This document shows, one piece after another, positions 1-64,000 of a stretch of 64,000 nt of DNA (within the stretch, counting starts at the first letter, position 1; each line of letters starts with the position of its first letter). Location of the stretch: positions 2,398-66,397 of the forward strand of contig VBOD01000106.1 in assembly GCA_005877615.1 (NCBI GenBank), given 5' to 3'. The position numbers and the translations under genes were made by a program. The stretch is from Nitrospirota bacterium (GTDB taxonomy: Bacteria > Nitrospirota > Nitrospiria > Nitrospirales > NS-4). The notes under the pieces are model-generated. The model ran no database searches and was not told the DNA's origin. It was given only the letters and a program-made list of their open reading frames with translations.

Positions 1-34
1 CATCTTCGATCCTGATTTCTCGGGCCTGTTCCAT
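1..34 (-). CDS. Start of an unidentified gene running off the left edge (MEQAREIRIED...)
   Basis: ATG at 34..32 on the minus strand, with a purine-rich SD-like stretch (GGAAAGGTGAG) just upstream at 37-47. Only 11 codons are visible, so no product call is possible. Confidence 0.2.
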   Translation of the reverse strand, partial: MEQAREIRIED

Positions 35-162
35 GGCTCACCTTTCCAAGAATTTCCGTATCTTACAGACCTGTCGCACACCGCGTCAACGACGGTCCTC
101 CTGCTTTCTTGACAGGGGGGGACCCCCATGTTAGCCTTTCTCACATATAAGGAGGCACTGCT

Positions 163-729
163 ATGAAGTTTCACGGCGATAAGACACTGATCCTGACGGT
201 GGTTGTCGCCACCGGGTCGTTTCTGCTGGCTGCCTGTTCAAGTGTTCCGAAATGGGTCGACAAGGGCGGCGGGTACATGACCGAGAAGGACGGCAAGGCC
301 TTCTACGGAGTCGGGGCCGTGACGGGGATCCGGAACGAGCCGCTGGCCAAAGAGACCGCCGACAACCGCGCCCGTGCCGACCTGGCCAAGTACATGGACA
401 CCTATACGTCCTATTTGATGCGCGACTACGCCGCGTCAACGACGGCCGGGGACTTCACGAAGACCAGCGAGGAACAGAACGTCGAGCGCGCCCTTAAGAC
501 CTTTGTCTCGACCCACCTCTCCGGCGTTCTGGTCGTGGACCGCTGGGAGAAGGATGATAAGACCGGCAAGATCATCTACTCGCTGGCCAAGCTGGACCTT
601 GACAAGTTCAAGGAACAGGTCGGGCAGATGAAGGAGCTCAACGATGCGGCGCGGGACTTTGTGCGGAAGAACGCCGAGAAGGCGTTCGAACGCCTGCAAC
701 AGGAGGAGGACAAACGTGGCGCCAAGTGA
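163..729 (+). CDS. LPP20/FlgP-family outer-membrane lipoprotein
   Basis: ORF-track 188 aa. AAGGAGG SD lies about 9 nt upstream of ATG 163. Signal peptide with lipobox LLAAC. The body (GVGAV...NRARADLAKY..., K/E-rich helical tail) reads like the LPP20 family. Confidence 0.75.
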   Translation: MKFHGDKTLILTVVVATGSFLLAACSSVPKWVDKGGGYMTEKDGKAFYGVGAVTGIRNEPLAKETADNRARADLAKYMDTYTSYLMRDYAASTTAGDFTKTSEEQNVERALKTFVSTHLSGVLVVDRWEKDDKTGKIIYSLAKLDLDKFKEQVGQMKELNDAARDFVRKNAEKAFERLQQEEDKRGAK

Positions 730-1345
730 CGGCCGGCCTCGCATCGGAACAGTCCTCCTGGGATGGGGCGCCGGAGCTTTCCTGCTTGCGTCCGCCGGCT
801 GCGCCTCCACCACTGTCACACGCGTGGATACAGCGTCTGTCACGGACCTGAGCGGCCACTGGAACGACGCTGACTCCCGGCTGGTCGCCGAGGAGATGGT
901 CAAGGAGGCCCTGTCCGGCCCCTGGCTCGATACCTACACCGGCGCGAACAAGCGACGCCCGGTGGTGGTCGTGGGGACGGTGGCCAACCGGAGCCACGAG
1001 CACATCAACGTGCAGACCTTCATCAACGACCTCCAGCGCGAGCTGACCAACTCAGGCAAGGTAACCTTCGTGGCCGGCAAAGGCGAGCGGGAAGAGGTCC
1101 GCGAAGAGCGCCGGGAGCAGGCCGCCAACGCCCTCGAGTCCACGCAGAAGCCGCCTGGCAAGGAAATCGGCGCCGACTACCTGCTGCGCGGCACGATCAG
1201 CACTATCCAGGATGAAGCCGACGGGACGAAGGCGATCTTCTACCAGGTCGATCTTGAGATGGTCGACCTCTCCAACAACGTCAAGTCTTGGTTCGGCCAG
1301 AAGAAGATCAAGAAGGTCGTGGAACGGAAGCGCGTCGTGTTCTGA
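716..1345 (+). CDS. LpoB/YcfM-like lipoprotein (penicillin-binding-protein-activator LpoB family fold)
   Basis: In-frame GTG at 716 sits 5 nt after the AGGAGGAGGA SD (701-710) and overlaps the upstream stop. This gives the signal peptide GTVLLGWGAGAFLLASAGC. PVVVVGTVANRS...ADYLLRGTIS...IFYQVDLEMVDL resembles LpoB-type proteins. The ORF-track start at 644 is judged too long. Confidence 0.65.
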   Translation: MAPSDGRPRIGTVLLGWGAGAFLLASAGCASTTVTRVDTASVTDLSGHWNDADSRLVAEEMVKEALSGPWLDTYTGANKRRPVVVVGTVANRSHEHINVQTFINDLQRELTNSGKVTFVAGKGEREEVREERREQAANALESTQKPPGKEIGADYLLRGTISTIQDEADGTKAIFYQVDLEMVDLSNNVKSWFGQKKIKKVVERKRVVF

Positions 1346-1359
1346 CGCGACGGTCCGGC

Positions 1360-2826
1360 TTGTTCAGACATTTCACACCTCCGTCCACGGGACGCTGGAG
1401 TCCCGTCCTCCTGGTTCTGCTTTCCGTCACCGCCGTATCCGCCTGCGCACACGAGCTTCCCTATGCGCGCATTGATCGTGCGCTCCAGGACGGCAATCCC
1501 GCTGAAGGAGTGGCCCTCCTTGAAACGGCTCAGGACATCTATGGAAGCAAGAGTACGGCGCTGTACCTCATGGACAAAGGGATGGTCCAGTACCTAGCCG
1601 GCCGCTACACCGACAGCATTCAGTCCCTGTCTGCCGCCGAGGCGCTGACCGAGGACCTCTATACCCGCCGCATCCGGTCCGAAGTCGAGGCCTTTCTCAC
1701 GTCGGACAACGCCCTGCCGTATGAGGGCGAGGAGTTCGAAAAGGTGCTGCTGAACGTCTTCCTGGCTATCGACTACGTCCATCTCGGGCAATGGAACGAC
1801 GCGCTTGTCGAGGCGCGCAAGGTGGACCACAAGCTTACTGTGCTGGCAGACCGAAATCAAAAGCGCATGACGTACACCCGTGACGCGCTCGCCCGCTATC
1901 TGAGCGGCATCCTCTACGAAGCCACCGGCGACCTGAGCAATGCCTTCGTCGCTTACCGGCTCGCGCTGGAGGCGTTCGAGGACTACCGGAAGAACTATAG
2001 CACCGCCGTGCCGGACCTCGTCCGTCAGGACCTGCTGCGCGTGTCCGAGGCACTCGGACTCAATCAGGAACACCAGGAGTACCAACAGTCCTTTCCGGGT
2101 CTTACGTGGCAATCGGAGGCGGCCTCAATGTCGGACGGTGAGCTGGTATTCGTCACCCACGCCGGCCGGGCGCCCATCAAGCGCGACCTCTTCGTGGATG
2201 TCCCGTTCAGCCCTGCCGCACTCGCCGTGGTCTTGGCCACAAAACGCTATGACAGGTACGATACGTACAATCATCGTGCGGCCGAGAGCATTCTCTATGG
2301 CCTGACGGGCAGGGTGATGAGGCTGGCAGTCCCCCAGTTTGTGCCACGACGCTCGATGATCGCGCACACAGAGGCGGTCATCCTGAGCGGGACCGCACGA
2401 TACACGGCGCGCGCGGCCTTGATGGAAGACATCACGGCGATCGCCATAAAGGACCTGGATGACCGTCTCCTCAGAACGACGGTCAAGGCAGTGGCGCGCG
2501 CGGCTTGGAAATTCGCCCTCGCGGAAGCTGTACGGGTTGGGGTGCGTAGTTCAATCAAGGACAAGGAAGCAGGTGCGGTTGCCGGCGCCCTCGCTGGCGC
2601 GGTGGCGCACATGATCGCCGTCGGATCGGAGGAAGCGGACAAGCGGAGCTGGGCAACCCTCCCGGACCGCATCTTCGTCGGGCGATTGAAGGTCCCGCCC
2701 GGAACCTACGACGTGGAACTGCGCCACATCGGGACCTACGGAGGTGTGGTGGCCACCCAGGTACTCAAGGGCATCACCATCACCGAACGTGGCAAGCACT
2801 TCGTCAGCACGCGAGTCCTGCAATGA
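1360..2826 (+). CDS. COG3014-like TPR-containing lipoprotein of unknown function
   Basis: 512-aa ORF. The only in-frame start after the upstream stop is TTG 1360, giving a signal peptide with lipobox VSAC. TPR-like helical repeats are followed by a C-terminal ADKRSWATLPDRIFVGRLKVPPGTYDVEL beta region. ATG 1288 would overlap the previous gene by 58 nt. Confidence 0.55.
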   Translation: MFRHFTPPSTGRWSPVLLVLLSVTAVSACAHELPYARIDRALQDGNPAEGVALLETAQDIYGSKSTALYLMDKGMVQYLAGRYTDSIQSLSAAEALTEDLYTRRIRSEVEAFLTSDNALPYEGEEFEKVLLNVFLAIDYVHLGQWNDALVEARKVDHKLTVLADRNQKRMTYTRDALARYLSGILYEATGDLSNAFVAYRLALEAFEDYRKNYSTAVPDLVRQDLLRVSEALGLNQEHQEYQQSFPGLTWQSEAASMSDGELVFVTHAGRAPIKRDLFVDVPFSPAALAVVLATKRYDRYDTYNHRAAESILYGLTGRVMRLAVPQFVPRRSMIAHTEAVILSGTARYTARAALMEDITAIAIKDLDDRLLRTTVKAVARAAWKFALAEAVRVGVRSSIKDKEAGAVAGALAGAVAHMIAVGSEEADKRSWATLPDRIFVGRLKVPPGTYDVELRHIGTYGGVVATQVLKGITITERGKHFVSTRVLQ

Positions 2827-3980
2827 ACGTAAATGTCATTCTGAGCGAAGCGAAGAATCTAGGCAGAACTGAGACCCTTCGAAAGCTCAGGGTGACAACT
2901 GTCATCTTTCTCGCACTGTTCCTATCCTTACCTTTCACAGGCTGCGCCGGAACCCCGAAGCCGCCGGACTGGGTCATCGGGGTGAAGACCGCCGGCTATC
3001 CGGACGAGCAGTTCCTGATCGGCGTCGGGCAGGCGGACTCCAGGCCGGTGGCGGAGGAGCGCGCCTACGCGGCAGTTTCCCGGATCTTCAAAGCGGAAGT
3101 GATCAGTCAGTCCCAGGATTGGGAGTCCTACCTGAGCCTGGAGAAGAAGGGGGATGTCCAGGCCGAGCGGAAACTGGTCGTGGACACGATGACAAAGGTG
3201 TCCACCGACAAGCTGCTGGAGAACGTGAAGATCGCCGAAACCTGGCAGGACGCGAAGACCGGTCTCTACTCTGCCTTGGCCGTCATGGATCGCGGAGTCG
3301 CCCGAATGTTGCTGTCAAGCCGGATCGCGGAACTGGACGAGGCGATCGCCCATGACGTGAAAGAGGCCCGCGCGGCGACGGACAAGCTCATGAGGATCCG
3401 AGGCCTCCGGCGCGCGATCCGGACCCACATCGTCCGGGACACCTACAACAGCGACCTGCGGGTCGTGAGCGGCGGCAGGGGAGTCCCGTCCGAGTACACT
3501 GTGCCAGGGCTGACGAGGGAGCTGGAAAAGTTCCTGCAAGAAAGCTTGATCTTAACGGTTGAAGTCCATGGAGACCAGGCCGATGCCGTGCGGCAGGCCA
3601 TCATGGAGGGGTTGGCGCGCGAAGGGCTGCCGGTGACCGCGACAAATTCTCAGCCGGCATCAGGGGAATTCGGCCACGCGGACCTGCTGATCAGAGGTGA
3701 GGCCCGCCTGTGGCCTATTGAGGTTCCGGACCCGAACTTTCGCTATGTTCGCTGGTGCGCGGACTTTGTCGTGCTGAGCCAAGGGGACCAGGGCATCGTC
3801 GGCAGCGTGGCCCGCTCAGGCCGAGAAGGCCACCTGAACTACCCGGAAGCCTCCAACCGTGCCCTCAAGTCCCTCCAGCAGGAAGTCTCCTCCGCCCTCG
3901 CCAAGAGCCTTGCTGAGCACATCTACGGCGACCCGCCCTCCGACTCCACTCCCGCCCCCGCAGCCTGTCCGAAGTCCTAG
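2823..3980 (+). CDS. LPP20-domain lipoprotein with a long C-terminal extension
   Basis: 385-aa ORF. ATG 2823 forms an ATGA overlap with the upstream stop. Lipobox LPFTGC. The N-terminal half (FLIGVGQADS...AEERAYAAVSRIFKAEV) is LPP20-like. An alternative GTG start at 2892 lies just after the palindromic element. Confidence 0.6.
   Translation: MNVNVILSEAKNLGRTETLRKLRVTTVIFLALFLSLPFTGCAGTPKPPDWVIGVKTAGYPDEQFLIGVGQADSRPVAEERAYAAVSRIFKAEVISQSQDWESYLSLEKKGDVQAERKLVVDTMTKVSTDKLLENVKIAETWQDAKTGLYSALAVMDRGVARMLLSSRIAELDEAIAHDVKEARAATDKLMRIRGLRRAIRTHIVRDTYNSDLRVVSGGRGVPSEYTVPGLTRELEKFLQESLILTVEVHGDQADAVRQAIMEGLAREGLPVTATNSQPASGEFGHADLLIRGEARLWPIEVPDPNFRYVRWCADFVVLSQGDQGIVGSVARSGREGHLNYPEASNRALKSLQQEVSSALAKSLAEHIYGDPPSDSTPAPAACPKS
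2835..2896. repeat. Imperfect palindromic miniature element (GTCATTCTGAGCGAAGCGAAG ... CTTCGAAAGCTCAGGGTGAC)
   Basis: The two arms are reverse complements with a few mismatches around a roughly 20-nt centre. The left arm translates as the VILSEAKNL peptide, which I recognise as a recurrent small repeat seen in many bacterial and metagenomic sequences. Confidence 0.55.
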
Positions 3981-3990
3981 GACAACAGAG

Positions 3991-3996
3991 TATAAT
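3991..3996 (+). promoter_or_regulatory. Perfect TATAAT hexamer 6 nt upstream of the slp-like start codon (possible leaderless transcript)
   Basis: TATAAT at 3991-3996 and ATG at 4003, with no SD between them. No good -35 (TCCGAA at 3968-3973). Confidence 0.2.
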
Positions 3997-4002
3997 TAAA
4001 CC

Positions 4003-4707
4003 ATGGACAGGAGCGCGGGCCTGGCTCTGATTGGGGTGTGTTGCCTCCTCGTGTCCGGGTGCGCGTCCTCTAGGCAAAATACCTTCCCGCTCGAATACCA
4101 GCTTCCGCCCGACTTGCAACGCCAGGTCGAGCAGCGGGTGTCTTTTGCCAATGTCAAAGCCGATCCGGCGGCCTATAAGGGTCGGATCATCTTACTGGGC
4201 GGTGAGGTGCTAAAGGCAAAACGGTTGGTAGACCGTACCAGACTCGAGATCCTTCACCTTCCACTCAACGAGTTTAATGAACCCGTCATGAACCGGACCG
4301 CCTCTCAAGGACGCTACCTAGCTTTCCAGAAGGAGTTTTTGGACCCTGCGACGGTGCCCCCTGGGACGCGCATCACGCTGGTAGGTGAAGTCATCGGCAC
4401 AACCGAGGGCGACCTCGATGACATGAAATACTCCTACGTGACCCTGGAGATCCGCCATCTTCAGATCTGGCCGCAGACGCCCATGCCTTACGCGAGAGAC
4501 TCGCCCTACACTCCCTTCTACTCCTATGCTTACACGTATCGTTACTGGGACCCCTACTGGGGCTTCTACTGGGAGCCGTATTGGCCCTATCCATATGGAT
4601 TCGGCGGTTCCTTCCTGCGACCCAGACTGCGGGGAAGTCACCCGCTATCAGCGAAGGGCCACTCGCATGCCCATGCCTCCGGATCTAAAGGGGGCAGGGG
4701 AAAGTAG
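4003..4707 (+). CDS. Slp-family outer-membrane lipoprotein with an aromatic-rich C-terminal tail
   Basis: 234 aa. Lipobox LLVSGC. The core (YKGRIILLGGEVLKAK...TRLEILHLPL...GRYLA...TLVGEV) matches the Slp/YeaY pattern. The tail from about residue 160 is a Y/W/P-rich low-complexity region. Confidence 0.7.
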   Translation: MDRSAGLALIGVCCLLVSGCASSRQNTFPLEYQLPPDLQRQVEQRVSFANVKADPAAYKGRIILLGGEVLKAKRLVDRTRLEILHLPLNEFNEPVMNRTASQGRYLAFQKEFLDPATVPPGTRITLVGEVIGTTEGDLDDMKYSYVTLEIRHLQIWPQTPMPYARDSPYTPFYSYAYTYRYWDPYWGFYWEPYWPYPYGFGGSFLRPRLRGSHPLSAKGHSHAHASGSKGGRGK

Positions 4708-4716
4708 CGGGGTCGT

Positions 4717-5805
4717 CTAAGCGGTCATCGGCGGCGGCGCCGACTCAGTCAGATATTCTTCGTGGTAGATCTGAAACGCAGTGAGCAGGATGGCGAGAAG
4801 GATTGGCCCGAGGAAGAGCCCGATCAGCCCATAGGCCGCTAAGCCGCCAAGGATACTGAAGAAGAGGAGGAGCACCGGCAGCTTGGCCCCTTTCCCGATG
4901 AGTATCGGCCTCAGCACGTTGTCCACCATCATCACCACGCCCACTCCCCAGGCAAGCATCGCGATCGCCTTCCACATGGGGCCGGTCCAGAACAGGTACA
5001 GCGCCACCGGCCCCCACACCAGCGCCGTGCCGCCGAAAGGCAGCGGGGCCAGGACGATCGTGAGCGCTGTCAAGAAAGCCGGGAAGGGCACGTCGAGGAC
5101 CGCATAGGCGAGGCCCGCGACCACTCCCTGTACAATTGCCGTGATCACGATTCCCTTGACCACCGCCGTGATGGTTTGATCCAGGCGTGAAAACATCCTG
5201 TCCTTGTGCGCCTTGTCGAGCGGAATCCCTCGGTAGACACTCAGGAACAGTCGTTTGCCGTCTTTGAAGAAAAAGAACAGCGCAATGACGATCACCAGAA
5301 AGTTGACGGCCAGCAGGAAGGCGTTTTTGACCAGGCCGGTCACCTGCTCGACGATGAACCCGCTCATAGCCTTCGCGCTTTGCAACAGGAAGGCTTCGAC
5401 GTGCGCCTTCGACCCGACGAGCTTATGGAGCATGTGCTGCATGCGACGCCCGCCCAGCAAGGGGAGCTTGGCCAGCTCGTCCGGCAAGCGCGTCACGCCG
5501 CCCGACTGCACCCAGGTATTGACAGCGTCGTAGCCGTTGCCAGCCTCCTGGACAAGCAGGAAGGTGAAAAAAACCACCGGCGCCACGATCAACGCAACGA
5601 TTCCCACTGTCAACAGCGCGGCCGACGCGACCTCGCGCCCTCGGAGCAGACTTGTCAGACGAGTGTGCAGGGGGAAGGTGACGTGGGCTAGGATCACCGC
5701 CCATAGCAGCGGGCGAAGAAACGGGCTGAAAACCTCGGCCAGCTGGTAGAGCAGAACAAGCAGCACCCCGAGGAAACCGAAGGCGAACAACCGCTGGCGC
5801 GTCAT
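4717..5805 (-). CDS. AI-2E family (PerM/YhhT-like) membrane transporter
   Basis: The internal ATG at 5805 (MTRQRLFAFGFLG...) gives 362 aa with multiple TM helices and the FFFFKDGKRL, VDNVLRPILIGKG and GLIGLFLGP signatures. The ATG overlaps the upstream gene's TGA (ATGA). The 73-codon N-terminal extension in the ORF track is rejected. Confidence 0.85.
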   Translation of the reverse strand: MTRQRLFAFGFLGVLLVLLYQLAEVFSPFLRPLLWAVILAHVTFPLHTRLTSLLRGREVASAALLTVGIVALIVAPVVFFTFLLVQEAGNGYDAVNTWVQSGGVTRLPDELAKLPLLGGRRMQHMLHKLVGSKAHVEAFLLQSAKAMSGFIVEQVTGLVKNAFLLAVNFLVIVIALFFFFKDGKRLFLSVYRGIPLDKAHKDRMFSRLDQTITAVVKGIVITAIVQGVVAGLAYAVLDVPFPAFLTALTIVLAPLPFGGTALVWGPVALYLFWTGPMWKAIAMLAWGVGVVMMVDNVLRPILIGKGAKLPVLLLFFSILGGLAAYGLIGLFLGPILLAILLTAFQIYHEEYLTESAPPPMTA

Positions 5806-6821
5806 CCGGAGCGCCTGGTGTACAAGGTGTCCTCTTCGAACATCGTGAAGAGCCGCTTGGCCTCTGGGTGCAGAACGGCTTGCGAGGGCGACGGCGGCAT
5901 GGTGACCGTCCGGAACAACGGCGTGAGCTTGCCGTTGGGATGGAGGTAGCCGGCCCGCAACGGGACCGATCGGTGCTGGTGGCGGACAAGGTGGCACGGC
6001 GTCGGGCGAATACTGGTCAGCCATGCGGCAAGCTCGTGCGGATTGCCTATCGAGGCCGAAAGCAGGAGCAGTCTGGCCTGGGAGGGGCAGAAGATGATCG
6101 TTTCTTCCCAGACGACCCCGCGCTCCGAGTCGCCCAGGAACTGGCTCTCATCGATGATGACGAGCCCAAGGGTATCCAGCCGGACATCGATCTCGCCCCC
6201 CGCCGCGTCATAGAGGAGGTTACGAAGTATTTCCGTCGTCATGATCAGGATCGGCGCGGTGGGGTTGTCGCGCCGGTCGCCGGTGATGATGCCGACGAAC
6301 TCCGGCCCGAAGATCTTGCAGAACTCGGTGTATTTCGTGTTCGACAGGGCCTTGAGCGGCGAAGTATAGACGACAGTCCGGTCCTCGTGCATGGCGCGGC
6401 GGGTCGCCTCCACGGCGACGTAGGTCTTGCCGCTGCCCGTGGGGACGCTTACGATCACGTCACCCCGTTCCAGTGCCTCTACCGCCTCCATCTGCCAATC
6501 ATCCGGCACGAAGGGGCGCGGCTCCGGCACCCCAATACCTTCCAGAAGCGCGCGCAGGTCAGCCGGCTTTCCCGGTTTGTGTTCGGAGGATGCCCCACCC
6601 CCCGACGCCGGGACTGCGGCCAACGCCTGCTGCTCGGCCTGATGGGTACGAATCGTCGCCTCGACGCGCGCGATGTTGGCTTCGGCACCCGCCATGATCG
6701 TGTGCATGAGCCGTCGCTTCCCCATCCGTAGCGCCGGGGGACCAGCGATGGAGCGCCCCAGCCGGCGCAGTAGCCGGAAGGGGAGATTGGCGAGCGCCCG
6801 TTCCAATTCGTCACGTGTCAC
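5802..6821 (-). CDS. Ski2/HelY-like helicase, RecA1 (DEAD-like N-terminal) half only
   Basis: GTG at 6821 overlaps the upstream TGA (GTGA). Contains Walker A PTGSGKT, SPLKALSNTKY, MTTEILRN, motif II as IIDESQ, and motif III SAS. It ends shortly after RSVPL. The ORF-track extension to 7283 lies inside the upstream gene. Confidence 0.8.
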   Translation of the reverse strand: MTRDELERALANLPFRLLRRLGRSIAGPPALRMGKRRLMHTIMAGAEANIARVEATIRTHQAEQQALAAVPASGGGASSEHKPGKPADLRALLEGIGVPEPRPFVPDDWQMEAVEALERGDVIVSVPTGSGKTYVAVEATRRAMHEDRTVVYTSPLKALSNTKYTEFCKIFGPEFVGIITGDRRDNPTAPILIMTTEILRNLLYDAAGGEIDVRLDTLGLVIIDESQFLGDSERGVVWEETIIFCPSQARLLLLSASIGNPHELAAWLTSIRPTPCHLVRHQHRSVPLRAGYLHPNGKLTPLFRTVTMPPSPSQAVLHPEAKRLFTMFEEDTLYTRRSG

Positions 6822-8674
6822 GGCAGTTCCTCTAACACGCCGCGCCGGATGCGGCTCAGGGCTTCCGCCGCCACTGTGGCCAGGTCCGGATGCGTGGCCT
6901 GCAGGGAATGGACTTGGGAGAGGTATTCGAGCGTGCGGGACAAGAGCCGATAGATATCGCCTTCGGCCATCGACGTGGTGCGGCAGAGCTGCGCCCAGGT
7001 CACAGTGGTGTCGCCCACCCAGCGCTCCGCCAACCCGCCGACATCGGCGCGCAGCAGCGGGGGATCGTCGTACGGAGCCAGCGCTTCCGTCATCCGGCGA
7101 GCCGTGGCCACGAGGCTTGCCAGCGCCCCGGTGATGCGCGGGAAGGAGTCCGGCCGATCGTTCTCGTAGGCGATGCAGGCCATCAGGCCCGCCAGCGTCG
7201 CGGGCGTGACATCTTTGAACGCCTGCGCGCGGATCAACTCGGTGATCAACAGCGAGAAGTCGATCCGGATCAGTCGGGCCCATTCGCCGTCCGCGGTCAG
7301 CTTGAAGGCAGCGTCCAGGTACCCGAGGTCCTGGAGGATCTCCGCGCGCTCTTGGAACTTATGCCAGAGCCCGGTGCGCAGCGACTGCACGGTCCGCGTG
7401 TGGTGCAGCCACTCCTGCTTCACCGTGTTGCCGGCCTTGAACTCCTTGGCGCAGGTCGGCCGGCAGGGGCAGGTGGGGCAGGGGAAGAGGTCGCCGAGAC
7501 TCTTCACCAGTTCGCCTTCTCCTTCGTCCGGTGCCGGTGGAACCGTCAGGAAGGGTAGGTGCTTCGGCAAGTCCTCAAGCTGCTGAGTCAGCCAGGACAA
7601 GGCCTCTGGGGCCGCCCAGGGGAAGGCCGGGGCCGGGGCGAAGTCAAAGGTGCGGTCGATCACGCCCATGATGTCCGCTACCGGCGACTCCGCCACCACG
7701 CCGCCCGTCCGGAGGACGGTCACCATCTCGTGGCGCTGGCCCCGGCTCCGGTAGCGCCGGAGCACAATCCCGCGGAACCGTGGAAAGGCCACGACCCGCC
7801 CGGGCGTGAGGTAAGGGAGCCGCGCCCGGACCTCCGGCGGATGGTGGCGCCGCGCATGGAGTTTCATGGCCGTCTGCCGCGTGGCCTGGTCGTAGGCGCT
7901 CCACTGCGTCAGCCAGTCAGAACACTCGCGTGGCTTGTAGGACTCCAGCTTCGCGTGCAGCTTCTCGATGCGGTGCTCCAGGTGGGCGGCCTGGGCGTTC
8001 ATCTGGTACTGCGCGAAGCTCTTCGCGAGGATAGACTGGATGTGGTCCAGCGGATGCGCCTTGAGCAGATTGAGGATCATCGGGTAGGCGATGATGAACT
8101 GGCTGTCCACGGGTTCGGGGCGGCCGGTGAGTCCGCGAATCAGGACGCCGAGGTCCATATATGGAGAAGGAGTGACGATGGCGAACCCCACGCTGTCCTT
8201 GCCGCGACGGCCCGCCCGCCCGGAAATCTGAGCCACCTCCGCAATCGTCAGGTCGGTGAAGTCCTGGTCGCGCCGCACGCCTGACTGCGTGAGCACGACG
8301 GTGCGCGCGGGAAAGTCCACGCCAGCCGCCAGGGTCGTTGTCGCAAAGACGGCGTCGAGGCACCCGCGACGCATCAGTTCTTCGATGGCGATTTTCCAGG
8401 ATGGGAGGTGTCCCGCGTGGTGGGCGGCCACGCCGCAGGTGGTCACCGTCTTCCGCAGCGGATGATCTTGCAGGCTCGGGTAGCTGGCGGTCAGCTCGTC
8501 CAGAACCGCTGTGATGCTCTCCTGGCGAGCGGGCGGCAAGGAGTCGGGCGCGTGTTCGAACGCCTGCAGCGCCTCGTCGCAGGACCGGCGGGACGTCAGA
8601 AAGACTATCGCGGGTGTCAGCGACTTCTGGCGCAGGACCGTGACGAGGTGAACCGGATGGATTGAAGGAGGCAT
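6818..8674 (-). CDS. Ski2/HelY-like helicase, RecA2 plus C-terminal (DSHCT-like) half
   Basis: 618 aa beginning at the RecA2 domain (LTPAIVFLTSRRSCDEA). Motifs GVAAHHAGHLP, FATTTLAAGVDFPA and QISGRAGRRG are present. Also has the Cys-rich FPCPTCPCRPTC and a DSHCT-like end (MACIAYE...WAQLCRTTSMAEGDIYRLLSRTLEYLSQV). Confidence 0.8.
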   Translation of the reverse strand: MPPSIHPVHLVTVLRQKSLTPAIVFLTSRRSCDEALQAFEHAPDSLPPARQESITAVLDELTASYPSLQDHPLRKTVTTCGVAAHHAGHLPSWKIAIEELMRRGCLDAVFATTTLAAGVDFPARTVVLTQSGVRRDQDFTDLTIAEVAQISGRAGRRGKDSVGFAIVTPSPYMDLGVLIRGLTGRPEPVDSQFIIAYPMILNLLKAHPLDHIQSILAKSFAQYQMNAQAAHLEHRIEKLHAKLESYKPRECSDWLTQWSAYDQATRQTAMKLHARRHHPPEVRARLPYLTPGRVVAFPRFRGIVLRRYRSRGQRHEMVTVLRTGGVVAESPVADIMGVIDRTFDFAPAPAFPWAAPEALSWLTQQLEDLPKHLPFLTVPPAPDEGEGELVKSLGDLFPCPTCPCRPTCAKEFKAGNTVKQEWLHHTRTVQSLRTGLWHKFQERAEILQDLGYLDAAFKLTADGEWARLIRIDFSLLITELIRAQAFKDVTPATLAGLMACIAYENDRPDSFPRITGALASLVATARRMTEALAPYDDPPLLRADVGGLAERWVGDTTVTWAQLCRTTSMAEGDIYRLLSRTLEYLSQVHSLQATHPDLATVAAEALSRIRRGVLEELP

Positions 8675-8689
8675 ACGCTATCGGGTCGT

Positions 8690-8700
8690 ATTGTAACACA
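8690..8700 (-). promoter_or_regulatory. Candidate extended -10 promoter (TGTGTTACAAT) for the helicase genes
   Basis: The minus strand reads TGT-TACAAT, ending 15 nt upstream of ATG 8674. There is no SD before that ATG, so a very short leader is possible. No -35. Confidence 0.2.
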
Positions 8701-8764
8701 CAGGCCAGGAATGGCCGCGGCGGGAGCCGCTGGTCGGCGCAGGAGCGACTGCTACGGACGAGCG

Positions 8765-9355
8765 TTAGTCAGGCGCTCCGGACGATGGAGGCTTGACCGG
8801 GGCGGGGGTCTCCATGATTCCCGCCGCGATCGCCATGGCCGTCAGGCCAATGCCCAGCCACCACACGTACGGCTGGACGCCTCCGGCATCCGTAATAAGG
8901 CGGTCGCGCGTCGCTTCATCCAATCCGGTCCGCTGTTCAATCACGGCCAACGACAACTTGATGTGCATGTAATAAAGGTAGTTGGCGGCCACGGCGGCGA
9001 ACACGTTCCAGATCACCACACCGACCAGTCCGGCCCCCAAGACCATGGGCAAGAGCCCGCCGAAGAGAAACACGCCGGCATGCACGTACATCTTGCGATA
9101 GAGGTACCAGAGCCATCCGACGCCGAACGCCGGCCAGTGCCAGGTCGGCGCAAACCGCTCGCGCCCTTCCTCTCGAAACAGCCTGAAGCGTTCCAGGTAA
9201 TAGTCCGCGCGCGGGCCGATGAACTTCCGCCAGAACGCCATTTCGGTCAGGAGGGATGCGGCCGGCGCAGTGCCGCCGATGGAGAGCTGCTGCCCGCATC
9301 GGCTGCAATAGGCCGCGTCCGGCAGATTCTGATTGGCACAGCGGGGGCAGGTCAT
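8765..9355 (-). CDS. Zinc-ribbon plus DUF2628-like membrane protein
   Basis: Internal ATG at 9355 gives MTCPRCANQNLPDAAYCSRCGQQL (CxxC...CxxC ribbon). This is followed by YYLERF...WHWPAFGVGWLWYLYRKMY and TM helices typical of DUF2628-type proteins. Confidence 0.6.
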   Translation of the reverse strand: MTCPRCANQNLPDAAYCSRCGQQLSIGGTAPAASLLTEMAFWRKFIGPRADYYLERFRLFREEGRERFAPTWHWPAFGVGWLWYLYRKMYVHAGVFLFGGLLPMVLGAGLVGVVIWNVFAAVAANYLYYMHIKLSLAVIEQRTGLDEATRDRLITDAGGVQPYVWWLGIGLTAMAIAAGIMETPAPVKPPSSGAPD

Positions 9356-9368
9356 GCGCGAGAAGAGA

Positions 9369-9755
9369 TCAGGAAGATGCCGGAGTGGTTCCTTGAGGAG
9401 GGGGTGACGGCGTCCCAGTGGGTGCGGGAGGGGCGTCCGCGGGGCCCCCTCCCGCTTGAGGTGTCGCGCCCGCAGGCTTCGGCAACGCCGGCTTCTCAGC
9501 CTTGATGCCGCTGTTCCAGTAAGGGCCTTCGTAGGCGCCATCGGCCGGCGCCGCGGCCTTGAGGTTCAGTTCGTAATTGCCGGCCGCTTTGTTAACAGTC
9601 GCGCCCACTCCGACGATGTGGCACCATTCCGGCAGCCGCGCGCTGATCCGGCATTCCCCATTCTCCAGTTTCTCCATGTACAGGGCCACAGGATTACCCC
9701 GCGCGCCATTCGGCCAGAACTGGACGGTGCCGACGAACTCAACCTTTTGCGTCAT
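9369..9755 (-). CDS. Hypothetical protein with a Pro/Ala-rich C-terminal tail
   Basis: 128-aa ORF in the same-strand string, 13 nt from the next gene. The N-terminal roughly 80 aa look globular and the C-terminal roughly 45 aa are P/A/G/T-rich. No family recognised. Confidence 0.45.
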   Translation of the reverse strand: MTQKVEFVGTVQFWPNGARGNPVALYMEKLENGECRISARLPEWCHIVGVGATVNKAAGNYELNLKAAAPADGAYEGPYWNSGIKAEKPALPKPAGATPQAGGGPADAPPAPTGTPSPPPQGTTPASS

Positions 9756-9777
9756 CTAGAATCCTGCAGGGATTCTC

Positions 9778-10245
9778 TTACCACTGGCTCTGGGCGGCCG
9801 CGCGCTTCTTAGCGAGATCCTGCTGGTTGATTTCGTGACCCGGATTGATCATCTTGAACAGGGCGCTGCGGAACTGGCCCAGCTTGGCGGCCTGTTCCTC
9901 GGTGATCGTCACGATCGCCTCCTTGCCGGCTGCCTCGAACTGCTCGACCGCCTGCATGACGAACCGTCCCGCTTCCAGCACGCGCCCCGCCTCGAACGCG
10001 TCCAACGATTCGACCAACAGCGTGCTGACGCCCTTGACTTCACCAGGGAGGCGCTGGTCACGAAATCCATACACGGCGGTCTCATACTGACGGACCGAAA
10101 CCGGCTGGGGTTTGATGCTCTCGGAGCGGGCCTTGACCTGCTGGCGATACATGTCCGTGATAGGCCCCATCAACTGCTCCACCGCGGTGATGAGGGGACT
10201 GGCATCCATGCGGTCACTAAACACCATAACCTTCGAGGTTGTCAA
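9778..10245 (-). CDS. Hypothetical protein
   Basis: 155-aa ORF, first gene after the divergent AT-rich intergenic region. Composition looks coding. No family recognised. Confidence 0.45.
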   Translation of the reverse strand: MTTSKVMVFSDRMDASPLITAVEQLMGPITDMYRQQVKARSESIKPQPVSVRQYETAVYGFRDQRLPGEVKGVSTLLVESLDAFEAGRVLEAGRFVMQAVEQFEAAGKEAIVTITEEQAAKLGQFRSALFKMINPGHEINQQDLAKKRAAAQSQW

Positions 10246-10461
10246 CCTGCTTGCGCCTCACGTCCAGATTTGTACATTGATAATCATTTCGTACAAGACA
10301 GCACCAGAGGATCGCGACATTCTATCGGCACATCCCATGTGGGTTTAGATCGTAAGGGCTTTACGAATAACATGATTCAGCCTCGCGAAAATTGCATGGA
10401 AAAGACAATCTTGTCAGGAACATGAGTTGCATGACATGCGTCACAATGAGACTCAGATTTC

Positions 10462-10490
10462 TTGACAAGGGCAGGAAACTTCTCTACCAT
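10462..10490 (+). promoter_or_regulatory. Candidate sigma70-type promoter of the chemosensory cluster (TTGACA-17-TACCAT)
   Basis: TTGACA at 10462-10467, a 17-nt spacer, and TACCAT at 10485-10490. It lies in the only long AT-rich intergenic region upstream of the cluster. Confidence 0.4.
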
Positions 10491-10574
10491 TTCTTTTCGC
10501 TATGATGAAGCGGGGTTAGCATTCATCTCCTGAAATTCAGACCGCGGGAGTTGAGTGCAAGGAGGCATGTCACA

Positions 10575-10937
10575 ATGAGCAAGATCGTGATCGTGGACGA
10601 CGTCTATTCAGAAGTGCAACTCATTGAAGGCATTTTAAAATCGGCGAACCACACGGTCGTCTCCTACTTGACCGCCGACAAACTGGAGGAGAAACTCGCC
10701 ATCGAGAAGCCCGACCTCGTCATCCTGGACGTGATCATGCCGGGCCGCAACGGCTTTCAGGCCTGCCGGGATTTGAAGAGTGACGACCGGTTCAAGAACA
10801 TCCCGGTCGTCCTCTGTACGTCCAAGGGACAGGAAAGCGACAAGTTCTGGGGCCAGCAGCAGGGCGCGAATGCGTACATCGCGAAGCCCTTTAAGCCGGA
10901 AGATCTCCTGGCGGCAGTCAAGAAAGTTCTCGCATGA
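10575..10937 (+). CDS. Single-domain CheY/PilH-like response regulator
   Basis: ATG 10575 lies 9 nt after the AAGGAGG SD. MSKIVIVDD...DLVILDVIMPGRNG...TSKG...AYIAKPF is a complete receiver domain. Confidence 0.9.
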   Translation: MSKIVIVDDVYSEVQLIEGILKSANHTVVSYLTADKLEEKLAIEKPDLVILDVIMPGRNGFQACRDLKSDDRFKNIPVVLCTSKGQESDKFWGQQQGANAYIAKPFKPEDLLAAVKKVLA

Positions 10938-10968
10938 CGTGGGCAGATCAACAGGTGACTGATCCTTG

Positions 10969-11481
10969 ATGGACCTTCCTGGTCCCCACACATCGGTGGT
11001 TGAGTACGCCAGCGCCGCCCCGCACGCAGGCTTTCCTTCACGAGTCTGCCTGATCACCATCTCCAACAGCCTGTTCGCCATCGACCTCCAGAGCATCCGT
11101 GAAGTCTTTCCGGTCGACTCCGTCACACCGGTTCCAGGCATGCCGACCGTCCTCACCGGAGTGACCAACCTGCGCGGGGTCGTGGTGCCGCTGGTGGACG
11201 TGCGCCCACTCCTCGGCCTGCAATATTCCGGCGCGCCCCTGAAGTACGCTGTGGTCATCCACCATGGCGGCAACCAGGTAGGTGTGCTCGTCGATCAGAT
11301 CCCGGAGATCAGGACCGTGCAGTCCGACCAATTCCTGCCGGCGCCACAGACCGGCCAGGAGAAAGCGCGCCCGTTTGTTTCGACCATTCTTCGAATCGAA
11401 GAGCGGTTGGGTGGGCTGCTGCAGGTCCCGACTCTCCTCGCTCACATGGACATGACGGGAGCGGCCGGGAGGAACAAGTAA
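10969..11481 (+). CDS. cheW: CheW/PilI-like coupling protein
   Basis: CheW-domain signature [49 protein letters not shown]. The ORF track starts at TTG 10966 and the adjacent ATG is at 10969. Confidence 0.85.
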
Positions 11482-11498
11482 GGAGGCGTCTCATAGCC

Positions 11499-13373
11499 AT
11501 GCCAATGCTCTTGGACAGATTCAAGAACTTCAAGACCATGACCAAGCTGATGGTGGGATTCTCGATCATCGGCGTCGTCATCGCGATCGTGGGTTTCCTG
11601 GGGGTATTCGGCCTTCAACAGGTACGGGAGAAGCTCCGGGTCGTGTACGACAACTCAACGCAAAGCTTGGCCGCACTCGCTTCAGCCGCCAACAGCCTGG
11701 GTCTGTACCACGACTCGCTCCTCGAAGCCAGTCGGGCACGGACCAAAGTGGAGTTCGACGTCGTCGTCAAGCCTCTTGACACCCGGAAAAGCGGCACGCT
11801 CGAGCCGATCACGGGCCTGGCCGGCGGTCAGCTTCGGGTCTCCAAAAGCGGCCGGGACGAATCGAGAGACCAGCAGGCCCTCCAGGACGCCTTGAACGCT
11901 TACTTCAAGGCGGCCGACGGCGTACTGAGCACGGTGCAGGATAGTCTGAACCCGAACTACTCGGAAGAGCAACGCGAATTGTTCAAGGAACTGGCCGCTA
12001 CCTCTGTCACGACGGACGTGGCTTCTAGGTATTCAGACGCCACCAAAAAGCTCGGAGAGATGGTGATCTCCGCCCGCGAGGTCGCGAAAGACCTGAACGA
12101 CGAGGGTCAGGCGGTGGCGCGGAAGCAAACGATCTATGTCATCGGCGGCGCGTTCCTTGCCATCGTCTTGGGAGTGAGCTTCGGGTATCTGGTTGCCCGC
12201 TTCCTGGCGAAGGGCGTGACCCACATCGCGGAGGTCGCCATGCAGGCCGCCTCTGGGCGCCTCCAGGCGCGTGCCAAACTGGACACGGAGGACGAGCTGG
12301 GCCAGATGGCCAAGGCGTTCAATACCATGCTCGACCGGATCACCAGCTTGGTCCAGAGCGAAGCCGAACGCAAATCGATGCAGAAGCGCACGATGGAGTT
12401 CCTCAAGCTGGTGTCGGAAGTCAGCAAAGGGGACCTGACCCGGCGCGGCGAGGTGACCGCCGACATGTTCGGAAACCTAGCCGACGCGTTCAATCTCATG
12501 TTGGACCGGTTCAGCAAGCTGCTGGGCCAGGTGAACGAAGCCGCCGTCCGCGTCAACGAGTCCGCGCGAGGGATGCGGGGCATGGCCGGCCAGATGGCCA
12601 CGATGTCCCAGCAACAGGAGCAGGAATCCACGCAGACCCTGGCCGCCGTCGAAGGTCTGGCAACGGCCATGCGGCAGGTCGCCTCGACGGCGGGCACCTC
12701 CTCTGAAAGCGCCCAGCAGGCTCTGACCGCAACAGAGAAAGGCCGACTCGCCGTACAGGAAACCGTGCAAGGCATGCAGAGCATCCGGGCGGCAGTACAG
12801 CGCATGGCGAAACAGGTGAAAGGGCTGGGCGACCGCTCCCTGGAAATTTCACACATCGTGTCCACGATCCGAGAAATTGCCGCCCAGACAAATCTATTAG
12901 CGCTCAACGCCGCCATCGAGGCAGCCGGCGCCGGAGAGGCCGGCGCACGGTTCGCGGTCGTCGCCGACCAGGTGAGAAAACTTGCGGAAAGCACGACCCA
13001 GGCCGCCCGCGAAATCACCGACCTTGTGACGGTCATCCAGACGGAGACCCAGGCCACTGTCGTCGCGATGGAACAGGAAACTCAAGCCGTGGAAGCCGGG
13101 TCGGCGTCGGCCATGAAATCCGGCGACGTGTTCAAAGAGATTTCGGAGATCGCCAAGAAGTCCGCAGAGCTCGCGCAGACCATCGCGGAATCCTCCATGC
13201 AACAGACCGCCGCGACCGAAGGCGTGACGGAAGCGATTCACCGGTTCGCCACCGGCGCCAGCACGACCCGGAAAGCGGCCGAAGAAACGCGACACACGGT
13301 GGAAGACCTAGCCAAGCTGGCGGCAGGGTTGACGGCCTCGGTCGGTCAATTCAAGCTGGCGCAAGCCGCATAA
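11499..13373 (+). CDS. Methyl-accepting chemotaxis protein (PilJ-like: N-terminal helical sensor, TM, HAMP, signalling domain)
   Basis: 624 aa with an AAGGAGG SD. HAMP ([11 protein letters not shown]) and the highly conserved MCP hairpin region ([41 protein letters not shown]). Confidence 0.9.
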
Positions 13374-13414
13374 CCGCACCGAGAACGGTCTGACACCAGG
13401 CAGGCAGGAAAGCG

Positions 13415-16303
13415 ATGGCGTCCGATTTTGATCGACAGGCGCTGCTGAATATTTTCACCACCGAAGCCTCGGACGGCCTGCTCAAACTGGCCAATGCCTT
13501 GGACCCGAGGGACGGCTCGACGCCGACACAGGAGGCGTTGTGCGAGCACTTCATCATCGCCCACAGCTTGACTGGCGCCTCAGCTCTCTATGGGTTCACA
13601 GGCTGCGCCAGCCTGGCCAAGATCCTCGCCCGGATCCTCGAACAGGCAGGCACTGTGTCGCCGGCGGAATGGCCCGGCACCGTGACGATCCTGCGCGATA
13701 TCGTCACGATACTCACAGCCCAGATCGACAACATCAATCAGAAAAGCACGGAAGACCCCACCATTTTCGAGGACCTAAAAGCCCGTTACACCCACCTACT
13801 GAGGGAGTTCGAACCGACGCCGCCCAGCGCCGAGCCTGCACCGGAAGAAGCCTCGCTGCCAGACAGTTACTTCCGGCCGGACTTGGAAGCTGAAATCCTG
13901 GAGTACTTCGTTCCTGAAGCCCAGGAGTACTTGGAAGCCATTTCTTCCTGCCTGCTGCGAATGGAGAAGGATCCGGCAAACACGGACACGATCCACCAAT
14001 TGTTCCGTGCGGCGCATACCCTCAAGGGGTCCGCGTACACGGTCGGATTCCAGGCCATCGGGGATCTGACCCATCACCTGGAAGACATCATGGGCGCGAT
14101 CCGTGACGGGAAGATGCAGGTCACGGCAGAATTGACGGACCTGTTCTTCCACGCCGTGGATGAAGTCCGCCTCCTCCTGGGACGAGACCCGACCAAGCTG
14201 CCGCAGATCCGACAGGAGTTCTCGCCCCTCCAGCAACGACTCCAGCAGACGGCCGTCGGCCAGGCTGAGAAAGCGCCAGCCCCGCCCGTGGTCACGCCGA
14301 CGACCGCGCTCACAGAGACCAAGCCACGTCGCGAAGAGTTTCCCGTCGCGGATCCTGCGACGGCGGAGCCCCCAGCTCCGGCGGCCGCGGAACCGGTAAC
14401 ACTCCCGCAACCTGTCGGCGCGAAAGAGGTAAGCCAGGGAACAGTCCGGGTCAGCCGGGACCGTCTGGAGAGGCTGTTGAATCTGGTCGGCGAATTGGTC
14501 ATCGGGCGCGGCCGCTTGGAACAACGGTTGACGGTCCTCGAACAGTTGGCGCGCCAGGTACAGACGTATAAGAACCGGATGCTCGAAACGGTCCGGGCGT
14601 TTGAGCAGAAGCATGCCTTCACCTTGCCTGCGGCCACAGGCACCGGCGAGGGCAGCCAGTCTCCGCTCGGCCTGTCGGCCAACTTCGGCGCGCTCGAGTT
14701 CGACAAGTACGACGACTTCAACATCTTGGCGCGCCGCATGACCGAGGTATCGGCCGACGTCAGCGAGGTGATGGCCCAACTCAGCACCTCGATCCACAAA
14801 GCCCGCGAGGACATGGGCCTGATCCAGCAGATGACCACCGACCTGCGCGATGAGATTGCCCGTACCCGGATGGTCCCCATCGGCTCGCTGTTCACGCGGT
14901 TTCAGAAGGCGGTCCGCGAAATGGCGCGGACGGTCGGCAAGGACGTCGAGGTGGTCTTCTCCGGAGACAGCACCGAGGTGGACGCCGGAGTCGTCCAGCG
15001 GCTGGCCGAGCCGTTAATCCATATGATGCGGAACGCCGTGGCCCACGGCATCGAACCCCCGGCAGTCCGCAAGGCCGCCGGCAAGCCCGAGAAGGGCACG
15101 GTGTACCTCCACGCCTTCAACCAGCACAATACGATCGTGATCGAGATCGAGGATGATGGCGCTGGGCTGAACATCGAAAAGATCAAGGCGAAGGCGATCG
15201 CGTTGGGTCTGGTGCGCCCCGAGCGGGCCGCGGAGATGCCCTCCGCCGATTTGATCGAGCTGATCTACCTCCCGGGCTTCTCGACGTCGGAAGAAGTTGG
15301 CGATCAGGCGGGCCGTGGCATCGGCATGGACGTGATCAGACGCGCCGTCACCGACCTCAACGGGCAGATCGATATCGAAACCGAGCCTGGGGTCGGCACG
15401 AAATTCACCCTGACCCTCCCGCTCACCATGCTCATTTCAACCGCGCTGATGGTCCGGGCCGGAGACCAGCAGTACGCGATGCCGCTCCCCGCAATCCGGG
15501 AAGTCATCGTGCCGCCCCCCGGGGCCATGAATGACGTCAGCGGACGTGCCGTCCTGCAGATCGGAGAAGGGGAGGCCCTCGAAGTGTTCCCCCTCACGCT
15601 TTTGCTGGGAGTCGAGACGACGCCACGCGCAGGCCCTGTTCCGGTGGTGGTGCTCCGCACGCCCAAGGGCGTGGTGGGCATCGCGGTGGACGAACTGCTG
15701 GGCCTGCAAGAAATCGTCATCAAGACCCTCGGCTCGCTCAGGCTCTTTCAAGGCTCCTGCTACAGCGGGGCGACCATTGATCCGGAAGGCCGGGTCGTCC
15801 TGGTCGTGGATGTGCCCAGCCTGTTCAAACGGGAGGGCGAGAAGGCTTTCCCCGAGGTTCATCCGTTGCCTGAACCGCTGCGGTTGGAAGCGGCGGGAGG
15901 CCCCCAGGCCGAGCAGGAGAACGTCGGGATCCTCCTGGTCGACGACTCGCTGAGCGTCCGGAAATTTATCGGACGCATGCTGGAGGCGGCGGGCTACAAG
16001 GTGCAAACGGCCTCCGATGGCGAGGAAGGGCTACGAAAAGCCACCGCCACATCATTCCAGGTGATCATTGCAGACCTGGAAATGCCGAAAATGAACGGCT
16101 ATGAGCTCATCCAGTGCCTTCGCGACCGGCCCGAAACGAGGTCCACACCGATCATTGTGCTGACGACCCGGGCCGGCGAGAAGCACCGCCAGATGGCCCA
16201 GAGCCTGGGGGTTTCCTCGTACCTCACCAAGCCTGTCGAGGAACGGGCCCTCATCAAGGAGATCAGCCAGTTTGTGAGCGCACCCACAGCGGCGAAACCG
16301 TAA
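13415..16303 (+). CDS. cheA: Hybrid CheA/ChpA-like histidine kinase (2 Hpt, dimerisation, HATPase, CheW and REC domains)
   Basis: 962 aa. Hpt motifs AHSLTGASA and AHTLKGSAY. Kinase boxes HMMRNAVAHGIE, DDGAGL and GRGIGMDV. A CheW-like domain is followed by a C-terminal receiver (ILLVDDS...IIADLEMPKMNG...LTKP). Confidence 0.9.
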   Translation: MASDFDRQALLNIFTTEASDGLLKLANALDPRDGSTPTQEALCEHFIIAHSLTGASALYGFTGCASLAKILARILEQAGTVSPAEWPGTVTILRDIVTILTAQIDNINQKSTEDPTIFEDLKARYTHLLREFEPTPPSAEPAPEEASLPDSYFRPDLEAEILEYFVPEAQEYLEAISSCLLRMEKDPANTDTIHQLFRAAHTLKGSAYTVGFQAIGDLTHHLEDIMGAIRDGKMQVTAELTDLFFHAVDEVRLLLGRDPTKLPQIRQEFSPLQQRLQQTAVGQAEKAPAPPVVTPTTALTETKPRREEFPVADPATAEPPAPAAAEPVTLPQPVGAKEVSQGTVRVSRDRLERLLNLVGELVIGRGRLEQRLTVLEQLARQVQTYKNRMLETVRAFEQKHAFTLPAATGTGEGSQSPLGLSANFGALEFDKYDDFNILARRMTEVSADVSEVMAQLSTSIHKAREDMGLIQQMTTDLRDEIARTRMVPIGSLFTRFQKAVREMARTVGKDVEVVFSGDSTEVDAGVVQRLAEPLIHMMRNAVAHGIEPPAVRKAAGKPEKGTVYLHAFNQHNTIVIEIEDDGAGLNIEKIKAKAIALGLVRPERAAEMPSADLIELIYLPGFSTSEEVGDQAGRGIGMDVIRRAVTDLNGQIDIETEPGVGTKFTLTLPLTMLISTALMVRAGDQQYAMPLPAIREVIVPPPGAMNDVSGRAVLQIGEGEALEVFPLTLLLGVETTPRAGPVPVVVLRTPKGVVGIAVDELLGLQEIVIKTLGSLRLFQGSCYSGATIDPEGRVVLVVDVPSLFKREGEKAFPEVHPLPEPLRLEAAGGPQAEQENVGILLVDDSLSVRKFIGRMLEAAGYKVQTASDGEEGLRKATATSFQVIIADLEMPKMNGYELIQCLRDRPETRSTPIIVLTTRAGEKHRQMAQSLGVSSYLTKPVEERALIKEISQFVSAPTAAKP

Positions 16304-16324
16304 TCGCCGTGTAACGAGAGTCGC

Positions 16325-16879
16325 ATGAGCCTGCATGGCCAGAGCAAAGCCGCCGCAGCCGGTGGGGCGTTTGAACGTCTGCTGGTTGTCGCCAGCGGTC
16401 CGGTGAAGCTAGCGCTGCCAGCGCCGATCGTCCAAGGGATGCTGCCGCTGGGGGAGGCCGGAATCAAAGACGTCGCGACGGTCCGGGGAATCACATACCG
16501 CGTGACGTCTCTAGCCGGCCGGTGGGATGGGATGCCTTCCCCCGCGACGCCCAAGACGCTGTTACTCCTGTGCGAATACCGCGGGCAGCACCGCGGGTTC
16601 ACAGTAGACAAGGTGCTGGGTCTCATCGAAGTGGCCCCACGGCAGATCCGACTCTTGCCATCGCACTTTGCCTGCGAGGAACGGACGTGGTTCAACGGGT
16701 TCTTCCTGTTCCGGGGTACAATCGCCTTGTGGGTCAATCCTGACTGGCTGCTCGCGCCCAGCAAAGGCGCCGACGCGGCCGAGAACCTCGAGGACACCGC
16801 GCCGTGCATCACCGACGGCCCGTGTCTGACGGGAGACATCATAGAACTGGAAGTCATCGATGCTGAGAGGGCAGAGTAA
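16325..16879 (+). CDS. Divergent CheW-like domain protein
   Basis: 184 aa. The pattern RLLVVASGPVKLALPAPIVQGML...VDKVLGLIEVAPRQIRLLP...FNGFFLF follows the CheW-domain layout but is divergent. Confidence 0.6.
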   Translation: MSLHGQSKAAAAGGAFERLLVVASGPVKLALPAPIVQGMLPLGEAGIKDVATVRGITYRVTSLAGRWDGMPSPATPKTLLLLCEYRGQHRGFTVDKVLGLIEVAPRQIRLLPSHFACEERTWFNGFFLFRGTIALWVNPDWLLAPSKGADAAENLEDTAPCITDGPCLTGDIIELEVIDAERAE

Positions 16880-17318
16880 GGAAGCCCCAAAGCGTGTCAC
16901 GAACTGGTCACTGATTGTGCTTTCCATCGGCGGTCAGCGCCTCGCGGTTCGGACCGAAGAAGCCGGAGGCGTCCGGCCGTGGACCGACCCCATGCCGGTC
17001 CCGAGCCATACCCCGTTCGTGAACGCCCTCTTGCGGCATGATGAGGAAGTGCTTCCAGTCTACGATCTGGCCGCGCGGTTGAAGCAGCAGGCCCGTGGGA
17101 CGCCGCCGCTATGCCTGATTGCCAAACGGGAAGACGGGATGATGGCGGTGTGTATCGATGGCACCATCCCAACGCTCACGACGATTGATCCCCAGACGCT
17201 CCAGCCGTCCGCCGAACCCGCCCCCGATATCCTGGGATACTGCGTGATCGACGGGGAACACGTCCCGCTCTACTCGCTAGCCAAGCTGGGGCTGCCAACA
17301 ACGATTCATGCTGTATGA
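16860..17318 (+). CDS. Second divergent CheW-like domain protein
   Basis: 152 aa. SLIVLSIGGQRLAVRTEEAGGV...FVNALLRHDEEVLPVYDLAARL...ILGYCVIDGEHVPLYSL follows the CheW-domain layout. It overlaps the previous gene by 20 nt if ATG 16860 is used. Confidence 0.55.
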   Translation: MLRGQSKEAPKRVTNWSLIVLSIGGQRLAVRTEEAGGVRPWTDPMPVPSHTPFVNALLRHDEEVLPVYDLAARLKQQARGTPPLCLIAKREDGMMAVCIDGTIPTLTTIDPQTLQPSAEPAPDILGYCVIDGEHVPLYSLAKLGLPTTIHAV

Positions 17319-17330
17319 CGATGGAGGACC

Positions 17331-18011
17331 ATGCCGACAATCTTAGTTGCCGACGATAGTCTCAGCGTTCGAAAGGTCGCCGAACGGCAGTTGACCGAGG
17401 CCGGACTCGAAGTGGCCCTGGTGTCCAACGGCGAGGAAGCCTTGAAGTGGTTGAACAACAGGCGACCGGACCTGGTTATCGCGGACGTCATCATGCCGGA
17501 CAAGAGCGGGTTCGAGGTCTGCGCGTTCGTCAAGTCGAACGCCGCGCTGGCGGACACGCCGGTGATCCTGGTGTCCGGGTTCGTGGATGAGGAGGTCACG
17601 CGGCAGGCCGAGGCCTGCCACGCCGACCGGATTCTCAAGAAACCCTTCCAGGGGGCCGTTCTGCGCGAGCGAGTCCTCGAATTGCTGTCCGCTCGAAAAG
17701 CTCACACACCGCCGGCGTACGCCCCGGCGACGCCGGGTGAGGGCCTCGGCCGGGGGTTGCGTGACAGCACCACGCCAGCTATGCAGGCTTTGGAAAAGCG
17801 CCTGGCGGAACAGGAAAAGGCGCTGGGGCAGGCATCCATACTCATCAAGGACCTCGGGGGCCGGCTTGGAGAAGCCGCAACGCACACGGCCGAGCTGCAG
17901 AAACGGCTGGAGGCGCTGGAGCTGGCCGTCGCTTCGGCGGAAAAACTCCTGCAGATGCTGAGAGAATCCGTCCGCCAAGCCACGCAAACCTTGGGCCGAC
18001 GCGGACCATGA
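17331..18011 (+). CDS. Response regulator receiver domain with a C-terminal coiled-coil tail
   Basis: 226 aa. Complete REC (ILVADDS...LVIADVIMPDKSG...ILKKPF) followed by about 90 aa of heptad-like helical sequence (LEKRLAEQEKALGQ...LQKRLEALELAV). Confidence 0.85.
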   Translation: MPTILVADDSLSVRKVAERQLTEAGLEVALVSNGEEALKWLNNRRPDLVIADVIMPDKSGFEVCAFVKSNAALADTPVILVSGFVDEEVTRQAEACHADRILKKPFQGAVLRERVLELLSARKAHTPPAYAPATPGEGLGRGLRDSTTPAMQALEKRLAEQEKALGQASILIKDLGGRLGEAATHTAELQKRLEALELAVASAEKLLQMLRESVRQATQTLGRRGP

Positions 18012-18069
18012 CCGCCTTGCTCGCTCCGCCCGTTCGGCCGTCGGAAAACGAGGGGGACAAGCGATAGAA

Positions 18070-19134
18070 TTGGCTACGCCTATGGACACAAGCGAAGACC
18101 AGTTTCAAGAAGAAGTCCTCCAACTGTTTGCCGAGGAAGGGTTGGAGTGGATCAAGCAGATCAAGGTCGCCCTCCAAGAGCTGGAGAGCGGGGTGACGCT
18201 GGATAAGGAAAAGAAGCATTACGACATCATCCTCCGCAGCCTGACCAACCTCATGGGCTCGGCCGCCACCGTCGAGCTGGCCGCGCTCCAGAAACTCACT
18301 CTCGCATTGGTCCCGCTCCTGCAGGCCATGCAGACCAAGAAAGTCCCCGCCAAACCGGAGCACTTCGCCACGATCCGGCAGGGGATCGCGCTCATGTACG
18401 CCTCCGTGCAAGTCCTGCATATGGCGTCACAGCGAACGATCGTCAAGGCCAATCTCGAAAGCATCATGCAGCTCCAGGCGGACGGTCTACAGCGTGCGGT
18501 CGCTAAGGTCCAAGGGATCCCGAAGGCGGCTGGGGCCGCCCCGAAGCGGCCCGTCAGTCCCGAAGCCACCTACCTGGGGAAAATCGTGCAGGCGTTGCTG
18601 GACCTCAAGCACGCGCGGCCCTCCTCATTAGAGCCCAGCAGGAACCTGATCGAGCTCGTGCTCCGCAGATTGCACCGGCTGTCTGACCAGGAATCGGCGG
18701 AGGTCACGGCCGCCTCGGTCGCCAGCATCCTGCACCAAATGGAAGGGCTCGACGAGCGGTTCCTGGAGGAAACCCGGCGCCGGGTGGAGACGTTGAAGCA
18801 GGCCATCGCCGGGCTCAGGGCCGGCACTCGCGATCCCCACGCACAGAAAGCCAACCTTCAGGGCGGTCTGCGGGAGATCTCGTTGTTGTACGAGATGGCC
18901 CGCGAGGTCGGGGCGATCCCGATCGTCCAGTTCTTACATGGCCTGGAAACGCTGCTCCTGGAAGTCGTCTACAAAAGCATGACGCTGGTCCCCCAGCGAG
19001 TTGAAGGTGTGGCCGCCCGCGTGGACTCCCTGGTGGCGATGGCCCAACAATGGGTCGAGATGGGCCGAACCGAACAGGCGGCCATCGAGAAGGCCCTGGC
19101 GCCGCTCATCGACAAGGATCTCGCCCGCACCTAA
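18070..19134 (+). CDS. Helical protein with Hpt-like segments that apparently lack the phospho-accepting His
   Basis: 354-aa ORF (TTG 18070, alternative ATG 18082) and the last gene of the cluster. ILRSLTNLMGSAATVELAAL aligns by eye with the Hpt HxLKGSA motif, with Thr in the His position. This call is tentative. Confidence 0.45.
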   Translation: MATPMDTSEDQFQEEVLQLFAEEGLEWIKQIKVALQELESGVTLDKEKKHYDIILRSLTNLMGSAATVELAALQKLTLALVPLLQAMQTKKVPAKPEHFATIRQGIALMYASVQVLHMASQRTIVKANLESIMQLQADGLQRAVAKVQGIPKAAGAAPKRPVSPEATYLGKIVQALLDLKHARPSSLEPSRNLIELVLRRLHRLSDQESAEVTAASVASILHQMEGLDERFLEETRRRVETLKQAIAGLRAGTRDPHAQKANLQGGLREISLLYEMAREVGAIPIVQFLHGLETLLLEVVYKSMTLVPQRVEGVAARVDSLVAMAQQWVEMGRTEQAAIEKALAPLIDKDLART

Positions 19135-19263
19135 CCCGCCTTTCTAAATTGAGCAATACACTCTGCGGCGTCAGGTTACGGGGGAAACGTATCCGTAATA
19201 ATTCTTGGGCGGGGAAAATTTAGGCGGGTAGTGATCTGTCGGCGAGGCCTTTTCTACTTACAC

Positions 19264-19581
19264 TTAAGTGAAAAATGCGAACCCTGCCAAAATAAGAATG
19301 CCAAACGCGAAACATCCTGCACAGAGCCAAAGACTGATCTGATCCCACATCGGTTCGTACTTGCCTGCGTGATCGAAATGTTTAATATACCGGCCATGAG
19401 CAATTACGCCGAGCAGCACTGATGCAAGTAAAAGACCTGCGGCTGTCTTTATAGCCTTATGTTTTATCCACTCCTCATCACCAAGGAAAATTCCCAAGCC
19501 CAGTAAAGCGATTGATATCGTATTTAGATTAATGAGCCAGGCGAAAATTGCCTTATGCTTTTCGACATCGTCAGGCGTCAT
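19264..19581 (-). CDS. Small integral membrane protein (3-4 TM helices), unknown function
   Basis: 105 aa with a strong AAGGAGGAG SD upstream of ATG 19581. Lies in the AT-richer islet. Hydrophobic segments ISIALLGLGIF, LLLASVLLGVIA and WLCAGCFAFGILILAGFAFF. Confidence 0.5.
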   Translation of the reverse strand: MTPDDVEKHKAIFAWLINLNTISIALLGLGIFLGDEEWIKHKAIKTAAGLLLASVLLGVIAHGRYIKHFDHAGKYEPMWDQISLWLCAGCFAFGILILAGFAFFT

Positions 19582-19609
19582 CTTCTCCTCCTTTAGAAGG
19601 GAGGCAAGC

Positions 19610-20228
19610 CTATTTCACAACTCTCAGCTTCTCTATTGCAGCGTCATCCTCGGTGAACATAATTTGATCGGTTGAATTTTGACCAAAGCTTCTAAAGGTC
19701 GCTTCAATTAACGCCGGCATAACTTGCCGAAGGTTGTTGGAACTGCCCGTGCTGTCTGTCTCCCCCTTCCAAAACGACACTGTCTTTCGTTCCTTCCGCA
19801 GCGTTTGATAATCCACTACGTCTACAAGTAGTTTTCGTTTATATGCTGTGTGACGGCTTGTTGATGTTTGTGAACCAACGACCCCATATTGGGACGGAGT
19901 CATAATAGTTCCACTAGACAGGGCTAGTTGAGGAGGACACTGTCGTAGTACCAGAATCAATTCCATAAGCAATGAAAACAGCCAACTCGGCTGATTCGTC
20001 GTTGACGTACCGGTACCCTCGCTCTTCCATCTTCTTGCGAACCATCGAAGCGTATTCTTGGAAGGCAAGGTCGCTCGTGTTGCCGTCTATGGGCATTACG
20101 GTATATGTGCCTTGGGCGGGAACTGGAAGCTGGGTGTTTTGAAAGCCGTTTACTTGCACATGGTAAAAGCTCCCGCACCCTGGTAGAAATGAGCTGAGCA
20201 ACAAGTAAATTAGAATTGACCTTTTCAT
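19610..20228 (-). pseudogene. DUF4136-like lipoprotein split by a frameshift near 19914-19960
   Basis: The N-terminal part (ATG 20228, AGGAGA SD, MKRSILIYLLLSSFLPGC lipobox) stops at 19914. The typical C-terminal part (YKRKLLVDVVDYQT...VSFWKGET...) continues in another frame down to 19610. Joined, the length would be about 205 aa. A sequencing error cannot be excluded. Confidence 0.45.
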
Positions 20229-20470
20229 CGCTGAGGTCTCCTGTATGGTACAAGTGGTCCTCGTAGATAATTTTCCATTGTCTGTTACTCTAATTTTAAT
20301 ATCAAGAGCGGGCTTACTCCTCGGCAATCTACCTTGCCTTGCAACCTGGTTTTAGTTCTAGCCGCCACTACAATAGTGAGTAGATGCCGTAACACGGCTC
20401 GAAATGCCACTGCGGGTGCCACTGGTTCTCGAAACGTAAAAAAGGGGAGGGCATAACGTGCGGAAAGATG

Positions 20471-20546
20471 TGGTGCCGAGGGACAGAATTGAACTGTCGA
20501 CACCAGCCTTTTCAGGGCTGTGCTCTGCCAACTGAGCTACCTCGGC
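20471..20546 (-). tRNA. tRNA-Phe (anticodon GAA), CCA encoded
   Basis: Folded by hand: acceptor GCCGAGG/CCTCGGC, D arm GCTC-AGTTGGCA-GAGC, anticodon arm CAGCC-CTGAAAA-GGCTG, variable GTGTC, T arm GACAG-TTCAATT-CTGTC, then discriminator A and CCA. Total 76 nt. Confidence 0.95.
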
Positions 20547-20663
20547 ACCGCGCGAGGCTCACTCTTGTACCAAGTTCATCTCCCGAAATCAAGGCGATCG
20601 CTCGTTTAAGCAAGTTCAGGATGGAAAACCTGGGCGGCCGCGGCGGTGTGTCCTAAAAACTAT

Positions 20664-20692
20664 TTGCAAGAGTCATCTGAGAATGTTACATA
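20664..20692 (+). promoter_or_regulatory. Candidate promoter of the Hyf-like operon (TTGCAA-17-TACATA)
   Basis: TTGCAA at 20664-20669, a 17-nt spacer, and TACATA at 20687-20692, about 50 nt upstream of GTG 20743. Confidence 0.35.
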
Positions 20693-20742
20693 ACTGTCGG
20701 GCGCGGATGATTCAACACTAACCGGAGTAATACGTTAGGTTC

Positions 20743-22776
20743 GTGATTCCGCTTTCGCTGTTGGTCGGCCTCATAGGGTACAGCCTCGGCATCCTCCTCC
20801 CGCTGCTGGCCCGCCGCCGTCCAACCATACAGAACATGACGGCTCACGGTGCGGCCTTGCTGGGAGCCGTGGGCGGAATCGGAGTGGGCGCGGCGGGGTT
20901 AACCGCCGAGGTTCCCTACCACGTCAGCCTTCCGTCCTCGCTTCCGCTGCTGAATTACTCGATCCGTATCGATCCTCTCGCCGCATTCTTCGTCCTGCTC
21001 ATATCGCTCTGCGGTGCGGCGGTCGCCGTCTACGCCCTCGGGTATGTCCGCGAATTCTACGGGCACTACTCAATCGGGGCCTTAGGCTCGCTCTTCAACG
21101 CATTCCTGCTCTCGATGACGCTGGTCGTCCTGGCCGACGACGGATTCTTTTTCCTGCTGGTCTGGGAGCTCATGTCCCTGGCGTCCTATTTCCTGGTCGT
21201 GACCGAACACGACAAGGCCGACGTGCGCCACGCAGGCTTCTTTTACTTGATCATGACGCACGTGGGGACGGCCTTCATCCTTGTGACGTTTCTGGTGTTC
21301 TTCAATGAATCCGGCTCATTTTCCTTCGAGGTTTTCCGGCATCCGACACGCCCGTTGCCCGAAGGCATGCGCACGCTGGCCTTTCTCACGGCCCTGATCG
21401 GGTTCGGTGCCAAGGCCGGCATCGTTCCCTTGCACGTCTGGCTTCCGTACGCGCACCCGGCCGCGCCCTCGCACGTATCGTCCTTGTTGTCAGGAGTCAT
21501 GATCAAGACCGCTATCTATGGCCTAGTGCGGGTATATTTCGATTTCTTCGGCGGGGCTTTTCCATGGTGGTGGGGATTCATCGTGCTGACGGTAGGGGCA
21601 CTCTCGGCTCTGCTAGGAGTCATGTATGCGTTGATGGAACACGACCTCAAGAGCCTCCTCGCTTACCACAGCGTCGAGAACATTGGCATCATTCTGTTGG
21701 GGATTGGCGCCGGGATGATTTTTCAGTCCTACGGGCTGGCGTCGCTCGCCGCGCTGGGGCTTCTGGCCGGCCTCTATCATACGATCAACCATGCCGTCTT
21801 CAAGGGACTCCTGTTCATGGGCGCCGGCGCGCTGCTGTCGGCGACGCACACGCGCAACATGGAGGAGTACGGCGGACTGATCCGGAAGATGCCGTGGACG
21901 GCATTCTTCTTTCTGATCGGGGCTGTCTCGATTTCGGCGCTTCCTCCGAGCAACGGCTTCGTCAGCGAGTGGCTGATCTTCCAGAGCCTCTTCCTGAGCT
22001 TCCAGATCCCGGATCTCCTGATGAAGATCATGCTGCCGATCGGTGCGTCCATGCTGGCGCTGACCGGCGTCCTGGCGTTGGCATGCTTCGCCAAGGCATT
22101 CGGCATCAGCTTCCTTGCCATGCCGCGGAGCCGCCACGCCAAACAAGCAAGGGAGGTCTCGCCAGCGATGCGGGTGGGAATGGGCGGCATGGCGCTCCTG
22201 TGCGTGGCGCTGGGGCTCGCTCCGATGCTGGTCGTCCCCGCGCTCGACCGAATCACCGCCCCACTGACGGGAACCTCCATTGCCAACGACCTTCTCTCGA
22301 AAGGGGGATTGGCGCTGACGCCGGTGATGGGGGAGGAGTTCGCAAGCGTCTCCACGCCAGCCCTGGGAGTGCTGCTGGCCGTGATCACCCCCGTCGCCTT
22401 GCTGGGAGCGGTTATTCTCGGGGGAACGCTGCGCAAACGGATCTACAAGACCTGGGGCTGCGGGCTCAACCTGACGTCGCGGATGGAATATACAGCCATC
22501 GCCTTCGTGCAACCGATCAAGCGCGTGTTCAGCACCATCTACCAGCCGACAATCAAGCTGGAAACGGAGTTCCTGCAGGAATCCCGTTACTTCACCAAAC
22601 ACCGAAGCTTCGAAGTCCATATCGAGCCTATGTTTCAGAAGTATCTCTATGATCCGGTCGTCACGTTTACCTTCGCCATAGCCGATCGGCTGCGGGTCAT
22701 CCAGGCAGGAAGCTTGCATCTTTACCTGACTTACATCTTTATCACGCTGGTTCTCCTGTTACTCATTACAGGGTAG
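20743..22776 (+). CDS. HyfB/NuoL-like antiporter-type membrane subunit
   Basis: 677 aa (GTG start) and polytopic. Conserved NuoL/HyfB stretches include WELMSLASYFLV, GFGAKAGIVPLHVWLPYAHPAAPS and HAVFKGLLFMGAG. Has a HyfB-type C-terminal extension. Confidence 0.85.
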   Translation: MIPLSLLVGLIGYSLGILLPLLARRRPTIQNMTAHGAALLGAVGGIGVGAAGLTAEVPYHVSLPSSLPLLNYSIRIDPLAAFFVLLISLCGAAVAVYALGYVREFYGHYSIGALGSLFNAFLLSMTLVVLADDGFFFLLVWELMSLASYFLVVTEHDKADVRHAGFFYLIMTHVGTAFILVTFLVFFNESGSFSFEVFRHPTRPLPEGMRTLAFLTALIGFGAKAGIVPLHVWLPYAHPAAPSHVSSLLSGVMIKTAIYGLVRVYFDFFGGAFPWWWGFIVLTVGALSALLGVMYALMEHDLKSLLAYHSVENIGIILLGIGAGMIFQSYGLASLAALGLLAGLYHTINHAVFKGLLFMGAGALLSATHTRNMEEYGGLIRKMPWTAFFFLIGAVSISALPPSNGFVSEWLIFQSLFLSFQIPDLLMKIMLPIGASMLALTGVLALACFAKAFGISFLAMPRSRHAKQAREVSPAMRVGMGGMALLCVALGLAPMLVVPALDRITAPLTGTSIANDLLSKGGLALTPVMGEEFASVSTPALGVLLAVITPVALLGAVILGGTLRKRIYKTWGCGLNLTSRMEYTAIAFVQPIKRVFSTIYQPTIKLETEFLQESRYFTKHRSFEVHIEPMFQKYLYDPVVTFTFAIADRLRVIQAGSLHLYLTYIFITLVLLLLITG

Positions 22777-23738
22777 TGGAACGCACAATGGCGCAGTCTA
22801 TGACGCTCATTATTCTCCAGACCGTCGTCCTGCTGGCCGTCTCTCCCTTCATCGTAGGACTGATCCGCAAGGTGAAGGCGACGCTGCAGTGCCGGCGCGG
22901 CGCCAGCACGGCTCAACCTTACTACGACCTGCTCAAGTTGTTTCAAAAGGACGTGGTGGTTTCCTCGAACGCCTCCTGGATCTTCACGGCGACACCCTAC
23001 ATCCTATTCGCCTCGACACTGGCAGCCAGCCTGCTCGTGCCCCTTTTCGTGTCGAAGGTCCCGCTCAGTTTCGCGGGAGATATCATCACGGTGGTCTACT
23101 TGCTGGCCCTCGGAACATTCTTCCTGATTCTCGCCGGCCTGGACACTGGGTCCGCGTTCGGCGGCATGGGGAGCAGCCGCGAAGCGATCGTGGCGTCCCT
23201 CACGGAACCGGCCATGATTCTGTCCATCTTTGCGGTCGGCCTGACCGCCGGCTCCACCAATCTGAGCACAATCGTCCACAAGACGGCCTTGCTGGAAGGC
23301 ATCGTAACCGATCCGCCTCCACACCTTATGGCACTTGCCGCGCTGTTCATCGTCACCCTGGCCGAGACTGGGCGCGTTCCCGTGGATAATCCCGCAACGC
23401 ACTTGGAACTGACGATGATCCATGAAGCGATGGTGCTCGAGTATTCGGGCCGGTACCTGGCTCTGATCGAATGGGCGTCCGCGTTGAAGCTGCTCCTCTT
23501 CCTGACGCTGCTCAGCAATGTCTTCGCCCCCTGGGGAATCGCTACAGCGCCGGATCCGATCTGGATGACCCTCGGACTCGCAGTCTGGCTCGTCAAGGTG
23601 TCCGGGCTGGCGGTGCTCGTGGGTGTGATCGAGTCCATGTTTGCCAAGTTGCGGCTATTCCGCGTGACGGATCTGCTGGGCGTCGCCTTCATTCTGTCCC
23701 TCCTGGCACTGATCTTCTTCTATACCTTGAGGGGATGA
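22776..23738 (+). CDS. HyfC/HycD/NuoH-like membrane subunit
   Basis: 320 aa (GTG 22776 or ATG 22788). NuoH-family features: RKVKATLQCRRG, GGMGSSREA, PVDNPATHLELTMIHEAMVLEYSG. Confidence 0.85.
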   Translation: MERTMAQSMTLIILQTVVLLAVSPFIVGLIRKVKATLQCRRGASTAQPYYDLLKLFQKDVVVSSNASWIFTATPYILFASTLAASLLVPLFVSKVPLSFAGDIITVVYLLALGTFFLILAGLDTGSAFGGMGSSREAIVASLTEPAMILSIFAVGLTAGSTNLSTIVHKTALLEGIVTDPPPHLMALAALFIVTLAETGRVPVDNPATHLELTMIHEAMVLEYSGRYLALIEWASALKLLLFLTLLSNVFAPWGIATAPDPIWMTLGLAVWLVKVSGLAVLVGVIESMFAKLRLFRVTDLLGVAFILSLLALIFFYTLRG

Positions 23739-24409
23739 GGATGGGAATGGTCCGGCCAGATATCGGCTCCCAGATGGTGGACCTGTGCGCCGCCCTCCTT
23801 CTCGTGACCTGCTTTGCCATCGTAGCCCAGCGGCGGCTCTCGGCCTGTGTGGATGTGTTCGCGCTGCAGTCCGTCTTCCTGGCCGCCACGGCAGCCTTGG
23901 TTGCCTTCCTGACGGGCATTCACCATATCTACATCGCGGCAGCACTCACCGTGGCGATCAAGGTCATCGTGATTCCACGGATTCTCAAGAAAGTGATCGA
24001 GCGGCTGAATGTCACACGTGAACTGGTAATGAACGTCAATATCCCTGCCGGGCTGCTGATCTGCGGCGCCCTCGTCATCCTGGCGTTCTTCATTACACAG
24101 CGCATCATTCCATTGGGATTTTTATTGACGCGAGATTCCCTGTCGATTGCACTGGCGATCTTAATGATAGGCTTTTTCACCATGATCGCCCGCAAGAAGG
24201 CGGTCACCCAAGTGATCGGCTTCCTTGTAATGGAGAACGGGCTGTTTCTGGGCGCCACGGTGGCCGCGCATGGCATGCCGCTGATCGTGGAGTTGGGAGT
24301 CTTCTTCGATGTGCTCGTCGCGACCCTCATTATCGGGATCTACACCCACCGGCTCCAGGATGCGTTCGACAGCGTGGACACGAGCAAGCTGACGGTGCTG
24401 AAGGAGTAG
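23735..24409 (+). CDS. HyfE-like (NuoK-related) membrane subunit
   Basis: ATG 23735 overlaps the upstream TGA (ATGA). About 224 aa with several TM helices and the FLVMENGLFLGA motif typical of HyfE/MbhE-type subunits. The ORF-track start at 23471 lies inside the previous gene. Confidence 0.8.
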   Translation: MRMGMVRPDIGSQMVDLCAALLLVTCFAIVAQRRLSACVDVFALQSVFLAATAALVAFLTGIHHIYIAAALTVAIKVIVIPRILKKVIERLNVTRELVMNVNIPAGLLICGALVILAFFITQRIIPLGFLLTRDSLSIALAILMIGFFTMIARKKAVTQVIGFLVMENGLFLGATVAAHGMPLIVELGVFFDVLVATLIIGIYTHRLQDAFDSVDTSKLTVLKE

Positions 24410-24416
24410 GCCTGCC

Positions 24417-25898
24417 ATGCTGTGGTCCCTTGTGCTGCTGATCGCTGCGCCCCTCCTGGCAGGGCTGGGAAGCCTCCTGGTCAGCGATCGTCGTGTGGCG
24501 GAGGCGCTTCAATACGGACAGGCCGTGATCCTGTTCGCTGCCGGTGCCCATGTGGTGGCCGGAGTCGGTACGGGCGAACCCGCGACAGTCGGTTTGCTGC
24601 TGTACACCGATGCGCTCAGCGCTTGGCTGGATCTCGTGCTCGCCGTGGTCGGGGCTACCGGGACGCTGTTCGCCGTGGGTTATCTGGATGAGCAATTCGA
24701 CCGCGGGCTCCTGTCACTCAGGCGGTTTCGTCAGTTCTTTTGTCTTTTCGATCTCTTTCTCGCTGCCATGCTCATAGCGGTCAACGTCGCGGACGTCGCC
24801 CTCATGTGGATCGCAATCGAGGGCTCGACTCTTGCGGCAGCCCTGCTTATCGCCTTCGAGCGCAATAAGGCGGCGCTGGAGGCAGGGTGGAAGTTCATGA
24901 TCCTGGGTTCGGTGGGAATCGCCCTGGCATTGTTCGGGACGATCATCCTGTATTACACATCTGAGCACGTGCTCGGTGTGACGAGTGACGCGCTTCGCTG
25001 GTCCGAGCTGTACCGGGTCGCCGGATCCCTCGACCCGACGGCGATCAAGGTCGCCTTTGTCTTCGTGCTGATCGGGTATGGGACGAAGGCCGGCGTGGCG
25101 CCGATGCATTCCTGGCTGCCTGACGCGCATGCTGAGGCGCCAACCCCGGTGAGCGCGATGCTTTCGGCGAATATGCTCACGGTGGCCGTCTATGCCATCC
25201 TACGGTTTAAGGCGGTGGCGGATCGGGCTGTCGGGACGGTGTTCACCGGGAACCTCATGATCGGACTGGGTCTGCTCTCAGTGGCCATCGCAGCCGTACT
25301 CCTCTTGGTGCAGCGCGACTACAAGCGTCTCTTCGCGTATTCAAGCATCGAGCATATCGGAATCGCCCTGATCGGGTTCGGCATCGGGGGAGTAGGTGTC
25401 TTCGCCGGCGCGTGGCACCTGCTGAACCACGCGCTCGCCAAGTCAACCGCTTTCTACGGGGCAGGGTGGGTGCTGCTGCGATACGAACATAAAATGTTGG
25501 ATCGGGTGACAGGGCTTCTTCGGCAGATGCCGCTCGCGGGTTCGGCCGTCGTACTTGCCGGTGTGGCGCTGGCGGGCATGCCCCCCTTTGGACTGTTTGC
25601 GAGCGAGTTGCTGATCATCATCGGAGCCTATGCGGTCAGGCCCGTGGTGGCCTACCTCTTTTTGTCGCTGCTGAGCCTTGCTTTCGCCACTCTCCTGTAT
25701 CACGTGCTCCGGATGGCGCTGGGCGAACCGACAGAAACAGGTCGGGCGGTAGGCGCCCGAAGTCGTGTGCTCCTGTCCACAGCGGTCGTGATCAACTTGG
25801 CGGCGCTGGGTGCGATCGGGCTCCAGGTACCATCGGACTTGGCCAGTCTGTTGGAGGCTATTACTCGCCTATTGGGTGGACGAATGGTGATTCCATAG
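24417..25898 (+). CDS. HyfF/NuoN-like antiporter-type membrane subunit
   Basis: 493 aa and polytopic. GYGTKAGVAPMHSWLPDAHAEAPTPVSA and SSIEHIGIALIGFG are NuoM/N-type signatures. Confidence 0.85.
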   Translation: MLWSLVLLIAAPLLAGLGSLLVSDRRVAEALQYGQAVILFAAGAHVVAGVGTGEPATVGLLLYTDALSAWLDLVLAVVGATGTLFAVGYLDEQFDRGLLSLRRFRQFFCLFDLFLAAMLIAVNVADVALMWIAIEGSTLAAALLIAFERNKAALEAGWKFMILGSVGIALALFGTIILYYTSEHVLGVTSDALRWSELYRVAGSLDPTAIKVAFVFVLIGYGTKAGVAPMHSWLPDAHAEAPTPVSAMLSANMLTVAVYAILRFKAVADRAVGTVFTGNLMIGLGLLSVAIAAVLLLVQRDYKRLFAYSSIEHIGIALIGFGIGGVGVFAGAWHLLNHALAKSTAFYGAGWVLLRYEHKMLDRVTGLLRQMPLAGSAVVLAGVALAGMPPFGLFASELLIIIGAYAVRPVVAYLFLSLLSLAFATLLYHVLRMALGEPTETGRAVGARSRVLLSTAVVINLAALGAIGLQVPSDLASLLEAITRLLGGRMVIP

Positions 25899-25932
25899 TG
25901 GCTGACGTAGTTGAGCGTGGAAGAGAGGTGAC

Positions 25933-27528
25933 ATGATGTCCGATGTGACGACTCCCGTCGAGAAGCTGCGTGCAGCATTCGGAAAGACCATCGCGGACGT
26001 TGCTATCCTTCATGGGATTCCACTCGTACGGGTGGGGAAAGCCGATGTGCCGCTTGTTGCCCATTACCTGCACACCCATCCCGAGCTGCAAGGAACGCTG
26101 TCGCTGCTGTGGGCTGTCGATCATCGTCCCCGCGAAAAGCGTTACGAGCTCAGTTACCTGTTCACGCTGTCGGAGCCACGGCAGTGGTTACTGCTGGCTA
26201 CGGACCTGCTGGGAGAGGACCGGCTGTTTCCCTCCATCACGCCTCACATCCATGCCGCCCAATGGTACGAGCGCGAGATCCGAGACATGTTCGGGTTGAT
26301 CGCGAATGGGCATCCAGACTTGCGTCGTCTCGTCAGACATGAGCACTGGCCCAAGGGGACACACCCGCTCAGGAAGGACTTCATGTGGAATACCGTGTTG
26401 GAGCGTCAACAGGGGCAGTACGCCTTTCGCCACATCGAGGGCGAAGGGGTCTTTGAGGTCCCGGTCGGGCCGATCCATGCGGGGATCATCGAACCGGGGC
26501 ACTTCCGCTTTTCCGTGGCCGGGGAGCCGGTCCTGCAACTGGAGATTCGGCACTTCTGGAAACACCGCGGAGTGGAGAAGCTCTTCGAAAATCTGTCTCT
26601 CGGAACGGGCGTCGCGCTCGCCGAGAAGGTATCCGGAGATACCTCATTCGGCCATAGCCTCTGCTACTGCCAGGCGGCCGAGAGCCTCCTAGGCATCGAG
26701 ATACCGCCACGCGCCCGGTATCTACGTACCCTGTTCCTAGAGCTGGAGCGGCTGCACAACCACCTCGGGGACGTCGGAGCCATCTGCAACGATACCGCTT
26801 ACACGTTGGCCCATGCCCATTGCAGCCGCATGAAGGAGCAGATCATGCAACTCAACGATCGTCTCACCGGCTCCCGATTCCTCCGCGCCGTCAACCGCGT
26901 CGGCGGCATCGCCGTCGATCTCGATGCCGCCCAGCTCGGCCAGGTGGTCGCCGAACTCAATCAAATCGAAAAGGACTTCACCGAACTGGAATCGATCATC
27001 TTTCTCAACGCATCCCTTACGGACCGGTTGGAGACGACGGGCGTCCTCAATGAACGTACCGCCTTCGACCACGGGGTCGTGGGGGTGGTGGGGCGAGCTT
27101 CGAACATCAACCGGGACATCCGCCGTGACCGTCCGTTCGCGGCTTACGATGATCTGCAGGTCAACGTAGCCCTTTACCGTTACGGTGACGTGCGGGCGCG
27201 GATGCGCGTCCGCATGGACGAGATCCACGAGTCCATCCGGCTCATCAGGGAAGTTCACACACGGGTCCCGCAGGGCTCGATCATGGCCCCATCGGCTCGC
27301 GTGCCCGTCGCCGGTGAGTGGGCGCTCTCGGCCGTGGAAGGCTGGCGCGGGGAGATCCTCTATTTCATCATGGCCGGACAGGACGGTGCGATCCACCGGT
27401 GCAAGGTTCGCGACCCATCGTTCGTGAATTGGCCAGCCATCCAGTTCGCGGTCCTGGGGAACATCATTCCGGATTTCCCCTTGATCAATAAAAGTTTCAA
27501 TCTGTCTTACGCGGGGAACGATCTGTAG
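25933..27528 (+). CDS. Fused NuoC-NuoD / HyfG-HycE-like large subunit lacking the NiFe-ligating cysteines
   Basis: 531 aa. N-terminal NuoC-like domain (ERE-IRDMFG) plus a NuoD/large-subunit body (GPIHAGIIEPGHFRF, RHFWKHRGVEK, ELERLHNHL). The L1 position reads VSGDTSFGH (26629-26655). The C-terminus reads NLSYAGNDL-stop (27499-27528) instead of DPCxxCxxR. Confidence 0.85.
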   Translation: MMSDVTTPVEKLRAAFGKTIADVAILHGIPLVRVGKADVPLVAHYLHTHPELQGTLSLLWAVDHRPREKRYELSYLFTLSEPRQWLLLATDLLGEDRLFPSITPHIHAAQWYEREIRDMFGLIANGHPDLRRLVRHEHWPKGTHPLRKDFMWNTVLERQQGQYAFRHIEGEGVFEVPVGPIHAGIIEPGHFRFSVAGEPVLQLEIRHFWKHRGVEKLFENLSLGTGVALAEKVSGDTSFGHSLCYCQAAESLLGIEIPPRARYLRTLFLELERLHNHLGDVGAICNDTAYTLAHAHCSRMKEQIMQLNDRLTGSRFLRAVNRVGGIAVDLDAAQLGQVVAELNQIEKDFTELESIIFLNASLTDRLETTGVLNERTAFDHGVVGVVGRASNINRDIRRDRPFAAYDDLQVNVALYRYGDVRARMRVRMDEIHESIRLIREVHTRVPQGSIMAPSARVPVAGEWALSAVEGWRGEILYFIMAGQDGAIHRCKVRDPSFVNWPAIQFAVLGNIIPDFPLINKSFNLSYAGNDL

Positions 27529-27539
27529 GGAGGCCAACG

Positions 27540-28049
27540 ATGTTTCGCATCCTGAGAAAAAGCCTGAAAACTCGGATCGTCACGGGACGCTACCAAGAGG
27601 CTTCGCCAAGCGACGCCCATGTGTCACAGGAAGCCAGCCGGAAGGCGCGACCCTTTCGCCGGTCGCTGACCATCCGCGAGGTAGACACCGGGTCCTGCAA
27701 TGCTTGCGAGATGGAGATGAACGCGCTTATGAACCCGATCTACGATGCGGACCGGTTCGGGGTTCACATCGCCGCGTCCCCGCGGCACGCCGACGCACTG
27801 GTGGTGACGGGCCCCGTGACGGTCAACATGGAAAAAGCGCTGAAGGATGCGTACCGCACGACGCCCGATCCGAAGCTGGTCATCGCGCTCGGAGACTGCG
27901 CCTGTGACTGTGGGATGTTCAAGGGAAGCTATGGGGTCACCGGCCCCGTGGAGCGCCATGTGCCGGTGGACGTGAAGGTCCGCGGCTGTCCCCCGCGACC
28001 GGCCGAGATCCTGCAGGTTCTGCAGCGTCTGCAGGGACAGCGCGACTGA
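27540..28049 (+). CDS. HyfI/HycG/NuoB-like small subunit ([4Fe-4S] cysteines retained)
   Basis: 169 aa. GSCNACEME, ALGDCACDCG and VRGCPPRP supply the four Cys expected for the proximal (N2-type) cluster. Confidence 0.85.
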   Translation: MFRILRKSLKTRIVTGRYQEASPSDAHVSQEASRKARPFRRSLTIREVDTGSCNACEMEMNALMNPIYDADRFGVHIAASPRHADALVVTGPVTVNMEKALKDAYRTTPDPKLVIALGDCACDCGMFKGSYGVTGPVERHVPVDVKVRGCPPRPAEILQVLQRLQGQRD

Positions 28050-28085
28050 CCCACAACAGGCAGGCAACGGAGCAATCCTTCCAAT

Positions 28086-28523
28086 CTACATCCGCTTTTC
28101 ATCCAGCTCGATGTTGTCCACCCACGTGGCGGTACGGGGGAGCTGTTCGACGGGAACGCCACGCTTGGCGGCGATTTCAGCGCGGCGCGCCTGAAAGCGC
28201 TGGCGCGCGGCCTCGTCCTTGGGACCGCCGTTCAGGATCCGCTCATTCCACTGGCGAATATCCTCGTCCGTGAGAGGACGGGCATGCGCCTTGACCCAGG
28301 CAAGGATCTCCGCATCGGTCACGCCTTGCAGCACGCGCTTTTCGAAGTCTTCCCCTTTGATCTGGAGAAAGTCGAGCAGGTACTTGTCGAACCCGACCGT
28401 GATGTAGTTGTAGTCCTGGATCAGGCCGGCGTGGCGCATGCGAATCTTGTCAATGAAGCGCGCCAGGTGCGCCATCCCGCCCAGCAGGATCTTCGGGCTT
28501 CGCGGATATTTCTGTGTGATCAT
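28086..28523 (-). CDS. DUF5069-like protein
   Basis: 145 aa. The N-terminus YPRSPKILLGGMAHLARFIDKIR matches my recollection of DUF5069. Its ATG overlaps the toxin gene's TGA (ATGA). Confidence 0.6.
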   Translation of the reverse strand: MITQKYPRSPKILLGGMAHLARFIDKIRMRHAGLIQDYNYITVGFDKYLLDFLQIKGEDFEKRVLQGVTDAEILAWVKAHARPLTDEDIRQWNERILNGGPKDEAARQRFQARRAEIAAKRGVPVEQLPRTATWVDNIELDEKRM

Positions 28524-28783
28524 GTTGTTAAATCCTTGCCGTGAGTAATCATGTGTATATCCACGAGATGCTCGTTCTGATCAATCGAGTAGAAGATCCG
28601 CCACTCACCCACGGCGTATTTGGACAAACCGGGCAGGTCCGGCGCAATCGGCTCGTGTCGGAGATTCTCCACGTTGGAAGCGAGCCACTTGGTCTTGTCG
28701 AGCAACCGCTGGGCCACAGCTTTCTCGATCTTGGCCAGATCATCCAGCACGACCGGCCGATAGGCGATGCGGTACCATGCCAT
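28520..28783 (-). CDS. RelE/ParE-family type II toxin
   Basis: Internal ATG 28783 gives an 87-aa protein (MAWYRIAYRPVVLDDLAKI...GEWRIFYSIDQNEHLVDIHMITH) with typical RelE/ParE size and pattern. The ORF-track extension to 28996 overlaps the antitoxin. Confidence 0.75.
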   Translation of the reverse strand: MAWYRIAYRPVVLDDLAKIEKAVAQRLLDKTKWLASNVENLRHEPIAPDLPGLSKYAVGEWRIFYSIDQNEHLVDIHMITHGKDLTT

Positions 28784-28785
28784 GC

Positions 28786-28989
28786 TTACCACCGCAGACC
28801 GAGTTTCTCGGCCACTTCCTCTCCCGTGATGCGCGCGGAGGACGCCAGGGACTGTTTGAGCCGCGCCCGGATCGCCGAGCCCATCTCCATACCCAGGTCG
28901 GGATCGCCGAGGAGTTCGCGTAACCGATCGTCCACGATCCCCTTGACCAGTTCCCTGAGCTCCTCCAGCGTGAGGTCCGAGAACTTCAT
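28786..28989 (-). CDS. Putative antitoxin partner of the RelE/ParE toxin
   Basis: 67-aa ORF ending 2 nt before the toxin start, which is the canonical antitoxin-first arrangement. The family was not identified from sequence. Confidence 0.5.
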   Translation of the reverse strand: MKFSDLTLEELRELVKGIVDDRLRELLGDPDLGMEMGSAIRARLKQSLASSARITGEEVAEKLGLRW

Positions 28990-29074
28990 GATGCACGTCC
29001 CCGCAATCTGGCTTACAATGAATCCCAGTTAAAACCGCGCAAACCGATCATCAACAGAGCATACGGAGGATGCC

Positions 29075-29359
29075 ATGGCAAAAGCAATCTGGAACGGGGC
29101 CGTGCTCGCCGAAAGCAACAAGTGCGAGATCGTCGAAGGCAATCACTACTTCCCGCCCGATGCAATCAAACGTCAATACTTCAAACCGAGCGCAGCGCAC
29201 ACGACCTGCCCGTGGAAGGGCGAGGCCAGCTACTATGACGTAGATGTGAACGGCCAGGTCAACAAGGACGCCGCCTGGTATTACCCATCGCCCAAGGACG
29301 CGGCCAAGAACATCACTGGCTATGTCGCCTTCTGGAAAGGCGTCAAGGTAGAGGCCTAG
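29075..29359 (+). CDS. DUF427-like protein
   Basis: 94 aa. VEGNHYFPPD...TCPWKGEASYYDV...AAWYYPSP is the DUF427 signature. Confidence 0.75.
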   Translation: MAKAIWNGAVLAESNKCEIVEGNHYFPPDAIKRQYFKPSAAHTTCPWKGEASYYDVDVNGQVNKDAAWYYPSPKDAAKNITGYVAFWKGVKVEA

Positions 29360-29367
29360 GCCGCACC

Positions 29368-30087
29368 GTGAAGCGCCTGGCGGGCAAGATCGCGATCGTG
29401 ACGGGGAGCAGCAGCGGGATCGGCAAGGCGATCGCGTTGACATTCGGCAAAGAAGGCGCAGCGGTGGTCATCGCGGCTCGACGTAAAGATTTATGCGAGA
29501 AAACGGTCGCACAAATTCGGAAAGAGGGCGGGGACGCAATGGCGATTCAAACAGACGTCACCGACGAGGCGCAGGTGGAGCGCCTCATCACTGAGACCGT
29601 CAAGCGGTACGGGCGGCTCGACCTCCTGGTCAACAACGCTGGGATCGGCGGCGGCGGGCGCATCGAGAGCACCAGCACCGAAACCTTCGATCGCGTATTG
29701 AACACCAATTTGCGCGGCACCTTCTTCTGCTGCCGCGCGGGCTTTCGCCAGATGAAACAGAACGGCGGCGGCACCATCATCAACATGTCCAGCGTGGCCG
29801 GCGTCCAGGCGTGGACAGGAACCGGCACCTACAGCGCGTCGAAGCACGGCATCATGGCCTTGACGAAATCTCTTGCCGATGAAGGCCGGGCTTACAAGAT
29901 CAAGGCCAGCGCCATCTGCCCGGGCGGTGTCGCCGACGAACTGGTAGACGCGACACCCGATGAGATCCTGCGCAGCGAGCAGATCAGCCCGTACGACATC
30001 GCGGAGACTGCGGTATATCTCGCCACACTCGGCCCTTACACCGTTGTGCACCAGATCATTGTGGACCGTCTGGGCGCGGATTGGTGA
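29368..30087 (+). CDS. Short-chain dehydrogenase/reductase (SDR) family oxidoreductase
   Basis: 239 aa (GTG start). TGSSSGIG cofactor motif, NNAG, and catalytic S...YSASK. Confidence 0.9.
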   Translation: MKRLAGKIAIVTGSSSGIGKAIALTFGKEGAAVVIAARRKDLCEKTVAQIRKEGGDAMAIQTDVTDEAQVERLITETVKRYGRLDLLVNNAGIGGGGRIESTSTETFDRVLNTNLRGTFFCCRAGFRQMKQNGGGTIINMSSVAGVQAWTGTGTYSASKHGIMALTKSLADEGRAYKIKASAICPGGVADELVDATPDEILRSEQISPYDIAETAVYLATLGPYTVVHQIIVDRLGADW

Positions 30088-30089
30088 GA

Positions 30090-31328
<1,239 letters not shown>

Positions 31329-31332
31329 AACC

Positions 31333-32253
31333 ATGAGCCTCAAGCGCAAAGACCTGCTCGGCATCCAGGACTTGACGGTGGAGGAGATCCAGCTCGTCCT
31401 GGAGACTGCTGAGTCCTTCAAGGAGGTCACGGGGCGCGAGATCAAGAAGGTTCCGACCCTCCGCGGCAAGACCGTCGTGAACCTGTTCTTCGAGCCCAGC
31501 ACCCGCACGCGGACCTCCTTCGAGCTGGCGGCCAAGCGGCTGAGCGCCGACGTGATCAACTTCGCGGCGTCCGCCAGCAGCGTGGTCAAGGGCGAGACCC
31601 TGCTTGACACGGCCCGCAACATCGAGGCCATGCAGGCCGACTTCATCATCCTGCGCCACCCGGCGGCCGGCGCGCCGAACATTCTGGCCCGGCTGCTGCG
31701 GGCCTCGGTCATCAACGCCGGGGACGGCGGACACGAACACCCGACGCAGGCCCTCCTGGACCTCTACACGCTGCAGGAGAAGAAGCGCGCGTTCAAGGGA
31801 CTGCGTCTGGCGATCGTCGGGGATATCGCCCACAGCCGTGTGGCCCGTTCCAACATCTACGCCCTCGTGAAGATGGGCGCGGAGGTGCGGGTCGCCGGCC
31901 CGCCGACGATGATGCCCCAGGAGATCGAGCGGCTAGGCGTGACCCTGTTCCACAACCTGGATGAGGCGCTGCGCGGCGTGGACGTCATCATGATGCTCCG
32001 GCTGCAGCTCGAGCGCCAGGGCATCGCCCTCTTCCCGAGCATCCGCGAATACTCGCGGCTCTACTGCCTCACGCCGGAGCGGATGAAGCTGGCGACCCCG
32101 GACGTTCTCGTGATGCATCCCGGGCCGATCAACCGGGGCGTGGAGATCGCCCCGGAAGTGGCGGACAGCGTGTCGTCTGTGATCCTCGACCAGGTGACCA
32201 ACGGCGTCGCGGTCCGCATGGCGGTCCTCTACCTCTTATCGGGCGCGAAATGA
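31333..32253 (+). CDS. pyrB: Aspartate carbamoyltransferase catalytic subunit
   Basis: ATG 31333 ([11 protein letters not shown]). [21 protein letters not shown] and HPGP motifs are present. Confidence 0.95.
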
Positions 32254-33518
32254 CCGTCGTTATCCACAAGGGCCGCGTCATTGACCCGGGCCGGATCAAC
32301 GGCCCGGCCGACGTCCTGATCCAGGACGGAAAGATCGCGCAGGTCGGTAAGGGACTGGCCGTACCACCCGGTGCCACCGCGCTGGACGCCACCGGCAAGT
32401 GGGTCCTGCCGGGATTCGTCGACCTGCACGTGCATCTGCGCGAGCCTGGGTTCGAATACAAGGAGACGATCCAGACCGGCACGGCGGCAGCCGTCGCGGG
32501 CGGCTTCACCAGCGTCTGCTGCATGCCGAACACGTCGCCGGTGAATGACAACCAGTCTGTGACGGAGTTCATCCTGGACAAGGCCCGTGCCGCGGGCCTC
32601 GCCCACGTGTTCCCCATCGGCGCAATCACGAAGGGGTCCGAGGGCAAAGAGCTCGCGGAGTTCGGGGAGCTGAAGGACGCCGGGTGCGTGGCGGTGTCCG
32701 ACGATGGCAAGCCCGTCATGAACGGCATGGTGATGCGCCGCGCGCTCGAGTACGCGCGGGCCTTCAACCTCACGGTCGTGGACCACTGCGAGTGCCTGCA
32801 TCTTTCCGAAGGGGGGGGCATGCACGAAGGGTTGGTCGCCACCGAGTTAGGACTGTCTGGCGTTCCGGCCGCGGCGGAGGACGTCATGGTGGCAAGGAAC
32901 CTGGCCCTCGCGGAACTGACCGGCGGGCGGCTGCACCTGGCCCATCTCAGCACGGCCGGCTCGGTCCGGATGGTCCGGGAGGCCAAGGCCCGTGGCATCA
33001 AGGTCACGGCCGAGGCCTGTCCGCATCACTTTCTCCTGACCGACGAGGCAGTGCGCGAATTCAACACCAATGCGAAGATGAACCCGCCGCTGCGAAGCCG
33101 CAAGGACGTGGACGCCATCAAGGCGGGACTGAAGGATGGGACCATCGACGCCATCGCGACGGATCACGCCCCGCACGCGGACTTCGAAAAGCTGCGGGAG
33201 TTCGACTATGCCCCCTTCGGGATCGTGGGGTTGGAAACCGCCTGGGGGCTCGCTTTGACGCTGGTGGACGACGGCGTATTGTCGGTCGAACAGGTGGTCG
33301 CGTTGCTGACCGTGCAGCCGGCCCGTACGTTCGGTCTCGCCAAGGGCACCCTGGCCGTCGGGGCCGACGCGGACGTGACGATCGTGGACCCCGACGCTCA
33401 GTGGGTCGTCGAGCCCGAGCAGTTTCGTTCCAAGGGACGCAACACGCCCTTCGCCGGGTGGAAGCTGAAGGGACGGGTGACGACAACGATCGTCGGTGGG
33501 AGGGTTGTCTATCCGTAA
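32250..33518 (+). CDS. pyrC: Dihydroorotase (long, allantoinase-like type)
   Basis: 422 aa with an ATGA overlap to pyr[11 protein letters not shown] metal motif, DHAPH, and overall amidohydrolase pattern. Confidence 0.9.
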
Positions 33519-33987
33519 GCTCATCGTTGTATGCCAGTGCGTCGAGGTCATCGCGCTGGCGGTCTGGGTGGGGGGACTGGCGGCCATCATCGCGGCTGTC
33601 ATCCCGGCGGCCTTCAACAGCCCGATCCCGATCGAGACGGGGGGCCGGTTGCTGATGAAGACGTTTCACGGATATGACCGGCTGGTCCTGGTCTCGGCCG
33701 GTGCCCTCATGCTCAGCATGCTGGCGCGCGGCGTGGTTGCGAAGGACCTGATCGGCAGACCTGAGTGGGCCATGGCGGAGATCATGGTGATGGTGGCAGT
33801 AGGGTTGACCTTTTACCTCAATCCCGAGGTGGTGCGGCTGCAGGAGCTGGCATTCGCCACAACGGAAACTGAGGCGAAAAAAGCGGCATACGATGCCTTT
33901 TTCCACTATCATTGGATTGCGCGGATTCTCTATCTCAGCAACCTGGGATTGGGCATGACCCTCCTGTGCATGAAGGTGCGGAAATAG
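33496..33987 (+). CDS. DUF4149-like integral membrane protein
   Basis: 163 aa (GTG start, overlapping pyrC by 23 nt) with four hydrophobic helices. The N-terminus [22 protein letters not shown] is typical of the DUF4149/TMEM205-like family. Confidence 0.55.
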
Positions 33988-33992
33988 GCGCG

Positions 33993-35195
33993 GTGAAGCC
34001 GGCGGTCCTCGCGTTGGCGGATGGGACCGTGTTCAAGGGCACAGCCCTGGGCGCGCCGGGAGAAACCGTCGGCGAAGTGGTGTTCAACACCGCCATGTCG
34101 GGGTATCAGGAAATTCTGACGGACCCCTCGTACCGCGGCCAGATGGTCACGATGACCTATCCGCACATCGGCAATTACGGGATCACCCCGGAGGACGTGG
34201 AGTCCTCGCGCCCGTGGTTGGCCGGTTTCATCGTGAAAGAAGCGTGCCCCTATCCGAGCAACTGGCGGAGCCGGCTGACCTTGGACGAGTATCTGTGCCA
34301 GCATGGTATCGTGGGGATCCAGGGGATCGACACGCGGGCGCTGACCACACACCTCCGTGACCACGGCTCGCAGCAGGGAGTCATCTCGCATGCGGACCTC
34401 GATCCCAAGCGGGTGGTGCGAAAGGCGCGGGAGGCCCCCAGCATCCTCGGCCGGGACTTGGTCAAGGAAGTCACCTGCGCCAAACCCTATAAATGGATGG
34501 AGAGCGCCGGTAAATGGAAAGTGGGTGCGGGAGGGGCATCACCAGACGGGGCCCACTCCCGTCAGATGGGTGCGGGAGGGACGAATGGCCGTTTCAAGGT
34601 TGTGGCCTATGACTTTGGGATCAAGTACAATATTTTGCGGCGGCTGGTAGATGAAGGCTTCGAGGTCACGGTCGTGCCGGCCTCGACCACGGCCGACGCT
34701 GCGGTGGCGCTGAATCCCGACGGGATTTTCCTGTCCAACGGTCCGGGCGACCCGGAAGGGGTTCCCTACGCGGTCGAGGCGGTACGGACGCTGCTCGGCA
34801 AGCGGCCCATCTTCGGAATCTGCCTCGGTCATCAGATCATCGGACTCGCGCTGGGATTGCAAACGTATAAGTTGAAGTTCGGGCACCACGGGGCGAACCA
34901 TCCGGTGCTCGACTTGGAGACTCGCAAGGTGGAGATCACGTCCCAGAACCACAACTTTGCGGTGCGGGGAGGGGAGGTCAGCGGAGCCGGTGCGAAACCA
35001 GCCCCGTGGACCACGGCCCATGGCCGCGTGCAACTGACCCATGTCAGCCTGAACGATGACGCCGTCGAAGGCCTGCGCTGTCTCGATCTGCCGGCGTACT
35101 CCGTCCAGTACCATCCCGAAGCCTCGCCGGGCCCGCACGACGCGAGTTATCTGTTCCACCGGTTCACCGACCTGATGACGAAAGGAAAGGCATAG
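33993..35195 (+). CDS. carA: Carbamoyl-phosphate synthase small (glutaminase) subunit
   Basis: GTG 33993 lies 5 nt after the upstream stop ([16 protein letters not shown]). [17 protein letters not shown], catalytic GICLGHQ and HPE. The ORF-track start at 33912 overlaps the previous gene. Confidence 0.9.
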
Positions 35196-35201
35196 CGGAC
35201 C

Positions 35202-36161
35202 ATGTCAACTCGGCTCGGCATCGCTGCCACGGCACTACTCGCACTGGTCACCGCAGGCTGCATCTCAATTTCCCTCTTCCCGCAGGTCATGCCGCTGCGG
35301 GAGAAGACGGTGCAGGGCACTGCCGCGGACAAGATTCTGATGATGGATATCTCCGGGGTCATCTCCGAGAAGGGCTCCAGTAATCCCCTGAGCGAATCGG
35401 AAGATTTGGTCGCTCGCATCAAGGAGGAACTGACGCTGGCCGCCGAGGACAGCCACATCAAGGCGCTGCTGCTGCGGATCAACAGCCCCGGCGGGACCGT
35501 CACGGCGTCGGACGTCATCCATCACGAGATCAGCGAGTTCAAAACGAAGCGCAAGATTCCCGTCGTGGCCACCATCATGGACATCGGCGCCTCCGGCGGA
35601 TACTACATCGCCGTCGCCGCCGATCAGATCATCGCCCACCCGACGAGCGTGACCGGCAGCGTGGGTGTCATCATGCTGCGCGTCAACGCGGAGGGCTTGC
35701 TCCAGAAGATCGGCGTGGAGGCAGGCGCGATCAAATCCGGCGCGAAGAAGGACATCGGCTCACCCTTCCGTCCGATGAGCGAGGATGAGCGCGCGATCTT
35801 CCAAAGCATGATTAACGGGTTCCAATCGCGCTTCCTCGAGGTGGTCACCAAAGGACGGAAGGCCCTGCCGGCCGACCAGCTCAAGCTTATCGCGGACGGG
35901 CGCGTCCTCACAGGGCCGCAGGCCGTGCAGTTGGGGCTGGTGGACCAGGTCGGCTATCTGGACGATGGGATCGCGGCGGCCAAGCAACTGGCCGGGCTCG
36001 CCGATGCTCGCGTCGTGATGTACGTGCGGCCCGGAACGTACAAAAACAACATCTACTCCCAGGCGCCCGGCACAAGTACTCTGGAAGCCCTGGCGAACCT
36101 GGACATCATGGGGCTGGTCCGCGGCGGGACGCCCCAATTCCTCTACCTATGGATCCCCTGA
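35202..36161 (+). CDS. sppA: Signal peptide peptidase SppA (36K type, S49 family), lipoprotein-like N-terminus
   Basis: 319 aa. LVTAGC lipobox. SPGGTV, GASGGYYIA and SVTGSVGVI signatures. Confidence 0.85.
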   Translation: MSTRLGIAATALLALVTAGCISISLFPQVMPLREKTVQGTAADKILMMDISGVISEKGSSNPLSESEDLVARIKEELTLAAEDSHIKALLLRINSPGGTVTASDVIHHEISEFKTKRKIPVVATIMDIGASGGYYIAVAADQIIAHPTSVTGSVGVIMLRVNAEGLLQKIGVEAGAIKSGAKKDIGSPFRPMSEDERAIFQSMINGFQSRFLEVVTKGRKALPADQLKLIADGRVLTGPQAVQLGLVDQVGYLDDGIAAAKQLAGLADARVVMYVRPGTYKNNIYSQAPGTSTLEALANLDIMGLVRGGTPQFLYLWIP

Positions 36162-37054
36162 TCGCAGACATGATTGGCAGGCGTGATGCCCTTGCCAAGG
36201 TACTCCGGCTCACCACAGGGCTGTGCGGAGTGTGCCTGACCGGAGGTCTGCTAGACCTGTTGATGGGCTGCACGCGCGCACCCATCACTGGCCGCGAACA
36301 ACTGATTTTCTTTTCCGAGGAGACAGAAAATAAGATGGGCATCGAGGCCTACCGGGATGTCCTGCGCCAGTTCCCGCTCAGCACGAACCCGGAGGCCAAT
36401 GCGATGATCCGCCGCGTCGGCGAGCGGATCGCGGCTGCTGCCAACAAGCCGAGTTATGACTGGGAATTTGCCCTGATCCAAGACGATAAGATCATCAACG
36501 CCTTCTGCCTGCCGGGCGGGAAGGTGGCCTTCTTCACCGGCATTCTCAAGCATACGCAGAACGAGGCCGGCGTCGCCACGGTGATGGGCCATGAGGTAAC
36601 CCATGCCCTCCAACGACATGGCGTCGAGCGGATCAGCCGAGGAATCCTCGAGCAGATTGCGCAGGTCGGCGCGATCGCCGGAGCGGCAACAGGGAGGGTG
36701 GATCCCCGGGCGGTCCAGGGCGTCCTGATGGCATACGGCGTCAACGCTTCCTTGCCGTTCAGCCGCGTCCAAGAAAGTGAAGCGGATTACATCGGGCTCC
36801 GCCTGATGGCCCAGGCCGGGTATGATCCCCACGAAGCCATCGCCTTCTGGGAGCGGATGAGCGGATGCCCCCGCAACATGATCGGCAAGCTCTGCTTCCG
36901 GTCCGGCGCAGGCGTGCCGGAGTTCCTGAGCACGCATCCTTCGGAAGAGACCCGGATCAAGAATATCGAACGCTGGATTCCCGAGGCCATGCACTATTAC
37001 AACCCGCCTCCTGACGCGCCACCCACCGCTCCTCCGTCCAAGGCCATGGGCTAA
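36149..37054 (+). CDS. M48-family zinc metallopeptidase (lipoprotein)
   Basis: 301 aa, overlapping sppA by 13 nt. LLMGC lipobox, HEVTHAL (HExxH), and a downstream ESEADYIG glutamate. Confidence 0.85.
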   Translation: MDPLIADMIGRRDALAKVLRLTTGLCGVCLTGGLLDLLMGCTRAPITGREQLIFFSEETENKMGIEAYRDVLRQFPLSTNPEANAMIRRVGERIAAAANKPSYDWEFALIQDDKIINAFCLPGGKVAFFTGILKHTQNEAGVATVMGHEVTHALQRHGVERISRGILEQIAQVGAIAGAATGRVDPRAVQGVLMAYGVNASLPFSRVQESEADYIGLRLMAQAGYDPHEAIAFWERMSGCPRNMIGKLCFRSGAGVPEFLSTHPSEETRIKNIERWIPEAMHYYNPPPDAPPTAPPSKAMG

Positions 37055-37060
37055 ACACCG

Positions 37061-40320
<3,260 letters not shown>

Positions 40321-40324
<4 letters not shown>

Positions 40325-40797
40325 AGATCCCGATCACGAAGAAAGGATACGCGGCGTTGCAGGCCGAGCTCGAGCGGTTGAAGAAGGTCGAGCGCCCCAA
40401 GAACATCAAGGAGATCGAGGAGGCACGGGGCCACGGCGACCTGAGCGAGAACGCGGAATACCACGCCGCCAAAGAACGCCAGAGCCACATTGATGCGCGG
40501 ATCCGCGACCTGGAGCACAAGCTGGCGGAGGCGCAGATCATCGACACCTCGAACCTTTCGACTGAGAAGGTCGTCTTCGGCGCGACCGTCACGGTCAAAG
40601 ATATGCAAACTGAGACAGAGCAGCGCTACACACTCGTCGGCCCGGACGAAGGCGATCTGAAAAACGGCAAGATCTCGGTCCAGTCACCGGTCGGGCGCGC
40701 CCTCATCGGCAAGCGCGTGGGGGATACCGTCGAGGTCAAGACCCCGGCCAAAGTCGTGGAGTACGAAGTGCGCAACATCTGCTTCGAGGACAGCTAG
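40321..40797 (+). CDS. greA: Transcription elongation factor GreA
   Basis: 158 aa with a GTGA overlap to car[15 protein letters not shown] and the C-terminal [11 protein letters not shown] motif. Confidence 0.95.
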
Positions 40798-40805
40798 CCC
40801 CTTCC

Positions 40806-41636
40806 ATGGCACGGTCGCCGGACAGCCCTGAATCTGTCCCGCCGCCCATCATCACCCTGCTGACGGACTTCGGCGCCGCCGACGTCTTCGTCGGCAGCAT
40901 GAAGGGCGTGATCCTCGGGATCAACCCGCACGCCCAGATCATCGACCTGACCCATGACATCCCCGCCCACAACATCCGCGCCGGCGCCTATCTCCTGCAT
41001 TCCGCGTCCCGTCACTTTCCACCCGGCACGATCCATGTGGCAGTGGTGGACCCGGGCGTCGGCAGCGAGCGCAGGCCGTTGCTCGTGACCACACGCTCGT
41101 ACCATTTCCTGGCGCCCGACAACGGTCTCCTGAGCTACATCCTTGCAGCAGAACCGAAAGCTGAAATCCGCGAGCTGACGGCGAAGCAGTACTTCCTGGG
41201 CACGGTCGGCTCGACGTTCCATGGCCGCGACCTCTTCGCGCCGGCAGCCGCGTGGCTCTCCCTGGACGAACCGACCGACGCCTTCGGGCCACGGATCGAC
41301 GATCCGGTCCGCTATGAAGTGCGCCAGCCCACGTTAGAAGAAGGCCGGCTAGTGGGTGAAGTCCTGCACGTTGACCGCTTCGGCAATCTCATTACCAACA
41401 TCAGCCAGACCATCTTGCGCGAGGCCTTGGGAACGGCCGAGTGGGCAAGGGTCCAGGTGCGCATCAGGAACACCGACGTGCAGGGCCTCCGGCGTTTCTA
41501 CGCCGACGCGCCGCCGAAAACCCTGGCGGCGCTAATCAACAGCGATAATCTTTTAGAGCTGTTCTGCAACCAAGGCCGGGCGGATGAGCTGGTGAAGGCG
41601 GAGATCGGCGAGCGCGTCGAGGTGAGGATGGCGTGA
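40806..41636 (+). CDS. SAM hydroxide adenosyltransferase (DUF62) family protein
   Basis: 276 aa. ITLLTDFG..D.FVGSMKGV, IDLTHDIP and VAVVDPGVG are family signatures. Confidence 0.8.
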   Translation: MARSPDSPESVPPPIITLLTDFGAADVFVGSMKGVILGINPHAQIIDLTHDIPAHNIRAGAYLLHSASRHFPPGTIHVAVVDPGVGSERRPLLVTTRSYHFLAPDNGLLSYILAAEPKAEIRELTAKQYFLGTVGSTFHGRDLFAPAAAWLSLDEPTDAFGPRIDDPVRYEVRQPTLEEGRLVGEVLHVDRFGNLITNISQTILREALGTAEWARVQVRIRNTDVQGLRRFYADAPPKTLAALINSDNLLELFCNQGRADELVKAEIGERVEVRMA

Positions 41637-42022
41637 GCGCTCTGCCGCGGGTCCACACCGCCCAAGCCGGGTCTCCGCGTCAACGCGGCGAGGGGCTCCG
41701 TATCGGGGTCGTCCGGTTCCTCCCGCGGGGCGTCAGCAAGAGAGACTATGCCCGGAAAAACTACTTCGATGTCTGGCTCCCGTCTCTGGCCCCCAGCCGG
41801 CCATTGCTCTCGCGGTTTTTGAAATCCGGGATGCCCATCACGACCTTCTTCCGACAATTCCGGAAGGAGATGGAGGGCACGGAACCGCGCCAGGTGATCA
41901 AGCTCCTGGCGGAGATCGCCAAACGAACGCCGATCGCCATCTGCTGTTATTGCGAGGATGAAGCCCGGTGTCACCGCTCGGTGCTCATCGAGCTCATTTG
42001 CAAGGCGAATCACTCATATTGA
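41633..42022 (+). CDS. DUF488-like protein
   Basis: 129 aa with a GTGA overlap to the upstream gene. WLPSLAPSRPLL...IAICCYCEDEARCHRSVL is the DUF488 pattern. Confidence 0.7.
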   Translation: MSALPRVHTAQAGSPRQRGEGLRIGVVRFLPRGVSKRDYARKNYFDVWLPSLAPSRPLLSRFLKSGMPITTFFRQFRKEMEGTEPRQVIKLLAEIAKRTPIAICCYCEDEARCHRSVLIELICKANHSY

Positions 42023-42051
42023 TCAATAAGTCCAACAGGGGAGGGGATACC

Positions 42052-42330
42052 ATGACAAGCACGTGGCAGACGCTGGGGTTGGGCGGGTTCGTGCTGGCGG
42101 CGACGCTGGCCTTCACGGCAGGCACGTCGCAAGCGATCGAGCAGAGCGAGCAGGGCAAACGTGAGATGCACGAGCAGATGAGAAACGAGATGCGCCAACT
42201 GGAGGACAAGCACGAGCAGGACCGGCGCTCGCACCAGGACAAGTGCAAGCAAGACATGCGGGCCATGGAGGACCGGCATCATAGCGAAAGAGAGGCGCTG
42301 CAGCAGAAATACATGGGCAGCAAGAAATGA
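42052..42330 (+). CDS. Small secreted, highly charged helical protein
   Basis: ATG 42052 after a GGGGAGGGG SD. Signal peptide GGFVLAATLAFTAGTSQA, then an E/R/K/Q/H/M-rich sequence. No family recognised. Confidence 0.5.
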   Translation: MTSTWQTLGLGGFVLAATLAFTAGTSQAIEQSEQGKREMHEQMRNEMRQLEDKHEQDRRSHQDKCKQDMRAMEDRHHSEREALQQKYMGSKK

Positions 42331-42339
42331 AATAGTCGT

Positions 42340-42816
42340 ATGGTTGCGCTCAAGACATTGCTCTTCACGACCCTGGTCCCCGGGACGGTGACGGTCCTTG
42401 TTCCGTATCTTTTGCTCTCTTGGGACATCCAGGTCTTCTCCTTTGAGCTCGGCGCCATTCGGTTCTTGGGACTGCCTCCGATCCTGCTGGGCGCCGTGAC
42501 CTATCTGTGGTGTGCCTGGGACTTCACCTTCACTGGTCGAGGCACACCCGCGCCGATCGACCCGCCGAAGGAATTAGTGGTGAAAGGCCTTTATCGCTAC
42601 GTGAGAAATCCGATGTATGTGGGCATCACGCTCATCCTGCTCGGGGAGGCCTTGCTGTTCGAGGCGGCAGTCCTGTTCCTCTATGCCGGACTCCTGCTTG
42701 TGTGCGCCCATCTGTTCATCGTGTACTACGAGGAGCCAACCTTGCGGCGATTGTTCGGGGCATCATACGAGTCGTATTGCAAATCTGTATCCCGGTGGAC
42801 TCCTCGCCTGCCGTGA
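42340..42816 (+). CDS. Isoprenylcysteine carboxyl methyltransferase (ICMT/PEMT-like) family membrane protein
   Basis: 158 aa. LVVKGLYRYVRNPMYVG...EEPTLRRLFG is the family signature. Confidence 0.75.
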   Translation: MVALKTLLFTTLVPGTVTVLVPYLLLSWDIQVFSFELGAIRFLGLPPILLGAVTYLWCAWDFTFTGRGTPAPIDPPKELVVKGLYRYVRNPMYVGITLILLGEALLFEAAVLFLYAGLLLVCAHLFIVYYEEPTLRRLFGASYESYCKSVSRWTPRLP

Positions 42817-44753
42817 GACGCCTTCCCTGCATTGGTTTCCTCCTTCTCTTTTTCTTCACCTCGGTCCATGCCGAAGAAGCGGCAATTCTCCCCGGCGACA
42901 ACCTGGTCGTCGAGGGCATCCCTAGAGTGCCGGCCACGCTCGCCGAGACGGTGAGCCGGTACACCGAGTTCCGTCGTGCGGCCTTCTTGAGCTGGCACCC
43001 GAGCAAGCGCGAAATGCTCGTCCGCACGCGCTTCGCCGAGACGGTGCAGTTGCACCAGGTCCGGTTCCCGGGCGGGGCCCGCACGCAACTCACCTTCTTC
43101 TCCGATCCGGTCCATAGCGCCTCGTACCCGCCGAAGGACGCGCGGTGGTTCATCTTCAGCAAGGATACCGGCGGGAACGAGTTCTACCAGTACTATCGTT
43201 ATGATCTGGACTCCGGCGACGTGATCCTTCTGACCGACGGCAAGTCCCGGAACACCTCCGCCGTCTTTTCGAATTCCGGTGATCGGCTGGCCTATAGCTC
43301 CACCCGGCGGAACGGGAAGGACACGGACCTCTACGCCCTCAAACCAGCCGATCGCAGCAGCGATCGACTGCTGGCCCAACTGGAGGGCAGTGGGTGGCGG
43401 GCCCTGGACTGGTCGCCGGACGACCGCACGCTGCTCGTCCTGGAGTTCATCTCTGCCAACGAGAGCTACCTGTGGCTGTTCGACGCAGCGACCGGGCAGC
43501 GCACTCTGCTCACACCCAAAGGCGGCGCCGAGCCGGTATCCTACGGCGGGGGACGGTTCTCGCGAGACAGGAAGGGGCTGTACGTCACGACGGACCGCGA
43601 CGCGGAGTTTCACCAACTCGCGTACCTGGACCTCGCAACGAAGAAGCATACCGCTCTGACGGGCCACATCACCTGGGGGGTCGAGGATTTCGACCTGTCG
43701 CGGGACGGGAAATGGCTGGCCTTCGTCACCAACGAGGACGGCGTGAGCGTGTTGCATGTGCTCGAGACGGCGACCGGGCAGGAACGGCCGGTCCCGAAGT
43801 TCCCGGTCGGCGTCATCGGCGGGCTCCAGTGGCACGCCAACAGCACCGAGCTCGGCGTGACCTTCGAATCCGTGCGCACCCCGGCCGACGTGTACTCGTA
43901 CAACGTCACCACGGACACCGTCGAGCGCTGGACATACAGCGAGACGGGTGGCCTGAACACCGCGACTTTCCCCGAGCCGGAGCTGGTCCGCTGGAAGAGT
44001 TTCGACGGGCGAACGATTTCCGGATTCCTGTACCGTCCGCCCGTACGCTTCACCGGCAAGCGCCCGGTCGCCGTGAATATCCACGGCGGCCCGGAAAGCC
44101 AGGCCCGCCCGCATTTCCTCGCGCGGCAGAACTTCTGGCTCAACGAGCTGGGGGTCGCCCTGCTTTACCCGAACATCCGCGGGTCGGCCGGGTACGGCAA
44201 GACCTTCCTCAAACTCGACAACGGCCAACTCCGGCAAGACGCCTACAAAGACGTCGGCGCGCTGCTGGACTGGATCAGAACCCGGCCGGAACTGGACGCC
44301 GATCGCGTGATGGTGTGGGGCGCGAGCTACGGCGGACACGTGACGCTGATGGCGGGCACGCTCTACAACGACCGGGTCCGTTGCCTGCTGGACATCGTCG
44401 GCATCTCCAATCTCGTGACGTTCCTGCAGGCTACCGAAAGCTACCGGCGCGACCTGCGCCGTGTGGAGTACGGGGATGAGCGCGACCCGGAGACGCGCGC
44501 GTTCATGGAGCGGATCGCGCCGGTGCACAACGCGGACAAGCTGAAGAAACCGCTCTTCGTCGTCCAGGGCAGGAACGACCCGCGCGTGCCACTGAGCGAG
44601 GCCGAGCAGATGGTCTCGACCGTCCGGAAGAACGGCACGCCCGTCTGGTACCTGCTGGCCAAGGACGAGGGGCACGGCTTCTCGAAGAAGAAAAACGTGG
44701 ACTACCTCTTCTACGCATCGGTCCTGTTCGTCCAGGAATACCTGCTGAAGTGA
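42813..44753 (+). CDS. S9-family serine peptidase with an N-terminal beta-propeller (secreted)
   Basis: GTG 42813 (GTGA overlap) gives a signal peptide. TolB-like propeller repeats are followed by catalytic GASYGG, D, and EGHGF. The ORF-track start at 42507 lies inside the ICMT gene. Confidence 0.85.
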   Translation: MRRLPCIGFLLLFFFTSVHAEEAAILPGDNLVVEGIPRVPATLAETVSRYTEFRRAAFLSWHPSKREMLVRTRFAETVQLHQVRFPGGARTQLTFFSDPVHSASYPPKDARWFIFSKDTGGNEFYQYYRYDLDSGDVILLTDGKSRNTSAVFSNSGDRLAYSSTRRNGKDTDLYALKPADRSSDRLLAQLEGSGWRALDWSPDDRTLLVLEFISANESYLWLFDAATGQRTLLTPKGGAEPVSYGGGRFSRDRKGLYVTTDRDAEFHQLAYLDLATKKHTALTGHITWGVEDFDLSRDGKWLAFVTNEDGVSVLHVLETATGQERPVPKFPVGVIGGLQWHANSTELGVTFESVRTPADVYSYNVTTDTVERWTYSETGGLNTATFPEPELVRWKSFDGRTISGFLYRPPVRFTGKRPVAVNIHGGPESQARPHFLARQNFWLNELGVALLYPNIRGSAGYGKTFLKLDNGQLRQDAYKDVGALLDWIRTRPELDADRVMVWGASYGGHVTLMAGTLYNDRVRCLLDIVGISNLVTFLQATESYRRDLRRVEYGDERDPETRAFMERIAPVHNADKLKKPLFVVQGRNDPRVPLSEAEQMVSTVRKNGTPVWYLLAKDEGHGFSKKKNVDYLFYASVLFVQEYLLK

Positions 44754-44837
44754 GTCGCCTCCTCTAAACACTCACCTGCCACTTTAACAATTCGCTCGTA
44801 ATCCCATACCCAGCCGAGAATCGAAAGCTGAAGAAAT

Positions 44838-44865
44838 CTTCATGCTTCCTTCATAAATCATTCAT
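44838..44865 (+). promoter_or_regulatory. Three phased direct hexamers CTTCAT-N5-CTTCAT-N5-ATTCAT (candidate response-regulator box)
   Basis: Hexamers at 44838-43, 44849-54 and 44860-65, giving an exact 11-bp period. TAGTCT (44876-81) lies 10 nt downstream and could serve as a -10. The ATG of the next gene is at 44928. Confidence 0.4.
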
Positions 44866-44927
44866 CTTCGCCGAGTAGTCTGCCTCCCATGCCTGATCGA
44901 CAACCTTCGTACCAAAGGAGGATACCC

Positions 44928-45710
44928 ATGAAGCCGAGAGTCTCGTGGGCCTTGATGACGCTTTCCGCAAGTGTGATGGCTCTTGGGCTGGCGGCCTGCA
45001 CGGTCACCCGAAACTGGCAGTACCCGCCCGATCCCCCCGGGACGCTGCTCAGCGTCAAAGGGTCGAGAACCCTTCCCGTGACTGTGGTGGTGCTCCCCCT
45101 CCGCGATCTCCGCGGAGCGAACGTCGAGCGAGGAAGCGGGCGGTTGGCCCTCCCCTTGGTCCCGTATGCCGTGAACTCGTTCGACCGCCCGGAAACCGTT
45201 CAGGATCCGGAAGGGGTGCGGCTGATCCGCATGAACCCATCGCAAGACTTCGCCATGGCGATCGCGAGAGAACTGCGACATGCTGGCATCTTTTCGACGG
45301 TTAGTTTCGCCGAATCGCTCACAACGAAGCCGGATCTCGTCCTAAGCGGGACGATCCGCTCCACCAACTGGCGGCGATCCTTCACCACTTACGGGCTAGG
45401 GCCCCTGGGGCCTTTCTTCTGGATTTTAGGCGCTCCCATGGGGAAGGCCACCAATACGGTCGCCATGGATCTCCAACTCACGCCGGCGAATGAGCCGTCC
45501 CGCGCGATGTGGCAATTCACGATGGAATTCGAGGACAACCACCTGTTCGGCATCTATTACGGGATGGAACAATCAGTGGAGAACTATGCCAATGCCGTAC
45601 AGGAGACTCTCAAGCCCGCCATCAGCAATCTGGTCAAGATCGCAACCGAGCATCCTGAGCTGTTGCGGCCTGGTTCAGCAGCAGGCGTGAGCACTGCCCA
45701 GAGTCACTAG
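44928..45710 (+). CDS. Lipoprotein of unknown function
   Basis: ATG 44928 after an AAAGGAGGA SD. Lipobox LGLAAC. About 260 aa with no recognised family. Confidence 0.6.
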   Translation: MKPRVSWALMTLSASVMALGLAACTVTRNWQYPPDPPGTLLSVKGSRTLPVTVVVLPLRDLRGANVERGSGRLALPLVPYAVNSFDRPETVQDPEGVRLIRMNPSQDFAMAIARELRHAGIFSTVSFAESLTTKPDLVLSGTIRSTNWRRSFTTYGLGPLGPFFWILGAPMGKATNTVAMDLQLTPANEPSRAMWQFTMEFEDNHLFGIYYGMEQSVENYANAVQETLKPAISNLVKIATEHPELLRPGSAAGVSTAQSH

Positions 45711-45734
45711 TGGTTCAGGAATGAGGAGGATGCC

Positions 45735-46268
45735 ATGAAACAGCCTACCATGCTACGAGTCGTAGTGAGTATAACCGCTTGTCTCGTCTTGGTGAGTCCC
45801 TATGTGTTCGCTGCAGGGGATCAAGAGCTTAGCAAAACCGCGCCGATAGTCCGCATCATGCAGTCCGGCGATAGCCTGGAACTCGTATTCCACGAGGACA
45901 GCGGCACGCCGATCAAGGAAACTATTCCCATTCATCGCGTGGGCTCCGTCAGGTACTTCAGCGCCGGCATCGGTTTGGAGGAACGCTCGGCCCACTATCC
46001 GGCGTTTCCTCTCAAGCTGGTCTTCGTAGCCGGTCCCAAGGCCTATTTGAGCCAAGTGTCGGTCACGATAACGGATCGGCAGGGGAAGGTTCATCTCCAG
46101 ATCCCGCCCAAACAGGTCACTGGACCATGGCTCTTTGTCGATCTGCCTCCCGGGAACTACGACATCTCTGCGGAAGGGCCGGGGAAGGCCTCAATTAAGG
46201 AGCACGTGACGCTCTCGGCCAAAGAGACCAAGACCATCTATCTACGGTGGAAGGAGGAGACGGCATGA
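45735..46268 (+). CDS. Secreted protein with a carboxypeptidase-regulatory-like (beta-sandwich) C-terminal domain
   Basis: 177 aa with a signal peptide. The C-terminal VSVTITDRQGKV...LPPGNYDISAEGPG...VTLSAKETKTIYL reads like a CarboxypepD_reg-type fold. Confidence 0.5.
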   Translation: MKQPTMLRVVVSITACLVLVSPYVFAAGDQELSKTAPIVRIMQSGDSLELVFHEDSGTPIKETIPIHRVGSVRYFSAGIGLEERSAHYPAFPLKLVFVAGPKAYLSQVSVTITDRQGKVHLQIPPKQVTGPWLFVDLPPGNYDISAEGPGKASIKEHVTLSAKETKTIYLRWKEETA

Positions 46269-46879
46269 TGAACCAAGGCCAGCGAGTCATTAGCATGGCA
46301 GCAATGGTGGGACTGCTTGGAGCCCTCGTGCTAGCAGGCTGTTCCACTAAAAACGTCGCGGTCACTACCGCAGATAACCCAACGACGCCAGGGCAGGCCG
46401 AAACGAAAGCCGCTGGTAATGCGCCCTTGAAAGGTTTTTCGAAAAATCCTGTCGAGGAGCAAGTGACACAGCCGGCACCGATGGTCATGGCCAAGGCCGA
46501 GCAGCCTACAAGCCAGGTCCGCAAGGGCAGTGAAGTGGCATCGCAAAAGCTCGCGGACATCTATTTCGCGTTCGACCGCTGGGGGCTCTCCTCAGACGGC
46601 AAGAAGTACCTCGTTGAAGATGCCGAGACGCTGAAACAACACCCCGAGGCGAAACTCGTGATCGAGGGCTACTGCGACGAGCGCGGGAGCCATGAATACA
46701 ACCTCGTGCTGGGGGAGAAGCGGGCGCAGGAAGCCACGCGGTACCTCGAGACCCTCGGGATCAAGAATCCCCTGAAAGTCATCAGCTACGGGAAGGAGCG
46801 TCAGGTCTGCACCGAGCAAGATGAATCGTGCTACTGGAAAAATCGCAGAGCCCACTTGCTGATCGAAACCGGGAAGTGA
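46265..46879 (+). CDS. pal: Peptidoglycan-associated lipoprotein (Pal/OmpA family)
   Basis: ATG 46265 overlaps the upstream TGA. Lipobox LVLAGC. OmpA-like domain IYFAFDRWGL...IEGYCDERGSHEYNLVLGEKRA. Confidence 0.85.
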   Translation: MMNQGQRVISMAAMVGLLGALVLAGCSTKNVAVTTADNPTTPGQAETKAAGNAPLKGFSKNPVEEQVTQPAPMVMAKAEQPTSQVRKGSEVASQKLADIYFAFDRWGLSSDGKKYLVEDAETLKQHPEAKLVIEGYCDERGSHEYNLVLGEKRAQEATRYLETLGIKNPLKVISYGKERQVCTEQDESCYWKNRRAHLLIETGK

Positions 46880-46888
46880 GGTGACGTC

Positions 46889-47296
46889 ATGAAAGAAAAA
46901 GCAATGCTCTTGCTTGCAGGGATGCTGGTGATGCTGGCCACCTCGGGGGCCAAAGCCTACGCCGAAGAGATGCTGGGCGGCGAGCCCAAAGAGTTCCATG
47001 CCGCGATCATCACGATGGGCAAACATACCGTGATCCTGCCCTCGGCTATCATTGTGGACGAGAAGGCAAGGCGCCAGCCGATGGAGCTCGTCGTGACCAA
47101 TGACACCAAACACAAGCACGGCTTCGCGATCGACAAGTTGAACGTGAAGGAAGTCTTGAAGCCCAATGAGACAAAGACGATCAAGATTTCGGTGACGGAC
47201 CTAGATTCCTTAGGTGGGTCAGAACAGAGCGCGTATCGAATCTATGATCCGCTTGATCACAAGACGGTGACGGGTCAGTTATACGTCCGACGCTAG
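46889..47296 (+). CDS. Secreted cupredoxin-like domain protein with a degenerate copper site
   Basis: 135 aa with a signal peptide. ELVVTNDTKHKHGFAI...YRIYDPLDHKTVTGQLYV follows a cupredoxin layout, but Asp sits where the Cys ligand is expected. Confidence 0.4.
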   Translation: MKEKAMLLLAGMLVMLATSGAKAYAEEMLGGEPKEFHAAIITMGKHTVILPSAIIVDEKARRQPMELVVTNDTKHKHGFAIDKLNVKEVLKPNETKTIKISVTDLDSLGGSEQSAYRIYDPLDHKTVTGQLYVRR

Positions 47297-47316
47297 TGGC
47301 CGGTGAGGAGGTAACC

Positions 47317-47562
47317 ATGCAATGCCCACGGTGTCGAGGACTGATGGTACCGGATCAATTTTTCGATTTGATCAATGACGGCGGGTATTGGACATTCGAT
47401 GGCTGGCGGTGCCTCTGCTGCGGAAACATTCTGGACACCGTCATTTTGAGAAACCAGCAAGCTACCGTGATGAAGGCTTCTGAGAATGTACGCCTCGTCA
47501 CGGAAGACAACTTGGACGCTCTTGTACACGATTCAGGTGTTCTGGTTTCCTCAGCCAAATGA
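47317..47562 (+). CDS. Small zinc-ribbon protein
   Basis: ATG 47317 lies 5 nt after a GGTGAGGAGG SD (the ORF track starts at GTG 47296). CPRC...CLCC four-Cys ribbon. Confidence 0.45.
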   Translation: MQCPRCRGLMVPDQFFDLINDGGYWTFDGWRCLCCGNILDTVILRNQQATVMKASENVRLVTEDNLDALVHDSGVLVSSAK

Positions 47563-47604
47563 ATGTGTGTCCGAGAAGTTCCCGCAGGGTGATATCCTTC
47601 TAAA

Positions 47605-47635
47605 GGGGCGGCATCACATGCCGCTCTGTGTCTTT
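47605..47635 (+). terminator. Candidate intrinsic terminator
   Basis: Perfect 7-bp stem GCGGCAT(47608-14)/ATGCCGC(47618-24) with a 3-nt loop, followed by the T-rich TCTGTGTCTTT. Confidence 0.4.
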
Positions 47636-47652
47636 AACAGAAAGGCAGAGCC

Positions 47653-47871
47653 ATGGCACAATCAGCACCAGAGATCCCGATGCGTCAAATGTCGAAGCAC
47701 AAAACCGTACAAAAGCCATCTTCGGACGGGAACCAGCAGCATGACGAGCAGCTCTACGCCAGGGTCGCTGAGAAAGCCTACGAGTTATTCGAACGACGGG
47801 GCGGAGAACATGGCCATGACGTGGACGATTGGCTGGAAGCCGAGCGATGTGTCGTGGAGGAGCTGTGTTAG
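47653..47871 (+). CDS. DUF2934-like small protein
   Basis: 72 aa. RVAEKAYELFERRGGEHGHDVDDWLEAE is the DUF2934 motif. Confidence 0.65.
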   Translation: MAQSAPEIPMRQMSKHKTVQKPSSDGNQQHDEQLYARVAEKAYELFERRGGEHGHDVDDWLEAERCVVEELC

Positions 47872-47964
47872 GGGCTCCGGCAGGACCGCCCCTGAGCGAA
47901 AACGCGTGCGGTTCGATGCCGATTGTCGTATCATCAAGCAGCAGGGGATCGAGCCACTGACCAC

Positions 47965-48642
47965 ATGAGGCTTCTGCTCGTCGAAGACGACCCCAATCTG
48001 GGCCGGTTCATTCAAAAGGGTCTCCAGGAGGAGCGCTACGCCGTCGACGTGGCCATGGACGGCGAGGAAGGTTTCCTGCTGGCGAGCGTCAACGCCTATG
48101 ACCTGGTCATCCTGGACATCATGCTCCCAAAACTCGACGGCCTGAGTGTCTGCCGCAAGCTCCGCGTCGAACGCAAGAGCACGCCAGTCCTGATGCTCAC
48201 CGCACGGGAGACTGTCGAGGACAGGGTGGCTGGGCTCGACACGGGGGCGGATGATTACCTGACCAAACCCTTCGCGTTCGCCGAACTCCTGGCACGTGTG
48301 CGGGCGCTCTTGCGGCGGGGAAGCGCCATGCCCGCCGGACGACTCAAGGCGCTCGATTTGGAACTGGACCCGATGTCGCATCGGGTGTGGCGCGCGGGCC
48401 AGGAGATTCCCCTCACGAACAAAGAATTCTCGCTACTAGAATATTTGCTCCGGAATGCGAATCAAGTCCTCACACGCACGGCGATCATCGAACACACCTG
48501 GGACATTCACTACGACTCCATGACCAACATCGTGGACGTGCACATCCGGGCCCTGCGCGCCAAAGTAGACCGCAACTTTCCTCCTCCGCTCATCCACACC
48601 GTGCGCGGCGTCGGGTACGTGCTCAAGACAGAGGAGGACTGA
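47965..48642 (+). CDS. OmpR/PhoB-family response regulator (CusR/CopR-like)
   Basis: ATG 47965 (MRLLLVEDD). Receiver domain plus a winged-helix domain (LTNKEFSLLEYLLRNANQVLTR...IHTVRGVGYVL). Confidence 0.9.
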   Translation: MRLLLVEDDPNLGRFIQKGLQEERYAVDVAMDGEEGFLLASVNAYDLVILDIMLPKLDGLSVCRKLRVERKSTPVLMLTARETVEDRVAGLDTGADDYLTKPFAFAELLARVRALLRRGSAMPAGRLKALDLELDPMSHRVWRAGQEIPLTNKEFSLLEYLLRNANQVLTRTAIIEHTWDIHYDSMTNIVDVHIRALRAKVDRNFPPPLIHTVRGVGYVLKTEED

Positions 48643-48645
48643 CCC

Positions 48646-50076
48646 ATGTCCTCCTTCCGGAGCCGGATCCGCCTCTCGGCTCTCCTGCTGATCGGCTCGC
48701 TGCTCGTCGCCTTCAGCGTACTGCTCTACTCCGGGCTGTCCATCATCCTGCACCGGTACCTGGATGCGCGCCTGCTGGCGTTCGGGGAGGCCTGGGCTGA
48801 ATTCATCGAAGACACCACCGGCTCGCTGCCTGAGTCTGCCGGTCAGACCGCCGCATCGGGCCTTCATGGGCAGGACAGCGACGAGGACCGGGAACTGCGG
48901 GAAGTCGCCCTCTCGATTACGGTTCATGCCACAGACGGGTCGGTCGTATGGAAGGGCCCGGCTGCCCGGATACTCCCTGCTCTGCCAGCGGCGACTCTAT
49001 CAAATGTTCTCCGCGGCGAAACCGTCTACGACACGATCGAGGTTCCAAACGCCCCATCGATCCGGCGAATTTCGTTGCCCGTGTTCCGTGACGGCAAAGT
49101 CAAATATATCCTCCAGACCGAGTCCTCCATGCATTTCATCGAGCACGCGCTCCGGCAACTCGGCATGCTGTTGGTGGTGATTTCGATTTCAATTCTAGCC
49201 ATGGCCTGGGTCGGCAGCCGCTGGGTAGCGGATCAGGCCTTGACGCCGGTCGAGGCCCTCAGCTCTACGGCCGAGCAGATCTCAGGATCCTCTCTCAAAA
49301 CGCGTGTCTCCCTGAACGCGCCCTATGCGGAGTTTCAGCGGCTGGCCCGCGCCTTTAACGCAATGCTCGAGCGCCTTCAACACGTCTTCGAAGCCCAGCG
49401 CCGCTTTATCGCGGACGCCGCGCACGAGCTCAAGACTCCACTGACGGTGATCATGGGCAGCCTCGAGGTGACGCTGAAAAAAGCGCGGTCGGCCCAAGAG
49501 TACCGCGAAGTTCTGGTCAGCAATCTCGGACAGGTTGAGCGCTTGATCGCGTTGACACGCTCCTTGTTGACGATGGCTCGGTTTGCAGGCGAGCGTCCTC
49601 CGCTTCACGTCACATCCCTGACCATCGAGCCGTTGGTAAAAGATCTGGTTGGGGAGCTGGCCGTGCTGGCCGAGAATCGCCATATCACGCTTGCGGTTGA
49701 CGCGCGGCCAGCCCCTCCGGTACTGGGTGATGAAGGATGGGTCCGTCACATGCTGATTAATCTCTTGGACAACGCGCTCCGCTATACATCGTCGGGCGGC
49801 ACTGTGACGGTGAGTATCGAAGAAGTTGGAAATACGGTGGTGATCGCAGTCCAGGACACGGGACCCGGCATCGCGCCGGAGCACCTGCCACATCTGTTCG
49901 AGCGGTTTTACCGGGCGGAGAGCGCAAGGGACCGGGAATCAGGCGGCGTCGGGCTGGGTCTCGCGATCGTGAAGGAAATCGCCGAGGCGCACGGGGGCAC
50001 GGTCCGGGTTGCGAGTGAGGTCGGCAAGGGATCGGTGTTCACCGTGACGCTTCCGGCTGCGAAGCGCGAGGCTTAG
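48646..50076 (+). CDS. Sensor histidine kinase (two TM helices, periplasmic domain, HAMP, HisKA, HATPase)
   Basis: 476 aa. H-box AAHELKTPL, N-box LLDNALRYT, and G-boxes QDTGPGI and GGVGLGLAI. Confidence 0.9.
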   Translation: MSSFRSRIRLSALLLIGSLLVAFSVLLYSGLSIILHRYLDARLLAFGEAWAEFIEDTTGSLPESAGQTAASGLHGQDSDEDRELREVALSITVHATDGSVVWKGPAARILPALPAATLSNVLRGETVYDTIEVPNAPSIRRISLPVFRDGKVKYILQTESSMHFIEHALRQLGMLLVVISISILAMAWVGSRWVADQALTPVEALSSTAEQISGSSLKTRVSLNAPYAEFQRLARAFNAMLERLQHVFEAQRRFIADAAHELKTPLTVIMGSLEVTLKKARSAQEYREVLVSNLGQVERLIALTRSLLTMARFAGERPPLHVTSLTIEPLVKDLVGELAVLAENRHITLAVDARPAPPVLGDEGWVRHMLINLLDNALRYTSSGGTVTVSIEEVGNTVVIAVQDTGPGIAPEHLPHLFERFYRAESARDRESGGVGLGLAIVKEIAEAHGGTVRVASEVGKGSVFTVTLPAAKREA

Positions 50077-50117
50077 CGCGGCCAACCTGTCTTCGCAAAC
50101 TCCAATGGGGGCCCACC

Positions 50118-50861
50118 ATGCGCCAAGTTAGACCTGCGGTTCTCAGTCCGGGCCTGTATCTCATTCTTCTTGTCCTACTGTCTTTCGTATGCCTGGGTGC
50201 CGAGCCCGGACAGTTCGGGACGCCGAAGGGTGACGAAGGCACACGGATCTTTAGGGCTACGGAGCATCCGAACTATAGCGGCCAATTCCGGTTGACCGGG
50301 GGAGGCACGGTCTTGGTCGGCAGTATGCGCGACCTCCCACCGTGGGATCACCTGGATTACAACGGCAAGCGACTCAATCCGGTCCCCGGCAGGATTTCGA
50401 TTGAAGTTGATGAGCGGGCCAACACCGGCGTGGTCCTGGTGGAGTTCGCCGAGGGGACAGACCGCTATCGCATTGTCTTCGACCGATTTGCGGGGACCGC
50501 TCCGTATCAGGACGGCGGGATCGCGACCCGCGTGTATGAGCACGGGGACTCCGGAAACGGCGATCCACTCTATCCAAAGACTTGGCTCTACCTGGCGGGA
50601 TGGGGCAAGGCGGATGTGTTCAAGAACGGCGATCTCCTGCTCAAAGACTATGCGGCGCACTTCATGGTGATGGAACGGTCCCGGGACCCGAAGACCCACG
50701 AGGTCCGTTATCCGATGAAGCGGTCCCTCCCTGGCGGGGAGACCGATCCAGCCGGGATGGAGATCGACCTGTGGGTGCGATCAAAGGACCAGAACACTAA
50801 AAACTTTCCGCCCTTTGAGACTTTCATCCATCTGTATTGGGAGGAAGTGACGTGGCGGTAG
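50118..50861 (+). CDS. Secreted hypothetical protein
   Basis: 247 aa with an N-terminal hydrophobic signal (LYLILLVLLSFVCLGA). No family recognised. Confidence 0.5.
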   Translation: MRQVRPAVLSPGLYLILLVLLSFVCLGAEPGQFGTPKGDEGTRIFRATEHPNYSGQFRLTGGGTVLVGSMRDLPPWDHLDYNGKRLNPVPGRISIEVDERANTGVVLVEFAEGTDRYRIVFDRFAGTAPYQDGGIATRVYEHGDSGNGDPLYPKTWLYLAGWGKADVFKNGDLLLKDYAAHFMVMERSRDPKTHEVRYPMKRSLPGGETDPAGMEIDLWVRSKDQNTKNFPPFETFIHLYWEEVTWR

Positions 50862-50901
50862 GGACGGAGCATATCAACCGTCAAGATGATAAAGGCTTTT
50901 T

Positions 50902-51666
50902 TTAGCTCTTGATGCCCGTGACTATTGTCAGCAGCATCGCGGTCACATACATGAGGCTCAAACCTGCAAACACTCCTGTCGCGGTTTGCATCTTCCTTGT
51001 TGCGGTATAGAAGATCGCGACGAGAGAGAAAATCACATACAACAGCGAGCCGGCCGCCAAGGCATAAAAGATTATCGAGAGATAGGTCGAGACCACCAGG
51101 CCGCTTATCACGGCGCCAACGCAAGTCGGCAGGCCGGCCACCAATCCCATAAGGACAACTTCCTTGACGGCAAGTCTCGACTTTCCTGCTGATGCGATAA
51201 TGGCAAAACCTTCGGTGCCGTTATGGAGCGCGAACCCCCCAACCAGAAGCCCATTCAGGACCCAGGCCCCTTGGGCATAGCTTGCACCTATGGCCAATCC
51301 CTCTCCGAGATTATGCAGGCCTAAGGCCAGTGCGATCATATAAGGCAGGGAAAGACGGAAGGCTTCCGATCTGTTTCTTCCCTGGTGCTGCTCAAAAGCG
51401 ACGAGGCCCACAAAACCAATGAGCACACTGCCGAGGAAGACGAGCCACGAAAGAGGGTCTTGCGCCGCCGTCTGTTCAACGGCCTCATGCATCAGATCAA
51501 AGAAGAGATAGACAAGAATTCCGGTCGCGATGCCTGTGAGAAATCCCTCCCAGGACCGATTCGAGACTGTAATAGCGAGGAGGGCAGCAGCGAGCCCGAC
51601 ATAGATCGGGATGACTCCCGCTATGCCCCCGAGCCCGATCAGATGCCACACGTTCTCTAGTGTCAT
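50902..51666 (-). CDS. ZIP-family divalent metal transporter (ZupT-like)
   Basis: 254 aa and polytopic. HNLGEGLAIG and HNGTEGFAI are metal-binding helix motifs. Confidence 0.85.
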   Translation of the reverse strand: MTLENVWHLIGLGGIAGVIPIYVGLAAALLAITVSNRSWEGFLTGIATGILVYLFFDLMHEAVEQTAAQDPLSWLVFLGSVLIGFVGLVAFEQHQGRNRSEAFRLSLPYMIALALGLHNLGEGLAIGASYAQGAWVLNGLLVGGFALHNGTEGFAIIASAGKSRLAVKEVVLMGLVAGLPTCVGAVISGLVVSTYLSIIFYALAAGSLLYVIFSLVAIFYTATRKMQTATGVFAGLSLMYVTAMLLTIVTGIKS

Positions 51667-51683
51667 CGCGTTCTATGATCTTG

Positions 51684-51700
51684 AATTTGATTCTCAATTT
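51684..51700. promoter_or_regulatory. AT-rich near-palindrome AATTTGATTCTCAATTT upstream of the ZIP gene (possible Zur/Fur-type operator)
   Basis: 6 of 8 positions are self-complementary. Located 18-34 nt upstream of the ZIP start codon, within the 55-nt gap after bioA. Confidence 0.3.
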
Positions 51701-51721
51701 ACTAAAACTCCACCCACTTTG

Positions 51722-53122
51722 TCAAGGCCTTTTTCCTCCCTCCTTACGCCCCGGACGGGGGGGCAGGACCAGCCCGATCGCCGTCGCCACGATCTCCACC
51801 ATCCTGCGCAATTCCTTCATTGTGGTGCTCAGCGGCGGCATTAGGACGATGACGTTCCCGAGTGGCCGGATGAGCAGGCCAAGCCGCCTGGCCTCCGCCG
51901 CCACGCGCATGCCGACACGCTCGGTCGGCGGGTAGGGCGCCTTCGTCTTACGGTCCCGTACCAGTTCGATCCCGACGATAAAGCCGAGCTGGCGAATGTC
52001 GCCGACGTGCGGATGTTGGCCGAGCGGTTGCAGGAGGCGATGGAGCGCCGCGATCTTGGGACGGAGCTTTTGCAGCGTGCGCTCCCGCGCAATGACGTCC
52101 AGGTTGGCCAGCGCCACGGCGCAGCCCAGCGGGTTGCCCGTATAGCTGTGACCGTGGAAGAAGGTCTTGAACTCCTCGTAGCGGCCGAGGAACGCCCGGT
52201 AGATACGCTCGGTCGTCAACGTGGCGGCAAGGGGCAGATATCCGCCGGTCATCCCCTTGCTGATCGCCATGAGGTCCGGCTTCACGCTCTCGTGCTCGCA
52301 GGCGAACATCCGACCCGTGCGGCCGAAGCCGGTGGCCACTTCATCAGCGATCAGCAGCACCCGATAGCGTGAGCACAACCGGCGGAGTCTGGTCAGGTAG
52401 CCCGGCGGCATCGTGATCATACCGCCGGCCGCCAGCAACATCGGCTCGACAATCAGCGCCGCGATGTGCCCATGGTGCCGTTTGAGCACGTCTTCCACCG
52501 CATCCGCGCAGGCCACCCGACATTGCGGGTAGGTCAGGTTCAGCGGACAGCGGTAGCAGTAGGGCGCGTGGGCTTCGTAGGTCGGGAAGAGAAGCGGCTT
52601 GAACCGCTCGTGAAAAAGCGGGACGCCACCCACGCTGACGGCCCCAAGCGTGTCGCCGTGGTAGGCCAACCCCAGGTGCAGGAAACTCTTCTTGGACTTG
52701 TCAGGGCCGCCCCGTACTTGCCAGTACTGGTAGGCCATCTTCAGGGCCACTTCCACCGCCGTTGATCCGTCGTCCGAATAGAAGACCCGCGTGAGCCCTT
52801 GCGGCGCTAGGGCCACCAGGCGGCTCGCCAGCTCGATGGAGGGGACGTTGGCCAGTCCCAGTAGCGTGGAGTGCGCAATCTTCCTCAGTTGCGCCGCGAG
52901 CGCGCGATCCAGCTCCCGCTTGCGATGGCCATGGAGATTGACCCAGAGCGAGGAGACCCCATCCAGGTAACGGCGGCCGTCGGTGTCTTCCAGATAGACG
53001 CCACGGCCCCGTTCAATGATGAGGGGCCGCTCGTGCTCCCACTCACGCTGCTGGGTGAAGGGATGCCAGAGGTGGCGGTGATCCTCCGTCTGAAGCCTCG
53101 CGGTGCGGGTCGGGGAAGCCAT
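51722..53122 (-). CDS. bioA: Adenosylmethionine-8-amino-7-oxononanoate aminotransferase
   Basis: 466 aa. HLWHPFTQ, the class-III aminotransferase body and a PLP-lysine region (DLMAISKGMTGGYLPL). Confidence 0.9.
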   Translation of the reverse strand: MASPTRTARLQTEDHRHLWHPFTQQREWEHERPLIIERGRGVYLEDTDGRRYLDGVSSLWVNLHGHRKRELDRALAAQLRKIAHSTLLGLANVPSIELASRLVALAPQGLTRVFYSDDGSTAVEVALKMAYQYWQVRGGPDKSKKSFLHLGLAYHGDTLGAVSVGGVPLFHERFKPLLFPTYEAHAPYCYRCPLNLTYPQCRVACADAVEDVLKRHHGHIAALIVEPMLLAAGGMITMPPGYLTRLRRLCSRYRVLLIADEVATGFGRTGRMFACEHESVKPDLMAISKGMTGGYLPLAATLTTERIYRAFLGRYEEFKTFFHGHSYTGNPLGCAVALANLDVIARERTLQKLRPKIAALHRLLQPLGQHPHVGDIRQLGFIVGIELVRDRKTKAPYPPTERVGMRVAAEARRLGLLIRPLGNVIVLMPPLSTTMKELRRMVEIVATAIGLVLPPRPGRKEGGKRP

Positions 53123-53155
53123 GAAGATGGGCCATTATAGGGAGGGGAATCGTCT

Positions 53156-53184
53156 TTGACAATCTGCGTGAAAACTATTATAAT
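53156..53184 (+). promoter_or_regulatory. Consensus sigma70 promoter upstream of lepA (TTGACA-17-TATAAT)
   Basis: TTGACA at 53156-61, an exactly 17-nt spacer, and TATAAT at 53179-84, 33 nt before the lepA start. Confidence 0.7.
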
Positions 53185-53217
53185 CAGCGAGCTTCGGAGT
53201 TCAAAAGGACCCCCATT

Positions 53218-55014
53218 TTGCAGGCACTGATCCGGAACTTTTCCATTATCGCCCACATAGACCACGGGAAGTCGACACTCGCGGACCGGTTGCTCGAATA
53301 CACCGGGGCCATCAGCGCCCGGGAATCGCGCGAGCAGATCCTAGACGCGATGGACTTGGAGCGAGAGCGGGGGATCACCATCAAGGCCCACACGGTCACC
53401 ATCCGGTACAAGGCCGACGATGGGAACGAGTATCTCCTGAACCTCATCGACACGCCGGGCCACGTGGACTTCACCTATGAGGTCTCGCGGAGCCTGGCCG
53501 CTTGCGAGGGCGCGTTGCTCCTGGTGGATGCCTCTCAAGGGGTCGAGGCGCAAACGATCGCCAATGCCCACTTGGCGATTGAGAACCACCTCACCGTCAT
53601 CCCGATCATCAACAAGGTCGACCTAGCCAGCGCCGACGTCGAGGGGACCAAGCGGCAGATCGAGGATGTGCTGAGCTTGGACACGCATGACGCGATCCTG
53701 ACGAGCGCCAAGGCCGGAGTCGGCACCCAAGAGGTGCTCGATGCAATCGTGACGCGCATCCCGCCGCCGTCGGGCGACCCGAACGGGCCGCTCAAGGCAC
53801 TCGTGTTCGATTCCTGGTTCGACAATTACCAGGGCGTGACGGTCCTGGCGCGCGTGGGTGACGGCGCCATCGAGCCGGGCATGAAGGTCCGCATGATGGG
53901 CAGCGGCAACGTGTTCGAGATCCAGGAAGTCGGCATCTTCACGCCCAAGCGGGTCAAAGCGGAGCGGCTGGCTACGGGGGAGGTGGGCTACGTGGTGGCC
54001 GGCATCAAGCGCCTCGGAGATACCCGCATCGGCGATACGATCACCGACGCCAGCCGCCCGACGGCGAAGCCCTATCCCGGGTATAAAGAAGCCAAGCCGA
54101 TGGTTTTCTGCGGACTGTATCCCACGGACAGCGACCTCTTCGAGGATTTGCGGGACGCGCTCGAGAAGTTACGGCTGAATGACGCCAGTTTTGTGTACGA
54201 GCCTGAAACGTCGCTAGCGCTTGGCTTCGGCTTCCGTTGTGGGTTCCTAGGGCTGCTCCACATGGAGATCATCCAGGAGCGGCTGGAGCGGGAGTACACG
54301 CTGGAGCTCATCAGCACGACACCCACCGTGGTGTACCGTGTGACGACGACCAAGGGCGAGGTGCTGTACATCGACAATCCGACCAAGCTGCCTGAGTCCA
54401 ACCACATTGAACTGTTCGAGGAACCGTTCATCAAGGCCACGATCATCACACCGGAAGCGTACGTCGGCAATCTATTAGCCCTGTGTCAAGAGCGGCGGGG
54501 CACCCAGAAGGGCCTGACCTACTTGAACCCCACGCGGGTCATGATGACGTATGAGATGCCGCTGAACGAGATCGTGCTAGACTTCTATGATCGCCTGAAG
54601 TCCAAGACGCAGGGGTATGCCTCCCTGGACTATGAGATCATCGGCTACCAGCCGTCGGACCTTGTGAAAGTGGACATCTTATTGAACGGGGAGAGCGTGG
54701 ATGCGCTGTCCTTCATCGTCCATCGCGATAAGGCGGTCGCCCGTGGGCGGCAAGTGGCCGAGAAGATGAAGGAACATATCCCGCGCCAGATGTTCGAGGT
54801 GGCCATTCAGGCCGCCATTGGCAGCAAGATCATCGCGCGGGAGACCGTGGGAGCCATGCGCAAGAACGTCACGGCAAAGTGCTACGGAGGCGACATCACT
54901 CGTAAAAGGAAACTATGGGAGAAACAGAAGGAAGGCAAGAAAAGGATGAAGCAGGTCGGGCGGGTGGAAGTGCCGCAGGAGGCCTTCCTGGCTCTGCTGA
55001 AAGTGACGGAGTAG
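53218..55014 (+). CDS. lepA: Elongation factor 4 (LepA)
   Basis: 598 aa (TTG start). [26 protein letters not shown] and the LepA-specific C-terminal domain. Confidence 0.95.
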
Positions 55015-55697
55015 TCGTCCCGTCGATCGAGCCGGCGCCGATCACCGGGGCCCCCGCCGAGGGGGAGCGGACCGAGTCCGTCCGCAGCAAGCCCCTCTGG
55101 CGCGAGTACGGCGAGGCGATCCTCATCGCTATCATCCTGGCGCTGTTCATCCGGACCTTCATCGTCCAGGCCTTCAAGATCCCCTCCGGCTCCATGGTGC
55201 CGACCCTGACGATCGGCGACCACATTCTTGTCACAAAATTCCTGTACGACTTCAAACTGCCGTACTGGGACACGATCCTGATCCGGTTCTCCGAGCCCCA
55301 GCGGGGTGACATTATCGTGTTCAAGTTTCCGGAGGACGAGAGCAAGGACTTCATCAAACGCGTGATCGGCCTGCCCGGCGACACGGTGGAAATCCGCAAC
55401 AAGCAGGTCTCGATCAACGGACAACCCCTGGTGGAGCCCTACGTCCAGCACCTGGACCCGAACATCCTTCCCCACCAGGTCCAGCCGCGCGATAATCTCG
55501 GCCCGATGAAAGTCCCTCCGGACTCCTATTTCGTCATGGGCGACAACCGCGATCAGAGTCTCGACAGCCGCTTCTGGGGCTTCGTCAAGCTGGAGAAAAT
55601 CAAGGGCAAGGCGTTCCTGATCTACTGGTCCTGGAACGGGCAGGGGGCGCTCGCCCACTGGGTTCGCTGGGAGCGCCTGGGGAAGACGATCCAATGA
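54915..55697 (+). CDS. lepB: Signal peptidase I
   Basis: PSGSMVPTL (catalytic Ser), KRVIGLPGD, and [14 protein letters not shown]. The only canonical in-frame start upstream of the TM segment is ATG 54915 (AAAGGA SD), which overlaps lepA by 100 nt. Confidence 0.85.
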
Positions 55698-56666
55698 AGA
55701 AGGACGCCCTGCGGGCCTACATCAAGAAGTTCAAGAACGGGAAGGTCCTGGTCGTCGGCGACCTGATCCTGGACCATTACATCTGGGGAGGGGTCAGCCG
55801 GATCTCACCCGAAGCGCCAGTGCCAGTAGTAGCGGTGGCGTCTGAGACGCTCCAGCTCGGCGGCGCGGCCAACGTGTCCAACAACATCAAGGCGCTCGGC
55901 GGCCGGGTCGACCTCTGCGGGGTGGTCGGCACGGACGAGGGCAGCCGGCAATTCTTCCAGGTGCTGGAGAACCAGGGGATCGGGCGCGACGGCATCCTGA
56001 CCGACCATGCTCGGCCCACGACCAAGAAAACGCGAATCGTGGCGCACAATCAGCAACTGGTGCGTTTCGACCTCGAGCGCTGCGAGGCGATCAGCGGCGC
56101 GCTGGAGGCGCGGATCACCCGCTATGTAGCGGCGTGCATCCGCTCGGCATCGGCCCTGGTGGTCTCGGATTATGCCAAGGGCGTGGTGACCCCCCGCGTC
56201 ATGACCGACGTCATTGCCCTCGCCCACCGGCACAACGTGCCCGTGATCGTAGACCCCAAGGTCGCCCACATCAGCCGGTACAAGGGCGCGACAATCATCA
56301 CGCCGAACCACCTGGAAGCCGTCCAGGCGGCAGGGCTCCACGGTGAGGACGAGGCGACCCTGCTGGAGGCCGGGCGCCAGCTCTACCAACGGCTCGGCTG
56401 CCAGGCCGTCCTGATCACGCGCGGAGAGCGGGGCATGAGCCTCTTTGAAGACCGCGGGCGGGTCGCGCACATCCCCACCGTGGCGCGCCAAGTCTTCGAC
56501 GTGACCGGCGCGGGCGACACCGTGGTCGCCGCCCTGGCGCTGGCCCTGGCCGCCGGCGCGCCCATGCGGCAGGCGGCGATCCTGGCCAACTACGCCGCCG
56601 GGGTTGTCGTCGGCATGGTGGGCACCGCCGCCGTGACCGCCGCCCAACTCGAAGAGGCCTTTCTCC

Positions 56667-56674
<8 letters not shown>
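55694..56674 (+). CDS. hldA: D-glycero-beta-D-manno-heptose-7-phosphate kinase (RfaE domain I / HldA-type, PfkB family)
   Basis: 326 aa with an ATGA overlap to lepB. VLVVGDLILDHYIWG, GGAANV and DVTGAGDT carbohydrate-kinase motifs. No adenylyltransferase domain. Confidence 0.8.
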
Positions 56675-59886
<3,212 letters not shown>

Positions 59887-59937
59887 ATGTAAAAGAAGGG
59901 GAGGCGGGCCATCGCTCTCTCAGAGCAACAGACCCTC

Positions 59938-60555
59938 TTGGCACAGGCGCACGGGCAACCGGCTCCGCGGAGACGGGCAGGGCTGCTGCAACATGTGCCG
60001 AACGCGATCACCGTCAGCCGAATTCTATTGATCCCTGTGTTTGTCCTCGTCTTTCTGGAACCGACGGCCAATCGCTCGCTGGCTGCAGCGGCCGTCTTCG
60101 GCTTGGCGGCCCTGACCGACGCCGTGGACGGCTACATCGCCAGGCGATGGGGCCACATCACCAGACTGGGCAAGCTCTTGGACCCGATTGCCGACAAGCT
60201 GCTGGTCCTGACCGCCCTCTTTCTCCTGGTGGACCAGGATCGGGTTGACGCTTGGATCGCCATCGTGCTGGCCGGCCGCGAACTGGCCGTCACCGGCTTA
60301 CGGGTCGTCGCCGCCCGGGAGGGGATCGTCCTGGCCGCCGAAACGACCGGTAAGCTCAAGATGGCGGCCCAAGTCGTGGCCATCTTATTGTTGATCCTGG
60401 ACGAGGCCGTGCCCAGTGTGCTAAACCTTTATTACTGGGGGACGGTCATCCTACTCGCGTCGTTGGTTCTCTCCCTCGTGTCCGCCGCTCAATACGTCCG
60501 GCAGTTTGTCATGTCCGTGCGTCCTCGTAACGGCGCGAATTCCCGCTCTTCCTGA
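59938..60555 (+). CDS. pgsA: CDP-diacylglycerol--glycerol-3-phosphate 3-phosphatidyltransferase
   Basis: 205 aa (TTG 59938, alternative in-frame GTG 59995). CDP-alcohol phosphatidyltransferase motif DAVDGYIARR...GKLLDPIADK. Confidence 0.85.
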   Translation: MAQAHGQPAPRRRAGLLQHVPNAITVSRILLIPVFVLVFLEPTANRSLAAAAVFGLAALTDAVDGYIARRWGHITRLGKLLDPIADKLLVLTALFLLVDQDRVDAWIAIVLAGRELAVTGLRVVAAREGIVLAAETTGKLKMAAQVVAILLLILDEAVPSVLNLYYWGTVILLASLVLSLVSAAQYVRQFVMSVRPRNGANSRSS

Positions 60556-61154
60556 TGGGCACAGTCCTCGCCTCTTCGCTCGTGATCGGCTATCTCCTCG
60601 GGGCCATTCCCGTCGGCATCTTCGCGGGACGTACGTTGGGAGGGATCGACCCACGCGAAGCGGGCAGTCGCAACATCGGATTTACCAACGTGCTCAGGGT
60701 GGCCGGCAAAGCCGCCGGGATCGTCACGCTGATCGGCGATATGGGGAAGGGAGCCTTGGCGGTACTGATTGCCCGTCACCTGCTTGGGGCTACAGGCAGT
60801 GATTGGGAGCTGGCGGCAGGCAGTGCTGCCATCCTGGGACACATGTTCCCCGTGTTTCTGCGGTTCAAAGGAGGCAAAGGCGTGGCGACCGCCTTCGGCG
60901 TGCTCTTGGCCGCCGACTGGACCGTCGGGGGCAGCTTGCTCGTCGTGTGGCTCATGAGCGCGGCGATCTGGCGGGTCTCATCCCTGGCGGCGTTGCTCGC
61001 CTTCGGGAGCCTTCCGCTCTGGGTATGGCTCTTCCATCCCAGCGCACCAATGGCGATCTTCGCAATCGGCACCACCGTCTTGATCGTGTATGGGCATCGC
61101 GCTAACATCGGTCGTCTCTTGGCAGGGACTGAAACAACAATAGGGGTGAGGTGA
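60555..61154 (+). CDS. plsY: Glycerol-3-phosphate acyltransferase PlsY
   Basis: 199 aa, with a start that overlaps the pgsA stop by 1 nt. SRNIGFTNVLR and FKGGKGVAT motifs. Confidence 0.9.
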   Translation: MGTVLASSLVIGYLLGAIPVGIFAGRTLGGIDPREAGSRNIGFTNVLRVAGKAAGIVTLIGDMGKGALAVLIARHLLGATGSDWELAAGSAAILGHMFPVFLRFKGGKGVATAFGVLLAADWTVGGSLLVVWLMSAAIWRVSSLAALLAFGSLPLWVWLFHPSAPMAIFAIGTTVLIVYGHRANIGRLLAGTETTIGVR

Positions 61155-61252
61155 TCCGTGCTGTTTCTCATGTTCCAGTTAAGGTTTTCGTAGTCCAAAA
61201 AGGGAAGTTTCTTGGAACATAAGAGTTTACATAATCGCTCTTATCCGACACA

Positions 61253-61837
61253 ATGAATCTCTTCCAATCCTCCAACCGGGCCCTATCAATCGGCTTAATC
61301 GGTCTTAAAGAGGCCTTCATGGCCGTCGCTGAGCGGGTTGCCCGCCGGGTCCAAGCGGCCAAGCTCCAGCTCCAAGCCGACGATACCGAGGCACGCCTCC
61401 GCCAAGCTTACGAATCTCTGGGGCAATGCCTGTACACGACCCACACCGCTCAGACCCCGGAGACCTTGAAGGCCATCGATGAGGCACTCCCCGTGTGTGA
61501 AAGCATTCGAGCCGAGCAACACACCCTCCAAGCCATACGGGACCGGCTGGCCTCCCAATACGAGGACGTCCTTACCGTGCCCTTGATCCGGCTCCACGAA
61601 GACCTCCAAGCCGGTGGCGGCACGGTCGAGCGCGTCACCATCGCTCCGGGCATCGGGGCCGATGGCCGGAGGCTTGCCGCCCTGTCCTTGCCGGAAAGCG
61701 TGGGGATCGTCCTGATCCGGCGGGGCGAGGCGCTCCTGTTTCCCCATGCCGAGACGGTGCTGAAGGCCGGCGATCAGGTCACTCTCGTCGGCCGGCGGTC
61801 CGCCATGCCCGCCGCGCTCCAGTCCCTTCGCGCCTGA
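61253..61837 (+). CDS. TrkA-C (RCK C-terminal) domain protein with an N-terminal coiled-coil region
   Basis: 194 aa. The C-terminal GRRLAALSLPESVGIVLIRRGEALLFPHAETVLKAGDQVTLVG is a TrkA-C pattern. Confidence 0.55.
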   Translation: MNLFQSSNRALSIGLIGLKEAFMAVAERVARRVQAAKLQLQADDTEARLRQAYESLGQCLYTTHTAQTPETLKAIDEALPVCESIRAEQHTLQAIRDRLASQYEDVLTVPLIRLHEDLQAGGGTVERVTIAPGIGADGRRLAALSLPESVGIVLIRRGEALLFPHAETVLKAGDQVTLVGRRSAMPAALQSLRA

Positions 61838-61862
61838 GCTGCCTCCCGATCACGATCAGACG

Positions 61863-61891
61863 TTGTAAACGCGTGGGCCATTTGTTAAGAT
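61863..61891 (+). promoter_or_regulatory. Candidate promoter upstream of htrA (TTGTAA-17-TAAGAT)
   Basis: TTGTAA at 61863-68, a 17-nt spacer, and TAAGAT at 61886-91. Confidence 0.3.
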
Positions 61892-61925
61892 AAGAGCGAT
61901 CTTGCTCAACCATGAGGAGCGCACC

Positions 61926-63320
61926 ATGATGTTTCGAGACCGTTCCGTGGCCTATCAGGTCCTCGGAGTTGTCCTCATACTCGGATTCCTGACAGTCACG
62001 CCGTTTTCCGGCGCGACCTTCGCTGAAGAGCTGACCGGCATCCGCCTGCTCGAGGAAATTCAGAATGTCTTCATCAACCTAGCCGACCGAGTCAAGCCGG
62101 CCGTGGTCAATATCAGCCCGGTGTCCGTTTCCACCAAATCGAGCGAAAGCCCGAGGGAGCGAGGCCAGAACAATCCAGGGACCGGCTCGGGGGTCATCGT
62201 GGACAAAGACGGGATTGTGGTGACCAACAATCACGTCGTCGGGGACGCCAAGGAGGTCGAGGTGCGGCTCTCCGACAAAAGCAAGTACGTCGGCCAGGTG
62301 ATCGGCCGCGATCCTGATACTGACCTGGCTGTCGTGAAGATCACGGCCGATCGGGCGCTTCCCACGGTGCCGTTCGGCGACTCCTCCAAGGTCCGCGTCG
62401 GCCAGTGGGTCATGGCGGTTGGCAATCCGTTCTCCCTGGACCGGACCGTCACCGTGGGGGTGGTCAGCGGCCTCGAACGCGACGCCGTCCGGCTGTCCCG
62501 CTACGAGGCCTTCATCCAGACCGACGCCTCGATCAACCCGGGCAACAGCGGAGGCCCGCTGTTCAACATCAAAGGCGAAGTGATCGGCATCAACACCGCC
62601 ATCATCAACTACGCCCAGGGCATCGGGTTCGCCATCCCCTCCAATATGGCGCAACAGGTCGTCAGCCAACTCCGTTCCAAGGGGAAGGTCGTCCGCGGCT
62701 GGCTGGGCATCGGCATCCAGGAGGTCACCGCGGAGCTGGCCACCAAATTCGGCATCAAGGAATCCGACGGCGTCCTGGTGAACGACGTCTTTGAGAACGA
62801 GCCCGCCGCGCGCGCCGGTCTGAAGCCGGGCGACATCATCGCGAAGGTGGAAGGGCGCCGCGTGGAGACGCCCTCCGCCCTGTCCCGTAGCGTGGCCGGG
62901 CTGGCCCCGGGCACCAAGGTGGAACTGGAGATCATCCGGAACGGCGAACACCGCCCCCTGACCGTCGACTTGGGCGAGCGCAAGGAGGAGACCATCGTCG
63001 CGTCGATCCCCTCCCCGCCTCCTCAGCCGGAGGTCAAGCTCGGGCTCAACGTGCAGGATCTCACCCCCGACCTGGCCGAAAAGTTCAAGATCAAGGACCA
63101 GCGAGGAGTGCTGATCAGCAAAATTGATCCGGGCAGCGTGGCCCAGGAGCAGGGCCTGCGTGAAGGCGACCTCATCAAGGAAGTCAACCGGCAGCTCGTC
63201 ACCTCAGCGGAGGAGTTCAAGACGGCGGTGGCCCAGACCAAGACGGGCGACTCGGTACTCCTGCGTGTGGTGCGGGAAAATCGCGCGTTCTATTCCGTCC
63301 TGAGCCCCAGAGAGAAATAA
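61926..63320 (+). CDS. htrA: Periplasmic serine endoprotease DegP/HtrA (trypsin-like domain plus two PDZ domains)
   Basis: ATG 61926 lies 6 nt after a GAGGAG SD (the ORF track starts at TTG 61902). Catalytic TNNHVV, D and GNSGGPL, with two PDZ-like regions. Confidence 0.9.
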   Translation: MMFRDRSVAYQVLGVVLILGFLTVTPFSGATFAEELTGIRLLEEIQNVFINLADRVKPAVVNISPVSVSTKSSESPRERGQNNPGTGSGVIVDKDGIVVTNNHVVGDAKEVEVRLSDKSKYVGQVIGRDPDTDLAVVKITADRALPTVPFGDSSKVRVGQWVMAVGNPFSLDRTVTVGVVSGLERDAVRLSRYEAFIQTDASINPGNSGGPLFNIKGEVIGINTAIINYAQGIGFAIPSNMAQQVVSQLRSKGKVVRGWLGIGIQEVTAELATKFGIKESDGVLVNDVFENEPAARAGLKPGDIIAKVEGRRVETPSALSRSVAGLAPGTKVELEIIRNGEHRPLTVDLGERKEETIVASIPSPPPQPEVKLGLNVQDLTPDLAEKFKIKDQRGVLISKIDPGSVAQEQGLREGDLIKEVNRQLVTSAEEFKTAVAQTKTGDSVLLRVVRENRAFYSVLSPREK

Positions 63321-63343
63321 ACCACTCCCGCGGCGCGCCCCGC

Positions 63344-64000
63344 TCAGTGTGCGGGCGCCGCCGCTTTGGCCTGCTTCTGCTCCTCGAGAATCCGCACCGC
63401 CAGCTCGCGAGGCACCTCCTCGTACGTCAAGAAATCCATGGAATAGGTCGCGCGTCCCCCCGTCAAGGAGTTCAAGGCCGAGGAGTATTTCAACATCTCC
63501 GCCAGCGGGACTGCGGCCTTGATGATGGTGCCGTGGGCCTTCGGCACAGTATCCTGGATTCGCCCACGCCGGCCGTTCAGGTCCCCGATCACCGCCCCCA
63601 TGAATTCGTCCGGCGTGCTGACCTCCACCGTCATGATCGGCTCAAGCAGGACCGGCGCCGCCTGCTCCATGGCCTTCTTGAACCCCATCGAAGCCGCGAT
63701 CTTGAACGCCATTTCCGATGAATCCACGTCGTGGTAGGACCCGTCATAGAGGGTCACGCGGAAGTCGACCACGGGAAAGCCTCCGAGGATGCCTTCGTGC
63801 ATCGCCTCGACGACTCCCTTTTCAACCGCGGGGATAAAGTTCCGGGGAATGGCCCCACCGACGATCTCATCCACGAACTGAAACCCGGCTCCGCGCTTGA
63901 GCGGTTCGAGTTTCAGCCACGCGTCGCCGTACTGGCCGTGCCCCCCGGTCTGTTTTTTGTACTTCCCCTGCGCGGAGGCGGTCTTGCGGATGGTCTCCTT
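63344..64000 (-). CDS. fusA: Elongation factor G, C-terminal part (gene continues beyond the right edge)
   Basis: Domains IV-V of EF-G ([34 protein letters not shown]...G.VIGDLN.RRG). The reading frame stays open upstream of the ORF-track Met out to 64000. Confidence 0.9.

Follow-up and report, generated by a model that had tools for sequence, protein, structure and literature searches.

A conserved set of four lipoprotein genes with an LpoB-like and COG3014 core in Nitrospirota and distant diderm phyla

Five consecutive genes on the plus strand of a Nitrospirota MAG, at positions 163-4707 of the 64,000-nt stretch of DNA analysed here (the window), all encode lipoproteins. Do they form a functional unit, and if so, which of them belong to it and what might it do? 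The initial annotation had read them as a self-contained envelope assembly of unknown function.

Results

Layout of the locus

The five genes are called g1 to g5, and the families of the first four G1 to G4. The features of the locus are as follows.

149..155, + strand: Shine-Dalgarno AAGGAGG, read from the sequence, 7 nt 5' of the g1 ATG
163..729, + strand: g1, 188-aa lipoprotein, LPP20-like domain and C-terminal helical tail; lipobox LLAAC, Cys25 (codon 235-237)
716..1345, + strand: g2, GTG start, 209-aa lipoprotein, LpoB/YcfM-like family PF13036; lipobox LASAGC, Cys29 (codon 800-802)
1360..2826, + strand: g3, TTG start, 488-aa lipoprotein, COG3014 family; lipobox VSAC, Cys29 (codon 1444-1446)
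2823..3980, + strand: g4, 385-aa lipoprotein, N-terminal LPP20 domain; lipobox FTGC, Cys41 (codon 2943-2945)
2834..2897, no strand assigned: palindromic element of 64 nt, 13-nt inverted arms at 2834-2846 and 2885-2897
4003..4707, + strand: g5, 234-aa lipoprotein, Slp family; lipobox VSGC, Cys20 (codon 4060-4062)

The genes, lipobox motifs and two overlaps (GTG 716 with the stop at 729, ATGA at 2823) are all present in the sequence as first annotated, and profile, BLASTP and hhalign scores confirm the family calls made then: LPP20-like, LpoB-like, COG3014, LPP20 and Slp.

All five proteins begin with a hydrophobic stretch ending in Cys; in the alignments made for the families of g1 to g4, this Cys never varies or is conserved to 90% or more. 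In g4, the lipobox carries Pro at -4 and does not match a strict PROSITE-like pattern. Elsewhere in the window the lipobox pattern matches just 4 of 54 other called ORFs, one of which, carB, is a false positive. Given this scarcity, and since g1 to g4 recur in the same order in distant phyla, the run of lipoproteins exceeds chance.

The operon likely starts at g1, after a divergent intergenic region of ~120 nt; in relatives, a divergent acetyl-CoA synthetase gene lies upstream of G1. A consensus scan gave no plus-strand sigma-70 promoter upstream of g1. The g1/g2 overlap measures 14 nt, with GTG 716 inside g1 and the g1 stop at 727-729; a 14-nt gap separates g2 from g3, and g3 and g4 share the ATGA at 2823-2826. 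Relatives with 64% and 55% G4 identity show identical overlaps between module genes. NCBI annotation starts g2 at ATG 644 (233 aa) and other gene callers at GTG 716; g3 has an alternative start at TTG 1288, and database clusters take TTG 1360.

The palindromic element occupies codons 5-25 of g4, in frame, and encodes VILSEAKNL...LRVT in the n-region of the signal peptide. RNA folding predicts a hairpin of -31.1 kcal/mol (z -4.8), matched by no Rfam family. The element is single-copy in the window, and its 23-nt core turns up in unrelated metagenome contigs, at least 120 of them, whose GC content ranges over 30-70%. Some G4 relatives carry it and others do not; since it can be missing, GTG 2892 is an alternative start of g4. 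Relatives that lack the element (e.g. L122) retain the ATGA-type g3/g4 overlap.

A four-gene module with a two-gene core

Synteny was surveyed at 120 G3 loci picked by a family-specific DNA pattern. G2 adjoins G3 in 36 of the 37 loci with adequate flanks, and the pair is spread over more than 15 diderm phyla: hosts of the sampled loci include Planctomycetota, Poribacteria, Omnitrophota, Elusimicrobiota, Bacteroidota, Gemmatimonadota, Latescibacterota, Verrucomicrobiota, Nitrospirota and Proteobacteria. Where there is room, G4 lies directly downstream of G3 in 27/100 loci and G1 upstream of G2 in 12/51; among G4-containing loci, the latter figure is 11/15. The full quartet occurs in the same order in at least five phyla, being found in Nitrospirota, Gammaproteobacteria (Zooshikella, Halopseudomonas), Desulfuromonadales, Bacteroidota and Elusimicrobiota. 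An alternative layout, COG3014-DUF1425-LpoB-like, is seen at 15 sampled loci. No neighbour from outside the module recurs among the 120.

Checked across genomes, co-occurrence is thus positive for g1 to g4, distant phyla included. The LPP20 proteins, however, do not prove to be the heart of the set: its conserved core, which we take to be ancient, is the LpoB-like and COG3014 pair, to which an LPP20 pair or a DUF1425/YcfL gene is added depending on the lineage.

The fifth gene has to be set apart. g5 clearly belongs to Slp (PF03843, 1.4e-36, 126 bits) and has a W/Y/P-rich C-terminal tail; it follows g4 after 22 nt, with a TATAAT box 7 nt upstream of its ATG. A Slp homologue is found at 0/120 sampled G3 loci, even at E<10, and different genes follow at this place in the relatives with 64% and 55% G4 identity. 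Listed with the other four in the initial annotation, g5 is a neighbour only, outside the conserved module.

Could the other four likewise be unrelated lipoproteins that are merely adjacent and make up no functional unit? Slp is demonstrably just such a neighbour, and each family can stand alone, as does hp0018, described in the literature as monocistronic in H. pylori. Yet the near-constant G2-G3 pairing across so many phyla, and a quartet that keeps its order with overlapping stops and starts, make this reading scarcely credible; on the synteny data it is largely refuted.

The LpoB-like protein g2

g2 matches PF13036 strongly (1.3e-40, 139 bits), bears a conserved DLSGxWNDxDS motif and is labelled 'penicillin-binding protein activator LpoB' by NCBI; hhalign relates its family profile to E. 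coli LpoB (83%, E 8.5e-6). Were g2 a true LpoB, the cluster would be a peptidoglycan-synthase activator reaching through the wall to a PBP1B-type enzyme. The TPR protein CpoB modulates PBP1B-LpoB, and E. coli lpoB adjoins ycfL, a relative of DUF1425, the third member of the alternative layout; both fit such a role. However, g2 scores 92.2 bits against the TIGR02722 equivalog, under the cut-off of 110.55, and its similarity to solved LpoB chains is marginal (E 0.14-0.5). Its conserved region begins 5-7 residues past the Cys, and the conserved fold ~5-15 residues past it, with no Pro-rich linker, whereas E. coli LpoB has a disordered, Pro/Gln-rich linker of 56 residues; g2 therefore cannot span the periplasm as E. 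coli LpoB does. The g2 family and its COG3014 partner are found in many phyla, while in published accounts UB2H-bearing PBP1B and LpoB occur only in some Gammaproteobacteria, and no PBP gene was found among the ORFs scanned across the window. A peptidoglycan-synthase activator is consequently unlikely. For its sub-equivalog score and the missing linker of ~56 residues, g2 was rejected as an LpoB orthologue, and the LpoB-type action on peptidoglycan synthases evoked in the initial annotation should not be read into it.

The COG3014 protein g3

g3 is related to a Colwellia 'COG3014 family protein' (BLASTP 2e-28, hhalign 99.8%), the name used by NCBI and UniRef for a family of 6190 representative clusters (50% identity, E<=1e-3). 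Its AF2 model (pLDDT 91.6, pTM 0.89) predicts the following parts, listed with the motif that falls within them.

Residues ~35-244: N-terminal TPR-like domain
Residues 250-488: C-terminal half, with beta sheets, a helical hairpin and a terminal beta-sandwich-like piece
Residues 358-422: the long helical hairpin
Residues 424-435: invariant motif E..AD.RSW..LP

Foldseek searches with the model returned TPR matches alone, confined to the N-terminal half. By itself, the C-terminal half (pLDDT 93) found no PDB fold match (best E 0.09, TM 0.19).

A TPR protein beside a ring-forming lipoprotein has a precedent in PelB and PelC, so that g2 might form a CsgG/PelC-like outer-membrane ring and, with g3, a polymer or protein export route. 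g2 does show a CsgG/LpoB-like lipoprotein sequence pattern and a weak DUF3280 match, and in one family member, P0208, a C-terminal extension closes with ...YKF, which recalls the signature of outer-membrane barrels. That extension has no Pfam match, though, the confident g3 model has no barrel domain, and at none of the loci is the module linked to a gene for a glycosyltransferase, a secretion ATPase, a porin or a substrate. We consider an export route quite unlikely, and propose g2 and g3 as the core subunits of an assembly of another kind.

The LPP20-domain proteins g1 and g4

g4 exceeds the Pfam LPP20 gathering score of 25.9 (1.3e-8, 35.6 bits), whereas g1 stays under it (E 6.6e-4, 20.5 bits); g1 orthologues from Zooshikella and Halopseudomonas score above it, and the G1 family profile matches the G4 N-terminal domain (hhalign 99.4%, E 5e-22). 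The folded domain begins 4 residues past the lipid-anchor Cys in g1 and 7 in g4. In g4 the LPP20 domain (residues 48-156) is followed by a helical middle and a C-terminal part of ~220 residues. The G4 family profile matches PDB 4kzs, 'LPP20 lipofamily protein' and presumably HP1454, over the N-terminal domain alone (E 4e-5); the C-terminal 220 aa of g4 match nothing in Pfam or PDB. We propose g1 and g4 as accessory subunits around the core pair.

FlgP and FlgT, which form disks, have the same fold as the LPP20 domain (PMC11756786), and the cluster could in principle encode a FlgP-like disk, a flagellar motor accessory placed away from the flagellar genes. In H. pylori, HP1456 binds FapH and FlgP, and within Helicobacter, HP0018 goes together with sheathed flagella (PMC11756786, PMC11394524). 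A chemotaxis cluster lies in the window at 11.5-19 kb, 7-15 kb from the module. In agreement with the initial annotation, neither flagellar structural genes nor PBP genes were nonetheless found among the ORFs scanned across the window, and no family recurs beside the module in the 120 loci. In lineages where the core pair is common, Planctomycetota and Poribacteria for instance, it is not linked to motility genes. Deletion of HP1456 gives no motility, barrier or motor phenotype, the motor being indistinguishable from wild type. Unlike FlgP and FlgT, g1 and g4 have no flagellar gene context, and no long N-terminal linker such as positions FlgP below the outer membrane. A flagellar disk is thus very unlikely.

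Discussion

On balance we lean towards an outer-membrane-hugging lipoprotein complex for envelope maintenance, a reading favoured by the operon structure and the synteny described above. The conserved fold of all four mature proteins begins ~4-15 residues after the acylated Cys; with such short tethers, the assembly would have to sit directly under the outer membrane, in contrast to E. coli LpoB and FlgP, whose long linkers allow action at a distance. In E. coli, the Lol rule makes the residue at +2 after the Cys govern sorting. Asp is absent from this position in all of these lipoproteins, which points to outer-membrane sorting under a rule that is E. coli's and may not be that of Nitrospirota.

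In the proposed assembly, g2 and g3 would be the ancient core, with the TPR domain of g3 as a likely docking platform and its C-terminal domain, which lacks a solved counterpart, bearing the invariant E..AD.RSW..LP motif. The LPP20 proteins g1 and g4 would flank this core here, and a DUF1425/YcfL protein would be the extra beside it elsewhere. Its role would most likely be the upkeep of the outer-membrane/cell-wall interface: it may stabilise the outer membrane against blebbing, locally control peptidoglycan-remodelling enzymes, or both. Against a physical complex count the 149 representatives, in which no fusions among the four families were found; against envelope maintenance, the sampled loci, none of which has a peptidoglycan-enzyme gene beside the module.

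The functional part of this proposal derives from mutants of Helicobacter and Campylobacter. In Campylobacter jejuni, cj0089-cj0090-cj0091 form an operon for a TPR lipoprotein of ~450 aa, an LpoB-like one of ~207 aa and a third, small lipoprotein, and Cj0091 is outer membrane-associated (Oakland et al. 2011, PMC3100323). The DUF1425 profile matches the Cj0090 structure (PDB 4GIO, E 6.7e-8), and order and sizes equal those of the 15 COG3014-DUF1425-LpoB-like loci. The COG3014 name, operon order, protein sizes and Cj0090 link suggest that g3 is homologous to Cj0089 and HP0018; descriptions, order and the same link likewise suggest homology of Cj0089 and Cj0091 to g3 and g2. The window differs in that its LpoB-like gene precedes the COG3014 gene, the opposite order, and two LPP20-domain genes surround the core in place of a DUF1425 gene. 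Cells deleted for HP0018 form outer-membrane vesicles in chains and lose their helical form, and HP0018 co-immunoprecipitates with AmiA and MltD (PMC11394524). Mutant phenotypes in Campylobacterota are, however, mild or differ from gene to gene: the literature reports no adhesion or colonisation defects for the cj0089 mutant, and the HP1456 deletion gave none of the phenotypes looked for, as described above. This counts against the envelope reading.

E. coli LpoB shares the PF13036 domain with g2, and its gene immediately follows ycfL, a DUF1425 gene, with no COG3014 gene alongside. The ycfL-lpoB pair appears to be a relic of the COG3014-DUF1425-LpoB-like triad.

All four families appear to be represented in H. 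pylori (PMC11394524, PMC11756786, PMC12029599). HP1456/Lpp20 is an LPP20 protein like g1; HP1457, beside it, is an LpoB homologue like g2; HP0018, homologous to Cj0089, corresponds to g3; and HP1454, whose Lpp20-like first domain is followed by others, resembles g4. Unlike g4 with its lipobox, HP1454 is reported to be secreted. FapH and FlgP, both flagellar accessory proteins, are interaction partners of the H. pylori proteins, whereas the window set shows no flagellar link. HP1454 and HP1456 share one operon, adjoining HP1457 (PMC11756786, PMC12029599), and in enterohepatic Helicobacter synteny joins hp0018 to hp1457 (PMC11394524). The H. pylori genes lie at two separate loci; the window genes follow one another directly, and stops overlap starts. 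The set read at first as a self-contained assembly is a conserved four-gene unit, but one with precedent: the quartet is the complete syntenic form of genes so far studied piecemeal as cj0089-91, HP0018 and HP1454/HP1456/HP1457.

Five consecutive lipoprotein genes

The window, which derives from a soil Nitrospirota MAG, carries near its start five consecutive genes, here called g1 to g5 (G1 to G4 denote the families of the first four):

163-729, plus strand: g1, LPP20-like lipoprotein
716-1345, plus strand: g2, PF13036 LpoB-like lipoprotein
1360-2826, plus strand: g3, COG3014 lipoprotein
2823-3980, plus strand: g4, LPP20 lipoprotein with a C-terminal part
4003-4707, plus strand: g5, Slp lipoprotein

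The five ORFs lie where the initial annotation had placed them, each hydrophobic N-terminus ends in the lipobox cysteine that it quoted, and the overlaps it claimed are present in the sequence: 14 nt between g1 and g2, and an ATGA at 2823-2826 joining g3 and g4. The gap between g2 and g3 is 14 nt. Window proteins have exact matches at NCBI (TLY32072, TLY32073, TLY32075 and TLY32076), g3 corresponding to a 488-aa cluster. Three of the starts are uncertain: NCBI takes ATG 644 for g2, TTG 1288 is possible for g3, and a palindromic element occupies codons 5-25 of g4.

A PROSITE-like lipobox pattern matches four of the five genes, the exception being g4, with Pro at -4. Elsewhere in the window it is found in 4 of 54 other called ORFs, one of these being a false match in carB; given this scarcity, the five-gene run is not a chance cluster. 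Asp at +2 is absent from all five proteins. Promoter and terminator scans gave nothing above background, and Rfam returned no match.

An LPP20 protein, an LPP20-like protein and a distant relative of LpoB

The family calls made in the initial annotation proved right for g2 to g5, on the basis of Pfam scores and a COG3014 match in Colwellia, and that of g1 is probably right, given an alignment of the G1 and G4 profiles. By itself, g1 reaches 20.5 bits against Pfam LPP20 (PF02169; gathering score 25.9). Orthologues at the g1 position in Zooshikella and Halopseudomonas exceed this threshold with 27.3 and 30.7 bits, and the G1 family profile aligns with the N-terminal LPP20 domain of G4 (hhalign 99.4%, E 5e-22) when position-defined sequence sets are used, avoiding profiles with shared sequences. 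It is for these two reasons that we class g1 as LPP20-like; searched against the PDB, the G1 profile did not reach Lpp20 (5OK8).

In g4, residues 48-156 cover the full LPP20 profile with 35.6 bits. Through this N-terminal domain the G4 profile also matches PDB 4kzs, deposited as 'LPP20 lipofamily protein' (E 4e-5). The C-terminal 220 residues of g4 match no Pfam family and no PDB sequence, and hhalign comparisons of this region with the G2 and LPP20 profiles were insignificant.

The palindromic element in g4 (2834-2897, 64 nt) lies in frame within the n-region of the signal peptide, encoding 'VILSEAKNL...LRVT'; it has 13-nt inverted arms and folds, as RNA, into a hairpin (-31 kcal/mol, z -4.8). 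At least 120 unrelated metagenome contigs, with GC contents from 30% to 70%, contain its 23-nt core, CATTCTGAGCGAAGCGAAGAATC, often with a partial inverted copy 40-55 nt away; among the matches listed, the lipoprotein module is absent from these contigs. The element has a single copy in the window and no Rfam family. Some G4 relatives carry it at the same spot and others lack it.

In E. coli, LpoB acts on a peptidoglycan synthase. The g2 protein covers the entire PF13036 profile with 139.1 bits (gathering score 22.3, E 1.3e-40), and falls under the cut-off of the NCBIfam LpoB equivalog TIGR02722 (92.2 versus 110.55 bits). Against solved LpoB chains, the G2 profile or single sequence gives E values of 0.14-0.5 only, and the alignment of the G2 family with E. 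coli LpoB spans 103 columns (hhalign probability 83%, E 8.5e-6). Judged from these comparisons, the G2 family and enterobacterial LpoB are no more than distant relatives. The two also differ after the lipidated cysteine: in E. coli LpoB, about 56 Pro/Gln/Glu-rich residues separate Cys20 from HYDWNG, whereas g2 is without a long linker, with Cys29, conserved V34 and R36, and DLSGHWND from residue 44. Across g2 and its relatives, conserved sequence starts 5-7 residues past the cysteine and DLSGxWNDxDS follows within 15 residues. 'LpoB' annotations outside enterobacteria probably mislead on function.

The COG3014 protein

Pfam recognises only sub-threshold TPR matches in g3, and neither Pfam nor NCBIfam models the COG3014 family. 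Among 1.84 billion cluster representatives, a profile search returned 6190 relatives at E<=1e-3, of which 1642 reach E<=1e-30. The family name comes from Colwellia members, called 'COG3014 family protein' in NCBI and UniRef; g3 aligns with the representative from Colwellia psychrerythraea (P0461) over about 420 residues (BLASTP 2e-28, hhalign 99.8%). A motif, [TS]E.AD.RSW..LP..I, is near-invariant in the family.

The AlphaFold2 model of g3, built from a 145-sequence alignment, has a pLDDT of 91.6 and a pTM of 0.89, and is divided as follows:

residues ~35-244: TPR-like helical domain
residues 260-357: beta region
residues 358-422: long helical hairpin
residues 437-486: four terminal strands

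The strictly invariant residues D427, R429 and W431 sit just past the hairpin. With the N-terminal half, Foldseek retrieved only generic TPR proteins from the PDB. Residues 250-488 modelled alone gave a pLDDT of 93 and a pTM of 0.83, and found nothing in the PDB better than E 0.09 and TM 0.19; their best matches align only about 55 residues, to Ig-like or starch-binding sandwiches. The G3 family profile has no match among PDB sequences either. With a confidently modelled fold and no solved relative, the C-terminal half of COG3014 is a reasonable structural target.

One 645-aa family representative (P0208) has a signal peptide that is not of lipoprotein type. It is also extended at the C-terminus by about 170 aa, and the end of this extension, ...LGVTYKF, resembles the C-terminal signature of outer-membrane beta-barrels. 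Pfam does not recognise the extension; from its sequence, it could be an alternative membrane anchor. Prompted by a preprint in which a COG3014 protein is among the predictors of phage-host range, we ran PADLOC and obtained no defence-system match.

Conservation of the gene set

We sampled at least 120 loci from species-representative genomes with a degenerate DNA pattern, hand-built for the COG3014 motif E..AD.RSW..LP. A g3 homologue was recovered in 117 of them by phmmer and in all 120 by an iterated profile. Family profiles were built from the sampled loci and mapped back onto them; G2 in one locus (L008) and G4 in another (L102) were assigned by hand, as they lie in overlapping stop-to-stop ORFs. 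The sampled blocks were 8 kb and not centred on the match, so the synteny counts are confined to loci with enough flank.

In 37 loci, G3 has at least 900 nt before it and 2500 nt after it; 36 of these have an LpoB-like gene next to G3 on the same strand, the sole exception being one Elusimicrobiota contig. The LpoB-like gene lies immediately upstream of G3 in 60 of 77 loci with room. The hosts are spread over Planctomycetota, Poribacteria, Omnitrophota, Elusimicrobiota, Bacteroidota, Gemmatimonadota, Latescibacterota, Verrucomicrobiota, Kiritimatiellia, SAR324, Desulfobacterota-type lineages, Nitrospirota and several classes of Proteobacteria.

Around this core pair, two sets of accessory genes are found. 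The first is that of the window. Of 100 loci with room, 27 have a G4-type gene, made up of LPP20 and the C-terminal part, right after G3. A G1-type gene is found ahead of G2 in 12 of 51 loci; among those that contain G4 and have room, the count is 11 of 15. The co-occurrence of g1 to g4 (the quartet) across genomes is thereby borne out: the full set recurs in the same order in other Nitrospirota, in Zooshikella, Halopseudomonas and further Gammaproteobacteria, in Desulfuromonadales, and in a Bacteroidota and an Elusimicrobia MAG. The quartet is intact in relatives with G4 identities of 64% and 55%, which also retain the g1/g2 overlap and the overlap or abutment of g3 and g4, and have a divergent acetyl-CoA synthetase gene beside the quartet.

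The second set is a triad in the order G3, small gene, G2, seen in 15 sampled loci from Latescibacterota, Pseudoalteromonas, Colwellia, Methylobacter, Magnetococcales, Burkholderiales, Verrucomicrobiota and Kiritimatiellia. The product of the small gene is a DUF1425/YcfL lipoprotein (PF07233, E 1e-27), seen only in these 15 loci. A search seeded with their COG3014 proteins yielded Colwellia-like proteins only. In a rough neighbour-joining tree of G3, the architectures largely track clades. Flanking-gene clustering found no recurrent partner beside the module in the 120 loci past within-genus synteny.

Some triads have further genes. In four loci from Pseudoalteromonas and Colwellia (L077, L103, L113 and L119), the LpoB-like gene is followed by one for a small Gly-rich lipoprotein, ...GALIGGVIGNQFGGGSG..., similar to the glycine-zipper YcfJ type; E. 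coli ycfJ lies a few genes downstream of ycfL-lpoB. In three others, from Victivallales, Verrucomicrobiota and Kiritimatiellae (L015, L064 and L105), one or two extra genes separate G3 from DUF1425. Their products are about 370-390 aa long with signal peptides, for example ...FVQNRAGAPLEG..DAF.D.L...L...GF.V..., and a 194-residue N-terminal fragment of one of these gave no Pfam match.

The Slp gene and its surroundings

The initial annotation had suggested a self-contained envelope assembly. As a conserved set, g1 to g4 stand; Slp is a neighbour only, having no homologue in the 120 loci even at E<10. No conserved gene follows G4 in these loci, and near relatives have dehydrogenase genes downstream of the quartet, where the window has Slp. 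The assignment of g5 itself is clear for PF03843 (125.6 bits, gathering score 22.5), with 76 versus 88.45 bits for TIGR00752.

A perfect TATAAT at 3991-3996 lies 7 nt upstream of the g5 ATG, with no obvious Shine-Dalgarno sequence, which hints at a promoter of its own and possibly a leaderless transcript. The tail of g5 at residues ~165-205, ...YSYAYTYRYWDPYWGFYWEPYWPYPYGF..., is unusually rich in Trp, Tyr and Pro, and after it comes a basic end of His, Gly and Lys.

Next after g5 come an AI-2E transporter, two helicase halves and, at 11.5-19 kb, a chemotaxis cluster; pyrimidine genes, proteases and a two-component system are found farther along. The helicase, Ski2-like (5802-8674, minus strand), consists of two overlapping ORFs with swapped domain order: the upstream one (8674 to 6818) has Helicase_C, an MTR4-like stalk and DSHCT, and the downstream one (7283 to 5802) the DEAD/RecA1 domain that is normally first. 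They may be a split permuted gene pair, a rearrangement or an assembly artefact. The chemotaxis cluster (11499-19134) encodes an MCP, a CheA-CheY hybrid, three CheW-domain proteins and an Hpt protein. It is followed at 20743-28049 by a complex-I/membrane-bound-hydrogenase-like module with two Proton_antipo_M subunits, NADHdh, a fused 30-kDa/49-kDa subunit and a 20-kDa subunit. In agreement with the initial annotation, a scan of the ORFs in the 64-kb window found no PBP gene and no flagellar structural gene near the set, nor flgQ, flgO, flgT, pflA or similar motor genes.

Proposed role of the quartet

Lipoproteins that organise the space between outer membrane and cell wall are well understood only in a few model bacteria. 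The quartet is a compact four-gene unit, with a near-universal G2-G3 pairing, two alternative accessory sets and short tethers. Besides that of g2, the tethers are those of g1, where Cys25 is followed by invariant P29 and W31; of g3, where Cys29 precedes the first confident helix of the AlphaFold2 model at residue 35; and of g4, with Cys41 and invariant P48 and W50. Given the short tethers and the lack of Asp at +2, the products would sit directly beneath the outer membrane.

We now propose that the four proteins may come together in a single complex on the inner leaflet of the outer membrane, for which g3 would offer a modelled TPR platform, and that this complex could maintain the envelope. 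The latter step draws on data from HP0018 deletion and Cj0091, and on the action of E. coli LpoB on its synthase. Deletion of HP0018 leads to chains of outer-membrane vesicles and less helical cells, and the protein, localised in foci, co-immunoprecipitates with AmiA and MltD (PMC11394524). [quoted passage not shown] We hold back from a strong functional claim because 149 representatives include no fusion of G3 with G1, G2 or G4, the sampled loci show no peptidoglycan gene linked to the module, and the phenotypes of cj0089 and HP1456 mutants are mild or null (PMC11394524, PMC11756786).

That the quartet is a conserved operon encoding co-functioning outer-membrane lipoproteins is probable. A specific role in envelope maintenance or peptidoglycan remodelling, suggested by analogy, stays tentative and somewhat short of an even chance; the explanation as a whole is the best we have, and we lean slightly towards it. 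Its rivals, in which g2 is a true LpoB, the cluster belongs to a flagellar disk or an export ring, or the genes are neighbours by chance, are each improbable. A bolder reading has four parts, which we consider unlikely to hold all together. G2 and G3 would be the ancestral pair at the heart of a lipoprotein machine, so far unrecognised, that in most diderm phyla hugs the inner face of the outer membrane. Enterobacterial LpoB would have branched off from it, losing COG3014 as a partner, retaining YcfL and acquiring a long linker. In the quartet, the two LPP20 subunits would assemble beneath the outer membrane, and independently of flagella, into a FlgP-like oligomeric ring or lattice. Finally, the COG3014 C-terminal domain, with its D-x-R-x-W, would be the site coupling the outer membrane to cell-wall remodelling.

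The locus in the window is one of many with the same architecture. Such loci are known from Campylobacterota, where they are uncharacterised; a literature search (LPP20 with LpoB, COG3014) found no description of the LPP20-flanked quartet or of the breadth of the core pair. Without being startling, the quartet helps to correct 'LpoB' annotations and gives envelope biology a defined target: a four-protein set with which complex formation and envelope phenotypes can be probed in tractable hosts.

Comparison with known systems

The DUF1425 family profile matches PDB entries 3o0l (1e-19) and 4GIO (6.7e-8), the latter being C. jejuni Cj0090 (PMC7857515). The operon cj0089-cj0090-cj0091 encodes a 453-aa TPR lipoprotein, a 122-aa lipoprotein and a 207-aa lipoprotein with a domain formerly called 'SpaP-like' (PMC3100323). 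The triad loci match this layout. The window shares with it the COG3014 gene next to the LpoB-like gene on the same strand, but has no DUF1425 gene between the two; it has LPP20 genes on either side of the pair instead. In E. coli MG1655, the gene directly upstream of lpoB is ycfL (DUF1425), and the two look like a remnant of the COG3014-DUF1425-LpoB-like triad.

In H. pylori, HP0018 is the homologue of Cj0089, and HP1457 is an LpoB homologue and the orthologue of Cj0091; hp0018 and hp1457 are syntenic in enterohepatic Helicobacter (PMC11394524). HP1457 flanks lpp20/HP1456 (PMC12029599), and the first domain of HP1454, encoded in the same operon, is Lpp20-like (PMC11756786). The Campylobacter and Helicobacter equivalences are drawn from names, gene order, sizes and the Cj0090 match. 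Together with the 4kzs match, they make the Nitrospirota quartet look like a contiguous version of the set that is scattered in H. pylori. FlgP differs: its long unstructured N-terminus is reported to set the disk well below the outer membrane (PMC11756786), whereas g1 to g4 are short-tethered.

Altogether, cj0089-91, HP0018 with the Lpp20 locus, and E. coli ycfL-lpoB would be fragments or variants of one widespread module, whose constant core is the LpoB-like and the COG3014 protein and which suggests a hypothesis on the origin of LpoB.

Follow-up and report, generated by a model that had tools for sequence, protein, structure and literature searches.

Two adjoining genes on the minus strand of a Nitrospirota contig raise the question whether one helicase can be encoded as two separate chains, with the gene for its C-terminal half placed first. 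They lie in a stretch of 64,000 nucleotides, which is the window analyzed here, and are called A (upstream) and B (downstream; Table 1). The earlier note had described them as a Ski2/HelY-type helicase in two genes with the C-half in front, and this description was borne out by both open reading frames, by Pfam and by alignments with Mtr4. The junction reads ...CTG CCG TGA / GTG ACA... in the window sequence, and the hexamer GAGGAA located in front of it may serve as the Shine-Dalgarno site of B. In the ORF listing B appears as a 493-aa frame from an ATG at 7283, as opposed to 339 aa from the GTG at 6821. Since the shorter protein is matched from its residue 1 onward by homologues in more than 70 genomes, the GTG was taken as the correct start. 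The start codon of the next gene (ATG, 5805-5803) overlaps in turn the stop codon of B (TGA, 5804-5802) as ATGA. This gene, encoding an AI-2E family transporter, is found directly 3' of B in all 14 genomes examined from the window's clade; in Nitrospira it does not have this position.

Table 1. Positions of the helicase genes, their parts and the neighboring gene in the window.
Feature	Position	Strand	Extent or detail	Basis
Gene A	6818..8674	(-)	618 aa	translation
RecA2 lobe of A	8090..8674	(-)	aa 1-~195	Pfam, NCBIfam, translation
Arch-like insertion of A	7496..8017	(-)	aa ~220-393	weak Pfam stalk match, model secondary structure
Cys element FPCPTCPCRPTC of A	7451..7486	(-)	aa 397-408	
DSHCT / helical-bundle domain of A	6833..7303	(-)	aa 458-614	Pfam PF08148, E 4.2e-26, above cutoff
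Shine-Dalgarno-like GAGGAA	6827..6832	(-)	5 nt 5' of the GTG of B, within the 3' end of A	sequence
GTGA overlap	6818..6821	(-)	stop TGA of A (6820-6818) shares bases with start GTG of B (6821-6819)	
Gene B	5802..6821	(-)	339 aa	translation
N-terminal extension of B	6552..6821	(-)	aa 1-~90	alignment, model
RecA1 lobe of B	5967..6539	(-)	aa ~95-285	Pfam DEAD, Mtr4 alignment
Tail of B	5805..5966	(-)	aa 286-339, 54 residues past RSVPL	model DSSP, Mtr4 alignments
AI-2E family transporter gene	4717..5805	(-)	neighbor, outside the helicase	Pfam AI-2E_transport

Gene A accounts for about two thirds of a Ski2/Mtr4-like helicase, on the C-terminal side, and comprises RecA2, a winged helix, a putative arch and a helical bundle/DSHCT domain. 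Pfam places Helicase_C at residues 81-158. With Hel308-type NCBIfam models the alignment covers model positions ~246-439, which indicates that the protein begins at RecA2. Its alignment with Mtr4 starts at residue ~307/322 of the 973-residue chain, with the first RecA2 helix of Mtr4 corresponding to residue 10 of A, and a second aligned stretch corresponds to Mtr4 773-965. A RecA1 domain was not detected in A by Pfam, NCBIfam or Mtr4 alignment. This answers the concern that the 618-aa protein might carry a complete RecA1 of its own. From RecA2 the protein continues via the arch-like insertion and the Cys element to DSHCT. The RecA2 motifs are VFLTSRRSC (IV), FATTTLAAGVD (V) and QISGRAGRRG (VI); according to regular-expression searches, motif V is identical in all 81 relatives and motif VI is kept in 75 of them. 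In predicted models the arch-like insertion consists of two long stalk helices and a five-strand beta module (residues 293-342). The Pfam match to the MTR4-like stalk at residues 215-268 (E 2.8e-4, 21.5 bits) stays below the 24.2-bit cutoff. Cysteines 399, 402 and 408 (CxxCx5C) are invariant in a 67-sequence alignment that includes Blastocatellia, and a regular expression for this element matches each of the 81 Nitrospirales A proteins; judging from its sequence, the element is a possible metal site. The length of A remains within 618-623 aa in more than 100 protein clusters. Modeled alone with AF2 (pLDDT 85.5, pTM 0.51), A finds its best Foldseek matches in Mtr4, FRH and Ski2 (E~1e-29).

Gene B corresponds to the N-terminal third of such a helicase, with a Pfam DEAD domain at residues 110-260 and an NCBIfam alignment to Hel308 model positions 28-210. 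Residues 101-295 align to RecA1 of Mtr4 (chain residues 70-257, E 7e-42), and stand-alone B proteins are conserved at 329-364 aa. Motifs I (PTGSGKT), Ia (SPLKALSN), Ib (TTEILRN), II (DESQ) and III (SAS) are each shared without change by 73-74 of 74 relatives. All 73-74 Nitrospirales B proteins have DESQ at motif II, whereas other families harbor DEVH, DEIH or DEAH. DESQ at this position is known from the active helicase Suv3.

The earlier note had taken B to be RecA1 only and to end just after RSVPL, which had to be revised at both ends of the protein. The clade-specific N-terminal extension is predicted to form four helices (residues 3-68, pLDDT 82-92), followed by a low-confidence linker. 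It is present in every aligned Nitrospirales B protein, including those of a lineage of only 54% identity, but alignment revealed no such extension in the canonical-order split families or the unsplit relative, and it has no Pfam match even at E<=10. Past the RSVPL motif, the 54-residue tail shows predicted beta-strands at 288-293 and 299-301 and a helix at 319-337 (DSSP of the joined model, pLDDT 51-71). It bridges the interval from the end of the RecA1 alignment with Mtr4 to the start of A, and the Mtr4 alignments of both proteins leave Mtr4 chain residues 258-321 to the tail of B and the head of A. Both the tail and the cut point recur in Blastocatellia and in the P0260 family.

The contents of B and A are complementary, with nothing missing and nothing duplicated with respect to Mtr4. 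The full set of SF2 motifs (I, Ia, Ib, II and III in B; IV, V and VI in A) is present, and the helicase core is distributed over two chains with a stop codon between them, unlike the single-polypeptide Ski2-like family. Joined in the ancestral order, B followed by A was modeled as one complete Mtr4-like helicase fold (pLDDT 90.2, pTM 0.79), in which RecA2 reached a higher confidence than in A alone. This model leans to the family fold, as the chain is an artificial fusion and the alignment contained unsplit homologues. In Foldseek it superposes on Mtr4 and Ski2 with E 2e-50 and TM 0.6-0.8 (maximum 0.82, with an arch-less Mtr4), covering ~935 Mtr4 columns; the rmsd to Ski2 is 5.0 across 891 columns.

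Other assignments were rejected. A Hel308/Hjm-type DNA helicase reaches 56-76 bits in NCBIfam as against cutoffs of 887-1216, with matches to the RecA lobes only, and Hel308 ranks far below Mtr4 and Ski2 in PDB and Foldseek comparisons. A circularly permuted single protein is contradicted by the two separate ORFs, and no fused protein of ~960 aa occurs among the homologues listed. A split intein was dismissed because no Pfam intein domains were found, the tail of B is 54 aa of helicase sequence and A opens with RecA2 sequence. Both proteins also gave partial PADLOC matches to HamB, PDC-M23B and SngC models, as might be expected if the pair belonged to an anti-phage defence system with a Ski2-like helicase (Hachiman HamB-like or similar). 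However, these matches cover generic helicase-core segments only and are far weaker (E 1e-9 to 1e-15) than those to Mtr4/Ski2, no HamA-like or nuclease partner adjoins the genes, and the pair has been kept by vertical descent as a core locus throughout an order and does not form a variable island. A defence role is thus very improbable.

We consider it likely that A and B together make up one Ski2/Mtr4/HelY-type helicase, as two subunits encoded by a gene that was divided in the stretch joining RecA1 and RecA2. B would provide the ATP-binding lobe (motifs Q to III), and A would provide RecA2 (motifs IV-VI), the winged helix, the arch and the ratchet/DSHCT bundle. Since an ATPase site and an RNA channel are formed only by A and B together, the enzyme is most likely an obligate heterodimer. 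The C-terminal bundle of A, which touches both RecA lobes in this fold, probably helps to hold the subunits together. A second contribution to association probably comes from the tail of B, as the RecA2 region appears to receive its first beta-strands and helix from it. Like HelY and Mtr4, the enzyme most likely translocates 3'-to-5' on a substrate that, by family resemblance, would be RNA.

This assignment is supported by the conservation of the locus. Among 76 Nitrospirales species genomes (GTDB) that were informative, 75 have B directly after A in the same orientation, and a contiguous N-to-C gene at this locus, which according to the earlier note would refute the split, was found in no relative. 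The complete chromosome of Ca. Nitrospira bockiana has B directly 3' of A, and the arrangement also occurs in the lineage that is only 54% identical. The genes flanking the pair (a Zn-ribbon protein and the AI-2E transporter, or a sugar nucleotidyltransferase) vary between clades, which marks A-B as a conserved unit. Every catalytic motif remains intact across 73-81 relatives, and both genes show dN/dS values of 0.07-0.16 at similar rates. In one relative (L024) B is frameshifted, and on one Nitrospira MAG contig (L082) an epimerase gene replaces B after A. The odd gene order and the frameshifted B of L024 could be taken as signs of a mis-assembly or of a decaying pseudogene broken in two, but the same arrangement in 75 independent assemblies, complete chromosomes included, together with intact reading frames and dN/dS about 0.1, reduces the probability of an artefact to almost nothing.

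Alternatively, A and B might not act together but alone or with different partners. A would then be a catalytically inactive protein that binds RNA or serves as a scaffold, and B a lone ATPase, their adjacency being operon history. Chloracidobacterium and some of the P0260 family have unlinked halves and B is absent after A in L082, which favors independence and indicates that linkage is not obligatory for such an enzyme. On the other hand, strong purifying selection preserves all of motifs IV-VI in A and I-III in B, linkage persists in 75 of 76 genomes across clades whose other neighbors vary, and both chains together form one complete, confidently modeled fold. To our knowledge, a single RecA lobe of an SF2 helicase cannot hydrolyse ATP, which also counts against independent proteins. 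We regard this alternative as unlikely.

The nature of the junction differs among the genomes. A GTGA/RTGA overlap occurs in 14 of 14 genomes of the window's clade and in ~5 Nitrospira genomes, whereas most Nitrospira have an A-B spacer of 18-160 nt and a B that starts at its own ATG, aligned to residue 1. The coupled junction described earlier therefore holds for the window's clade and a few Nitrospira, but not for most of the latter. A and B would be co-transcribed, and in the window's clade the overlap and the Shine-Dalgarno-like site would also couple their translation. A -1 ribosomal frameshift at GTGA could instead yield a single RecA2-DSHCT-RecA1 chain in this clade, a true circular permutant; B indeed lies in frame -1 relative to A at the overlap, and its frame is open for 462 nt 5' of the GTG. 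The spacer and separate ATG in most Nitrospira, the Shine-Dalgarno-like site in front of the GTG, the lack of an evident slippery heptamer at the junction and the absence of a permuted-order protein of ~960 aa among the matches listed leave this event with only a slight chance.

Split genes of this kind also occur outside Nitrospirales. The same RecA1/RecA2 cut was found in at least three other lineages (Blastocatellia and two uncultured ones), with the halves in N-to-C order or unlinked. The occurrence of adjacent N-to-C pairs among them indicates that the two-chain version is viable and recurrent. In the split families compared (Blastocatellia P0245/P0405, P0285 and the P0260 soil family), B-type proteins end after the RxVPL hairpin and A-type proteins start ~20 residues before LLPAIVF. 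Among the matches listed, the full-length protein from outside Nitrospirales that comes nearest to A is the Blastocatellia A-type (39% identity), but it is shorter and lacks the arch beta module, as the tblastn alignment skips residues 268-382 of the window's A. B-types of the canonical-order families comprise 256-300 aa, retain DExH and lack the helical N-terminal extension. At none of 13 P0260-family loci that are cut upstream but have downstream room was RecA1 found downstream. According to these sequence comparisons the order swap is specific to Nitrospirales, whereas the fission is not. The view of the earlier note that the arrangement is not known to be described agrees with a literature search of incomplete coverage, which retrieved no published account of it.

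The anatomy of the pair, its conservation, purifying selection and the compatibility of both chains with one complete fold are directly supported. The C-half-first order is a derived trait fixed in Nitrospirales, and the route to it is inferred. The swap most likely started from a pair already split in N-to-C order, which either underwent a tandem duplication and then lost the outer copies or else passed through an unlinked stage before re-linkage. No duplication scar was found, and an 'MPPS' likeness between the tail of B and the head of A is not kept in relatives. In canonical-order split pairs the tail of B and the head of A, which must meet, would be made successively, an advantage lost in Nitrospirales. 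The swap might itself be functional, a rather doubtful idea, if the extension of B, synthesized by the coupled ribosome as soon as it has completed the C-terminus of A, had evolved as a docking arm that seizes the DSHCT bundle of A co-translationally. Extension, DESQ and swap co-occur in Nitrospirales and nowhere else among the lineages examined. If true, the pair would be a natural 'pseudo-circular-permutant' helicase with assembly programmed by gene order.

Mtr4, Ski2 and FRH share the overall fold and domain order of joined B and A, from RecA1 and RecA2 through the winged helix and what is modeled in A as an arch-like insertion to the helical bundle. They are, however, single chains of ~1000 aa with DEVH at motif II, in contrast to two chains, C-half first, with DESQ. 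The A/B pair lacks their eukaryotic N-terminal region and exosome partners, and the CxxCx5C element before the long helix into the DSHCT bundle distinguishes A from them. Mycobacterium-type HelY is likewise a bacterial DSHCT-bearing Ski2-like helicase, but on one polypeptide. Several sources use the label 'ATP-dependent RNA helicase HelY' or 'putative helicase HelY' for A-type proteins, whereas actinobacterial-type (HelY) sequences form a separate branch of a rough NJ tree; identity to unsplit relatives is only 27-40%. As in circular permutation by duplication or operon gene-order shuffling, the encoded domain order is rotated, but here the rotation concerns the gene order of two subunits and not a single permuted polypeptide.

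The swapped pair is a modest, apparently unreported curiosity and not an artefact. Its likely cellular role in RNA processing or decay would be ordinary, and the pair opens no long-standing question. Natural SF2 helicases with the two motor lobes on separate polypeptides are rarely discussed, and, counting the one represented by this locus, four bacterial lineages share the cut, with all three arrangements (N-to-C, unlinked and C-to-N) found among them. This provides evolutionary biologists with a clean example of a gene that was split and whose halves then became fixed in a new order. For enzymologists it offers a ready-made system to study communication between RecA lobes and how the accessory ring holds them. 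The two proteins, currently labeled 'helicase-related protein' or 'hypothetical protein' and 'DEAD/DEAH box helicase', are better read as one enzyme.

Two adjacent genes on the minus strand of the window each encode a part of a Ski2/Mtr4/HelY-like helicase. Gene A, which comes first, covers RecA2 to the DSHCT domain and gene B, directly downstream, covers RecA1, so that the C-terminal part is encoded before the N-terminal part. ORF translation, domain searches and the junction sequence confirmed both reading frames described in the earlier note, as well as the GTGA overlap of start and stop codon between them. In Pfam searches, gene A matched Helicase_C (residues 81-158) and DSHCT (458-614, E 4e-26), with a sub-threshold match to the MTR4-like stalk at residues 215-268, and its alignment to Hel308-type NCBIfam models begins at about position 246, which is RecA2. 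In comparison with solved structures, residue 9-10 of gene A pairs with the RecA2 start of Mtr4, and the Mtr4 C-terminal domain is matched by a separate stretch. An arch-like insertion consisting of two long helices and a beta module is predicted at amino acids 220-342. The cysteines C399, C402 and C408, which form a CxxCx5C element, are invariant in the alignment of A-type proteins. The length of gene A is conserved at 618-623 aa in more than 100 protein clusters, with identities down to 61%.

Features of the helicase locus and its surroundings in the window
Feature	Coordinates	Strand	Description
AI-2E family transporter gene	4717-5805	-	ATG overlaps TGA of gene B as ATGA (5802-5805)
Gene B	6821->5802	-	339 aa; Pfam DEAD 110-260
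A/B junction		-	...CCG TGA / GTG ACA...; GTGA overlap
Open frame in B frame, inside gene A	6822-7283	-	462 nt upstream of GTG of gene B
Gene A	8674->6818	-	618 aa; first residues MPPSIHPVHLVTVLRQKSLTPAIVF
Extended -10-like element	8690-8698	-	TGTTACAAT
Zinc-ribbon protein gene	8765-9541	-	258 aa; Pfam Zn_Ribbon_1/DZR residues 65-87, near cutoff
tRNA-Phe (GAA) gene	20471-20546	-	no other RNA gene was detected across the 64 kb

Residues 101-295 of gene B align with RecA1 of Mtr4 (E 7e-42), and the gene is conserved as a protein of 329-364 aa. Motif II reads DESQ in every Nitrospirales B protein, whereas DEVH, DEIH or DEAH occur elsewhere. About 90 residues with the consensus MTxxELExxLAxxP..L.RL...R.GKR.L precede the RecA1 core. 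This extension, predicted to fold into four helices (pLDDT 82-92), is common to all Nitrospirales B proteins, including that of the divergent lineage L088, and was not found in B-type proteins of the other split families or in the unsplit relative. A SAP/HeH-like or other known domain was considered and rejected, as three orthologous extensions gave no Pfam match even at E<=10. The frame of gene B remains open upstream of its GTG, which yields a 493-aa ORF from an ATG at 7283; alignments of homologues show this upstream segment to be a GC-rich, non-coding open frame. In most Nitrospira the ATG of B falls on the first residue of the window's protein in the alignment, which settles GTG-6821 as the start. 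At its other end gene B runs 54 residues past the RSVPL element, and this tail, predicted to form two beta-strands and a helix, falls within the Mtr4 stretch that separates the aligned RecA1 and RecA2 segments. Thus the cut does not lie at the RecA1/RecA2 hinge itself, where the earlier note had placed it, but slightly further on; RecA1 and RecA2 do reside on separate genes.

Modeled alone, gene A reached a pLDDT of 85.5 and a pTM of 0.51, with parts of RecA2 at low confidence. The B and A proteins of the window were also fused in the ancestral order and modeled as one chain, from an alignment that also included unsplit homologues as well as database proteins corresponding to A alone or to B alone. 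The joined chain reached a pLDDT of 90.2 and a pTM of 0.79. Its only poor segments are the linker following the extension of B and the B tail with the junction, and the cut point itself sits in a low-confidence segment (pLDDT 51-71). In Foldseek searches the joined model matched Mtr4 with an E of 2e-50 and a TM of 0.63-0.67, arch-less Mtr4 with a TM of 0.82, and Ski2 with an rmsd of 5.0 across 891 columns. Together, A and B lack no part of the fold and contain none twice. The model, an artificial fusion with single-chain relatives included in its alignment, shows predicted compatibility of A and B with one fold, not binding.

The arrangement was followed through one genome per GTDB species; 192 genomes contained a relative, and the best 80 loci were taken further. 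Nearly all of these are labelled Nitrospirales, Nitrospiraceae, Nitrospira or Nitrospirota. Instead of a contiguous N->C gene, which by the earlier note would have refuted the split and swap, 75 of the best 80 loci carry B directly after A on the same strand. In four of the other five the contig ends within 420 nt of A, and in the fifth, a 6-kb contig of a Nitrospirae MAG (L082), a gene for an NAD-dependent epimerase/dehydratase (4304-5281) takes the place of B. Possible causes are a rearrangement at this locus, chimerism of the contig, or halves that are truly unlinked within Nitrospira. At one locus (L024) B is frameshifted. A typical Nitrospira-type pair (61% and 65% identity) on a 3.3-kb contig of a MAG labelled Gammaproteobacteria (L063) probably reflects misbinning, not horizontal transfer. 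The complete chromosome of Ca. Nitrospira bockiana harbors A (618 aa) and then B (346 aa) with 55 nt between them, and even in the L088 lineage, just 54% identical, B follows A at a spacing of 49 nt. This conservation excludes that the split-swapped pair is an artefact. The window's clade (79-95% identity) has an RTGA overlap in 14/14 genomes, and in most Nitrospira a spacer of 18-160 nt separates the genes. These spacers contradict a frameshift fusion of A and B into one chain.

Of 74 B proteins, 73-74 carry identical or near-identical motifs I, Ia, Ib, II and III; motif V and CxxCx5C were present in 81/81 A proteins and motif VI, by regex, in 75/81. Within the window's clade, pairwise dN/dS of A ranges from 0.085 to 0.157 and that of B from 0.071 to 0.116. 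By these measures, both genes are functional. Independent work of A and B is unlikely, since each carries a single RecA lobe, and their linkage and the selection on both genes also speak against it. We propose that A and B would form an obligate heterodimeric Ski2-like helicase, in which ATP binding would fall to B and A would contribute the lobe with the arginine finger, the arch and the accessory ring that binds RNA. Neither protein alone would then suffice for hydrolysis or for 3'->5' translocation. Going by family resemblance only, the substrate would be RNA and the role one in RNA processing or decay. A function as a defence system was rejected: PADLOC did report matches, but only to the generic core, and no partner gene is adjacent.

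Overlap or short spacers indicate that A and B are likely co-transcribed. In the window's clade their translation may plausibly be coupled; in the window, 5 nt separate the GTG of B from a GAGGAA hexamer upstream. One 4-nt overlap joins A to B and another (ATGA) joins B to the gene for the AI-2E family transporter, so that the three genes form a chain. The ORF of the transporter can be extended to an ATG at 6024, with the Pfam match starting at residue 87 of that longer ORF; the ATG at 5805 fits better. The zinc-ribbon protein gene, also on the minus strand, precedes A at a distance of 90 nt, and the order zinc-ribbon protein, A, B, AI-2E transporter is kept in 14/14 genomes of the clade; the transporter gene directly follows B in these genomes but not in Nitrospira. 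In Nitrospiraceae (62 of loci L018-L083; L001, 3788-5026) the gene upstream of A encodes a highly conserved 412-aa sugar nucleotidyltransferase (NTP_transferase and GlmU-like hexapeptide; 75-84% identity); the last 26 nt of this gene always fall within the start of A. A functional connection of this enzyme to the helicase is not obvious. The flanks thus differ between the two groups, and A and B are kept together in both. A sigma-70 promoter scan of 4500-10000, which needs a -35, yielded none and left the -10-like element upstream of A uncalled; terminator-like matches in this region were at chance level. The element lies 16 nt from the ATG of A and no Shine-Dalgarno sequence stands between, which hints at a leaderless transcript or one with a very short leader.

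The split itself occurs elsewhere as well: other lineages cut HelY-like genes at the same point, and several other A-type proteins found in a cluster-representative search begin with a Met about 20 residues ahead of the LLPAIVF strand. The nearest full-length relatives of A outside Nitrospirales (39% identity) belong to Blastocatellia (Acidobacteriota), where a DEAD gene (286-287 aa) is followed after 25 nt by a RecA2-DSHCT gene (547-554 aa). An uncultured lineage (P0285) encodes 256 aa and then 485 aa. Among 80 loci of a soil-metagenome family (P0260), obtained by metagenome scan, RecA1 lies upstream on the same strand in 57 and downstream in none; at least three have no RecA1 on either side within 3 kb. 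Chloracidobacterium (L084/L085) carries the RecA2-DSHCT half (542 aa) by itself: the 4 kb to each side contain no RecA1 gene. The region around the stop of this half shares about 30 nt with a methyltransferase gene that lies downstream. The cut point is identical in all these split forms. Thus only the swap, not the split, is unique to the Nitrospirales pair. Split and unsplit forms are intermixed in a rough NJ tree, which was used solely for this observation and is too crude to count fissions; the fission may represent one event or several.

The swap could have arisen when an N->C pair was duplicated in tandem (B-A-B-A) and then lost its outer copies, or through an unlinked stage, as in Chloracidobacterium, re-linked in opposite order. 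A third route, in which a duplicated single gene shrank to a permuted fusion that later split, is least supported, because neither a fused permutant among the homologues listed nor a duplication scar was found. The window's B tail, TMPPSPSQAVLHP, does resemble the A head, MPPSIHPVHLV, but other Nitrospira have GIPKG or GIPHG at this place in B, and the resemblance is therefore ascribed to chance.

In public annotations A is a 'helicase-related protein' or 'hypothetical protein' and B a 'DEAD/DEAH box helicase'. In agreement with the earlier note, full-text searches of the literature gave no account of HelY/Ski2-like helicases that are split or swapped in order; as coverage was incomplete, this is absence of evidence. 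The arrangement leaves the understanding of the helicase family unchanged. The pair is a tidy, well-supported curiosity, with some worth as a natural split-helicase system.

Follow-up and report, generated by a model that had tools for sequence, protein, structure and literature searches.

Within the 64,000-nt stretch of Nitrospirota DNA analyzed here (the window), six intact, tightly packed genes occupy positions 20743 to 28049 of the plus strand, separated by gaps of 0 to 37 nt. Matches to Pfam and NCBIfam families bear out the subunits proposed in the initial annotation, namely HyfB/NuoL-, NuoH-, HyfE-, HyfF/NuoN-, NuoC-NuoD- and NuoB-like proteins, designated EhrB, EhrC, EhrE, EhrF, EhrG and EhrI (Table 1). 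EhrB scores 750 bits against the NCBIfam HyfB model, exceeding its cut-off of 667, and its top PDB match is HycC (7z0s_C, 1.1e-80). EhrF remains under the cut-off of the HyfF models (at most 419 bits, 3e-125), and no solved homologue of EhrE was detected by sequence search. EhrG combines the Complex1_30kDa and Complex1_49kDa domains in one protein. The first possible start of EhrC is a GTG; gene calls on near-identical contigs (L086) use the ATG at 22788, giving 316 aa. EhrE is nested in a longer ORF (23471 to 24409), and its L086 gene call has the length given in Table 1. Independent metagenome contigs carry the operon at 99.9% identity, which excludes an assembly artefact.

Table 1. Genes and sequence features of the six-gene locus in window coordinates
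Feature	Position	Strand	Remarks
EhrB, HyfB/HycC/NuoL-type antiporter-like subunit	20743..22776	+	677 aa; Proton_antipo_M; NCBIfam NF005086
EhrC, NuoH/HyfC/HycD-like subunit	22776..23738	+	NADHdh PF00146, 1.5e-47
EhrE, HyfE-like small membrane subunit	23741..24409	+	222 aa; NCBIfam NF008556, 1.9e-29, under cut-off
EhrF, HyfF/NuoN/M-type antiporter-like subunit	24417..25898	+	493 aa; PF00361, 2.3e-51
EhrG, fused NuoC-NuoD/HycE-like large subunit	25933..27528	+	531 aa; PF00329 and PF00346
Former L1 motif of EhrG, V-S234-G-D236-T237-S-F-G-H241	26629..26655	+	translation VSGDTSFGH
D287 codon of EhrG	26791..26793	+	aligns with Nqo4 D139
Former L2 motif and end of EhrG, N-L-S525-Y-A-G528-N-D-L-stop	27499..27528	+	nearly invariant between phyla
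EhrI, NuoB/HycG-like subunit	27540..28049	+	169 aa; Oxidored_q6 PF01058, 4.7e-32; NF005012 above cut-off
EhrI [4Fe-4S] ligands C53, C56, C120, C150	27696-27698, 27705-27707, 27897-27899, 27987-27989	+	

Ehr complexes without CxxC motifs have already been described in Nitrospira (PMC10284858, 2023; PMC12342949, 2025; PMC12542776, 2025). The present copy is the same entity, with a Hyf-like operon and a large subunit without CxxC that lies near group 4f. In 62 Nitrospirales loci whose genes are ordered alike, the large subunit is 67 to 87% identical to EhrG. Finding Ehr in a soil Nitrospirota genome is not new for the lineage, and the Ehr/Hyq family itself is already described. However, the present copy has six genes, whereas 14 of 57 scorable Nitrospirales loci add an antiporter-like gene, and it lacks the sigma54 regulator, sensor kinase and 310-aa secreted protein often encoded upstream. 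As claimed before, the window holds no hyp or hycI genes: Pfam scans found no Hyp or HycI family among the 59 long ORFs that a simple filter on length and GC3 selected (with the stretch 28520 to 29360 mis-called).

The former Ni-Fe site of EhrG

The best solved homologue of both EhrG and EhrB is the E. coli FHL. In the phmmer alignment of EhrG with HycE (7z0s_E; E = 1.5e-77), RVCGICGFAHS of HycE pairs with KVSGDTSFGHS and DPCYSC with NLSYAG, which places S234, T237, S525 and G528 at the positions of the four Ni-Fe cysteines. The loss of all four ligands, initially read from the sequence, is thereby confirmed, as are, upon translation, the coordinates of both motifs. No conserved cysteine pair falls at the L1/L2 positions of this alignment, and a check of the EhrG cysteines for conservation in the family found none conserved. 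The absence of a C-terminal extension, also pointed out in the initial annotation, is real but is not evidence of lost function. The nearest four-cysteine relatives stop at the same position (...NKSFELCY[AS]CxDR-stop), so that the missing extension is not diagnostic. In E. coli Hyc (FHL, 7Z0S) and Hyf, as in Ehr, NuoC and NuoD are fused in the large subunit, and the membrane subunits are of the HyfB/C/E/F type. The E. coli enzymes differ in the four cysteines and the extension cleaved at maturation, and in having HycF/HyfH, HycB/HyfA, FdhF and hyp/hycI, none of which is found in the present window.

Across 80 genome loci (Nitrospirales, Aquificales, 'Deltaproteobacteria', Acididesulfobacter and MAGs) with 37 to 87% identity, S-G-D hardly varies, and neither does NLSY[AS]GND[LM] at the C-terminus. 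Among 124 distant full-length family representatives, one per 50%-identity cluster, 71 have G235, D236 and G528 in common and form a clade with the motif [S/A/C]-G-D, whose proteins end in N-L-S-Y-[AS]-G-x-D-L. The clade-defining residues are G235 and D236; S234 occurs in 53 of the 71 representatives, Ala being also accepted there, and T237 is variable. At the D287 position, 64 of the 71 have Asp, in contrast to Gly in 14 of 17 four-cysteine sister representatives. Systematic differences between the clade and these 17 sisters are confined to positions 234, 236, 237, 287, 525 and 528.

The sisters, group 4f-like putative [NiFe] hydrogenases (HydDB group 4f assignment from PMC10284858), are at most 48% identical to EhrG, with equal length and end point, and have about 50 core positions in common with it, including E187, H211, R265, K520, Y526 and D530. 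However, they retain C234, C237, C525 and C528, and carry V/A236, G287, E523 and R531 where the Ehr clade has D, D, N and L. A rough neighbor-joining tree places EhrG in a large cysteine-less clade adjoining four-cysteine, extension-less relatives, with HycE-like enzymes as outgroup. The subunit set, the S/T/S/G site and the Ehr label given initially are all upheld. The locus encodes a nickel-free six-subunit complex of the Ehr/Hyq type, descended from group-4 membrane-bound [NiFe] hydrogenases.

The lost catalytic cysteines, and the presence of Ehr in only about half of Nitrospirales genomes (PMC12342949), could hint at a functionless, decaying hydrogenase relic. This is hardly credible, given six intact ORFs that are 99.9% identical between independent contigs, a replaced site that is nearly invariant between phyla despite 37 to 48% overall identity, and the growth phenotype of a hyq deletion (PMC2650096). 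The changed site is not decayed: strong purifying selection maintains it as a new motif, which includes D287.

Hyq and the genomic context of Ehr

The cysteine-less clade also takes in the rhizobial "endo-hydrogenase" Hyq and, from an actinobacterium, an operon that starts with the NuoB-like gene. Hyq (hyqBCEFGI, from A. caulinodans and alphaproteobacterial diazotrophs) has six homologous subunits in identical order. Rhizobial HyqG is 39 to 42% identical to EhrG and likewise combines the absence of both CxxC motifs with S-G-D and a ...S-Y-[AS]-G-x-D-L end, while HyqI is reported to keep the same NuoB-like cysteine pattern (PMC3357923). HyqG differs in its family-specific C491 and C497, which, counted from the shared C-terminus, would correspond to I518 and L524 of EhrG. 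In addition, hyq has a small upstream HTH regulator and NifA control, neither of which is present in the window. In Azorhizobium, the six-gene hyq operon is a NifA-dependent member of the nif regulon, and its deletion slows diazotrophic growth (PMC2650096). The initial view that no role is established for such complexes therefore holds only in part, as the homologous Hyq has a published physiology (PMC2650096, PMC3357923).

Hyq has been interpreted as a hydrogenase on account of the H2-related phenotypes of A. caulinodans hyq mutants and of H2 evolution below 1 uM O2 attributed to it (PMC2650096, PMC3357923). Given the common motifs and gene order, Ehr could likewise be a cryptic hydrogenase whose modified site still activates or evolves H2, whether or not another metal takes part. 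We consider this very unlikely, as all four Ni-Fe ligands are gone from a clade without any conserved cysteine, which tolerates Ala at 234 and variation at 237. The Hyq authors themselves call the NiFe site "uncertain, if not unlikely" (PMC3357923), the H2 phenotypes could stem from nitrogenase electron flux, and H2 does not raise Ehr expression in N. moscoviensis (PMC12342949). The hyq phenotype fits a role in supplying low-potential electrons no less well than one in H2 recycling.

Most of the 80 loci, and rhizobial plasmids too, arrange the genes as B-C-E-F-G-I. Two Aquificaceae loci (L073 and L075) have B-C-E-F on the opposite strand, and on a Rhodococcus plasmid the NuoB-like gene stands first. 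The electron-input context differs between lineages. Genes for 2-oxoacid:ferredoxin oxidoreductases lie within 5 kb of the operon in 13 Nitrospirales loci, which favors a link to ferredoxin; what weighs against it is that only a minority of loci show this adjacency, that these are phylogenetically non-independent, and that the present window lacks it. In one distant clade (L064 to L069), the flanking genes of the six encode an FdhA-like molybdopterin enzyme and a NuoF-like protein. FDH-Ehr complexes have been proposed for Margulisbacteria and Saganbacteria (PMC6349859), and many Nitrospirales encode formate dehydrogenases (PMC12342949). These observations suit a larger enzyme, not linked to ferredoxin, in which Ehr is the membrane and coupling module and catalysis falls to a partner whose genes lie elsewhere in the genome. 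This partner could be a formate dehydrogenase that has NuoEF-like subunits, making the whole a formate (or other donor):quinone oxidoreductase. Such an arrangement seems unlikely, since no FDH or NuoF-like gene occurs in the window or beside most Nitrospirales, rhizobial and Rhodococcus operons. Moreover, the operon encodes no NuoI/HycF-like connecting subunit that could wire a distal module.

Retained redox and ion-channel residues and a possible function

The cluster ligands C53, C56, C120 and C150 of EhrI are invariant in 60 homologues. In EhrB, E142 (TM5), K224 (TM7), K354 (TM11) and E409 (TM12) are invariant in all 45 homologues and K255 (TM8) is found in 39, while EhrC has many invariant acidic residues in its loops and channel (E144, E197, D204, E211, E217, E222, E232 and E286). 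All 24 homologues of EhrF have E135, K224 and K342, and 22 have E397. The central TM8 lysine of EhrF is replaced by Thr or Asn in all 24, so that one channel may be non-canonical. The invariance of the NuoB-like cysteines and of most ion-channel residues suggests that redox-coupled ion translocation is probably retained.

With two Mrp-type antiporter-like subunits that keep their channel residues and no encoded electron input or output module, Ehr might instead act mainly as an Mrp-like cation/proton antiporter. The NuoB and NuoCD parts would then be a redox-sensing or structural cap without net electron throughput, and the best-conserved new residues, being carboxylates, could serve as protonation or electrostatic switches instead of catalytic groups. 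This is quite improbable in our view: the strict conservation of the four cysteines that bind the cluster, and of about 50 core positions that the large subunit has in common with true hydrogenases, exceeds the needs of a cap, and the hyq phenotype is linked to nitrogen fixation, not to salt or pH (PMC2650096).

Ehr shares with complex I the homologous core modules (NuoB, C, D, H and L/M/N), an N2-type cluster, antiporter-like subunits and the Asp at the Nqo4 D139 position (D287), but lacks NuoA, E, F, G, I, J and K as such. H38 and Y87, the quinone ligands of T. thermophilus Nqo4, correspond to I186 and G235 of EhrG, so any quinone site must be non-canonical. In the alignment, MbhL, a true hydrogenase, also has Asp at the D287 position, which is thus not specific to quinone enzymes. 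MBS/Mbx of Pyrococcus (6U8Y) is likewise a hydrogenase-derived, ion-translocating non-hydrogenase, but it is far more distant (MbsL match only 1.6e-28) and has 13 subunits and a full Mrp module. The 6U8Y structure reportedly offers an earlier example of chemistry that takes place at the proximal cluster or close to it.

Complex I, Mbh and FHL couple electron transfer to ion translocation. Judging from its conserved residues, Ehr probably continues to couple redox chemistry to ion translocation, but not as a hydrogenase. Our best guess is that it connects the quinone pool with a low-potential donor, either ferredoxin or another one. The complete explanation, which we favor tentatively and rate as possible but short of probable, is that the Ehr/Hyq complex moves electrons via [4Fe-4S] together with ions, from ferredoxin or another carrier to quinone or another acceptor. 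Electrons would pass a single [4Fe-4S] cluster, coupled to H+ or Na+ translocation, and the proton would no longer be the electron acceptor. Since the operon encodes no NuoI/HycF-type ferredoxin subunit and no dedicated input module, electrons would pass directly between the EhrI cluster and a soluble low-potential carrier, most likely ferredoxin, or a partner encoded elsewhere. The other partner would probably be a membrane quinone, or a different acceptor in a cavity lined by D236 and D287.

Ehr would work in both directions. By our own estimate, the three putative channels would provide about 3 H+ per 2 e-, too little for electron transfer from ubiquinol to ferredoxin, and the reverse mode would need menaquinol, another stoichiometry or the seven-gene variant. 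In that mode, proton-motive force would drive ferredoxin reduction in a nitrite oxidizer whose CO2 fixation runs through the reductive TCA cycle; equally possible is the forward mode, in which ferredoxin would be re-oxidized.

Organization of the operon and conserved redox and ion-channel parts

Six co-directional ORFs, separated by 0 to 37 nt, span positions 20743-28049 of the window. The subunit labels proposed in the initial annotation were borne out, as family matches agree for every gene, and EhrB is the only one of the six subunits to pass an NCBIfam Hyf equivalog cut-off. The nearest solved relatives belong to E. coli formate hydrogenlyase (HycE, 1.5e-77; HycC, 1.1e-80), with complex I subunits scoring lower and no PDB entry nearer than HycE; for the HyfE-like subunit, the search for a solved homologue gave spurious matches only. 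Independent metagenome contigs match the operon at 99.9% identity, and the sources of proteins in the same cluster point to a soil Nitrospirota bacterium.

Features of the Ehr operon and its surroundings in the window
Feature	Position	Strand	Assignment	Support or content
Chemotaxis-type signalling cluster	10551-19134	+	Directly upstream of the operon; no evident link to it	Receiver protein, CheW, MCP, 962-aa CheA-CheW-receiver hybrid, two further CheW-like proteins, second receiver, Hpt protein
Lower-G+C segment	19162-20470		About 1.3 kb; abuts the 3' end of tRNA-Phe	Short ORFs (- strand) with weak DUF4136 matches
tRNA-Phe	20471-20546	-	tRNA	Only Rfam match
EhrB	20743-22776	+	HyfB/NuoL-like	NCBIfam NF005086, 750 bits, above cut-off
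EhrC	22776/22788-23738	+	NuoH/HyfC-like	PF00146, 1.5e-47
EhrE	23741-24409	+	HyfE-like	NF008556, 1.9e-29, below cut-off
EhrF	24417-25898	+	HyfF/NuoN-like	At most 419 bits, below cut-off
EhrG	25933-27528	+	Fused NuoC-NuoD	PF00329 and PF00346
EhrI	27540-28049	+	NuoB-like	PF01058
DUF5069 gene	28086-28523	-	Directly downstream of the operon	Recurs beside Ehr only in closest relatives
DUF5069-toxin region	28086-29360	- (toxin and partner)	ParE-like toxin and 67-aa partner; 94-aa NTP_transf_9 protein	Gene calls on near-identical contigs
Pyrimidine/arginine precursor set	30654-40324		Housekeeping context	pyrB, pyrC, carA, S49 peptidase, M48 peptidase, carB, greA

In EhrI, residues C53, C56, C120 and C150 are kept in 60/60 homologues. 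This arrangement matches that of N2/proximal [4Fe-4S] clusters, which a group 4 [NiFe] hydrogenase would also have, and it recurs in HyqI of the rhizobial hyqBCEFGI operon (PMC3357923). EhrB retains the TM5 Glu, TM7 Lys, TM11 Lys and TM12 Glu in all 45 homologues and the TM8 Lys in 39 of them, while the NuoH-like EhrC keeps a dense set of acidic residues. EhrF likewise keeps its Glu and Lys residues apart from the central TM8 lysine, a position (T255) held by Thr or Asn in 24/24 homologues; of the two putative ion channels, this one may depart from the canonical type. Because cluster cysteines and channel residues are both conserved, the complex looks like a working redox-coupled ion translocator. 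That it is instead an antiporter carrying a redox cap seems quite unlikely.

The former Ni-Fe site of EhrG

Both motif stretches singled out in the initial annotation translate exactly as claimed. In a residue-by-residue alignment at L1, the first Ni-Fe-ligand motif, K-V-S234-G-D-T237-S-F-G-H of EhrG stands against R-V-C-G-I-C-G-F-A-H of HycE, and MbhL pairs with EhrG there as HycE does. At L2, the EhrG end N-L-S525-Y-A-G528-N-D-L-stop aligns with D-P-C-Y-S-C of HycE and with E-L-C-Y-[AS]-C-x-D-R of the sister group. EhrG contains neither the N-terminal R-x-C-G-x-C-x-x-x-H nor the C-terminal [DE]-[PL]-C-x-x-C-x-x-[HR] hydrogenase motif; the alignment revealed no cysteine pairs at L1 or L2, and the original observation stands. 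In agreement with the initial annotation, none of the 59 long ORFs scanned in the window matched a Hyp or HycI family; hyp genes serving other hydrogenases are present in many Nitrospira (PMC10284858). A metal site rebuilt from other EhrG cysteines was considered and rejected, since clade members vary at C244, C246, C285, C297 and C490 and none of these is conserved.

A search of 1.84 billion cluster representatives yielded 124 full-length EhrG relatives. As a surrogate for HydDB classification, EhrG was placed by motifs and a rough neighbor-joining tree with four HycE-like sequences as the outgroup. G235, D236 and G528 are common to 71 of the 124 (the cysteine-less SGD clade). Another 17 keep four cysteines yet stop at the same residue (...NKSFELCY[AS]CxDR), without the C-terminal extension that 3 of the 4 HycE-like sequences with D-P-C carry. 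Since these four-cysteine sisters also lack it, the missing extension is ancestral to the branch and holds no information on loss of function. The initial annotation was thus right about its absence but not in taking this as a sign of lost function.

Compared column by column, the SGD clade and the sisters have some 50 conserved core positions in common, including E187, H211, R265, E270/E272/R273, K520, Y526 and D530. Systematic differences are confined to the positions tabulated below, accompanied by weaker shifts from sisters to SGD clade at 523 (E to N) and 531 (R to L).

Large-subunit positions that differ systematically between the SGD clade and its four-cysteine sisters (EhrG numbering)
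Position	SGD clade (71)	Sisters (17)
234	S 53, A 9, C 8	C
236	D, clade-defining	V or A
237	Variable	C
287	D in 64/71	G in 14/17
525	S in 63/71	C
528	G, clade-defining	C

The motifs [KR]-[VI]-S-G-D and N-K-S-x-N-L-S-Y-[AS]-G-N-D-[LM]-stop are almost invariant across 80 genome loci at 37-87% identity, drawn from Nitrospirales, Aquificales, Sulfurihydrogenibium, a 'Deltaproteobacteria' MAG, Candidatus Acididesulfobacter and unnamed MAGs. Judged from these sequences, the former metal site of EhrG is remodelled rather than decayed. A relic, which the loss of the cysteines might by itself bring to mind, is scarcely credible beside such motifs. The comparison contributes a sharper family signature, G-D236, D287, N523, S525, G528 and L531, on an otherwise unchanged hydrogenase core. 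A second gain is a link between three literatures, which have dealt separately with Ehr in Nitrospira, Hyq in rhizobia and the operons of actinobacteria.

A gap-free alignment to Nqo4 of T. thermophilus complex I pairs I186 with H38, G235 with Y87 and D287 with D139. The quinone Tyr and His of complex I are therefore absent from EhrG, and only the D139 equivalent is present. In the complex I structure of Baradaran et al. from 2013, D139 reportedly adjoins the quinone head-group site; because D287 aligns with it, D236 and D287 should be neighbours at the former metal site. D287 was rejected as a decisive sign of a quinone site: the true hydrogenase MbhL likewise carries Asp at this position, so the residue alone is no indicator of quinone chemistry.

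Genomic context and regulation

Flanks of the operon differ by lineage, and no universal neighbouring partner gene was found. Sixteen Nitrospirales loci have an upstream flank of 4 kb or longer; a sigma54-type response regulator lies there in 13 of them and a sensor kinase in 10. A secreted protein of about 310 aa with an fn3_3/CarboxypepD_reg domain is encoded directly upstream of EhrB in 16 of the 31 loci whose upstream flank is 1.5 kb or longer (for instance, at 2197-3126 in locus L060 and 2120-3052 in locus L083), often preceded by the sigma54-type response regulator and sensor kinase. This protein may be an accessory or co-regulated component; a tblastn search found it absent from the window. 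In 13 Nitrospirales loci, 2-oxoacid:ferredoxin oxidoreductase genes lie no more than 5 kb from the operon, and in one distant clade FdhA-like and NuoF-like genes adjoin it. In 14 of 57 scorable Nitrospirales loci the operon is longer, its seventh gene encoding an extra subunit of the antiporter-like type. In L083, from a 3.8-Mb Nitrospiraceae genome (OZ335950.1, 2120-13554), the extra subunit (514 aa) lies between F and G, and an inserted IS110-family transposase separates the large-subunit gene from the NuoB-like one. The window has none of these: neither the sigma54-type response regulator and its sensor kinase nor the oxidoreductase, extra antiporter, FdhA-like or NuoF-like genes. A partner-dependent enzyme, for which the FdhA-like and NuoF-like neighbours would speak and their absence from the window would not, is an unlikely reading.

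The window operon itself lies between the chemotaxis-type cluster with tRNA-Phe and the DUF5069 gene. In 20547-20742, upstream of EhrB, nothing within 2 mismatches of the sigma54 consensus TGGCAC-N5-TTGC was found, and sigma70 and terminator scans stayed at background level. Otherwise 99.9% identical contigs (L086) have only 74 bp in place of the lower-G+C segment; its place next to tRNA-Phe is what a small strain-specific insertion at such a gene would produce. Downstream, a 163-aa + strand ORF within the DUF5069-toxin region was rejected as unsupported by gene calls on near-identical contigs, and the L086 gene calls place a PyrR/UPRTase-like gene just before pyrB.

Relatives, candidate mechanism and meaning

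The gene order B-C-E-F-G-I recurs in most loci examined; in the Aquificaceae loci L073 and L075, B-C-E-F lie on the opposite strand. The six genes also occur, in the same order and behind a small HTH regulator, on plasmids of Rhizobium and Bradyrhizobium. The large subunits encoded there (503-504 aa, ...SGDSTVAY...CNKSFNCSYSGHDL) fit the published Azorhizobium HyqG, C491 and C497 included (PMC3357923). On a Rhodococcus plasmid the NuoB-like gene precedes the other five and the large subunit has an identical end, NKSFNLSYAGNDL; a Methylocalor plasmid also has the operon. By sequence, Ehr/Hyq hosts thus comprise nitrifiers, rhizobia, Aquificales, methanotrophs and Rhodococcus, and by description the Mycobacterium tuberculosis operon Rv0081-Rv0087 has been termed Ehr-like (PMC6728331).

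According to Marreiros et al. 2013, as cited in PMC6349859 and PMC4758237, Ehr complexes encode NuoB, NuoD, NuoH and antiporter-like homologues together, with a large subunit devoid of Ni-Fe-coordinating residues. The window operon has both properties. Marreiros et al. are also said to require that the large subunit not be a canonical complex I NuoD, that is, that it lack the quinone Tyr and His, and EhrG agrees in this as well. The six operon genes fall short of the fourteen-subunit core of complex I, none matching the NuoEFG, NuoI or NuoAJK families. Neither the operon nor the flanking DNA encodes HyfA, HyfD, HyfH, HyfJ or HyfR, which accompany HyfBCEFGI in E. coli hydrogenase-4. In HyqG, C258, C491 and C497 are conserved (PMC3357923). 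Read by position, EhrG has C285 as the counterpart of C258 but I518 and L524, counted from the shared C-terminus, in place of C491 and C497; the window also contains no nif genes and no sigma54 activator.

Ehr of Nitrospira has been placed near group 4f, without CxxC motifs (PMC10284858). About half of Nitrospirales genomes carry it; it was earlier named a putative formate hydrogenlyase, and in N. moscoviensis H2 does not induce it (PMC12342949). It has been noted for strain NS4, our locus L041 (PMC12542776), and its occurrence outside Nitrospirota has been discussed together with a possible pairing of Ehr with FDH (PMC6349859). The initial interpretation as Ehr is accordingly correct, and the window operon is an ordinary member of a family already described and documented in Nitrospirales. 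Literature searched to mid-2026 contained no functional or structural Ehr study. What is published on Azorhizobium Hyq is physiology: expression depends on NifA, diazotrophy induces the operon, and deleting it makes diazotrophic growth slower. H2 evolution at O2 below 1 uM was ascribed to Hyq by authors who themselves doubted a NiFe site (PMC2650096, PMC3357923). A cryptic hydrogenase, to which that H2 evolution would point and the altered motifs would not, is very improbable.

What the sequences show is a nickel-free large subunit with a conserved new polar site, one conserved [4Fe-4S] cluster and conserved ion channels. We tentatively favor, at somewhat less than even confidence, a family of mechanisms in which electron transfer between a carrier and an acceptor in the cavity is coupled to ion translocation. 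Because there is no NuoI/HycF-type subunit to relay electrons, a soluble low-potential carrier would dock directly on the NuoB/NuoCD module and exchange electrons with it; the acceptor, most plausibly a quinone, would sit in the remodelled cavity, and transfer would be reversibly coupled to ion translocation. The ferredoxin-demanding lifestyle of many hosts, the occasional adjacency to ferredoxin-dependent oxidoreductase genes and the place of hyq in the nif regulon fit this mechanism without proving it. Against its simple version, canonical quinone ligands are absent, and on a rough estimate the energy supplied by three channels would not cover ubiquinol-to-ferredoxin transfer.

A more speculative reading, which we consider unlikely, takes the buried, clade-specific D236 and D287, at the place of the Ni-Fe centre and the quinone head group, as a new proton-gating or hard-metal site. 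Ehr/Hyq would then be a minimal, oxygen-tolerant, ferredoxin-linked complex-I-like machine for pmf-driven ferredoxin reduction in aerobes, and the 'endo-hydrogenase' phenotypes of hyq would arise indirectly via nitrogenase electron supply. It would do so in aerobes whose need for low-potential electrons is high, for example reductive-TCA autotrophs (Nitrospira, Aquificales) and diazotrophs (rhizobia).

The role of Ehr/Hyq is a real and interesting question, which the window takes no further than cultured Nitrospira moscoviensis or Azorhizobium. The family is widespread and stands between membrane-bound hydrogenases and complex I; its substrate would reveal how aerobes handle low-potential electrons and would also inform on how complex I lost its metal site.
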